A stretch of 49,278 nucleotides of DNA, counting the filler, from Jimgerdemannia flammicorona (taxonomy: Eukaryota): assembly GCA_003990765.1 (NCBI GenBank). It is 2 parts of 2 records of this genome, joined end to end, with 100 filler letters (N's around TTAATTAATTAA, not from the genome) between each part and the next. Parts side by side here need not be neighbours in the genome. Positions count along the whole stretch, not along the records: positions 1 to 24,589 come from RBNJ01000954.1; 1 more part is not named here. One strand, written 5' to 3'. The translations under genes and the position numbers were made by a program. Positions 1 through 49,278 of the stretch are shown here, in pieces. The notes beneath the pieces were generated by a model. That model was not told the origin of the DNA. It saw only the letters and a list, made by a program, of their open reading frames with translations, and searched no databases. Within the stretch, counting starts at the first letter, position 1. Each line of letters begins with the position of its first letter.

Positions 1-12
1 AAAAAAAAAAAA

Positions 13-290
13 TGTGGTTTGAAGTGCAGTTTGAAGTACCCTTGAAGTGGCCTTAAATCGATTACCAAAAGTGGCCAAATTCCCCTTCAAGCCATGCACT
101 TTAAGCTGTACACTTCAAGCCTCACTTAAAGCTACACTTCAAACTGCACTTCAAACTGCACTTCAAACTGCACTTCAAACCACACTTCAAACTGCACTTC
201 AAACTGCACTTCAAACCACACTTCAAACTGCACTTCAAACTGTACTTCAAACTGCACTTCAAACCACACTTCAAACCCAGATAATTCAAG
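13..290. repeat. 12-bp tandem minisatellite (ACTGCACTTCAA), with inverted units at 13-50
   Basis: Units run from about 91 to 280 (the TALQ repeat in the ORF track); TTGAAGTGCAGTTTGAAG at about 19-36 is the reverse complement. Positions 45-76 carry the AAGTGGCCTTAAATCGATTACCAAAAGTGGCC motif of the 2971-6530 satellite. Confidence 0.9.
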
Positions 291-404
291 TGTGACGTCT
301 ACATTTTATTTCTAACTCAGCTATAAGATCGTTCATCTGTCAATATTGTCAACAATCTTTCTTTGATATCTTATACAACCAAGGTATATATGTAATATAT
401 ATTT

Positions 405-700
405 TTCTGAGATGAGAGACGAGACAGGTGATGGGAGATAAGATGGGCAATGGGAGATGAGACAGGCAATGGGAGATGAGATGGGCGATGGGAGATGAGA
501 TGGGCAATGGGAGATGAGATAGGCGATGGAAGATGAGACAGGTGTGGGAGATGAGATGCAATGAGAAGGTGGATGATGGTTATGTCTATCTCATCACCAA
601 TCTTGTCTCCCATCACCCATTGTGTTGTCACTCATTTCCTGTCTCATCTCCCATCACTTGTCTTGTCTTCCATTGCCTGTCTTCCATTGTCTATATCATA
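405..700. repeat. Foldback minisatellite (GGGAGATGAGAYRGGC-like units, then their reverse complement)
   Basis: Purine-rich units at 405-570, complementary units (CCTGTCTCATCTCCCATC) at 585-700. It may lie in a 5' UTR intron (GT near 384, TTTTTTTAG ending at 750). Confidence 0.8.
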
Positions 701-760
701 TCACCTTTTTAGATGATCTTACTAAATTATTAAATTCATATTTTTTTTAGTTATAACAAA

Positions 761-2910
761 ATGCCAAGACTATCTAAACAAACTCAGCACTTACAAAGTT
801 TACAAAAAAGTAAACTTGAAGAAGAGATTATAGATAAATATTATTATATAAATATTATTGATTTTATAATATATTAATTATAATTATAATTATAATTATA
901 ATATAGATGATGATGATAAGAGAGAAGGAGAAGAAGAAGAGGATGAAGATAGTGAGGAAGAAGATAATGAAAGAGAAGAAGAAGATGAGAATGATGATGA
1001 TGAAGATGAAGATGATGAGGATGAAGATGAACATGAAGATATAGTTGAAGATGAAAATACAGATGAGGATGAAGATAGAGATGAAGATGATGATGATGAT
1101 GAAGATGAAGAAGATAATGAAGATAGAGATGAAGATGATGATGATGATGAAGATGAAGAAGATAATGAAGATAAAGATAAAAAAGCTGATAATAGTTGGA
1201 AATCTCATATTATTGCACTTGATACTCATATGAAGAATTTAGAGAATCTATCTCTAAATTCTATTTCAAAATACATACATATATCACAATATATGGTATT
1301 TAGAAATAATAATAGGAGTGCTTCTCAAGCTAGTCATCTGATTGCAGAAAGTATCAACAAAGGCTTATACTATGCAAAGCTTTTAAGAAGATGGACACAA
1401 AATTGGATTGACAATAGAACTCTTCCTATTACTCAGCAAGGAAGACATGCTAAGAAGAAAAGTCTTCTTGAAGATAAAAACATTAAACTTGCAGTTAAAA
1501 CTTATTTAGAAAATAATAAGTTTACTACTACTCCAAAGTCTCTTAAAAAATATTTAGAAAAAGAGATTCTTTCAACATCAGCAGAATCTATACAAATTCA
1601 TGAAGATACAGCAAGAAGATGGATACTACAGATGGGCTATACTTATAGTAGGCGCAGAAAAGGACTTTATGTTGATGGTCATGAAAGAGATGATGTTAAA
1701 GTATCTCATGAACAATTTTTAAAGCAGATGGCTGACTGGAAACCATTTATGGTTCAATATGATGAAGATTTCCAATCATTACAACATACTATTCCTCTTG
1801 GACAACAATATATTCTAGTAACACATGATGAGGCTACTTTCAATTCTAATGATGATCTAAACTATGGATGGGGACCTAAAGGACAATTTCCACTTAGAAA
1901 AAAAAGTAGAGGTGCTAGTATAATGGTTAGTGACTTTCTTCTGGATACTGTTGGAAGGCTGGCTATATCTGAAGAACAATATAAAGATATGAAAGATCCA
2001 AAGCCTCAAGAGAAGCTTGTTGTCTACTTGAAATTAGAAAAGCTAAGAAAGGTTATTGGACTGGAAATCATCTAATAGATCAGGTATGTATATATATATA
2101 ATAACAATTTAATTTAATAATATATTAATAAAACTTACAATATAAATTAATATTATATAATTAGATTCAAGAAAATGCTATTCCAATTTTCAATACTATT
2201 CATCCCAACTGTGTGGCAGTATTTGCATTTGATCATAGTCAAGGACATTCAATGTATGCATCAGATGCTTTATTTGCTCACAAGATAAATCTTGGATCTG
2301 GTGGAAAACAGCCACTTATGAGAACTACAAAGTTTAACAATATTACTCAAGAAATGATATTTCTAAAGAAATATAAAATTGTTAAACTGCATGGTAAAGC
2401 AAAGGGCTTACAATAAGTACTTGAAGAAAGAAATCTTTGGAGAAAAGATTTAAAAAGAAAATGCAAGAAAAAATACAAGAAAGAAGATTGTTGTGCTGTA
2501 CAAATTCTATCTCATCAAGAAGATTTTAAAGCACAGAAGCCACTTCTTCAAGAAATTATTGAAAACTTAGAGCATAAATGTATTTTTTATCCTAAGTTCC
2601 ATTGTGAACTTAATTATATTGAATATTTTTGGAGTAGTGCAAAAAAGTATTGCAGGTATGTAATATATATGTATATTAATTATTATATTTATTATTTATA
2701 ATATTTAGAACTCATTGCAATTATACATGGACTGGATTGAAGCAAAACATTCCAAAAGCTTTAGCCTCTGTTGATCTTATTACAATTAGAAAATATGCAT
2801 ATCATTCACAAAAATATATGAATGCATATCAAAAAGGACTTGTATTAGTAGATGCAGAAAATGATGTTAAAAAATATCATTCACATCGATGTGTCTCTCA
2901 GATTATTTAG
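761..2910 (+). pseudogene. IS630/Tc1/mariner-superfamily DDE transposase, 3 introns, disrupted
   Basis: Motifs GLYVDGHERDDV, LVTHDEATFNSND, GASIMVSDFL, GYWT, AVFAFDHS, FYPKFHCELNYIEYFW and C-terminal KKYHSHR. Introns at 834-906 (donor apparently mutated GT>AT), 2084-2164 and 2656-2708 restore the frame. Frameshift near 2008, in-frame TAA at 2414-2416, stop at 2910. Confidence 0.85.
907..1185 (+). repeat. GAT/GAA low-complexity tract encoding an Asp/Glu-rich N-terminal segment of the transposase
   Basis: Reads DDDDKREGEEEEDEDSEEE... in the same frame as ORF 1230..2075, with no stop between them. Confidence 0.8.
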
Positions 2911-2970
2911 AATTAGCTGCCAGATATATTATATAAATAACACTATCTTATCAAATATATTCAATAAATA

Positions 2971-5900
2971 GGGATCAAGTGGAAGTGGGGGAAGGTGGAA
3001 GTAGATCGAGTGGAAGTGGGAGAAGGTGGAGGTAATATAGATCAATGGAAGTAGGTAATTGATTTAAGGCCACTTTTGGTAATCAATTTAAGGCTACTTG
3101 AAGAGGAATTTGGGGAATTCAGCAAAGGGGAACAATTTTGGTAATCGAGGCAAAGGAGAGCCATTCCACCTGATCCCCCACTTCCACCCGACCCACTTCC
3201 ACCCGATCCACCACCCCCCACTTCCTCGAGGTGGAGTAGGTGGATCAGGTGGAATGGCTCCCCTTTGCCAAAATTGTTTCCCTCCTTCAAGTGGCCTTAA
3301 ATCGATTACCAAAAGTGGCCTTAAATCGTGTCCTTGAGTAGAAGTGGGAAAGGACCTCAATTCCACTCGATCCACCTCCACTCCACCTTGAGGAAGTGGG
3401 GGGAGGTGGATCGGGTGGAAGTGGGGGAAGGTGGATCGGGTGTGGCTCCTCTTTGCCATCGATTACCAAAATTGTTCCGGATCGAGTGGAATTGAGGTCC
3501 TTCCCCACTTCCACTCGAGAACACGATTTAAGGTCACTTTTGGTAATCGATTTAAGGCCACTTGAAGGAGAATTTGGGGAATTCAGCAAAGGAGAACAAT
3601 TTTGGTAATTGATGGCAAAGGGGAGCCATTCCACCCAATCCACCTTTCCCCACTTCCTCAAGATGGAGTGGAGGTGGATCGAGTGGAAGTGGGGGAAGGT
3701 AGAGGTGGATCGAATAGATCAAGTGGAATTGAGGTCCTTCCCCACTTCTACTCGAGAACACGATTTAAGGTCACTTTTGGTAATCGATTTAAGGCCACTT
3801 GAAGGAGAATTTGGGGAATTCAGCAAAGGGGAACAATTTTGGTAATCGAAGGCAAAGGGGAGCCATTTCACCTGATCCACCTCCCCCTACTTCCTCAAGG
3901 TAGAGTAGAGGTGGATCGAGTGGAATTGGGGGAAGGTAGAGGTGGATCGAGTGGAATTGAGGTCCTTCCCCACTTCCACTCGAGAATACGATTTAAGGCC
4001 ACTTGAAGGAAAATTTGGAGAATTTGGCAAAGGGGAACAATTTTGGTAATTGATGGCAAAGGGGAGCCATTTCACCCGATCCACCTCCCCCCACTTCCTC
4101 AAGGTGGAGGAGGTAGATTGAGTTGAAGTCGGGGAAGGTAGAGGTGGATCAAGTGGATCAAGTGGAATTGAGGTCCTTCCCCACTTCCACTCGAGAACAT
4201 GATTTAAGGCCACTTGAAGAAGAATTTGGGGAATTTGGCAAAGGGAACAATTTTAGTAATCGATGGCAAAGGGGAGCCATTCCACCTGACCCACCTTCCC
4301 CTACTTCCACCCAATCCACCTCCTCACTTCCTTAAGGTGGATTGGAGGTGGATCGAGTGGATCAAGTGGATCAAGTGGAATTGAGATCCTTCCCCACTTC
4401 TACTCAAGGACACGATTTAAGGCCACTTTGGTAATCGATTTAAGACCACTTAGAGAATTTGGTGAATTCGGTAAAGGGGAACAATTTTGGTAATCTATGG
4501 TAAAGAGGAGCCATTCCACTTGATCCACCTTCCCCCACTTCCACCCGATCCATCTCCCCCCACTTCCTCAAGGCGGAGTGGAGGTGGATCGAGTGGAAGT
4601 GAGAGAAGGTAGAGGTGGATTGAGTGGATCAAGTGGAATTGAGGTCCTTCCCCACTTCCACTTGAGAACACGATTTAAGGTCACTTTTGGTAATTGATTT
4701 AAGGCCACTTGAAGGAGAATTTGGGGAATTCAGCAAAGGGAAACAATTTTGAGCCATTTCACCCGATTCACCTTCCCCCACTTCCACCCGATCCACCTCC
4801 CCCCACTTCCTCAAGGTAGAGTGGAGGTGAATCGAGTAGAAGTGGGGGAAGGTAGAGGTGGATCGAGTGGATCAAGTGGAATTGAGGTCCTTCCCCACTT
4901 CCACTCAAGAACATGATTTAAGGCCACTTGAAGGAGAATTTGGGGAATTCGGCAAAGGGGAACAATTTTGGTAATCAATGGCAAAGGGGAGCCATTCTAC
5001 CTGATCCACCTTTCCCCACTTCTACCCAATCCACCTCCCCCCACTTCCTCAAGATGGAGTGGAGGTGGATCGAGTAGAAGTGGGGGAAGGTAGAGGTGGA
5101 TCGAGTGGAATTGAGGTCCTTCCCCACTTACACGATTTAAGGCCACTTTTGGTAATTGATTCAAGTAGCCTTAAATCAATTACCAAAAGTGGCCTTAAAT
5201 CATGTTCTTGAGTGGAAGTGGGGAAGGATCTCAATTCCACTTGACCCACTCGATCCACCTCTACCTTCCCCCACTTCTACTTGATCCACCTCCACTCCAC
5301 CTTGAGGAAGTGGGGGGAGGTGGATCAGGTGGAAGTGGGGGAAGGGGGATTGGGTGGAATGGCTCCCCTTTGCCATTGATTACCAAAATTGTTCCCCTTT
5401 GCCGAATTCCCAAATTCTCCTTCAAGTGACCTTAAATCGATTACCAAAAGTGGCCTTAAATCGTGTTCTCGAGTGGAAGTGGGGAAGGACCTCAATTTCA
5501 CTCAATCCACTCGATCCACCTCCACTCCACCTTGAGGAAGTGGGGGGAGGTGGATCAGGCGGAAGTGGGAGAAGGTGGATCGAGTGGAAGTGGGAGAAGG
5601 TGGATCAGATGAAAGTGGGGGAAGGTGGATTGGGTGGAATGGCTCCTCTTTGCCATCGATTACCAAAATTGTTCCCCTTTGCCAAATTCCCCAAATTCTC
5701 CTTCAAGTGGCCTTAAATCGATTACCAAAAGTGGCCTTAAATTATGTCCTCAAGTGGAAGTGGGGAAGGACCTCAATTCCACTTGATCCACTTGATCCAC
5801 CTCTACCTTCCCCCACTTCCACTTGATCTACCTCCACTCTACCTTAAGGAAGTGGAGGGAGGTGGATTGAGTGGAAGTGGGGGAAGGTAGATCAGGTGGA

Positions 5901-6530
5901 ATGGCTCCTCTTTGCCATCGATTACCAAAATTGTTCCCCTTTGCTGAATTCCCCAAATTCTCCTTTAAGTGGCCTTAAATTGATTACCAAAAGTGGTCTT
6001 AAATCATGTCCTCGAGTGGAAGTGGGGAAGGACCTCAATTCCACTTGATCCACCTCTACCTTCCCCCACTTCTACTCGATCCACCTCCACTCCACCTTAA
6101 GGAACTGGGGGGAGGTGGATTGGGTGGAAGTGGGGGAAGTGGATTGGGTGGAATGGCTCCTCTTTGCCATTGATTATCAAAATTGTTCCCCTTTGCTGAT
6201 TCTCCTTCAAGTGGCCTTAAGTCGATTACCAAAAGTGGCCTTAAATCATGTTCTCGAGTGGAAGTGGGGAAGGACCTCAATTCCACTTGATCTACCTCTA
6301 CCTTCCCCCACTTTCACTCGATCCACCTCTACTCCACCTTGAGGAAGTGGGGGAAGGTGGATCAGGTAGAAGTGGGGGAAGGTGGAGGTGGATTGATCCA
6401 CCTTGGGAACACAATTTAAGGCCACTTTTGGTAATTGATTTAAGGCCACTTAAAGGGGAATTTGATAAAGGTGAATACAATTCAAGGCCACTTTTGGTAA
6501 TCGATTTAAGGCCACTTAAAGGGGAATTCA
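2971..6530. repeat. Complex palindromic satellite (about 200-270 bp modular units, orientation switches)
   Basis: Recurrent modules GGTGGATCGAGTGGAAGTGGGGGAA (and its reverse complement), GATTTAAGGCCACTTTTGGTAATC and GGAATTCAGCAAAGGGGAACAATTTTGG. Polarity flips near 3290, 3480, 5160 and 6400. Confidence 0.9.
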
Positions 6531-6571
6531 GCCAATTCAACAATGCCAAAATTACTAAGTCACAAATTAAT

Positions 6572-7194
6572 AATTGCATCTAAACTTATGCTTAACTTTT
6601 TATCACTCCTTTTTGCTACTCCTTTTTAATATATTTAATAAAATAAAAATAAAAACTGGAAATTGATAGAAAAATCTATTGAGTTTAATAAAATGAATAG
6701 CTTTTTTTATTATTATTGTATAAAATATTTTAATAAAGATTATTTTTTTACTTATTTAATATAGATCTTTACATTTTTCAAATCTCTTCTCCTTTATATT
6801 GATCATATTAAAAATATATATTATTAGAAATTTAAATAGTAAATATTATCTACTTTACTTAAATGAAAAGATTTTTTTTAAATAATATGATTATAAATGA
6901 TTTACTAAAGTTCGTTATAATTTTGGCCTTATTTAATATTCTATTGGCTTTGAAATTGTGACCAGTAATTTATAATTTGGCTTTAATTTAAGGCCGAAAT
7001 TGTGACTCGTCTTAATATTTATTATAAAATAATAAAAAAACTATTTTTATTAAAATATTATATGTAATAATTATAAAAGCTCTTCATTTTATTAAACTTG
7101 ATAGAATGTTCTATCAATTTCTGATTTTTTTTTTTTTTTTATTAAATAGATTAAAAAGGAGTAGCAAAAAGGTTGAGTATAAGTATGGTGCACT
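6572..7194. mobile_element. AT-rich foldback/MITE with Tc1-like end
   Basis: About 6575-6760 is an inverted repeat of about 7020-7194 (CCTTTTTGCTACTCCTTTTTAAT vs ATTAAAAAGGAGTAGCAAAAAGG). The right end GGTGCACTA|TA fits a decayed TA|CAGTGCACC terminus. Confidence 0.65.
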
Positions 7195-8125
7195 ATACTT
7201 GCTACTGCTGCTGAGCACTCCTTCCTTTCCCTGCCTCCCTCCAGTATCTCTGAGTACTTGATTTCAGTCTCTACTGGTAATCCCCAATCACCAGTCCCTG
7301 CCCCTGCTATCTACTGATCTTCTCAATAACTTCCTCCTCTCAGTCTATCCATAAAGAACCATCCTCCAACAAAGAAGAATTCAGATGTCAATATTCTGGC
7401 CCATCCCCACTTCCCCCAAATCTCCCACTCTCTAACAGACCCCAGTGGTCCAACCACAGGCACCAAACTACCTCCAGTATATCCCAGACCTTCACTCTCT
7501 AGTACTCTGCTGTCAACACCCAGTTGATTCTGGAGCCCAACCCTGCCACCCAGTGAGTATAAATTCAGCAGTCCTCCCAAAACTGTTACTCCAAGTTAAC
7601 CAAGGAACTCAACCTCTCTATCTCTATCTAATCATCCAATCTGCCACTCCTGTCCCTCATTCCTCTCCCACCATCAGTCCTATCTACTACATTATTATGT
7701 ACCATATTGAAATCACCCCCCAGGCAATCAATCTCTGCCTCACCCATAATACTCATCTCTCTCAAGTCTCTAATCCAATCTACATATTCCTCTCTCTCTG
7801 CTGGGCAATAACATAACCCAACAGTCAAAGGGTTCCACCCAGCCCTCTTCTATACTCCCCACACCAACCTACTCCCCCAATGTCCAATATCTCTAATGTC
7901 TCCCATCCCCTTTCTAATCAGAATGCCCACCTGTTCAGTCCACACAGCTGCCCCACCCCACTCTCTAGTCCAACCCTGTGAGTCCAAGTCTGCCTCATAC
8001 TGCACATCCTGCAGTAAGAAGATATCTGCATCCAGCTCCTTTAACCAACCAAATATATTCCTCTACCATACTACTCCCCTCAACTCATTCACATTCAAAG
8101 AGATGATTCTAGTTATACTATTCAT
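7195..8125 (-). pseudogene. LINE ORF2 apurinic/apyrimidinic-type endonuclease fragment
   Basis: MNSITRIISLNVNELRG...WLKELDADIFLLQD, LGGDFNMV and a downstream D-H-like motif; many stops. Confidence 0.8.
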
Positions 8126-8149
8126 ATTGAATAATATTTGATATTGGGG

Positions 8150-10063
8150 GCCCAGCCTAGTATTCCATACTTATCTCATCACCAGCCAGATCTAAGTACC
8201 ACTCCACTTCCAAATCATCTTCCCTCAGCCTGAGCATTCAGTGCTTCCAAGATTTCCTGATACTCCACTCCATCCACCACCTCTATTTCTGCCTGATAAT
8301 CTACATACACCACTCTCCACTTCTCCAACCCCTTCCTCGAACCCCACAAGTATACTACCCAGTCATTTGCAATTACTTAAAGTTCCTCCTCTCTCTGATC
8401 ATCCACTTGATATTCAACTGATTCCAAGAGCACCACCAGAATTTCATTTCTAACCTTCCTTGACACCTCCTCACTATAGAGAATTTTCTCCCAATGCCTG
8501 TCACCTATAATCTGGAAGTCCTCCCCCCCCAGCTCCTCAGCTGCCACTCTCTCCAGAGTCTTCCATAGCTACTTCTCCTTGTCCACCACCTCTGCAACAC
8601 CCTGGGCGACCCCTTCAACCCCCACCACAGGGTCTACCAAAGTGCTCCTTCTCACTGACTCATCCCACTCCTCCTCCAGTATATCCTGTAGTTCCTCCTC
8701 ACCCTCTGCCTCATCTGGGATCTCATATTGAGGGTGTACTTCCTCACCTATTTCAGTATCCTCTACCATGCTGCCCTGTCTCTCCTCACATGATCCACCT
8801 TGGGCCATCCTTCACTCCCCAGCCCAGGCACTCTCTCTCAATCCTGCACTACCTTCTCCTTCACCACTGCCTGCCTCACTGCCTCCTAACTTCTCCAGCA
8901 GTTCCTTCTGAATTTGCCTCCTCTGCATCTTCTCCCAGGCTATCTGGTCTATTTTAATCCTGTTTCTATCCACCATCTCCACTACTGTCTTGGCTTCATA
9001 CTCCTTCCAAGCTAATCATCTCCTCTCTACTACTCCTACCAGATCCTCAAGAGCCTTCAGTAAGTCCTTCTCTTCCTCTGGCATCCCTTTCACCCATGAG
9101 ACCTTATATTCAACTGGTCCCCACTTAAGAGTTGCCAACCAGTCTCTTGTCTTCTCTGTATTCTCCTTTCCCACCAATCTCACCCAGATGTTGATATCTC
9201 CCATCTAGAGTTCAGTACTCTCTCAGACTCAAAACCCAATGTCTACAATCTCTCTATACTTCTTGACCACCTCCACAATCAGCTCCCTGGCCCTCTCTCT
9301 CGACACCATAGGAAAATCCAACACTGTTAACTGCACCACTCAGGGGTCCCAGCATATACACCTTGTTATAGGAACTACTACTCTATCCACTACTACTCCT
9401 TTCTCCACAGCCTCCAACAATGATGCCTCTCTCTCAAATCCAACCTTGACCCCTTCTTTCTCTTTCAAAAACTTCACTGAAGCTGCCCCCTTCACCTTCT
9501 GCACCACTAGCCCCAAAATCACCCTCATAGTTACTACTAAGCCTCAGAAGCACAATGTGATGGCAAATTCTGATCTTGACTTCTTGAGTAATAGTGCTGA
9601 CACTATACCAGTCATACCATCTATCAGGTGCCCAGGCTTCATACCCTCCCTCTGTTCTGATCTACCAACTACTGTCACATCTAGATTTTTTTTCAGATCT
9701 CCAGTCACAGCTCTATCAGTAGTCATATCTCCAGCCCCTACCCCCCCCCCTCCCCCTACTACCCAACCCTCCTATGGGGGCCCCTCTCTGTCTCCTAGCT
9801 GAAGCTGTTGACACCTTCCCCAGCCCCAACCAACCATCCAGACTAGATGCCATATTTCCCATCTTGACCTTATTAGCAAAGGTCATCCTCCTCTCTCCTC
9901 GTTGCCTCAAACCACCCCTCCCTCTACCACTAGTACTATAGCCAACCATAGGAGGCTCTGGTATTCCCAAATCATCTCCTCTCCTCCTCCCAACATGCTG
10001 CCAGTCGAAGGCACTGCTGCCCCTCTGACCAACATGCTCATAAGTATACTTATTGCTATTCAT
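8150..10063 (-). pseudogene. LINE ORF1 (gag-like), decayed
   Basis: ORF-track fragments 9716..10063, 9544..9726, 9340..9528, 9016..9204 and 8569..8808 are collinear with ORF1 of the second LINE. Confidence 0.7.
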
Positions 10064-11103
10064 GTTGCTAGTCTCCTTTTACCAAAAATGTTGTAGAAAG
10101 TGTTGTCTAAGTTGTCTGAGTTTTGTGTCACCTAAATGTTACCAGTGAAAGATATGAGAAGTTATGTATATTATAAATCTGACATACTTCTTTAATTGTA
10201 TTGTTTTACTTTTAGTCTTCTTCTCTTTCAGTAAGATAAAATAGTACTTTTTTGACCAGATGGATAATTACTATTTCTCATTTTTTTTCCAGTCTTATTG
10301 TACTGAATTTGTTCATTGTATTACAATTTTTTACCAAATAGATGATTTTCTATAATATGTAGCATCCTTAGAGGTATTATTGGTGATACATTTATACAAT
10401 TCAGAGTATATTCTAGTTGAGTTCATTGGCTCTGAGTTTTGTCCAAGAACTATATCTTGAGCTTTCTAAGAGTAGTATCAATGTTGAAGTATTTTGTTGA
10501 CTTTGTTGGTCCATTTGGCTTTCTTTAGAAGTTGTTATCACTTTTGATACTTAGCATTTATTTAGTACTAACAATGGCTTTTTGTTTCATTAAGATTCAT
10601 TCTCTATCATTGGAGAACTCTTTATCACTGGCTGGAAGTAGTGATGATATTGTTCCTATTTTACTTATACAAAATAATCTTTTATTGGCTATAATTTATA
10701 TTTCTTTCTATCTTATCTATATAGTAATAAATATCTAGATTTTATCAATGACATTAAGAATATTATTCAGGAAATTAGAATAGTTGAGTCATAGATATAT
10801 CCTCTATTTGTTTATCATTTTTCTTATCTGGGTGTAGCTATGTTTACTAGTTCCAAACTAAGCCTCAAATTTCTACATATTTTATAAACTAAATTACTAA
10901 GAATATAGATAGAAAATCATAATATATAAACTATAATTTCATAATACAAACTTGAATAACTATAGATATAAACTAGTAGATACTAATAGATTTGTTTTCT
11001 TGAAGATACAGCTATATGAACTAAATAACAAGTATATGAATAGAAATATATAGTAATATAAACTAAAAAGCTATAAACTTGAACTATATTAAATAATATA
11101 TAC

Positions 11104-12274
11104 TGTAACAAACCACAAAATATAGTAATCTCGAAACCCAACCAGGTGATGTGAATATTAGTATAGCACAATAACCAGCAACTATTGCTGCAGAAATGTA
11201 TAAATAACCCAGATAGCTAAAGTAAGGAAGAACCCTGACAGTGGCTGTCATTCTGACAGTAGCTATCACCCTGACAGTAGCTGTCACCCTGATAGTGAAT
11301 GTCACTCCATAAATAGCATTCTATAGTTAATCAGATAGCAACCAAGATAGCAACCACAATGTATAAAATACTCTAGAGATAAGAGTGAATAAACCTCAGT
11401 CTGAAAGTTGAATACAAATCAAAGCAAAAGTCAATTGTCTGGTACACTTAGAAGAAATGCCTGCCAAAAGCCACTTGATCCAGGAAGGATTGCAATACTT
11501 AGGAGATATGCCTGCCAATGAGCCACTGCCAAGAAGTTGTGAGCTTGGTTCTCTTCTCTTCCACTCTGGTCCACTTTCCGATACAAAGAATGAGTCTGTT
11601 TTTGGTTTGCTTGGCAGATAAGTCTGAAGATTTGCCACCCAAGTTCAAGGAAGAGCTTCACCGCCATTTTCAAGAAGTCTGCTGATTCAGGAAGAATCTG
11701 TGCCATTGTATTCCCAGTTGAAGCCACTACTTTTGAGTTATCTGCATTCCCAGAGAACCTGTGACACCTGAGTTATTATTTCCAGAAGTGCCTGATTCAG
11801 AAGAACCCATGCCATCTCCTCTTCCCAGTGAGCCAAATTGAGTTATCTGCCAGAAATCACATACTTTTGGAAATCGTCATGCTACATGATGATCGTCATA
11901 CAGAGATCACTGCCATCTAAGAAGGAAACCACTAAATTGCCAGATCATCCCACATAAGGAACCCAGTTGCACTATACCAGATCATCATACAGAGATTGTC
12001 ATGTTATATATGAGATTCTATCAATTCCCAGATTGACCCAAGAAGGAAACCCATTTGCACAAATTGCCGCTACACTCAGAGAACCATCCCAATTAGGAAA
12101 TTGACATATAGATTGCTCACAGATATCCAGCTTTGACTACTATACCACTAAACACCAAGGACCTCAGAAATCATAGAATATTTTGTTGCTTTTGACAAAG
12201 TAACTGGGGGCTCAAGCCAAACTACATTGACCCCCAATCTTGTAATTTGCCTCCATTGAGCCAGGTATGTTATA
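11104..12274 (+). repeat. 5' LTR of element 1 (1171 bp)
   Basis: TGTAACAAACCACAAAAT...CCAGGTATGTTATA, collinear with 19829-20919; TATA-like TATAAATAACCC. Confidence 0.95.
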
Positions 12275-12275
12275 T

Positions 12276-12294
12276 TTGGGGGCTCAACTGGGAA
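12276..12294 (+). promoter_or_regulatory. Primer-binding site, tRNA-Pro-like
   Basis: TGGGGGCTCAACTGGGAA directly after the LTR resembles the tRNA-Pro PBS (TGGGGGCTCGTCCGGGAT in MLV) once CpG decay is allowed. Confidence 0.65.
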
Positions 12295-12307
12295 GATTCC
12301 AAAATCT

Positions 12308-15300
12308 ATGTGACTTTTCAGCTCATAAGAACCCACAGTCAAACTGGATACATTTGATACAACACCAACCTCTGCTACTACAGGAGAACCAGTTATCACT
12401 AGCATCTGGACAGGAAGAGAAGTAATCACCTCAAGACTTGCCAACTACCCAGCATCAGAAGGCTCCCAACCACAAGGCAGTACAGCCTGAAATCCCCAAC
12501 CAGATCAATCAGACAATATAGATAGCCCTGCTAGAAACTTTGAAGAACTTGCACAAGAACTAGAAGATCTTATCACACAAACCTGAGACCTTACAGCCAG
12601 ACACCCCACATCAGTCTCACCAATTTCACCAATAGAACCTTTACCACAACTTCTTGCAGAATTGGAAGTAGCTCCTACAAGAATACCTAGGCTTATTCTA
12701 CTTTGTCCAAGGTCCAGAACACTATCCTCAAGATACCCAAGCACCCTCATCTCCAGTGATAGTTCAGAAAGTGAATCAGAATCAGAATCCAAACCTGAAC
12801 CAGAATCAGAAGAAAGTGACAATGAAATGGCCACCTCATTGCCAACCTTTGCAGAATATCTGGAGGAAGACCCCAGAGAATTCCTTGATGGAATTGAAGG
12901 AATCGCAGCCTTGAGGAATCTTTCTGATGAAAGAAAAATTGCTATCTACAAGACTCAGCTCAGAGAACCAGCTAGAGGAATTTTCTACTAAATAGCAAAT
13001 AACTCAGATTCAGAACTAGCAAGACAGATTCAAGCAGTAATGTCTTTCAAGCTAGAATATGAAGCCATGGTCTACTGGCTTATTGAAAAGTATGCAGGAA
13101 ATGAAACCTGCCACAAGGCTCAAAAATCCATCATGGGGATAAAGATGAATCTTGGAGAATCACCTAGAGCCTTCTTCACAAGAATCCAGAAGAGAATGCA
13201 TACTGCTGGGTTCAATGCCATCAACTAGGACATTATAGGTCCAATGACCTTCATGAATGGAATTCCCCCAAACATTGCCCAGTATGTTCGCACTCTAGGT
13301 ATCAGAAGGTCTGAAGAGTAAGTAGATGCAGCCCAAGGATTCTTTGATGTCAGACAAGGAACTACTTGGAGTGATCATGATAAGAAAGAAGATAAAGAAG
13401 ACATCCTGGTCAAAGCCCTATAAGGACTCCTTTAAGGACAAGAAAGATCTAAAGAAAGAAGGCCAGCCAAGGAAGAAAAGAAGAACAGAAGTGAAATCCA
13501 AGACCTCAGCTCCAAGTTGGACTGATTGGTTGGACAGATTGAAAAACTCACCATACATGAAAATTGGGGCTACCAAGATAACAGAGGATACCCACCACAG
13601 AGGAGCCAAGGTTATCCACTAAGAGATAACAAGAATTATCAGCAAGAAGAAAGAAGATATCCTGTCTGAGACAGAGCCCAAGTCCAATGCTTCCACTGTG
13701 GACAATTTGGACACTATGCTACTGAATGTGATAATAAAAGAAGTAACCAAAGGGACTCAGAATCATCAAACCGAAGGAATGACACCCAGTACAAAAAGAC
13801 TGAAGCTCATCCTGTTGAAGATTTCGAGGAGGCAAGCAATAGTAAAGACTATAGTGATCTGGACTTATACCCTACCAAGGTTACCACTCAGAAAATAGTC
13901 TATCTAGTAGAGAAAAGAAAGAGACCTATAGGAAGACCATCCAGGAATATTAGCAGAAGAATCATCCAAGAGAAAGACAAAGAATATAAAGAAGAACAAG
14001 TAGAAATACCCCCCCAAACCCCCTTACCTTTTGTCAATAAGACAAATGAGTTGCCACCAGAAGATGAAGAAATGGAACAAGAAGAACGGGAACCTGTTAT
14101 CCCAAAGCCCAAGAAAAAGTACACCCCAAAGACCATGCCTAGAGACATCTACAATGAAGCCTAGCAGAAGATCCAAGAGGCCAAGATGGAAGTTCCCCTC
14201 CTGTAGTTCCTGCAACTGACACCAGCTGGAGTCCAAAACAAATTGCTGAGAACCACCAGATCTAGCACTGGCTGAGTCCCAATCCCACAGTAAGAACCAG
14301 TTTCCATCCCTGTCTAGGCAGCTGAAAGATATGTCAGCACCTACCTATATGGAGACATTGGAGGACAAAAGGTGAAGATCCTCATAGATACAGGAGCAGC
14401 TGTCTGTGTCATTGCCAAATGGTTCCTGAACACCCTCCAATGGCCCATTGATGGACCATCTAACCTCAGCATCATAGTAGTAGATAGAGCCCGAACTCAA
14501 CCCCTTAGAGAAGTATGAAATATCACTATCTCCCTTGGACACATTCAGTTCTCTATTCCCAAAGCTGTTGTCACTGAAGCTGTCACCTATGACATAATTC
14601 TTGGCACCAACTGGATGAAGCAAATGAATGCAGTTGTTGATATTGGCCAACAAGTACTCAAGTTTGACTACTGAGGCAAGAAGTATAGAGTTAAGGTGAC
14701 CAGCTATGAGCAATCGAAGAAGAAGAAGAAGGTCACTATTCAGGAAGAATATGCCAGCAGCAAGGAGTCTACTACAGAAGAGGAAGAAGAATCTGAAGAC
14801 AGAAATGATCCCAGACTCAATCCCCAAATTAATCTGGTAGATAACAGACTGGAAGATAATGTGTGGGCTAAGAACACCATCCCTATTACAATTGGAGCTA
14901 TTGTAGGAGAAGCCAAAGGATGCCCTACCTGCCTCAAGAGACACAAGTGTCCCAAGCATTCCTTCAAGACCATGGGAACAAGGAAATCACCTGGCACAGC
15001 CTGCCCAGAATGCAGAAAGAAGAAGAAGAAATACAGACATGTTCCAGAAACACCTGCAACTAAAGCTGCAGAAGTACAAGCAATTTGGGGTCAAGAATTA
15101 TCTGTAGAAGAAGAAACTTCTGATCAAGAAGTCCCTAAACAAGAAGCACCTGAAGAAGAAGAGGTCCCTGAACTCATTCCCTGGGATGATTCTCACTGGA
15201 CACCACCTGAAGGCAATGACCCTTGAAATACAGAAGAAGGACCCAGTACAATCACCATTATCCCCAAGAAAGAAACTTACCAAGAAAAGGCTTTCCAGCT

Positions 15301-18300
15301 AGGAAGATGTCCACATCAAATGGTCTTCCACTCTCCTTAAGACTACTGCTACCAGTGCCATTTACTAGACCAATAGGAAAGATAGAGATCCCAGAGACCA
15401 GAACCCCCGAACATACTTGCACAGTCAACTACTTTCCAAGAAATTACCACCAAGATGCAAAGCCAATTCAGGGGACAAGGCTTCTTCATCCAGATAGAAA
15501 TATATCTCTTGTCTACTCTTCCACCCACCTATGACCAAGATGGGTACCAATTTCCAAGACAACAAGAGATCAATAGTTGGGAACATCATTTCCAAGCAAT
15601 GAGATACTGCAACCATAGAAGACACCCAGACTGTCAGTACTGCAGGCATCAGAAGATCCATCTCAGTCATGATGTTGTAGTTCACACCTTGAAGAGAGGA
15701 GATAACTGAAGCCAGATCTGAAAAAGCCAGACCAAAAAGCCAGAAAGAAAGACCCTCAAGATCTATGATTTAGGAGAAGACATCCTAGCTCTCATCAGAC
15801 ATACAACCTGTCAAGGATGGGCAGAAGATACCACCAACTTCATGGAAGCCCTTGACCCTACAGGAAGAAGGGGAATCAACTATCTCCGAGACCCCTCTAC
15901 TGAAGCCAGATGGCCACACCTCAACCTTAGAGCTTGGAGGCTCTCCACTAGTGGAGCTTCAGCCTTAGGAAAGCCCAAACTCAGTAAGGATATCACTCAG
16001 TATGCCTTGCTGCACCCCAAGGCTAAACCCCCGACCAAAACCCACCCAGAGAATGTAGGATATGATCTTCACAGCCTGGAGGATGAATCTATCAAACCTG
16101 GAAAAACCTTCATGATCAGAACCAGATTAGCCATACAGCCACCCCAAGGAGCTTATATCTAACTGACCTTAAGGTCCTGACTTGCCAGACAAGGAATAAC
16201 TGTAGAAGGAGGAACCATTGACCCAGGATATACAGGCAAAATCAAGGTTATCTTACACAACAGCAGTACAGAATGGCACCAAATCATTAGAGGACAGAAG
16301 ATTGCTCAAGCAGTCTTCATGAAAATCAAGACTCCACAGTTACAAGAAGTCTCTGAACTAACTGAAGGAACAAGACAAGCTAAGGGATTTGGAAGTTCAG
16401 ATAGGAAGGAAGTACACCTCCTTCAAGTCAACTACCTCAAGAGGAATATTCCCCAGCAAGTGTATCAGCAACCAGTCAGACTGTACAAGATCTTATCTTG
16501 GAGTCTGGAGAACAAACTACCTTCGAAATCTTTGCACCACCTGACCCCAGAAACCTTTTCTTCAAACCCAAGGAAGATATTCCCCACCTAGACATAGAGG
16601 GACACATATTCTCTGACAAGATGAAACCAGTACACTTCTGAGCAACCAACCAAAGCTGGGAAACCATCATTTTGCCAAAAGAAACCATCATTGGACACCT
16701 GGTACCCTTTCTTAACTGAACTTATAGGGAAGTTTATGAACTAAACCTATTGGGAAATGGCAAAAGGTCCCAGAAGAAAGGAAAGGCCCCTCTGTGACCC
16801 AGGAAACAGCGAAGCCTTCCACCAACATTGGAGAAGAATTGACACCTCGACAACAGCAACAACTAGTAGAACTTCTCAACAAATATCAAGATATCTTCAC
16901 CACTGATTATGGCAACCTACCATACAATCCATCATACCACCACAGCATAAAAACAGGAAATGCAACACCCATCCAACAGAAACCCTATAGAATACCCCAT
17001 CACTTAAAAACATTCAAAAAGGAGCACATTCAAGAACTCTTAAACAATGGAGTCATCTGACCCTCTACTAGCCTCTGGGCCAGCCCTATACTTATTGTAC
17101 CAAAGAAAGGAGGATGGAGACTCTGTGTAGATTATAGGAATCTCAATTCAGTCACTGAAAAGGATACCTATCCTTTGCTCAGAATCAATGACCTTTTGGA
17201 TCAGTTATAAGATACCAGATACTTCAGCAATATGGACCTCTTCACAGGATTCCATAAGATCCCCATGGACCCCAAGAACATTCAGAAGACATTCAGAAGA
17301 CAGCCTTTCTTGCTTTAGGAAAACTGTTTGAGTACCTCTGAATGCCCTTTGGACTTTGCAATACACCTCTCACCTTTCAGAGGATGATGAATTTAGTCTA
17401 TACTCCCTTGATCCACCACTGCCTGATTGTATATATGGATGATTCCAACATCTATTCAGCAAATTTTGAAGAACACCTGTACTACCTAGAGGAATTCTTC
17501 AAGCTCACCCATAAGAACCACTTAAGATTGAATGCAAAGAAATGCTACTTTGGGAAACAGAAACTTGAATTCCTTGGATTTATAGTTTTGAAAGAAGGAA
17601 CACATACAGACCCAAAGAAACCTGAGAAGATCAGCAATTGGCCAATATCCAAGACTCCAAAGGAAACACTACCATTTCTGATGCTAGTATCCTACTACAG
17701 AAGGTTTATCAAGGACTTTGCCCAAATCGCTGCCCCAATCCAGATCCTTCTCAAGAAAGGAGTGCCATTCAAATGGACAGAATCACAAGAAAAAGCCTTT
17801 GAAGAACTCAAGAACCACATGACTACAGCACCAATCCTTGTGTATCCCAATCTACAGAAGCCATTCATCTTATATACAGATGCTTCTAAAGATGGCCTCA
17901 GAGCAGTCCTAGCCCAAGAAGGACCCGATCAACAACACCATGTGATAGCTTATGCAAGCAGAGCTACCAATCAGCAGCAGATAAACTATGGTAGCACCAA
18001 ACTGGAATGCCTTACAGTCTATGGGCAGTCACCCTGTTCAAACATTATCTTATTGGAAAAAGGTTCACTCTGATCACAGACCATGCAACTCTCAAATGAC
18101 TATTCAACCACAAGGAATCCACTGGAATCCTAGCCTGCTGGATCCTTATTCTTCAGAATTACAAAATCACCATCATTTACAAAACAGGAAAAGTCCACAA
18201 CAATGTTGATGTACTTTCCCACCAACCCCAATGAACCAGAACCCTGAGGAACTACACCCTAAAGGAAGTCCCTGTGACTATTAAGGAACAAGAAGATCTC

Positions 18301-19286
18301 ATCCAACAAGAACACCAGAAAGCCCACCAAGGACAGATAAGTACAGAAGACAAGATTTGAAAACAATATTAACATTGGCCCCATCTCAGAACACAAGTCT
18401 GAGACATCATTCAGAAATATGACACCTGCCAGAAGTATCAAGGAAAGAAGAACTATCAAGCCCCTCTGCAACCAATTCCCCCACCTACTCACATCTTTCA
18501 AAGATGGAGAATAGATGTAATTGGACCTCTACCAGTTACACTAAGAAGAACCAAATATATTCTTGTACTTGTGGAACATCTGACCAAGTGGCCTGAGGCT
18601 TTTCCAATAGAAATCACAGATGCCTTAACCATTGTAGGCCTTCTCCATGGACTTACACTCAGATATGGATCACTAGAAGAACTCATCTCTGACTGAGGCA
18701 TGGAATTCATCAACACCATAATCACAAATTATGCTCGAATTCACAAGATCCACCTCAAATGGACCACATCATATCACCCTCAGACCAATGGCATGACAGA
18801 AAGAATGAACCAGACCATTAAGAAAGGACTTGCTCAAGTCAATCCTACCAATTGGGACCTCTGCTTACCTGAGATCCTATGGGAAATTCGAAATACCCCT
18901 GCTGCATCAACCAAACAAAAGCCCTTCGAAATGATGTTTGCCAAGAAAACTAGAACTGCTGACCATGAGAACCTCGGAAAGCTTCTTGAAAAGAGAGATC
19001 AGCTACAAAATGAAGCCCGAATTCAGATTATCAAGGCCCAGGAAAAACAAAAGAAGTGTTATAACCAGAAACAGAAGGATCAGAAGATCAAGATTAGCAA
19101 TCAATCCTAGTTTGGAGAAGTATGATAGAAACAAACTTTGCTGCTAAACTGGAACCAAAATGGAAAGGACTATACCTTGTATACAATATCAGAGGAACCA
19201 GTATCTATATAAGAAGTATGGATGGATGTGTCTTGAGAACTCCAGTCCACATCAATTGCCTCAAAATATACCTGCACAAATCATGA
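12308..19286 (+). pseudogene. Gag-Pol of element 1 (apparently one ancestral frame, now with many stops and a few frameshifts)
   Basis: CCHC knuckle QCFHCGQFGHYATEC (about 13685), protease ILIDTGAAV (about 14378), [12 protein letters not shown] and YMDD, RNase H LYTDASKDG, integrase EHQKAH...CQK and HPQTNGMTER. Confidence 0.9.
16005..16402 (+). pseudogene. dUTPase domain between protease and RT (element 1)
   Basis: VGYDLHS, LRS*LA, GGTIDPGYTGKIKVIL, IAQAVF, RQAKGFGSS match the five dUTPase motifs. Confidence 0.9.
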
Positions 19287-19789
19287 CTCAGAGGATAGAT
19301 CAATGCCTCCAGACCCTCATCCTCAGCTCTCTCCAAGCTCTGCCAATTCCCCTGCCCCAGTTCTGCCAACTTGAAGGAACCCCCATATAATTGATCCAGA
19401 AGCATCAAGAGAATCTTACCATTGCCCAGAGGTTGCTTCAGATCTACCATCTACAAGCCTTCTACAACATTGGACAGCTATTGACAGAACAACCTTACAT
19501 AAGGAGCCCAGCCAGAATTACTCTCAGAGAAGCAAGAACTGCTAAATGAATCTACACCCTGTACAATTGAAATTTTGGAGCCCTGGTGCAGTCTCACTTC
19601 CACCTCAATAATATTCATCAGATGAATGAGACCACCTTTCAGAGTATTCTTCAACAAGTGGACATTCTGTTTCCTGAAGAACAAGAGGAAGATTCAGAGC
19701 TAGAATAGAGTGACCCAGATATAGGCAATGAAGATGATGGAACAGGCATAGATGCAGAAGCAGCTTATGCTTATTGGGATGATGACTGA
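19283..19789 (+). pseudogene. Extra ORF (168 codons) between integrase and PPT, function unknown
   Basis: ATG overlaps the pol stop (TCATGA). One frame, MTQRIDQCLQ...YWDDD*, with only transition-type internal stops and an acidic tail. Confidence 0.7.
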
Positions 19790-19828
19790 AGAACAGTCTG
19801 AGATAGACTATTCTTCAGTGGGGGCTGA

Positions 19829-20919
19829 TGTGACAAATCACAAAATGTAGCAATCTTGAAATCCAACCAGGTGACATGAATATTAGTATAGCACAGTAAC
19901 CAGCAACCATTGCTGCAGAAATGTATAAATAACCCAGATAGCAGGAAAAACCCTAACAGTAGCTATCATCCTGACAGCGAATGTCACCCTATAAATAGTA
20001 TTCTATAGTTAACCAGATAGTGACCAAGATAGCAACCACAATGTATAAAATACCCCAGAGATAAGAGTGAATAAACCTCAGTCCAAAAGTTGAATACAAA
20101 CTAAAGCAAAATTCAATTGTCTGGTACACTTAGGAGAAATGCCTGCCAAAAGCCACTTGATTCAGAAAGGATTGCAACACTTAGAAGATATGCCTGCCAA
20201 TGAGCCACTACTAAGAAGTTGTGAGCTTGGTTCTCTTCTCTTCCACTCTGGTCCACTTTCCAATATAAAGAACAAGTCCGTTTTTGGTTTGCTTGCCAGA
20301 TAAGCCTGAAGATTTGCTGCCCAAGTTCAAGAAAGAACTTCACCACTATTTTCAAGAAGTCCGCCAATTCAGGAAGAATCCATACCATCATATTCTCAGT
20401 TGAAGCCACTACTTTTGAGTTATCCGCATTCCTAGAGAATCTGCAACACCTGAGTTATTATTCCCAGAAGAGTCCAATTCAGAAGAACCCATATCATCCC
20501 CTCTTCCCAGTAAGCTAAATCGAGTTATCTACCAGAAATCACATACTTTTGGAAATTGTCATGCTATATAACAATCATCATGCAGAGATTACTGCCACCT
20601 AAGAAGGAAATTGCTAAATCACCAGATTGTCACACAGAGATCATTGCACTATACACGAGATTCTACCAATTCCCAGATTGATCCAAGAAGGAAACCCATT
20701 CATACAAATTGCTGCTATACCCAGAGAACCATCCCAATTAGGAAATCGATATACAGATCACTCGAAGATATCCAGCTTTGACTACTATACCACTAAACAC
20801 CAAGGACCTCAGAAATTGTAGAACATTTTGTTGCTTTTGACAAAGTAACTGGGGGCTCAAGCCAAACTATATTGACCCACAACCTTGTAATTTGCCTCCA
20901 TTGAGCCAGGCACATTACA
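19829..20919 (+). repeat. 3' LTR of element 1 (1091 bp), preceded by PPT-like AGTGGGGG
   Basis: TGTGACAAATCAC...GGCACATTACA, followed by TSD ATAC. Confidence 0.95.
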
Positions 20920-21040
20920 ATACAAACTCAAAAAGCTGTGAATATAAACTAGTAAATACAAACTGAAGTTTTTTTTTTCTAATAATACTAAAGAAATAAG
21001 TCTTATAGTAAACTATATATCAGTAATAAATAATAATAAA

Positions 21041-21404
21041 TAGTACTTCTAAATGAATTGAATCAAATTGAATTAGAGATTTTTTAATTTGAATTGAGTT
21101 TGAATTGAATTGAGTTTGAATCAAATTGGAATCTAATTCAAATTGTTTGAATTGAATTAAGGTCTGATTTAATTCAAAATTAAAAGTCAAACTTTGAAAT
21201 ATAATAACTTGATAAATACATATCTAAATTTAATAAATTGTAGCTTATTGGATTCACCTTGATAAGGTAAATCCAGTATAATAAAAATTATTAAATTTGG
21301 ACATTTTTCTATCAAGTTATTGAATTTTAAAAATTTAGATTTGAATTGAAATTTGAATTGAATTGGACCTTGATTTAATTCAATTTAATTCATTGGGAGC
21401 ACTA
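21041..21404. mobile_element. hAT-type MITE, decayed copy
   Basis: Ends TAGTACTTCT / GGGAGCACTA, 8-bp TSD ATAATAAA / ATAATAGA, TTGAA subterminal repeats and a central palindrome. Same family as 24872-25295. Confidence 0.8.
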
Positions 21405-21964
21405 ATAATAGATAATTATAGAATATTTTATAATAAAAAGAAAGCAGAAAAATGATACAATATATCTCTCTATATCTCTCTCTTCAAGTATTATATATAT
21501 TATATTTGAGATTTTCTACCATCAGGACCTATCTATAATTTTTATTTTCACTATAGTTTCTTATATTTTAAGCATAGATAAATAGCATTCTTTTAGTATA
21601 TTTATAGTTATTTTGTAGTTATTACTTAGTTATACTATATTCTTATATTATATTGCATATTATCTTATTGAGTAAGAGTATTGAAATTTCTATTATTTTG
21701 ATATATCAATTATGTAACTTATATATATATATAACTATATTATCTTTGAGTTATATTACTTGATATATAAATATATACTATCTAGAATAATAAATAAACT
21801 GCTACTCTTCTTTTCTATTCTCTACTTTACTAAGTTATAATATATATTACTAGTTATATATAATCTATATCAGTATAATAAGCTTAACAACTAAGTATTA
21901 GCTGGTCTACCTCAGTCTCTACTAATTTCTATTAAGAAGTTTGAGTAAGTCATAATGAATTTTA

Positions 21965-23525
21965 AGTGAGAGACAAAAATGAGTCAATATTATATAATTA
22001 TTACTTTATAAATTTATTATAATTTAAATATAAATATTATTAAATAAATATTTTAATCAATAATAAAGTAATTATATACTTTTTAGAAAATATAAAATAT
22101 ATCTATATTTGGTTAATTAATTACATAGTTATTACTATTTAAAGTTAAATTAATCATTGGCTCATTTTTGTCTCTTACTGTTATCTTAATATTCTTTATG
22201 CTATAATTCATTTTATAATAGAGCTAAATATTTAAATTTTTTTCCATATATTTATTTTGATATTCTCTATCTCTCTATACCATTTTAACTTCTTTTAAAT
22301 AATGAAAAGGTTGTCCACTGACATCTGAAACCATATCATCAGTGAGTTGAAGTCTGGTAAAAAAAACCAACAGATTGTATAACAAATAGAGGTTAGTATA
22401 GCAACTATGAAACATATACAAAAGGCAGAGTGCATTAATATTGAAAAGTATATGAAATGAGGCTGTCCACATAAGCTTTCCATTCACAATGAGATATGGA
22501 TTATTTGTTAATGAGGTATGAGTTGTTTGTCAGATAATGATGAGTAAGGTAGATAATTATGAAACAACTTAAAGACAATAGCAAAGATGATGGCTTAGCA
22601 TTAGTCCTATGATGATATGTCTATCAGATGTCATGGTACATTATATACTATTAAAAAATCACTGAATTTGACTGAACTGCTCACATGAGATAGCTTAAGC
22701 ATTTTTTTTTTACACAAACACTATCTGAACTCAAATAGTTAATCATTGTCTTATCAGAGAAAATAACTAACCTGTTTCTAGTCATTGACAGTCTAATCCT
22801 TATATCTAACAGTGAATTCATACTATAGTATGGAAGTAAATATGGTATCTTTGTCTTCAGTATATCATTATAGGGCTAACACTAATGTATGTTTTGCTGT
22901 CATTTTTGCCATTGTCTTTAAGTTGTTTTATAGTTATCTGCCTTACCCATCATCATCTGATGAATGACTCATACCTCATTAATGAATGACCCATACCTCA
23001 TTATGAATAGAAAACTTATGCAAGCAGTCTTATTTATATACTTTTCAACATCAACACACTCTGCCTTTTATACATATATATTTCATAGTTGCCCAATCTC
23101 TATTTGTTATGCAATCTGTTGGTTTTTCTTATCAGACTTCAACTCACTGATAATATGGTTTTAGATATCAGTGGACAATCTTTTTATTATTTAAAAGAAG
23201 TTAAAATGGTATAGAGAGGTAGAGGATATCAAAATAAATATATGAAAAATTTTTTAAATATTTAGCTCTATTATAAAATGAATTATGGCATAAAGAACAT
23301 TAAGACAATAGTGAGGGACAAAAATAGACCAATGATTAATTTAACTTTAAATAGTAATAACTATGTAATTAATTAACCAAATATAGATAAATTATATATT
23401 TTTTAAAAGATATATAATTACTTTATTATTGGTTAAAATATCAATTTAATAATAATTATATTTAAATTATAATAAATTTATAAAGTAATAATTATATAAC
23501 ATTGGCTCTTTTTTGACCCTCACTA
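21965..23525. mobile_element. Tc1-derived foldback: inverted duplication of the 5' half of a Tc1-like element
   Basis: Arms of about 650 bp (21965-22620 vs 22860-23525). Terminal AGTGAGRGACAAAAA motif, repeated internally. Both arms encode the transposase N-terminus (MKRLSTDI..., G(R>C)PHKLS). The spacer reads D*TVND*KQV..IFSDKT on the minus strand. Confidence 0.85.
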
Positions 23526-23690
23526 TAATACAACTTTCTTAAACTAAGTCTGATACTAATACTATAGTTGTATTTATTAACTATTTAACTAAGAGTATAG
23601 TTGCTAAATCTACTATAATTAATATTACTATATTCAAAATTACAAGAATCTTTTTTAAGTCAATATTTTATTATTATAGTTTATTATAAG

Positions 23691-23845
23691 TAGTACTTCT
23701 AAATAAATTAAATCAATTTGAATTAAATTGAATTGAGGATTTTTTTATTTGAATTAAAGTTAAATTAAATCAAAATTAAATTAAATTGGGAGTCTGATTT
23801 GATTCAATCAAATTGAATTAAGAGTTTGATTTAATTTGAATCTTA
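23691..23845. mobile_element. Left end of another member of the hAT-MITE family
   Basis: TAGTACTTCTAAAT followed by TTGAA repeats as at 21041; no right end is seen before the gap. Confidence 0.6.
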
Positions 23846-24299
23846 TATTATCAATCTTGTATTATTAATCTTATGTTATCAAGCTTATATCATTAATCTT
23901 TTATATATAACTTATTCATTTTCATACTATTTATTCTATTCTATTCTCTCTATTCCTATTCATTTATAATCCCAGTATTTGACATACATTCTTCAAGTAT
24001 TCCTAATATAATCCCAGTACTCAATATATAATTTAAGTATTTCTAGCATAATTTTAACATCTAATATATAATTTAAGCATTCCTAGTATGATTCTGTATT
24101 CATTCAAGTATTTCCAGCATGTCTGCCCACAGTAGCTACTATTTAATATATATTATTATATGGTCTTTTATATATCTAAAAAAAGGTTGAAGATAGTTAG
24201 ATTAAGATATTGGCAAATCCTGGAAATAGTATAGTATATTTTATCATATACTCTACAATTATGATAACTTATAATATATTGCTCTCTTCTTGGCTTTAG

Positions 24300-24495
24300 G
24301 GCTGAAACTTGAGGGCTAGCAGGAGCTTGAGAGCTAGTAGGGGCTTAGGCTTGAGAGCTGGCAGTGGCTTGGGCTTGAGAGCCAGCAGGGGCTTGAGCTT
24401 GAGAGCCAGTAGGAACTTGGGCTTGAGAGCTAGCAGAGACTTAGACATGAGAGCTGACAGAGCCAGCAGAACTGGCAGAACTGACAGAACCAGAA
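24300..24495 (-). repeat. 24-bp tandem repeat, possibly a decayed coding repeat (SSQAQAPA-like)
   Basis: GCAGGGGCTTGRGCTTGAGAGCYA units; one minus-strand frame reads GSQAQAPAGSQAQATASSQ...PKAKKR. Confidence 0.55.
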
Positions 24496-24589
24496 GAGAT
24501 AGGGTCAGAGCAAGTGGCTGAGATAAATCTCTTAAGTGCTTTCTCAATTTTTTTCTTATTTTTCTTATATTCTTTATTAGTTTTTTTTT

Positions 24590-24689
24590 NNNNNNNNNNN
24601 NNNNNNNNNNNNNNNNNNNNNNNNNNNNNNNNNTTAATTAATTAANNNNNNNNNNNNNNNNNNNNNNNNNNNNNNNNNNNNNNNNNNNN
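24590..24689. other. Assembly gap with artificial six-frame-stop linker
   Basis: 44 N + TTAATTAATTAA + 44 N, totalling 100 bp. Confidence 0.97.
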
Positions 24690-24871
24690 AAATGTATAAA
24701 TACCCCCCAGTTTCCATCTGAAATAAAGCAATTTTAGTTCAGTCCTTGATATAAGAATCAAGTTTCCCCCCCCCTCACACACACATATTCCCCTGAGTCT
24801 TAGTAATGATATCTAAGTGACTTTAGTATTTCTGACTAAACTCCAGAAGCCTAGCTAACTTCTGTCAGAAC

Positions 24872-25295
24872 TAGTGCTCCCAAACAAGTCAAATCAATTC
24901 AAATTGAATCAAATTGAGGGTTAAATGAGTTGAATCGAATTGGGGATTTTTCAATTTGAATCAATTTGAATCAAATCAAAAGTCGAATCAAATTAAGGGT
25001 CTGATTTAAACCCTAATTTTCAAAATGCAATAACTCAGTGTAAACTCATCCAAATCTAACATACCTTAGCTTGTTAGAATCACATTAATATGGTGAATCT
25101 AACAAGCTAAAATACATTAAATTTAGATAAGTTTTCATCGAGTTATTACATTTTGAAAATTAAGGTTCAAATCAAACTTCAAATCAAATTAGACCTTTGA
25201 TTTGATTCAAATCGAATCGAATTGGACCCTTGATTCGATCAAATCAAATTGAGTTTGGGCCAAATTCGATTCAATTTGATTCATCGGGAGCACTA
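24872..25295. mobile_element. hAT-type MITE inserted in the 5' LTR of element 2
   Basis: Perfect TIR TAGTGCTCCC / GGGAGCACTA and 8-bp TSD GTCAGAAC. The 3' LTR shows the empty site (GCCAGAACTGAGACT). Confidence 0.92.
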
Positions 25296-25318
25296 GTCAG
25301 AACTGAGACTAGTATATA

Positions 25319-26509
25319 TTGGCTCCTTTCTCTGCTATCTTACTGGTCACAAGGTTTGGTAGGTAATCTTCCGAGTCCCCTTTCCTCTATTATTACCCCC
25401 TCTACCTTGGGTTGGTTTGCTGTGCTTGCATGAGCATGGTGAGAGGAGGGCAATGATGATGAGTTGCCCCTTTATCGATGTCGGATTGGTGTCTTCTCTA
25501 CTTTTTCGTGGTTTCTAGTGCCTTCGGCTGTGTCTGGAGTACATCCATTTTGGTGCAGCACCTTCTTCCTTTTGCCATCACCAACAAGGTGCTGTCTCAG
25601 TGTGTCTTGGGCTACATAGGGAGTTGGCTGACCTTGGGTGTCAAGTACTCAGTATAGATTACCTGCAGGTCTTCGGTGCTTGTGGTGGGGCCCTCTGGCT
25701 TTGGCAAGCTTCCTGGTGAGCATGGTTCTGGCATAGGTGACTGCTTTTTGGGTGTTGTCAGGATGGGAGGAGAGATGGCCATCACAGATAAGAGGAAGGG
25801 CAATAATGGTGAACCAGTAGAGTGCTAGACTGGGGGCAGTTATTGGGGCTGGGGCAGGTGCTGTTTCAGTGGGGCCCTTTGATTGGTGTGGCACAGTTAG
25901 GTGGTAGGTGTCACTTTTGGCTTCTTTTGGCAATCAGCAGGGTTGGGCCCCAGTTGTCAGGGGGGGTCAGGAGGCCCAAGGCTACTCATTTCAGGCATCT
26001 TGGCTACACTCAACTGGAACTGAGAGCTGATACAGCAATATGATCAAGGCCTGCAGACTTGAGTAGTGGGGTATTGGGGGTTTTCTCCTGCCTCACATAT
26101 AAGTTCTTTACTTACCTTGACTGAGAGAACCAGGCCCTACCCACTGTGTTGTACTTTGATGAGAGTTTTTCTTTGCCTGTCATTCTCTTTGGAGTGACGG
26201 GGGCTATTCTATTCAGCTTGGGCATAGCCTTGTACATATGTTGGGTTCTCAGGTATGCGCTTTCAGTCATTAGTATATGGTTGGGTTTCCCCTGATAGTA
26301 GGGAGAGTATGGTATGCAGAATGAGGTGTGGGCCAACTAGGTTTTGCTATGCCTAGCATGGTTGAGCTGCTGGACAATAGCTAGTCTAGATTAATGGGGG
26401 GACAGTGCTTGGTGGGTAGTGGGGGAGGGTTTTGGCCTATATAGTCTAGGTTCTCTTCTAATAAAATTCTGCGGAATATGAGTCCATTAAAAAAAAAAAA
26501 AAAAAAAAA
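25319..26509 (+). mobile_element. 1.19-kb non-coding poly(A) retroposon (SINE-like), copy 1
   Basis: AATAAA at 26460, A21 tail and a TSD of about 14 bp (GAGACTAGTATATA / GAGACTGATATATA). Absent from the sister LTR. Confidence 0.88.
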
Positions 26510-26959
26510 GAGACTGATATATAAATTCCCAAAGACTTAAGTAAACCCATTGAACCTGAATTCCAAAGCAAATTCAGTCTGTACATAGCAAAGAACAAGA
26601 CTCTTGAAAGATAGGGTAAATCAGAAAGACTTTTGAAAGATAAGACACTACCACTACAATCATTTTTAAGTAAGTATTTCCTCAAACTGAAGGCTTCTTG
26701 ATATACATTGTGTACTAAGTCTCTAAGTAATATCTTATTTTCCTAAGTATCCAAAGGATCAGAGAGGGGTAGAAGTAAGAGTTATTATAACTTAGTAGTA
26801 GTGAATTACTAAGCTAAGAAGATATCAAGAACATACTGCTGAAGTTGGAACAAGATCAACCTTAGACAGAAGTAACCCCCAGAACCAACTGTGGATTCTC
26901 TAGGATCAAACCCCCAAACCAGAGCCAGAGAAGCCCTTGCCATTAGAACCAAGTGATAC

Positions 26960-29900
26960 TAGGAAACCACAGACTCAAGGACCCACCAGCTTATTATTGA
27001 TCAGGCTTATAAGGATCTAAACTAGGTCTTTAGGACTTACCACCCAGGACTTAAGAATATAGTCAGCTACTATAGATTCTACAAACTTCTCTGTGGACAT
27101 ATTGGAACCACCAGGACTCCAGAATCTACTGCTGTAGCCACTCAGGATTTTCTAGATTATATCTCACCCTCTGCTGCAAAAAAAACAGCTGCTGAGTAGA
27201 TTATCTCTGACAGATATCATCATACTCCCATTAAGATCTCACTCTAATATAGGCTAGTTGTATACTACACCTCTACTATAACTAGGTATGAGAACAAGCA
27301 AGCAGGTCACCCATCTCCTACTGCTGAATAAGAAGTAGGTTCATCTATCTAGCCAGAACCTAATATCTTCTTTGAAGGACCTAGTCAGTATGAGGATGCA
27401 CTATCTCATCAGAGAAGAGAGTCAGACCAAGACTCTATAGGATACCAGTCTGATAATAGCCAACAAGAAATAGCAGGCCTAGGAATTTACCAATTATAGG
27501 TCAAGAAGATAGAACCCCAGAACTAATCCAGCCACCTATATAGAGGTTTGGTTTACCCTCTCTCACAGGACTCTTTGATCTGATATCTAGAAATCAAGTA
27601 ACCCCAAGTTATACAGCACTATAACCTCATTAGGCAGAACAATCCTCAGAAGAATCTACCTTCTTAGGACCACTACCAATAGTCAATACAATGGTAGATA
27701 TTAATATTGCAATACTGACTACCCAGCTAGCTATACTAGCAGAGATAGTAGGACAAATTTCTGAATAGAACAAGTCAATCAAGACCTTGCGAATCTCTAT
27801 ATTCAGTGGAAAAAACAGTAACATTGAAAACTTCATCATTATAGTTGATACAAGTTATCAAGCAAACTAATGAAATGACAACTAAGTGCCTACAGGAATG
27901 CTCACCAATAACCAGAACAATACTCTTTAATAATTGTTTGCCACATCAGCAGCACAAGTAGAAACAGTAGCCATATTCTTTACTAGAACAACAGTCAAAT
28001 TTTGGTATATCTTAGAACAGCACTCAGTAACTTGGAAGAACTGCCCTCAAGTTGCAGGCCAAGCACAAACCCATAACAGACCAGGTTAGGATGACTATGA
28101 AGCAAGCCCAGGACTCAAGGCTCTACTACTGACTAAATTTCGAAATACAGTATATATATAAGAAACTTAGAACAAACTGACCCAGATGAAGTTCCACAAA
28201 AATAGCAAGGAGGATCTAGAGACCTTTACTACCAGGATGGATGCCTATCTCAAAACTGTAGGACTTACCTACTAGGAAAGCAATTTGGCCATCAATAGTA
28301 CCAGAGCCAACCATCTCTTTGCAGTTCTATCAGACTAGCTCACTCAGAAGATTAAGAAATAAGGCCTTCCTCAAGGATGTCTCCACTACTCATAGTACTT
28401 TGCCTAAGTACAAAGAAGAGCCTGTAAAATCCTTACTATACAGGTCCTATGAAATCCAGAACATAAGAAGAATAACCAAGATAGGAGGAATCCTACCAGG
28501 AGAAATGACCAAAGATATAATCAAAGGAATGATCAAAGGAACCAGCAAAACCCCAGAGGACCCAGACCTCCCACCAAGGATAAAAAAAAGCAGCTCTGCA
28601 AAAAGGAATTGTGCTTCATCTATAAGAAGGCAAGACATATCTCATTCAAATATCCTGAGAAAAGAAACAGATTAGGTAAACCCAGTAATCAAAACATTAC
28701 TGTTATTGAAGAAGATCTAGAAAAGAAGAACTCTGAGAATGTTTTCAAAGTGCAGAAGATATGGTATAAGGCTATCATCCCCACTAAGGCCTACCCTACT
28801 GATGCTGGATATGATCTCTATAGTAGCTAAGACCTCACTATTTCACCAAGTACCAATGCTATAGTATAAATAGAGATTATAATGCAAGCTCTCAAAGGTA
28901 TATACATCTGTCTTACTAAGCAAAGTAGCCTAGCCAAAGAATTCAATATTGGTCTAGAAGGAGGAGTAGTTGACCAAGGATTTACTGGTAAAATTCATAT
29001 TATCTTGCAAAATTTTGGAGATACATCATTTGAAGTCAAAGTAGGCCAAAGAATTGCTCAAGTAAATATTGAAGAAATCCATTAAGATCTTACTATTGAA
29101 GAAGTTCCTGAGCTCTCCCAGACAGACTGTAACAAGAAAGAGTTTGGATCAACCAATAAATCTCTTAGTTAAAAGGTCACCACTATGAAGGAAGATGATG
29201 AAAACTAATACAAGAGAATTGAGATAGTTATGCACCATATAGATGATGCCCTCATTCTATTCAAATGTACTATATAGAACATATTAGTGAATGCCATGTA
29301 TGCCTCTTCAAGGTTTTCAAAATCAATTCTGAAAGAAACTAAGCCCAGCAGGCTGAGGAGTCCAAACAAGACAACCCTCCTTGTGAAGGATGGAGAGAAA
29401 CTGACTTCAAGGAGACTGATAGCAATTGAGACAATAATGAAGATAAAGAGCTCAATATAATCAAGAAGGAGGATAGTTACATCAAGTTTACAGACCAAGT
29501 TCACAGATAAAAGATCAATATCTTGCTTGATAGTAGTGCTACTGAAAACTATATTAGCATCAAAACTGCCAAGAGGGTTGGAGCCTGAAGCAGACCAGCT
29601 ACCAAGAAAAGGAGTGTTATCTTTAGTGATAGTAAGACTACACCACTGACCAAGATCTGTAAAGATCTCTTGCTCATGATTGGTAAATATTAAGAGAAGT
29701 TGGACTTCAGTATTATAGACCTCTCAAGATAAGATATTATCCTAGGAAAAGTCTGATTGACTCAACTCAACCCAGACATCAACTGGAGGACCAATAAGAT
29801 TAATCTGACTTATGAAGGCAGAAAGATCACCCTGATACCCCAGGAAGATACCAATCATCAAGGAATCGAAATCATCTCTGCCATCTAAATGAAGAGACTC

Positions 29901-32693
29901 TTTTGAAAGAAAGGAAACACCTACTTCATCTGTACTATATAAGAAGTCACTGAAGTTCCAAATAGCCCAATCTCATCAGAAGCTCAAGAACTATTTGAGG
30001 AATTCCAAGATATATTCTAGGACCCTCAAGAACTTCCACCTAAGTGCCAAATTCAATATGGAATTGACCTCATTCCAGGATCTGAACCTCTATATAAGAG
30101 TATTTATCAATTGACCCAATTCGAACTCAAGATCCTTAAGGATGAGTTGACCAAACTATTGGTCCAGAGATATATTGAACCTAGCCACTCTCTATTTGGA
30201 GCCCCCATTCTATTTGTCAAGAAGAAGAATGGCTCTCTGTAAATGTGTATTGACTACAGAGCTCTCAACAAGATCACTATCAAGAACTGGTATATCTTGT
30301 CTAGGATTGATGAATTGTTGTACCAAATCTTCAAGGCCAAGACCTTTTCCCTACTGGACTTATAAAATGGCTACCATTAGATTCTCATTAATGAGAAGAA
30401 CATTGAAAAGACAGCTTTTCAAACACAGTTTAGATACTACCAGTTCTAAGTTATATCTTTCAGTTTAACCAATACATCAGCAACATTCCAGTATCTGATG
30501 AATGACATCTTTGGACCACTCCTCAACATCTGTATTCTTGTATATATTGACAATATACTAATTTACAGCAAAACAGTAGTTACACTACATCTACCTCAGA
30601 CAGGTACTGACTCTTCTACAAGAATACCAGCTCTATGCCAAGATGAGCAAGTGCAAGTTCTACTAAGACCAGATTGAGTACCTAGGATATAACATCTCTG
30701 CTGAAAGTATCAATATGGACTCTCAAAAAGTATCAGCTCTTAAGGATATTCCTATCCCTACTACCCTCAAGCTACTCCAGTGCTTTCTGAGTATTACTAG
30801 TTACTACTGAAGGTTTATTCAAGGATACTCTACTATTATAGCCCCACTGACCAATCTAGCTTGCAAAGGAGTAAACATCAAAACTAAATATATCCCCAAA
30901 TATACTCAGACTATGGACCATCTCAAGAGACTTCTTACTAAGGCTCCAGTGCTAATTATATCTAACTCTACTAGACCATTCACTCTGACTACAGATGCCT
31001 CTGACATTGCTATTAGAGCAGTACTCAGCCAAGAAGATCACCCAGTGGCCTACCTTTCCCAAAAGCTCAAGCCAGCTGAGATCTGGTATACTATCCATGA
31101 GAAGGAACTCCTGGCCATTGTCACTGCACTCTAGGAATGGTGTTATTTCCTCCTAGGACAACTATTTGTAGCCTACACTAATTACTATGCTCTACAATAC
31201 ATTCACACACAGCCTATACTGACTTACAGACAAGCCTGCTGGATGGAAATCATTGCTAAATTTGATATGGAAATCAAGTATATCTCAGGCAAAACCAACT
31301 GTGTGGCTGATGGTTTCTCTAGATATATGGAAGATGAACTTGTTTTTATAATTGAGATAATTGGAGACCTCTCTCAAATGATCAAGGATGGCTACTAGTA
31401 AGATAGCTCTCTGGTGAATTTCCTTCAATTCTGCCAAGACCTAGAGGCTGAACTCCCAGAACCCATGAGACAAATGTCCAAGAGATTCACTTACTATGAT
31501 GGACTAATCTATAGAGACCATTATAGAGTAGTTATACCCAACAATGATACTCTGTGACTCAAGATCATACAATCTCTGCCTATTCTGAGTCACAACTAGG
31601 ATCAGATTACAATAGACTTTATTGTTCAGCTCCCTAAGACCAAGGCAGGATGAGATGTCATTGTGGTATTCATGGACTGCCTAAGTAAACAAGCCCATTT
31701 TGCACCCATCAAGACCACCACTATAGTATCAGAGATTGCTAAGATTTTCCTCAACTAAGTATTTAGACTATATGACATGCTTAGCACTATTATATCTGAC
31801 CAAGATGCTAAGTTTACAAGCAACTTCTAGAAGGCATTCTTCTCTCTCTATAGAACCAAGCTGAAGTTCTCTACTATCTACTACTCCCAGACTAACAGTT
31901 AAACTGAGTGAACCAATAGGACCCTCAAATAAATGCTTAGCATTTTCTGCTATTACAAGCAGAATGATTGGGACAAGTATCTTGCCCATACTGAGTTTGC
32001 CTACAATAATAGCTAGTAAACCTCTACAAAGAAGACTCCATTCTTCTTGAACTATGGTCAACACCCAAGGACCCCAAGCACTATTGTGAAATCAGTAGTC
32101 CCACTGGCCCAAGATCTGGTTGAGACTATTTCTGATCTTACCTGAATGACAAGAGATGCTCTCATAGAAGCATAGGACTACTAGACCAAGTATGCAAACT
32201 TGAAGTAAAGAGAAGTCTCCTACAATATTGGTGACATGGTCATGCTTAGAACAGACTACCTCCACCCAGACATCCTGATATAACAACCAGCCAAGAAACT
32301 CTGTGCCAGAAGAATTGGACTATATAAGATTGTGGAAAAAGTCAGCAAAGTTAACTACAAGTTATAACTTCTCCACAATATTCAAGTACACCCAGTATTC
32401 CATATCAGTCAATTGGTGGACTACCATGAGAACTCATTTTCTAAGCATATAGTTCCACCACCACTCCCAATTAGGATCAATAATTATGAAAAGTTCAAAA
32501 TTGAGAAAGTACTTGACCACAAGGTCTGCAAATATCCCAAAACAGTTAAGCTATTTTTTCTCATTAAGTGGAAGAGTTACCCCATCCATGATGCTATCTA
32601 GAAAAAGAAAAAAGCTCTGGAGAATACATATAAAGCCCTTCAGGACTATATGGAAACACTAACCCCCCAGCAGAGGAAGGAACTGCAGCTTTA
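26960..32693 (+). pseudogene. Gag-Pol of element 2, decayed
   Basis: Degenerate knuckle LCFIYKKARHISFKYP (about 28608), protease ILLDSSATENYI (about 29520), [11 protein letters not shown] and [19 protein letters not shown], integrase core and chromodomain FKIEKVLDHK...FLIKWKSYP (about 32490-32600). Start is approximate. Confidence 0.85.
28744..29160 (+). pseudogene. dUTPase domain between the Gag zinc knuckle and protease (element 2)
   Basis: DAGYDLYS, QSSLA, GGVVDQGFTGKIHIIL, GQRIAQV, KEFGST. Confidence 0.9.
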
Positions 32694-33335
32694 AAAATTA
32701 GAGCATATAGTAAATAAGGAGGATACTACATATTTTATCTGAAACATATAATATTGAATATTGCAGAAAAAGGAATACTATAATTAATTAATAAGAAGAT
32801 ATGTAGGTGAAGAATAATCTAGTATAGTGTAGCAAAATATATTTGAATAACTCCATTTCATGCTATCTATGTCATCTCTGCTAGATGATAACAGATGCTT
32901 CATATGGAACTTAAGAAAGTTATAATGTTGAAACTAATCTAAGTCCATCTGTATGACAGATATTATTACTAAAAATTGTCTCAGATTATAAGAAATACTA
33001 TTTCTGAGAAATTCGAACCCCCAGCCATAATAATAAGAGCCCTCACCCTAGACAAGAATGGCCAGTCCTTGCAAATGTACCAACTAGACAAAAAAAAAGA
33101 GGACCAAGATCTGTCAACTCTATGTAACCATCACTGCAAGTAGTAATATCTTTGAAATCTAGATTTTCTCATATGACCAGCACATGCTCCACTTATAGCA
33201 ACAGGTCATATATTCTGCTGGAAAGTATGACCAAAAGAAAGTCATACTAGATAGGTAAATAAATATAAATACCCAAGGCAAGAATATCCTGCAACTCTTA
33301 TCTCCCTCTCCTCACAAAGAAAAGACAAAACAAGA

Positions 33336-34167
33336 ATGCCTGCTACTCACCACCAAACTGCCTGCTGTAGCCAGGCCCCTCCCAAGCCAGGTTGACTGTC
33401 TCTTTGAACATATCTAGGTTGCTATCCAGGGAAGGAACCACTGCTCTGAGGCCCTTAACCTCTCTAGCCTGGACCTAGAACAGTATGTCCTTGACTACTA
33501 TGAACTCATCAAAAGGGTCTACCTTGCTGCCAGCTGCCTAGAGATCTGGCATGAATACAAAATTAGTTATCAACTCCTCCAACATACAAAGGACCTACTT
33601 ACTGATCAGATCTCAGACTGGACTTACCTAGATAGGCATGAGCAAAGACTTACTAAGAAGGTCTATCAAATTATATGCCATGCACTCTTTGCAATCTCAA
33701 CTTCAACTATGTCTAACTGAAGGATTTCCGTAATCTCTTCTTTCTTGAGATTGATAAGCTAGAGATCAAGGTAGCCCAAGAAGCCAATGTCTGGATTACT
33801 TTCAAGTCCACTGACTGTGAACCCTACTAGAGCTCTCTCCTGAATGACAACCTAGATCAATGGCTCCAAGGCCTCTCTGACCTCTTTAAAGGACCACTCA
33901 TTCGAATAGATATGTATTCTCAGACATGAGGATCAAGAACTCTACTTGGATAGTCTCAACTGCATCAGATGGAGAACTCCTACACCAATATCCATACTAA
34001 TATAAGAATCATTTGCAGACCTCATTGACTTCTCTATTCTAGATAGTGAGTTACCAGTAACTACCCCTCCTGCTACTGAAGAAGAGGGCAACAATACCAA
34101 GGAAGATTCTCCATCTTTCTCTCCCCTGGTTCTCAATTTTCAAATCAATAAGAACATTGATTTCTAA
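33336..34167 (+). pseudogene. Extra ORF upstream of the PPT in element 2, function unknown
   Basis: ATG at 33336; long frame SQVDCLFEHI...HEQRLTKKVYQI with frameshifts; final stop runs into the PPT. Confidence 0.6.
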
Positions 34168-34178
34168 GGGGGGAAAGA

Positions 34179-34941
34179 TGTAATAGAATGAGATGTGATG
34201 AGTGATCACATGACCCAGCAAGTGATGACATCATATGATCAAGTGTGATATATAAATGATAGATGAATAATATGAAAAACAAGGCAAAAAATAATATTCA
34301 ATTTATCTCTAACAATCAATACTACAGTAACTATTGCCACAGTAGCTGATTATTGTCTAGTAATTGAGGTCCTAATAATAAAGTTGTTTTTGCCACAAAC
34401 TACCTGACAAAGGTTGTGATTATAAACCTCATTATAGTTATCAAATTAGTCACTCATACTTAGTCAGAAATTGCAGACCAACTTATATAAATACCCCTCA
34501 GTTTCCATTCAAAATAAAGTAGTTTTAGTTTAGTTCTTGATACAAGAATCAAGTTCCCCTCCCCATATACACACACATTCTCCTGAGTCTTAGTAATGAT
34601 ATCTAAGTGACTTAGTATTTCTAACTAAACTCCAGAAGTCTAGCTAACTTCTGCCAGAACTGAGACTAGTATATAAATCTCCAAAGACTTAAGTAAATCC
34701 ATTGAACCTGAATTCCAAGGCAAATTCAGTCTGTGTACAGCAAAGAACAAGACCCTTAAAAGATAGAGCAAACCAGAAAAACCTTTGAAAGATAAGGTAC
34801 TGTCACTACAACTACTTTTAAGTGAGCACTTCCTCAAACTGAAGACTTTTTGATATATATTATATACTAAGTCTCTAAGTAATATCTTATTTACCTAAGT
34901 ATCCAAAGGATTAGAGAGGGGTAGAAGTAAGAGTTATTATA
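34179..34941 (+). repeat. 3' LTR of element 2 (about 763 bp)
   Basis: TGTAATAGAATG...GAGTTATTATA, matching the 5' LTR fragments. Confidence 0.9.
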
Positions 34942-37414
34942 ATCTATATCAATCAGTTCTTCTTCTTGATTGGAAATGAAATCATAAAGTTATAATTCCT
35001 TACAATGAGTAGTATTTCTCCAATATAGTCTGAATCAATGATTTCTCCTTTAATAGTAATCTCATTCTTGGCTAAGCTACTTCTTGCCTTGAGAATCCCA
35101 ATATGGTCTTTTGGAATTATCATTTCCAACTCAGTTATAAGCAGGGTAGTTGTCTGGGGCTCTAGTACAGTTTCCTCCATTGGGGTGATATCTATTCCAG
35201 CTATATTCTCTAACTTATATTCTGATAGAACTATATTAGAGTGGATTTTCTGAATCTTGACCTTGATTTCTTCTTCATTATCACTGTTCTCTAGAAGGAC
35301 TAGTGGTTTGTCATTCTTTTTCTTTTTCTTTTCTTATCTTACTTATTTCTTAAAGGCCTTCTGTCTTCTTTTATAGTAGATTTTCTTGATTCCACTAATG
35401 TACTGGTAGCAGTCATTAATATATTTCATATAGTATATCTTTATTCTATGAGGGCAGACTCTCTGTGATATATATTCTTCAATGATCTTTTTGTATCATT
35501 CTTCTTTACTGATCTATTTAACTTTCTTCTTCTTTTTCTGAGTAGTTATTATGTAGACTTCTTCTTGCTTACTTTTTTTTTCCTCTATCTCAGGTAGTAC
35601 TTCTTTGTTGATATTAATGAGAATTCACATCTTCTGGGCATTGAGGTCAATTATTGCTCTGACTTTATAAAGCTACTGGTTGCTAATAAGGAAGTTATAG
35701 TTGGTAGTATTAGTTATAATCATATTTACTAAAATAGTTACTCCTCCAAACTTGATGGAAATATCTCAGATTATTTTTAGAGATGTAGCTCTTATACTAT
35801 CTGCTATAACAAACACTAGTTTGGTTGCTTTTTCAACCTCCCAGCCTAGATGGTCTACTGCTTTCTTACTGAGGAGGCATCCTCTTACTCTAATGTCAAT
35901 GATGACCTCAAAGATTTTATCTTTGATTTGACAGACTACATAGGCAGAGGTTTTGTGATTGTCTTCACTCTCTTCTCCAGAGTCTTCTTGAACATTATTG
36001 GCCTCAGTTATCTTCCATTCTTGCTTCTTAGTTAACTTAGTAAGTCCATATCTCATTTGCTGTCTAAATATAGGTAATTCAGCCAGCTGGCCAAAGATTG
36101 TATTAACCTTTTGTTGACTGAGATCCTTGAAGATATCATATTTGAAAGTCTTGATCTTACAAAGCTTCTTCTTCTTTTCTCCTTTACTGGCTATGATAGT
36201 TCTTCAGATGATATCTTGGATAACCTATTTCAATTTCATATCTTGATCTATTTCTTTAGCTTGGCTTTCTATAGTACTTTCTATCTATTTCTCTACAGAG
36301 TTCTTCTTAGATCTCTCTGATAGTCTTTTGTAGAGATATTTGTAGACATTCTTCTTGATAGTCTCAGCAGAATAGATATTTCATTCTTCTTCATCTAATT
36401 CTCCAATCTCTTTGAAAATAATAGTATTGGCTTGCTTCTTGTTTCAAATAGCATTGCTTGGCTGGGCCTTATGCTTGGTTTCACTCATATATTTATATAA
36501 GTAGTGGCCTTCTTCTCTACAAGTATAGCAGATACCTCTCTTCTTGTCTGAGGTAGTAGCAAACTTCTGAACTGGGCAGTAGTCTCTTTCTCTAATTTTC
36601 TTTACTATATCTCTAAGATGGATAGTTATTTCAGTAAACTTAGCAAGTTTCTCTATTGAGTTATAGTTTCTCTACTGCTCAATAGCTCTTGGCTGAGGTG
36701 TGTTTTAATTAATTACTATGATAGAGATCACACTAGTTGTCTTAGGTACTTTGATTCTGACTCTAGTGACTTTTTTCATTATATAGTCTTATGGATGACT
36801 GGCTATCTAGTATCACTGAGCATAGGTAATCTTTTGTGATAAATCCAGGACTACTGGTGATGAGCAGATAGCTATAGCTATCTCTGAATAAACTCCTTTC
36901 ATAAAGGTTGCTTTGGCTACTTGGTCTTGGATAGTATCAGTATAATCTGCAAGAATTATTTGATATTGAATTCTGGTGTAGAATGTATTTGGATCCTCAC
37001 TCATTCCTTGACATATTATGTTGAGCTAATCCTTCAGAGCTTGCTTAATCTCATCTATATACATAGTAGATAGCTTGGAGCCAGACCTTCTGTACTATCA
37101 GTATAGCATTAGTATTATTTTCTGCATGGGTTGTAGCTGTGAATGCTACTCTTACAGGACCTTGTAGGCTAAAGAGCATGAGGGCTACTTGCTATACTAC
37201 TGTCAGAGTCCTTACAGGAACATACTACTTAAAATCATTAATAAAGATGATGATTGATTTATCTGAGGTATATCTGTAGAATACTGATGATCTTGTATCC
37301 ATCTTATCTTGATATTTTGATTCAATTTGTATAGTTGTTCAGATGATAGTAGTTGTTCATTGTTTAGCTTAAAAGTGAGGAATTTATCTTAAATTACTAG
37401 CTAATAGATACCAA
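34942..37414 (-). mobile_element. Ty3/Gypsy element 3, copy A (PBS, gag, PR, partial dUTPase), cut by element 2
   Basis: PBS-like TGGTATC (about 37407-37413), knuckle ICYTCREEGHYLYKY, protease VIIDIRVRGCLL (decayed DTGAGG), dUTPase AGIDIT/ARSSLA/IIDSDYIGEI ending at the LTR edge. Confidence 0.85.
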
Positions 37415-40410
37415 GTCATAATATAGCAGACATATAACTAGATAAATACATCAGATTTCTGTATCTTGAAAACTTAATCTTCTTTGACTCTGCAGAGTCC
37501 TCAGAATATAGGAGTGGGTGAGTTTGAAGTATATTCTAATTTCATTGATCTTATTTCTGTTTCTGATATTTGTTACAAGTTATGACAAATTATCTGATAT
37601 CTTTCTCTATTCCTGGCCACCACATTGTTCTTCTTGCTTTATTGTATATATTTGTTTCTTTTAAATGGCCAAGTTCATATATATACTGATTTTATTGCTT
37701 ACTCCTTCTTGTGTTCAGATATAACTAGTAGCTTTCCTTTCTTTAGTATTTCTCTATCAGTCTTAAATTATTTCTATATTTTATTAATAATCATTTATGT
37801 CTATTCTTCTAAATATTGAGACATCTTTTACTATCTCAGGTAAGTGATAATTCTGTAGTAGAGTTCCTTATTTATAGTTGATTTTCTGACTGAGAGTTCT
37901 TCAGAATGTCCATGAGAGGGTATCTATATTAGTATTAGTTCTTCCAGAGCAGTGCACAATAGTTACATTATAAGCTTACAACTTTATAATCCATCTAGCA
38001 TAGATTCCTTTGGGTTGTCCAGTAGTTAGTAGTTAGGTGAGAGCTGAGTGGTTCATCTGAATAATAAAGTGTCTCTCTGCAAAATAGTAATAGAACTTCT
38101 CTATGGCCCAGATAACTGCAAGATATTCTAACTTGTAGAATTCATACTCTTTTTCAGCTCTCTGAGTTCCTTAGTTTAGATATGTGATAACATACTCTAC
38201 TTTGTCTTTCTTTTAAGCCAGAACTGCTCTTAGTCCTTGTGTACTTACATCTGTCTACAGGATGAATTCTTAAGTTCAATTGGGTCTTCTGAGGATGGAT
38301 GCTTGGGTCAGCCTGATCTTGAGTTTATCAAATGCTTTTTGTTGCCTATCAGTCTATTGAAACTTGAAATCCTACTTATTGACTTTATAGATTGGGCCTG
38401 CAATATTAGAGAATCCTCTGATAAATCTGTAGTAGTATGAGATGAGTTTCATAAAGGCTTGGGCTATAGTGACAGTAGTGGATCTTGGGTATACTACTAC
38501 TATTTGAATCTTGAGTGGGTCTGTGTATATTCTATCTCAGTTAATGATGTGACTAAGATAAGAGATCTTAATTTCTGTAAACTTATACTTCTTGGGCTTA
38601 TATATAGGCCATACTCTCTTAGCTTTTCCATCATCTACTGGATATACTGTAGATATTCTTTAACTATTTTACTATAGATAATAATATTATCCACATAAAC
38701 TATTATCCATCTTCTTATATTATAGTAGAAGATTTTATTCATAATTTGCTAAAAGCTTACTAGTATATTGTATATTCCAAATAGTATTTGCAGATAGACA
38801 TAGATTTTGTCTGGAGTGATGAAGGCTGATTTTTCACTTATTGCTTTAGAGACCAATCTGATAAAATTCTGAGTATAAATCCAAGGTACTATAATACTGT
38901 ACTTTATCTTTCAGAGTTATAAGGATATTACTAATGAGGGGCAGTGGTGGAAAATCCTTCTTTGTAGCCAAGTTGAGCTTCCTGTAATCAGTACAGAGTT
39001 TTGGGGTAAATTTTCCTGATTTATTTCCTTTTTTCAGGATCAATATAACTGATGAAGCCTAAGGACTGCTGGCTTCTTTAATGATACTAGCTTCTTCCAT
39101 CTGCTTGATTTCTTTTCTAAGCTATTTATGATAGACTGGCAGAATTGATCTTGCTTTTTAGTAGATTGTTTTGATATCTCTCATATCTATATTATGATAG
39201 TAATATAGAGTCTTTCTCTTGATATCCTTGAAGTTTGTGGCTAGAACATCCTTAAATTCATAGAGTATCTTCTTGAGTTTCTTCTTGAATGGGAATTTAT
39301 TTCTAATGATATAGCTGTACTTATTTGTAATTTCCTTCTTCTTGTGGTCCAATTTAGTAATCTTGGTACTAATGAATACTCCTCTTCCAGTAGATCCAAA
39401 TTCTTTTCTTTCTCTTTCTAGTTTCTCCAACTTCTTGACTTCTATAAAGAACTAGGAAGATTAACATTTGTACCAGTTAGTCTTTCTTCTTAATTGGAAT
39501 TAAAATTATAGAATTGTAGTTTCTAATAATAAGTAGTATTTCTCCAATATAGTCTAAATTGATGACTCCTCCTTTAATAGTAATCTCACTATTAGCTAGA
39601 CTGCTTCTTGTTTTGAGGATCCCAATATAGTCCTTTGGAATAGTCATTTTCAGATCAGTTGTAAGTAGGGTGGTTGTCTGGGGCTCTAGTATAGTTTTCT
39701 CTACTGTGGTAATATCTATTTCAGCTATATTCTCTGACTTATATTCTGGTAGAACTACATCAGAGTGAATTTTCTAAATCTTAACCTTGATTTCTTCTTC
39801 ATCATTGCTGTTCACTAGGAGGACTAGTGGTTTATCATTCTCTTTTTCCTTCTTTTCTTATCTTGTCTATTTCTCAAGGACCTTCTGTCTTCTTTCATAG
39901 TAGATTTTCTTAATTCCACTGATATACTGATAGCAATCATCAATATGTTTCATATAGTACATCTTGATTCCATGAGGGCAGAATCCTTGTAGTACATATT
40001 CTATAATAATTCTTTTGCACTATTCTTCTTCTTCTTTTTCTGAATAGTCACCATATAGGCTTCTTCTTGTTCACTTTTTTCTTCCTCTATTTTAGGCAGC
40101 AATATTGATAGGAATTCATATCTTCTGACCTCAGTAGATGATCTGTATCTTCTGAACATTAAGGTCAATTATTGCTCTGATTTTATGAAGCCACTGATTG
40201 CTGATGAGAATATCATAGTTAATAGCATTAGTTATGATCACATCTACTAGGATAGTTACTCCTCCAAATTGATGAAAACATCTTAAATCTTTTTTAGAGA
40301 TATAACTCTTATACTATCTGCTGTGATGAATATCAATTTAGTTGCTTCTTCAATCTCCTAACCTAGATAGTCTGCTACTTTCTTACTGAGGAGATATCCT
40401 CCTGCTTCAG

Positions 40411-40461
<51 letters not shown>

Positions 40462-41354
40462 TTTTTTTTTGTTTTTTTGTTTTATGGACTCAGAGTCCTG
40501 TGGATTTTTATTGGAAGAGAACTTAGACTATATAGGCCAAAACCCTCCCCCACTACCCATCAAGCACTGTCCTCTTATTAACCTAGGCTAGCTATTATCT
40601 AGTAGCTTGACCATACCAGGTATAGTAGGGCCAATATTAGCCTATATCTTATTCTGCACACTATGTTCTCCCTATCACCAGGGGGAATCCAGCCATATGT
40701 CAACAACTGAAAGCACATACCTGAGACCCCAATGTATATACAAGGCCACACCCAAGCCAAATAGAATAGTCCCTGCCACTCTAAAGAGAATGACAGGCAA
40801 AGAAAAAACTCTCATCAAAGTACATTATAGTGGGTAGGGCCTAGTTCTCCCAGATGAGATAAGTAGAGGACTTATATATGAGGTAGAAGGAGACCCCCAA
40901 TATTCCACTACTCAAGTTTGTGGGCCTTGATCACATTACCATATTAGCTCCTGGTTCTAGTTGAGTGTAGCCAAGATGCCTGAAATAGATAGCCTCAGGC
41001 CTCCTGACCCCTCCCAACAACTGGGGCCTAACCTGCCAAATTACCAAAAGAAGCTAAGAGTGACACCTACCACCTAATCCTCCATACTAATCAAAAGGCC
41101 CCACTGAAGCAGTATCTGCCCCAGCCCTGATGACCACCCCCAGTCTAGCACTCTACTGGTTTACTATAATTGCCCTTCTATCTATCTATAATAGCCATCT
41201 CTCCTCTCATCCTGACAACACCTGAAAAACAGTCACCTATGTCAGAACCATGCTTGCCAAGAAGCTTGCCAAAGCCAGAGGGTCCCACTATAGATACTGA
41301 GGACCTACAGGTAAGCTATACTGGGCACTTGATGCCTAAGGTCAGCTGACTCTC

Positions 41355-42707
41355 TTTTTTTTTTTTTGGTTTTTCCTCATTTATTAACTATCTATAACAT
41401 GCTACATATCCTCATACAACATCAGTAGCCCCATTCCACCCCAATATTAATCCACCTTCACCCTTACCCAGCCTTACACCTTTAGAGTGTGAGTTGTGAC
41501 CTCACTGTCTGAGTAACTAGATCCTCCTACCCGGCCTGCCCCACTCAATGGGTATGGGTTGTGAGTCCCAACCACCTCAAGTACTTGGCATCTAGTGCAC
41601 CTGACCTACCCCTATTAGTGCCTCCTATCTTGCCCATCTAGCCTGTCTTGCCCATCTTGCCTGCCCGTATTGCCCATATTGCCCATGTTGCCATCTTGCC
41701 ATCTTGCCCATCTTGCCCATCTTGCCCATCTTACCCGCCCATCTTGCCCATCTTGCCCATCTTGCCTGCCCATGTTGCCCGTGTCCCGTGTTGCCCATGT
41801 TGCCCATGTTGCCCATGTTGCCTATTTTGCCTGTTTTGCCTGTCTTATCCATGTCGCCTGTCTTGCCCATCTTGCCCGCCTGTGTTGCCCATGTTGCCCA
41901 TATTGCCATCTTGCCGTCTTGCCCATCTTGCCCATCTTGCCCATCTTGTCCGTCTTGCCCATCTTGTCCGCCTGTGTTGCCCATGATGCCCATGTTGCCT
42001 ATATTGCCCGTGTTGCCTGTATTGCCCGTTTTGCCCGTTTTGCCTATCATGCCTATGTCGCCTGTCTTGCCATCTGCCTGTCTTGCCCATATCACCCATC
42101 TTGCTGTCTTGCCTGTCTTGCCTGTCTTGCCCATCTTGCCCGCCCATGTTGCCCGTGTTGCCCATATTGCCCGTGTTGCCCGTGTTGCCCGTATTGCCTA
42201 TGTTGCCCGTATTGCCTGCCTGTGTTGCCTGTGTTGCCCGTGTTGGTCGCCCATGTTGCCCGTGTTGCCCGTGTTGCCCGTTTTGCCCATTTTGCCCATT
42301 TTGCCCATCTTGCCCATATCACCTGTCTTGCCATCTGCCCATCTTGCCCATGTTGCCCATCTTGCCATCTTGCCATCTTGCTATCTTGCCTGTCTTGCCC
42401 GTCTTGCCTGTCTTGCCCATCTTGCCCGTCTTGCCCATGTCGCCTGTCTTGTCGTCTTGCTGTCTTGCCCGTCTTGCCCGTCTTGCCCGTCTTGCCCGTC
42501 TTGCCCGTCTTGCCTGCCCGTATTGCCCGTATTGCCCGTGTTGCCTGTGTTGCCCCCTGTGTTGTCTGTGTTGCCTGTGTTGCCTGCCCGTGTTGCCCAT
42601 ATTGCCTGTGTTGCCCATTTTGCCCATTTTGCCCATGTCGCCTGTCTTGCCATCTGCCCGTCTTGCCCATGTCGCCCGTCTTGCCATCTTGCCGTCTTGC
42701 CCATCTT
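41355..42707 (-). mobile_element. Nested poly(A) retroposon: 9-bp minisatellite plus about 270 bp unique 3' end
   Basis: Perfect 14-bp TSD GTCAGCTGACTCTC (41341-41354 and 42708-42721), poly(T) with AATAAA on the minus strand; empty site in copy 1. Confidence 0.88.
41625..42707. repeat. 9-bp-unit minisatellite (CCCATCTTG / CCCGTGTTG variants)
   Basis: About 1.1 kb of tandem 8-9 bp units, open in several frames only because the unit lacks stops. Confidence 0.95.
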
Positions 42708-43253
42708 GTCAGCTGACTCTCTATATAATCTGTGATATACTGAGACAATATCTTATTGGTAATGACAAAAGAAAGAAGGTACTACACCAAAATGAGTACA
42801 CTCTAGATATAGCTGAAGGTATCAGAATCTGTGAAAGAGTGGAGAAGACACCAATCTAATACTGATAAAGGGGCAACTCATCACTATTGCCCTCCTTCCA
42901 CTATATCCATATAGGTATAGCAAACCAACCTAAGGTAGAGAGAGTAATAATAGGGGAAAGGAGACTTGGAAGGTTGTCTACCAAACCTTGTGACTAGTAA
43001 GGTAGTGGAGAAAGGAGCATATGCCCGCTCCAGTATCAATAATAGCCTCAAGATTCTATCTTTGATTTGATAAGTTGTATAGACAGATATCTTGCAATTA
43101 TCTTCACTCTCTTCTCCAAAATCTTCTTGAATATTATTGGCCTTAGTTATCTTCCATCCTTGTTCCTTGGTTGTCTTAGTAAGTCTATATCTCATTTGCT
43201 GTCTGAATATGAGTATTTCTGCCAACTGGCCAAAGATTGCATTAACCTTTTAT

Positions 43254-43512
43254 TATAATAGAATGGGTGAATAAATGAACAGATGAGATACAATATATAT
43301 ATAATAAGTAATTACATGACCCAGCAATGATGTCACCATTAATTGAGTATAATATATAATATACAAATGTAATAAATGATATCTAACTTATCTCTAGCAA
43401 CTGATGTCATAGCAATTAGCACCATAGTAACTCTGATCATTGCCTAATAATAGAAGTCCTGATCACAAAGTATTCCTGATCACAAACTATCTGACAAAGG
43501 TTATGATTACTA
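43254..43512 (+). repeat. 5' part of an LTR related to the element 2 LTR
   Basis: T(G>A)TAATAGAATG...CATGACCCAGCAA...CACAAACTATCTGACAAAGGTTATGATTA parallels 34179-34425; interrupted by the LINE. Confidence 0.75.
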
Positions 43513-43517
43513 TCAGC

Positions 43518-46500
43518 AGATAGACAGCTCTTCCTGATATATCTCATATTATATAAATATATATCAACTATTTTTACACCATTCTTTATAAGAATATGTC
43601 CTCAAATTAAGATTCTATGAAGTATACTAGACAGAGTGGCCCCAGTGCATTCGACTGGCAATATAGAGAGCAAATACCTCTTCTTGATATATCTCACATT
43701 ATATAAATATATATTAACCACTTTACACCATTCTTTGGAGAAATGTCTTAAGAACATATCCTCAAATCAGAGTTCTATAGAGTATACTGGGCAGGGTGGC
43801 CCCAGTGCATTTGGCTGGCAATATGTGGGGAGGGGTCAGAGAGCAGATTTGGGGATATCAAGCACTTTGTCAGAAGGAAGGAGAGTTGGTAGCAGTGGAG
43901 AAGGAGGCATGGTGTAGTCAGGAGAGAAGTGGTTGATCTTTGCTGATAAGATTAAGATAGGAGCTTAGGCAATGGGACTGGAGAGATGGCTGGAGCTAGA
44001 AAAGGGGAAGACAGATGCTGGGGGGAAAGGGGGAGCCCCTCTGGGGGGCCAGAGTAGGGGGGCTAGCAGTATAGTGACTGAAGGAGTGACTGCTGATGGG
44101 AGTGTGATGGGTAATCTGGAAAAAAATCTAGATATGACTGCTGATGGTAGACTGAGCTATGGGAAGAACATGAGGCTGAGTGATCTTGCTGATAGTATAA
44201 TGGGCTTAGTGGTGGCCCTGTTACTCAAAAAGTCAATTTTGGAGTTCATGATTACTTTGTGCTTCTAGAGCTTGGTGGTGATAGTGAAAATGATCTTGAG
44301 GCTGATTACTAAGCAGATAAATGACATAGTATCCATAAAGTTTCTGAGAGAACTAGAAGGAGTAAAGGTTGGCTTTGAGGAGACTAGGCCACTGAAGGAT
44401 GCACTGAAGGCTAGATTGACTATTGGAGAGATATATGTCCCAATGATATAGAATCCCAGAGTGGTGTAACTTCTGGTGAAAGAGATACCTATAGTGACTG
44501 TAGTGGAGATAAGGAAGAGAGTTGAGAAAGTCATGGCTGAGTATGAGATAGTAGTCAATATTGGGTTCCAGGTCTGAGAAGGGACCTCTTTCTAGACAGA
44601 AGATGTAAATGTCTAGATTTGGTTGGTAGAGAGAGAGGCTACAGAGAAGGCTCATAATTGGTGATAGTGTAGAGAGCCTTCATGTGTAAGGTGATGAGGG
44701 TGAAGGAGAGTGAGGAGGAGGAAGAGAACTTGTTAGAGGTGCTGGAGGAGCTGAGTAGTACTGTAGAGCAGAGAGTGAAGGCATAAAAGATATATATAGA
44801 GTTGACACATCTGGAAGTTATTGATGGGAGGCATATCTGCATTGATAAGGGGCTATAGAAGAGGTCTCAAGGATGCAAGAGATAGAGAGAGTTGCTTGCA
44901 AATCTAGAGAAGAAGGCAAAGAAGGCTGCTGGTGATATTGAGGATACTGAGAGAGCAAAGGTAAGTATCTGGGCCAGCAGAAGTAGAGGAAATGAGGAGG
45001 TGGATCCAGAGGAGGCCAGGAAGGTGCCAAGCAAGGATCCATATAAAGATGGTATGTTTGAAGTCTGGGAGGACACCCCTCCTCTTATCAGGCAGAGTCC
45101 AGCTATAAGGGGCCAGGTGGCAGAGGATGTACCTATACATAGTGCCCAGCAGGTGCACTTTAGAGTTCCCAAGGTGGCAAAAAGAGGATAGATAGTAGCA
45201 GCTGGTGAAGATGAACTGGTGGATATCCCAGAGAAAAAGTGAGATGAGACTATAAGTATCAGGGCAGATACCTCAATACTGGGAGAAAGAAGACTAGTGA
45301 CTCCAGGTGGGAAGGAGGTGGAGAACCTACAATAGATGTACTGAATGATGAATAACTTGGCAGCTGAGGAGTTGGGGGAAGTAGACCTGAGAGTGCTTAG
45401 TGATAATTATTAGACATGAATCTTATATAGAGATGGAGTGGTGGAGGCTCTGAGAGCAGAGGTGCTTGCAATTTTCTTAGAGAAGGAAGAATATGAGATT
45501 AATAAGGTGAGGGAGGCTGAGCTGGCAGCTGCTGCTGGCAAGTGGGCTACCCTCTAGTGGGCAGAGTGATATGAACTGCAGCTCTGATAAGAGGCCTACC
45601 TGGAGTATTGTGAGGACTTTGAGGAAAAGAAGGATGGGAAGGTAGCTAAACTTCTGGTCAGATTGAAGAAGAAGAGAGTTGAAGAGAAAGAGGTAGCTAT
45701 GGAACACAACTTTGACTTAGTACAGGAGGAGATGAATGTGGAGTTGTAGAGAATATACAGGACTTTTAACATTACTTTCTATAAATAATACAACCAATAT
45801 TTTTTTTTTTTTAATATGAATGGACTGTGGGATTCAGTTAGATGTCAGAACATTTTTACTTGGCTGAAGAGTTTGGAGGCTGATCTTTTTCTTTTACCAG
45901 ATATTAGATGTGAAGATGACTTAGATAGACTGAAATGAATAAAGGAATGAGATGATGTAGTAGTTTGAAAGGATAAGATTGGGATCCTGGTCCAGAGAGA
46001 CAGAGGGGAGATATAAGATACTAGAAGCTGGAGTGAAAGACTGATCTGGGGAGAGTAGATTCAACCAGGTTGGGAGCCAGTTATAGTAAACTCCTACTAC
46101 TGCTCTGCTATATATAGTGAGAGAGTGGATTAGGTGAAGGTACTCCAGGAGAGTAGGGCTCTTATAGAGGCTAGAGTGGACATTCTTGGAGAGAACTTTA
46201 ATATGATCTGGGATATACTGGTGGATAGGACTGATAGAGGGTAGGGGGTTGAGGATAGGAGTGGGGATCTGGAGATATGAGAGGAAGTGGAGAGACTAAG
46301 CACTCTGGTGGATACTAGCAGAGAGTTCTGGGAAGATAGAAGGATATATATATACTGAGCAGATGGTCAGTGGATGAGGATTAACTGGATGCTGATAGCA
46401 GACTGCCAGGATTTAGATGTTTGGAAGTCACTGGAGACTGAGTGGTATCCATGGTCTGATCACTAGGGGCTGTTAGGGTAGGGTCATTTTGGGGGAAGTG

Positions 46501-49278
46501 GGGATAGGTCTAGACATTGGTGCCTCAATTCCTCATTGTTGGCTGAGAAGGTGTTGTGAGATAAGTGGGTAGAGGAAATTCAGCAGAGAATAGAGAGTTG
46601 GGTATAGAAGGGGGCCCCAGCTGGTATCTGATGGGTGAGGTTGAAGGAGGTTGCTAGGGTTTACTGGAGTATAGCTAGAAAGGTAGTAGAAAGGCAGAGG
46701 AGGGGGAGGGTGATCTGGGCTTCTACTAGATTGGCTGGACTGTTGGATGATTGGGTAGAGCTCTTAGCCCTAGAGAGGGTGGAGGATTGGAGGGTAATAA
46801 GGGTGAAGCTAGAGGTTGTAGAGTTATAACAAGTATTGTAAGAGGAGGAGGAGATGCAGGTATAGAGTCTGGCTGCACAGCTATGCTGGCAGGGACTAGA
46901 GGAGAGGGAGAGGCCCTCTAAGTTCCTTTTCAGGATGCTTCAAATAAGGAGAGTGAGGTAGAGATAGGAGAGGGTCCTCAATTCTGATGGTCTGCTGGTG
47001 CATAGTTCATAGGACATTCTGGAGAGTGGTGGAGTAGTTTGTAGAGTAAGGAGGAGGGTGGGGCTGATACTGCCACTATAGAATATGCTCTAGAGAAATG
47101 GTACCCACTATAAGTAGATGGGTTGGACAGCTTAGTAGTGCTAGTACAGGAGGAGAAAATCCACCAGATTCTTGTTATAACTATATCAGACACAGTACTA
47201 GAAGAGGATGGTCTGTCCTGGAACTTTTGGAAGAAGATAGTAGAGATCTCTGAAGTGCTGGGAGAGTTGATAGTACTTTGTGACTTGGTACTATAGTTAG
47301 AGAGGTGAGTGGGTGAGCAGGATCTGGGGCTGGTAGTGCTGCTTTTTAAGGACAAGGGTAGGAGAGAGGACTGGAAGAACTGGTAGCCCATTATGCTTCT
47401 GGATATGGATAGGAAGTTGGTCACTAAGGTGGTGGTAGTGAGACTACAGAAAGTGACCCAATAAGTCTTGAGTGAGGAGCAGTGAGGTTTTGTAGGGGAC
47501 CAGCTCATTAGGGATTATATGGTCTGAGTGTATGTCATTATTGAAGGAGCTCAAGCCTGTGGACTGGATGGGAGATTGATCTTCTTGGATCAGAAGAAAG
47601 CATATGACTGAGTTTAGCAGGTCTGACTAATAAAGGTCCTGAATAGGATTGATATCTCTCAGTAGTTCTGAGTGACAATGATCAGTCTGCTGGAAGAAAG
47701 TAGAGTGGTACTCATGTGTAATGGACATAGAAAGATGGTATTCTCCATGTTCCCCAGGGGGACCCACTGTCTCCTATTTTATATGCTCTGTCTTTAGAGC
47801 TATTGATGGATAGAATTCAGCAGAAGATAGTGGGGCTCTCAGTATTTGATATTGTATAAAAAGTTGGAGCCTTTGTAGATGATATGGTAATTGATCTGGG
47901 GTTAATTGCTGATGTTGAGGAACTCTGAGAAATAGTGAAGCGGTATGAGGCACACTCTGGGGCTAAACTTAACTGATATAAGTATGAGATAATAGTGTTA
48001 GGCAATAGCCTGGTGGGAGGGGATATCATTGGAACAATTGTCCCTACCAGAGAGGCTGTGAGGTACTTAGGCATATATCTCTCAGTATATATATCAGCTC
48101 TATCAAGATCTTGATGAGAGTAGTGAATAGCTATCTGGAGGAAGGCCTTGCAAAGTTGGAGAGGCTGTCACTTGTCTTTGATGGGATATATTATAATTTT
48201 GAATATCTACTGGCTGTTGAAGTTGTGATACTTGGCATATTATCTGGACTTTCTGGCCTAGATGGTAAAGAGGCTATTGAAGTTGGCCAAAGATTGGATC
48301 TGGGCAGAGAGGAGGAGTCAGATTGGCTGGAAAATCTTATCATTGCCAGTTGCTAGAGGAGGTCTTAGACTAGTTGACTTTCTGAAGAGACTGTATTATC
48401 TGAGAGCATGATGGCTGAAGAGAGCAGTGGAACTGAGGAATAGTAGCTGGGTTCTGCTAATAAAGAGGGTCTGGAAGATGAGGTGCTCATCAAAAAGATC
48501 TACTAACAATCTACTGTCCTGGGTTGAGCTTTAAAATAGTAAGAGCATGTGGTATAAGAGCTTCTGGTGGGAAGTAGTTGATAGAACTCACTATATTGGA
48601 ATTTGCTGACAGAGGGAGAAAAGAGAGATATCTTGGGGCCTGATGATGTGGAGATGAGATTGAGTGTTATTGGGAGGCACCCTTCTTATAGACTTTGATA
48701 TTGGTATTGGGGTTGAGTATTAGATAGAGTAGAGATAGAATATATAACCTAGTAGTTGGCAGATGGCAGGTATTGGAGAGAAGTGGGACTGAAATGGGGT
48801 CTGGATCTGGAGTACAGAGATATAGTAATAGTTGCTATCTAAGTACTAGGTAGTCTAGTGGTATATATTACAGAGAAATGTCATACTCAACTTCTGCTCA
48901 GACTATCTAATAGAGGAGGGGACCTTTGACTATAAGGAGTGCTATAATATAGGACAGAAAGAGGAGTTTATACAGATACCTAAATATTGGCTGGGGGAGT
49001 GTGAGGTATTTGGGAACTTTTGGATAGCAGTTGGGAATTAATTGGAGTAGTGAGAAGGGAAGATGGTGAGAGGGGTTAATGGGAGGATTTGAGGGATAGA
49101 TTGGTGGAGAGGGTGGGAAAGGAGTGGCTTACTCTAGGTTGGGTATTGATAGTATGGGTGGGGCTGATAGGTCACTGGTTGTTTGTTTTTAAAGAAAGAA
49201 AGCATTTGAGTCTGAGGGAGTAGTTGTTGAGGTAAAAAGGGTTGGTGGTGGATGTTTTGATGGGCTAGTGGCTTTTTT
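43518..49278 (+). mobile_element. Near-full-length L1/Tx1-type LINE with duplicated 5' end, decayed; runs to the window edge
   Basis: ORF1 about 43757-45750, ORF2 about 45790 onward with endonuclease, RT and a degenerate C-terminal Cys region. Confidence 0.9.
45790..49278 (+). pseudogene. LINE ORF2 (APE endonuclease plus reverse transcriptase)
   Basis: NMNGL...WLKSLEADLFLL, WSDH, KNW*PIMLLDMDRKL, FLDQKKAYD*V, QGDPLSPILY, FVDDMV, VRYLGI. Confidence 0.88.

Follow-up and report, generated by a model that had tools for sequence, protein, structure and literature searches.

In the genome of the fungus Jimgerdemannia flammicorona, a 168-codon frame is located directly behind pol of a Ty3/Gypsy element, and a second, differently organized element carries a further gene in front of its 3' LTR. 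This raised the question whether both are copies of genuine accessory genes, whether they belong to one protein family, and which role such a protein might have in an LTR retrotransposon. The window, that is, the whole stretch of 49,278 nucleotides analysed here, contains parts of two contigs; elements 1 and 2 are located on different contigs and are not neighbours in the genome. A first-pass annotation of this DNA had proposed an uncharacterised accessory family at the position of env in unrelated elements, possibly with an anti-silencing or nucleic-acid-binding function. For element 1 and its third gene, designated ORF3, the following features were identified.

11104–12274, plus strand: 5' LTR of element 1, preceded by ATAC (11100–11103)
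12275–19286, plus strand: decayed internal region of element 1 (by Pfam)
19283–19789, plus strand: accessory gene ORF3, type 1, subfamily A (168 codons plus stop; four internal stops)
19283–19286, plus strand: ATGA overlap of the ORF3 start (ATG at 19283) and the pol stop (pol-frame TGA at 19284–19286)
19787–19817, plus strand: short hairpin from the ORF3 stop to the polypurine tract (fold of -13.1 kcal/mol)
19817–19828, plus strand: polypurine-tract-like segment of element 1 (by sequence)
19829–20919, plus strand: 3' LTR of element 1 (TG...CA), with the 4-bp target duplication ATAC behind it

Element 1 is a complete but decayed Ty3/Gypsy element. Its two LTRs are 89% identical and differ by 111 transitions versus 8 transversions, and CpG in the window is reduced to 0.03–0.10 of expectation. 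Pfam matches gave the order gag (CCHC near 13685), protease (PR, near 14351), a long insert, dUTPase (near 16022), reverse transcriptase (RT), RNase H (RH) and integrase (IN). Behind the integrase, no Chromo match was identified by Pfam in elements 1 and 3, and pol of both stops after an SH3-like segment. The insert between PR and dUTPase (about 14650–16000) comprises about 450 codons with Cys/His clusters, and a second, weak protease-like match is located near 16840–17000. The primer-binding-site-like sequence at 12277–12295 is presumed to resemble the tRNA-Pro site (from MLV).

The segment 19283–19789 represents a genuine third gene, located behind pol of this Ty3/Gypsy element, but the copy is dead, being interrupted by stops at codons 36, 89, 96 and 142. 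The coupling of the 168-codon frame to the pol stop by an ATGA overlap, as described in the first-pass annotation, was confirmed, and its offset is identical in all copies of subfamilies A (20/20) and B (31/31) for which upstream sequence is present. In subfamilies C and D the overlap is longer, with the pol stop lying 14 nt inside ORF3 (14/14 copies). Since the overlap is kept in all 51 copies of A and B and all 14 of C and D, a production of type 1 by stop-restart translation is suggested. An inverted repeat resembling the hairpin behind ORF3 of element 1 is also present in subfamilies B, C and D.

On the second contig, the following features were assigned to element 2.

24590–24689, no strand: N linker between the two contigs (by sequence)
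26791–32694, plus strand: decayed internal region of element 2, a chromovirus (by Pfam)
33264–33271, plus strand: TATA-like box, 72 nt before the type-2 start codon
33336–34167, plus strand: accessory gene ORF3 of type 2a (its relatives have about 275 codons), ending on the polypurine tract
34179–34942, plus strand: 3' LTR of element 2 (by repeat comparison)

For element 2, Pfam gave the order gag, dUTPase (near 28768), PR (near 29478), RT, RNase H, integrase, SH3 and chromodomain (about 32494–32649), the last with a Chromo E-value of 8e-4 in the window copy and 3e-8 in a fresher copy. Its earlier assignment as a chromovirus was borne out by this chromodomain behind the integrase and by the Gypsy order RT-RH-IN, and the domain order was correctly described as different, being dUTPase-PR-RT in element 2 and PR-insert-dUTPase-RT in element 1. 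A comparison of the two elements on the DNA level gave no significant match. Both accessory genes are located on the gag-pol strand between pol and the 3' LTR, as had been claimed; the claim of an identical env position holds only to this extent, since in element 2 a distance of 641 nt separates the pol stop from the start of the gene. Both are real genes but neither is an open frame in the window, the type-2a gene carrying stops and three frame changes.

The TATA-like box at 33264 shares the context TATAAATACCC with the box in the element-2 LTR, and a TATA-like box was identified within 120 nt of the type-2a start in 47 of 51 copies. The spacer in front of the gene (32695–33335) contains short frames kept in fresher copies, one of about 42 codons starting with MDNQQ, and several CGTGAC-like motifs which are also present in the element-2 U3. 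The 5' LTR of element 2 (24877–26509) is broken by insertions, one of which matches 40637–43018 in inverted orientation, and a further decayed Gypsy pol on the minus strand (34936–39759), accompanied by a direct repeat of 300 nt and 34–43% identical in RT/RH to elements 1 and 2, is inserted at the end of the 3' LTR. A tandem pair of element-2 family copies with a common LTR was identified elsewhere (L231/L232; G000:C2614). The window additionally contains a complex array of units of about 240 bp in both orientations together with 12-bp and 9-bp minisatellites (2972–6566, 87–300, 870–1215 and 41605–42735), and a 430-bp inverted repeat at 21965–23524.

Genomic DNA searches with the two genes gave 774 first-look candidates for type 1 and 947 for type 2, of which the best 40 each were scored, and 30 loci per type were taken from the best matches. 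Among these best genomic copies, a single frame from start to stop was identified in 25 of 30 type-1 and 23 of 30 type-2 loci. In copies gathered via the gene itself, so that gene-less element copies lie outside the count, and sampled as best matches instead of random draws, the gene was open in 13 of 74 copies of type 1 (0 of 25 in subfamily A), 20 of 53 of type 2a and 11 of 22 of type 2b. The stops are scattered, and most of them (129/146 in type 1, 120/138 in type 2) fall into columns in which other copies have Gln, Arg or Trp, the pattern that C-to-T decay predicts. A stop-reverted consensus was unnecessary because many natural copies are open, and these were used in its place.

Between type-1 subfamilies, dN/dS is 0.10–0.24. 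Since transition bias lowers dN/dS, 0-fold and 4-fold sites were also compared. The 0-fold/4-fold ratios are 0.12–0.66 in the gene frame only; in shifted frames they are at least 0.76 in 30 of 32 values and at least 1.0 in 28 of 32, the remaining four being 0.56–0.89. In type 2, the constraint is strongest in columns 60–160, which represent the shared core. Both families are multicopy, coding and under purifying selection. Relatives were also identified outside this genome. Metagenome proteins of 49–85% identity, four of them full length, have both ends in common with the gene product. In JGI metagenomes, at least two loci from at least 596 candidates were found, and two metagenome contigs have the same pol end upstream of the gene.

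The kinship of the two types had been proposed from a by-eye alignment with three anchors. This alignment is not significant pairwise: a direct comparison of the window genes gave a BLASTP E-value of 27, a profile-profile comparison of the two copy sets alone an hhalign probability of 0.8%, and HMMs run on the six frames of the window did not single out the other gene. However, a search of 1.84 billion proteins with the type-1 profile resulted in seven matches, including the two distant proteins P0016 and P0017 (E-values of 2e-5 and 5e-4). Since both were retrieved by the type-1 profile alone, their choice as bridges is independent of type 2, and both match type 2 in the register of the by-eye alignment. 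With the bridges included, hhalign of type 1 against type 2 gave a probability of 66.8% over 61 columns with a score of 37, which was reached by 0 of 180 shuffles (maximum 22.5); without them, the probability against this first type-2 set was 0.3%. For a deeper type-2 profile, the probability was 84% both for type 1 plus bridges and for the bridges by themselves, and 8.7% when they were omitted, each of the three lying above all its 50 shuffles. The profile comparison proposed earlier thus fails for the copy sets alone and gives 66.8–84% with the bridges. Anchors 2 and 3 of the by-eye alignment lie in register within the significant alignment, which does not extend to anchor 1 (QRIDQC/SQVDCL).

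When the 231-Mb genome was searched blindly with P0017, the individual E-values were weak (0.01–0.15), and the top 30 loci of the 149 matches were type 1 in 26 cases, type 2 in four and in no case anything else. Another 20 loci, chosen as new, were all family members (12 of type 1, one of type 2a and seven of type 2b). When 12,054 translated chunks, a set enriched for family loci, were ranked by three HMMs, the first 60 non-self matches belonged to the other type in 60, 56 and 58 cases; for the HMM of type 1 plus bridges, all 60 were type 2. The type-2 copy of the window scored only 4.4 bits, below a chance match. A match at 43205–43388 was discarded as chance and sits in an LTR-like remnant. 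The highest-ranking background sequences may represent a third gene type. On these sequence comparisons, and resting on the bridge sequences, types 1 and 2 are very probably remotely akin. According to the best explanation, both genes belong to one old family of accessory proteins encoded by elements, which have in common an acidic tail and a helical core of about 90 residues. A possible third gene type with a YYQIG motif was noticed in neighbouring elements (flanks of L050, L057, L140 and L189); it has a weak profile match to type 1 (probability 13–16%, reversed 0.2–0.3%) and none to type 2.

A further form of the gene, type 2b, which is 34–42% identical to type 2a, was identified in a third lineage. 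The element has the order PR-insert-dUTPase-RT-RH-IN without a chromodomain, and its RT-RH region is 34–40% identical to element 2 and 31–44% identical to the element-1 family. Because these identities are similar, pol does not group the third lineage with element 2. Here, the gene is present inside both 1.5-kb LTRs, after the polypurine tract (L229/L230; G000:C1205, C6642); an LTR start was identified upstream of it in 18 of 22 copies, and in 21 of 22 copies there is no TATA-like box before it. Between the gene and the TATA box, these LTRs contain two to three repeats, each of about 34 bp and with partial dyads. The sag gene of MMTV, coding for a membrane superantigen, is also located inside U3, as is the type-2b gene in the third lineage. 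From the genomic copies, three placements of the accessory gene were shown: overlapping the pol stop in element 1, behind an internal TATA-like box in element 2, and within both LTRs in the third lineage. The first-pass statement that the gene is common to different lineages stands in so far as the pol proteins are only about 27–44% identical, and the clearest sharing is that between element 2 and the third lineage. The type-2 gene would either have moved between chromovirus and non-chromovirus or have been kept from a common ancestor.

The encoded protein was compared with known families and folds. No significant match to either gene type was obtained in the family libraries Pfam, PHROGs and NCBIfam, nor any match among PDB sequences, in agreement with the earlier description as uncharacterised. 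Foldseek against PDB and BFVD and a wide VIA search revealed no fold match, helix-turn-helix or other, the best VIA Z-score of 3.8 not being above noise. Among 385 and 52 pattern matches in IMG/VR no relative was present, and tblastn against phages and plasmids found nothing. Feature matches in the ESM Atlas (hypothetical proteins, a closterovirus coat protein and a phage translation repressor; 114–157 shared features) were unconvincing. A presumed resemblance to DUF1016_N (PF17761) was also dropped: the genome contained no candidate, and the domain was absent from Pfam scans at E-values up to 1. In the literature covered, mostly openly accessible articles, no account of the gene family was found. 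The accessory gene family is real and undescribed, and it is common to Gypsy lineages.

For type 1, AF2 predicted an all-helical core of residues 1–136 with a mean pLDDT of 80 and a disordered tail. A Gly turn connects the two short helices (72–81 and 86–99) that follow a long one (about residues 34–70); helix 86–99 is basic, with 4–6 Lys or Arg in the helix segment. The last 40 residues contain 10–16 Asp or Glu and 0–1 Lys or Arg, and this acidic tail with aromatic residues is present in both types. The type-2 model, with a pLDDT of 37.5, is too low for use. A type-1 homodimer was predicted with an ipSAE of 0.35 versus 0.00 for the best control. Among microbial proteins, 21 of 30 solved homodimers attained this mark but none of 23 single chains; for eukaryotes, the numbers were 17 of 29 and 0 of 30. 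The runs agree in at least 44% of contacts, with a pLDDT of 54–56 and interface residues 34–84. The predicted dimer would be formed via the long helix, with the basic helix 86–99 lying outside the interface; its score barely passes the mark and the model pLDDT is low.

In the LTRs of element 1, palindromic arrays were identified in U3.

11236–11304, plus strand: U3 palindrome array in the 5' LTR of element 1 (four units TGACAG-nnn-CTGTCA, 18-bp period)
19954–19986, plus strand: U3 palindrome array in the 3' LTR of element 1 (two decayed 15-bp units, 18-bp period, between two TATA-like boxes)

The type-1 subfamilies A to D all contain tandem 15-bp dyads between two TATA-like boxes with periods of 18–19 bp. 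The dyad is TGACAG-nnn-CTGTCA in A, GTACAG-nnn-CTGTAC in B, GTGCAG-nnn-CTGCAC in C and RTGTCC-nnn-GGACAC in D. Dyads with a spacer of three amount to 3.7–6.8 per U3 versus 1.1–1.6 in shuffles, and in A to D they are 2–6 times commoner than in the shuffles. In subfamilies E and F (three and two copies) the arrays are weak or decayed, and no clear comparable U3 array was identified in element 2.

Full gene and U3 are present in 72 copies, 69 of which belong to A to D, and in all of these 69 the helix type pairs with the array type. The upstream pol does not separate the subfamilies (A-B 0.83–0.86 versus A-A 0.82–0.85), its nearest neighbour being of another type in 22 of 37 cases, and the post-TATA side (R/U5) also mixes (18 of 51). 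Gene segments are 66–82% identical between subfamilies and 88–96% within them. Because array and gene types match in 69 of 69 copies while pol and the post-TATA side mix, comparison of the copies showed gene and U3 array to behave as one subfamily-specific block, or cassette, in a freely mixing backbone. This association may also reflect the physical linkage of gene and array, and only four well-sampled independent types underlie it, since related copies share labels. Since template switching requires homology, the divergence of the block could by itself account for the low crossover within it. Subfamilies differ at the start of the basic helix, but this region was not retained as uniquely hypervariable, since residues of about 27–42 and 104–122 vary equally.

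Two type-1 genes were found outside any element.

L222:4543–5019, minus strand, and L222:5424–5915, plus strand (G000:C2821): stand-alone type-1 genes, open, head to head, without pol or LTR

This pair is located among host-type genes (alpha/beta hydrolase, Zn2Cys6, caspase-BTB and a Crinkler N-terminal domain) in a region of near-normal CpG. Both genes are single-copy, with the best other DNA match at 73–74%, and their likeness to elements ends almost at the gene boundaries. Differences to element copies are biased to 4-fold sites (0.20–0.35 versus 0.46–0.77), a bias that selection on the element branch could explain. For one of the two genes, the three best element matches carry 3–8 stops each. 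A host retention of the pair, and possibly its domestication, is plausible.

The gene-locked U3 arrays, the predicted homodimer, the basic helix and the acidic tail indirectly support the putative anti-silencing or nucleic-acid-binding role considered in the first-pass annotation. We tentatively favour, at slightly less than even confidence, an LTR regulator specific for its own element, comparable to Tas or VANC, in which a dimer would bind the dyads and the tail would activate or shield the promoter. According to this model, a two-fold dimer would bind the two-fold U3 sites of its own subfamily, and the acidic and aromatic tail might recruit host machinery. The LTR would then be activated, or protected against silencing, in a genome in which repeats lose their CpG. 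Type 1 would be produced from the long RNA by stop-restart translation, and type 2a from its own internal promoter. Protein and site would diverge together and form private specificity groups, and the stand-alone copies could be versions retained by the host.

The main rival, which we consider rather unlikely, is a real homologous family with another job, such as a particle, host-protein or RNA-trafficking factor, next to U3 arrays that are enhancer sites of host factors. The arrays would hitchhike with the neighbouring gene because the divergent block rarely recombines. Tandem U3 modules differing by subfamily are a feature of LTR elements such as Tnt1 and give this reading a precedent, and it is also consistent with the size of the block (about 0.8 kb, 20–30% divergent), with element 2 having no clear array and with the absence of a helix-turn-helix fold match. 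However, host sites should keep their sequence, and the four subfamilies keep the geometry and change the half-sites, while the 55 nt before the TATA box stay 78–93% alike among A to D. Moreover, none of the 69 copies is mismatched, although the block contains a near-identical patch of hairpin and polypurine tract. The palindromes might instead be bound as RNA hairpins in a Tat- or Rev-like manner, either at the 3' end of the element RNA or in a leader that starts from the upstream TATA-like box, aiding elongation, export or stability. A 6-bp stem with a loop of 3 nt is possible for every unit, the array is located just downstream of the first TATA-like box, and the protein has a basic helix. 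We regard this as improbable, given that common C and D units contain non-wobble mismatches (GTGCTG-nnn-CTGCAC; ATGTCC-nnn-GGACAC), which would weaken short stems but suit degenerate DNA half-sites, and that a two-fold dimer fits a DNA dyad.

The remaining two readings concern the identity of the protein. Types 1 and 2 could be unrelated helical proteins, similar by chance or convergence, so that only 2a and 2b would be common to lineages; the null or weak direct comparisons (pairwise local scores of 29–50) and the different lengths (170 versus 275) point in this direction. It is nevertheless quite improbable, since the bridges, although chosen without type 2, match it in the same register, since the other type is picked both by the blind genome search and by the reciprocal HMM rankings, and since a near-identical EARTAK stretch is present in the aligned helix of 1A and 2b. 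An Env-like fusion or cell-to-cell movement protein, for which the sense orientation and the position between pol and 3' LTR would speak, is hardly conceivable. The highest 19-residue hydropathy in four open copies is 0.58–1.16, in agreement with the earlier statements that there is no obvious transmembrane segment and that the protein does not look like Env; no Env, Pfam, PDB or fold match was obtained, the protein is small, acidic (pI 4.4–5.1), soluble and helical, and in the third lineage the gene lies inside the LTR.

With the self-specific LTR regulator as the preferred reading, a wider and more doubtful proposal can be made. The dimeric sequence-specific regulator of a new family and its U3 operators may form swappable lock-and-key cassettes on a shared pol backbone, comparable to phage immunity groups. 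A transfer of the gene would have taken place between chromoviral and non-chromoviral elements and also into the LTR; the host would keep its stand-alone copies, which might interfere with the elements.

Several systems have been described to which this family can be compared. Sense accessory frames between pol and the 3' LTR (aORF-3S) share position, orientation, presence in most copies, conservation and unassigned function with the fungal gene; those reviewed are Env-like with membrane segments, while the fungal gene is without such a segment and has three placements, including the LTR (PMC7264820, Vicient and Casacuberta 2020). The brtn gene of Boty is described as antisense, unlike the sense gene here (bioRxiv 2021.04.13.439636; PMC7264820). 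In bdelloid rotifers, ORF3s of the same type are present in unrelated LTR lineages carrying dUTPase, a sharing also seen here, but they code for known enzymes or Env (GDSL esterase, DEDDy exonuclease), and the fungal family matches nothing known (PMC5408684, Rodriguez et al. 2017). For fungal Gypsy elements, an 'add. ORF' and a mobile dUTPase are mentioned without description (PMC2864245, Novikova et al. 2010); compared by description only, the extra ORF of unassigned function in Ty3/Gypsy elements and the varying position of dUTPase are common features.

The VANC proteins of VANDAL elements target tandem repeats that differ between related elements and co-evolve with the protein (PMC5735166, Hosaka et al. 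2017). An element-encoded protein is common to both systems, and the subfamily-specific U3 arrays are possible counterparts of the repeats evolving with VANC; VANC, for which binding and demethylation were shown, is encoded by a plant DNA transposon (PMC5735166), while the fungal gene belongs to LTR retrotransposons with U3 dyads and a putative binding. Tas of foamy viruses is a dimeric acidic activator with an internal promoter and U3 response elements that differ between viruses (PMC3798896). The 3'-end accessory gene, internal promoter, dimer, DNA-binding part, acidic region and U3 sites have possible counterparts here, the dimer being predicted and the binding putative; Tas, of 209–308 amino acids, belongs to env-bearing vertebrate retroviruses (PMC3798896), and the fungal system differs by regular tandem dyads and a type 1 without internal promoter. 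No Pfam or PDB match links VANC or Tas in sequence to the fungal accessory family.

Even if the proposed mechanism is wrong, an undescribed protein family without a Pfam, PHROGs, NCBIfam or PDB match and with three gene positions has been identified. The LTRs of simple LTR retrotransposons are generally regarded as being under the control of host factors, and sequence-specific regulators encoded by the element itself have been described for complex retroviruses (Tas) and for a plant DNA transposon (VANC). The four natural pairs of protein and site provide a directly testable matrix. If the regulator model is true, it would show how fungal Gypsy elements escape silencing in a CpG-stripping genome, and it would explain why their subfamilies persist side by side.

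Follow-up and report, generated by a model that had tools for sequence, protein, structure and literature searches.

A retroposon of about 1.17 kb from Jimgerdemannia flammicorona (GenBank assembly GCA_003990765.1) has neither a protein-coding frame nor a tRNA-derived head, and the question it raises is where the common start of its copies comes from. Two copies lie in the window, the 49,278-nucleotide stretch of DNA that was analysed as a whole, and copies number in the thousands genome-wide. A start borrowed from a LINE of the same genome would explain, with no need of a tRNA head or ribozyme, why most of these copies are full-length.

Two copies in the window

Copy 1 of the element occupies positions 25322-26509 on the plus strand and copy 2 positions 43018-40417 on the minus strand, the two being 78-82% identical over two BLASTN pieces. 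A previous reading of this DNA, made without database searches (hereafter the sequence-only reading), had described two diverged copies with a common 5' position, AATAAA plus poly(A) ends and target site duplications (TSDs) of 14-17 bp. This description holds: both copies begin at GCTCCTTTCTC, both carry the terminal signals, and the TSD is 14 bp for copy 1 and 17 bp for copy 2. The element is also GC-richer than its surroundings, as had been claimed, with 49% GC versus 33% and 39% in the flanks.

The left TSD of copy 1 (25305-25318, plus strand, as are all parts of this copy) recurs as the right TSD at 26510-26523 and also at 34662-34675, in a paralogous repeat that shows the site unoccupied. 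It is followed by three extra non-consensus nucleotides at the 5' junction (25319-25321) and by a LINE-derived 5' hallmark of about 40 nt, running from a pyrimidine box to CACAA (25322-25363), that is a putative internal RNA polymerase II (Pol II) promoter. Behind this head lie a constant body common to lineages A, B and C (25364-25886, consensus nt ~45-568, ends approximate), which is A-poor with weak 3-periodicity; a swappable middle (25887-26366, ends approximate) that is replaced in lineage B; and a constant tail (26367-26488) made up of a G-rich tract, AATAAA at 26460-26465 and a short terminal hairpin with a variable loop of 4-5 nt. A poly(A) tail of 21 A's (26489-26509) completes the copy, which differs from the family consensus by 139 C>T or G>A changes and 11 others.

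Copy 2 (40417-43018, minus strand) is older, with 946 positions identical to consensus A, 205 C>T/G>A differences and 17 others; its 5' TSD lies at 43024-43040 (minus strand) and the partner at 40401-40417. It is longer than copy 1 only because a separate 1.35-kb retroposon that contains a variable-number tandem repeat (VNTR) and ends in poly(A) is nested inside it at 41356-42707 (minus strand), between 15-bp TSDs at 41341-41355 and 42708-42722. This nested unit lies outside the family; it is 5'-truncated and consists mostly of a 9-bp VNTR.

Other mobile sequences surround the two copies. A palindromic MITE with short terminal inverted repeats and an 8-bp TSD, presumably a hAT-like trait, lies at 24872-25295, 9 bp upstream of the TSD of copy 1, and MITE-like ends also adjoin truncated element copies at two other loci (L161 and L168). 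Two units resembling LTR retrotransposons, each with dUTPase/RT-like frames and long direct repeats, occupy 11104-20910 and 24695-34942, and copy 1 is located in a long direct repeat of one of them.

A large family with a common start

A search of the element's own genome returned 6,242 candidates, of which 40 were scored. Searched with exact 20-mers, the genome has 2,682 matches to the 3' end of the element, 1,310 to its middle and 1,183 to its 5' end, and none to the reversed control words. Correcting for decay gives ~3,600 copies from the 3' word, kept by 17 of 23 copies, and ~4,600 from the 5' word, kept by 17 of 66. The family is put at roughly 3,500-4,500 copies and, as a rough estimate, about 2% of the assembly.

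The distribution of 5' ends was followed in a 3'-anchored sample of 90 of the 100 matches listed, all on the first, longest contigs (ten listed matches were skipped, five of them at contig ends). Among these matches, 66 of the 86 informative copies reach the common 5' start, four of the 90 stop at a contig end, and 20 miss the start, at least two of these being interrupted or diverged full-length copies. The sequence-only reading was therefore right to see a defined unit rather than a randomly 5'-truncated LINE.

TSDs could be resolved in 47 of 110 sequences, many others stopping at contig breaks. They measure 14-17 bp in 36 of the 47; a T directly precedes the TSD in 25, and an A is its first base in 34, a count confounded with the poly(A) tail. 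The distance from the TSD to the CTTTCTCC box ranges from 0 to 25 nt, and the commonest start is CAGCTC before CTTTCTCC, exactly these six nucleotides directly following the TSD in 13 of the 47 resolved copies. An extra G at the 5' junction, a sign of a cap, was not found in the resolved copies.

The family falls into three lineages. Lineages A and C are collinear; lineage B agrees with them over nt 1-568 and over the ~120 nt at the 3' end, but its middle is different and contains a duplicated 70-nt motif. Family-wide, 30% of CpG sites show C>T and 42% show G>A, versus about 5% change at non-CpG C and G and at most 1% for all other changes. A metagenome scan with the head pattern gave no matches, and a sequencing-run search, its query spanning flank and about 700 nt from the 5' end of the element, listed no RNA run with a match. 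One run of uncertain kind, searched as contigs, covers 28 of 30 query bins, mostly at less than 95% likeness, and has no bearing on expression; it also contains the element head joined to other sequence.

A head shared with the LINE of the same genome

Where the sequence-only reading saw no LINE homology it was mistaken, because the first ~40 nt of the element match the extreme 5' end of the genome's L1-group LINE. A decayed copy of this LINE superfamily lies in the window at 7150-10160 (minus strand), its 5' end near 10150 carrying the element's head motif, and a decayed L1-group LINE with ORF1 and an endonuclease/reverse transcriptase ORF2 at 43590-49278 (plus strand) probably represents the type of the autonomous partner. 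LINE 5' ends met by chance in flanking sequence resembled the element start and were the source of a LINE head pattern, which has 1,469 matches in the genome; all 30 sampled matches run on into LINE 5' sequence. Fifteen longer LINE regions, two of which align only in part, describe a ~5.8-kb element with several lineages 68-93% identical.

The LINE encodes the Pfam domains RVT_1 and Exo_endo_phos, its best PDB match is human L1 ORF2p (E 5e-25, with R2 at 6e-7), and a search with its proteins returned four distant EN+RT(+zf-RVT) proteins that leave L1 and Tx1 unseparated. Its 599-aa ORF1 frame (L237:3761-5557, minus strand) has no Pfam match at E 0.01, and two LINE copies with both ends visible have TSDs of ~14-15 bp. 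Within the genome, PF14529 has no matches, and PF00078 has 150 reverse transcriptase matches, none of the 30 taken as loci matching the element.

In Smith-Waterman comparisons with both LINE strands, the element's first 45 nt align best at LINE position 10-11 in all 15 LINE copies, with 31 identities in 41 columns for the best pair. Aligned with the first 60 nt of the LINE, none of 2,000 dinucleotide shuffles of the head attains the mean score; element windows outside the head score at most 16 versus 29 for the head. When position is ignored and the whole of one LINE is searched in both orientations, 6 of 300 shuffled heads equal the score of the real head. BLASTN of the element against the 15 LINE copies left the short head match unreported, and the case for homology is built on the match being terminal in both element and LINE. 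The likeness was first noticed by eye, and a pattern covering part of the motif served to gather many of the LINE heads; among 49 LINE-type 5' ends, a large share of them pattern-selected, the head is better kept than any other part. It is kept across the LINE lineages, while the remaining 5' UTR varies. Variants of the LINE lineages break, rather than compensate, possible pairs in the head, and because the sequence itself is kept, this behaviour better fits a DNA motif than an RNA fold. In the older lineage C the head is more LINE-like through a one-base insertion, found in 9 of the 10 copies that could be read there (18 examined) and in none of 67 such copies from other lineages (90 examined).

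The head also starts a VNTR retroposon in locus L109, where at 3800-3960 a VNTR similar to that of the retroposon nested in copy 2 stands directly behind the LINE head, and it starts a LINE-like element in locus L313 (21/26 identical ungapped) that has no BLASTN match to the main LINEs. In the latter locus (G000:C514:6000-9300, minus strand) a 222-codon ORF start of distant LINE-like character lies behind the head, and the sequence after it is possibly the beginning of 18S rDNA. A pattern for the element head with another continuation gave five matches, all of them element copies. It is conceivable, if still a tentative idea, that the head is a Pr77-like hallmark of this organism's L1-group elements, a portable core promoter that may also act as a 5'-end-processing RNA of an undescribed kind, and that it has been grafted repeatedly onto unrelated passengers (the element, the VNTR family and distant LINE lineages), founding several ORF-less families.

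Transcription and mobilization

The reported absence of a tRNA head and of A and B boxes was confirmed: ARAGORN at a relaxed threshold found no tRNA in either of two consensuses, and the only B-box-like match lies at nt 724, outside the head. The element contains eight internal runs of at least four T's, which together with the lack of A and B boxes in the head argue against transcription by Pol III. Rfam yielded no match in the element and so no sign of homology between its head and a small RNA gene.

The family has spread by retroposition with L1-type hallmarks; its copies have a LINE-homologous head and a fixed start, which a minority have lost through 5' truncation. Mobilization by L1/Tx1 machinery, as the sequence-only reading proposed, is supported for the L1 group by the poly(A), the 14-17-bp TSDs and the L1-like partner LINE. 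The element is likely an ORF-less, Pol II-type non-autonomous passenger of L1-group LINEs, headed by their putative promoter motif. Under this model, the ~40-nt head would be the LINE's internal Pol II core promoter, from which full-length copies would be transcribed from their first bases, and AATAAA would lead to a polyadenylated RNA. LINE ORF2p would take this RNA in trans by its poly(A), in the relaxed manner of L1, and insert it by target-primed reverse transcription. The body would be passenger sequence, its middles exchanged between lineages, and inserted copies would decay by methylation-type C>T/G>A mutation. Internal Pol II core promoters are familiar from Drosophila LINEs, and the 40-nt motif would be a compact candidate core promoter present at thousands of places. 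In the accessible parts of the published accounts, Pr77 of L1Tc and NARTc is described as a DPE-containing Pol II promoter of internal position (PMC4748587), and mammalian L1 as recognizing poly(A) without tail homology (PMC3747384).

Body and tail

Because the head is LINE-derived, the body and tail might be LINE-derived as well, in which case the element would be bipartite, derived by deletion or left as a relic from a LINE lineage that is older or lies outside the sample. The layout of the tail is parallel in element and LINE (G-rich tract, AATAAA, small hairpin, poly(A)), and nt 45-660 show a weak 3-periodicity, with p = 0.009 in one of five windows versus 2e-12 for a LINE ORF1 control, both of which are in keeping with such an origin. 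At the level of sequence, however, the tails of the element and the sampled LINE lineages are no more similar than shuffles (546 of 1,000 and 70 of 200 score as high), and comparison of the body with 15 LINE copies gives a best BLASTN E of 0.025 and TBLASTX matches to low-complexity sequence only. A LINE ending in the element's tail was seen at none of the 90 3'-anchored loci, among the matches listed, and in none of 29 sister LINEs. An origin of the whole element from a LINE is thus unlikely, and the sampled lineages contained no LINE with a matching tail or body that would identify the mobilizing lineage. With one start in 66 of 86 informative copies and no LINE carrying the tail at 90 loci, again among the matches listed, the picture is the opposite of the staggered 5' ends within a LINE 3' UTR that the sequence-only reading had named as evidence against its view.

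One locus (L160) had been taken as a LINE sharing the element's last 195 nt, and was rejected: it is a LINE inserted in an old copy, between duplicated sites, and that tail occurs in none of the 29 sister LINEs. The LINE in question (L282/L160, G000:C175) is without its last ~240 nt and poly(A), and entered the old element copy with a 16-bp duplication, possibly through internal priming.

Within the middle of the element, a motif of ~70 nt (approximately 26003-26075) comprising a GCAA-capped hairpin and a B-box-like word is kept in lineages A, B and C; in lineage B it is kept and duplicated despite replacement of the surrounding sequence. Its position and spacing, and ARAGORN, rule it out as a tRNA relic.

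RNA structure

The sequence-only reading pictured a long structured RNA with many hairpins, possibly with a 5' ribozyme or derived from a cellular non-coding RNA, and these suggestions found no support. Rfam gave no match in the element on the window and nothing relevant on 14 loci (one match at E 2.3), which, with the absence of a tRNA match, also speaks against derivation from a cellular non-coding RNA. When windows of consensuses A and B were tested on either strand, none of the 108 tests reached z <= -2, the lowest being -1.6, and the many hairpins are not confirmed as an excess over chance. G>A decay has helped to make the stems AAGGTT/AACCTT and GTCATTC/GAGTGAC perfect, the family consensus having G at those positions; because copies decay by C>T/G>A change, hairpins read from single copies are partly artefacts. 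The second helix of the proposed 5' pseudoknot is broken by the one-nucleotide insertion in 9 of 10 readable lineage-C copies, and the pseudoknot competes with a simple nested hairpin of -14.4 kcal/mol, in a folding model that cannot score pseudoknots. Its third loop measures 2 nt against a stem of 5 bp; a 2-nt third loop is short for such a stem.

Covariation was sought in 108 copies. Non-decay compensatory cells number zero in 20 named pairs and one in 194 MFE pairs. Double decays are in raw excess in the named stems (6 of 1,000), but copy age explains this (113 of 2,000 with age strata, 353 of 2,000 without lineage C), and it was rejected as covariation. The sequence-only reading had held that a lack of covariation would count against a structured RNA, and none was found, in a comparison whose power is limited by the closeness of the lineages and by decay of the copies after insertion.

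These results also bear on an alternative role for the shared head, namely that it is an RNA element, a self-cleaving ribozyme or pseudoknot, that defines, once read-through transcription has occurred, where both LINE and passenger start, in the manner of L1TcRz. The precedent is the trypanosomatid head that, in the accessible part of the report, serves as both promoter and HDV-like ribozyme (PMC3383444), and the fixed start in most copies, the -14.4 kcal/mol hairpin and the raw double-decay excess can all be read in its favour. The uniform 5' junction expected of an HDV-like ribozyme is nevertheless not seen, the junctions being ragged and only 13 of 47 resolved copies having the exact commonest start after the TSD. 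Rfam has no match, and a home-made scan, run without a positive control, found no HDV-like, hammerhead-core or twister-core motif in three consensuses and four LINE heads. The head folds with a z-score of only -1.0, its pairings differ between LINE lineages, the double-decay excess vanishes once age is controlled, and compensatory changes are absent from the named pairs, so that a ribozyme or pseudoknot head is quite improbable.

Coding potential

The element is non-coding, as had been stated: every frame of three consensuses contains at least seven stops, and the longest open stretch is 166 aa. No Pfam family was found on three antisense peptides, in agreement with the remark that no protein is recognizable. 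It is very improbable that the element is or was an antisense protein gene (HAL1/ROPIP-like), or a host-transcript retrocopy fused to a LINE head, because the antisense frame, for all its stop-free stretches of 110 and 58 aa, the weak periodicity and the precedent of the peptide encoded by Eg-R1 (10.1101/242271, as far as the accessible text goes), is interrupted by two stops in the consensus, has no synonymous excess (9 versus 8.2 expected) and no Pfam match. With phmmer, 1.84 billion proteins gave three matches: a repeat protein that is unrelated, and two short proteins that look as if genes had been called on related copies. The only nominal synonymous excess is in plus frame 1 (P 0.012, one of 24 tests), which contains 11 stops. 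It is conceivable that the body descends from coding sequence that has since decayed, to which the weak periodicity might point.

Relation to known retroposons

The comparisons that follow are drawn from the accessible parts of the cited accounts. The closest parallel to an ORF-less passenger headed by a putative LINE promoter is provided by the trypanosomatids, whose NARTc/L1Tc, RIME/ingi and SIDER elements include ORF-less poly(A) retroposons with TSDs (PMC2323293; PMC4748587), and where, as here, a short 5' hallmark is common to LINEs and otherwise unrelated elements (PMC2323293). Their hallmark is 77-79 nt long (79-bp signature, Pr77) versus ~40 nt here (PMC2323293; PMC4748587); their partner belongs to the ingi clade and not to the L1 group; their head reportedly also acts as a ribozyme, whereas none is supported for the element; and RIME and NARTc are deletion derivatives, whereas the element's body and tail are not detectably LINE-derived.

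Sadhu of Arabidopsis is likewise a ~1-kb non-coding poly(A) element with a T/AA-type nick, TSDs (7-18 bp), a fixed start followed by a pyrimidine patch and no tRNA or 5S head, and it is thought to be LINE-mobilized from an internal promoter. Its 5' motif CAATCGTTSC is absent from the element, however, it has ~20 full-length copies (PMC2848041) versus thousands, and the element's head can be traced to the LINE. Eg-R1/Egh24 of Blumeria, compared by description only, is also fungal, with more than 3,000 copies, no 5' A/B boxes, internal T runs, AATAAA and Pol II-type character, and related non-LTR elements are most alike in the first 100 bp. It differs in being ~670 bp long, in genomic copies without poly(A) and in encoding ROPIP1 (10.1101/242271), whereas genomic copies of the element end in long poly(A) tails and no ORF is supported in it. 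The bipartite non-autonomous LINEs of the RTE, Ingi, Vingi and R2 groups are ORF-less, keep the LINE 5' end and are probably transcribed by Pol II, but their 3' part is LINE-derived, which the element's is not among the sampled lineages; supplements aside, the source reports such derivatives for these four groups only and none for the L1 clade (PMC5786205).

The element shares a poly(A) tail and TSDs with Pol III SINEs and, with bipartite LINE derivatives, a 5' end taken from the partner LINE (about 40 nt only) and the absence of an encoded protein. It lacks defining features of Pol III SINEs, of Sadhu and of strict bipartite LINE derivatives. On the best reading of these analogies, it would work like NARTc/SIDER and resemble Sadhu and Eg-R1, while belonging to none of them. 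A literature search, with Repbase and most subscription journals outside its coverage, returned no description of the family. What is unusual is an L1-group head on an ORF-less family, which would extend the shared 5' hallmark system of trypanosomatids to L1-group elements; in other respects the family is a set of decayed repeats whose general kind is known, with no new functional RNA.

Other features of the window

Two further features lie in the first part of the window. Positions 2972-6543 hold a complex array of ~240-bp units in both orientations with many hairpins, in which Rfam gave sub-threshold miRNA-family matches only. At 870-2075 (plus strand) lies a 401-aa frame with an acidic N-terminus and no Pfam match at the cut-off, the C-terminal part of which is presumably transposase-like.
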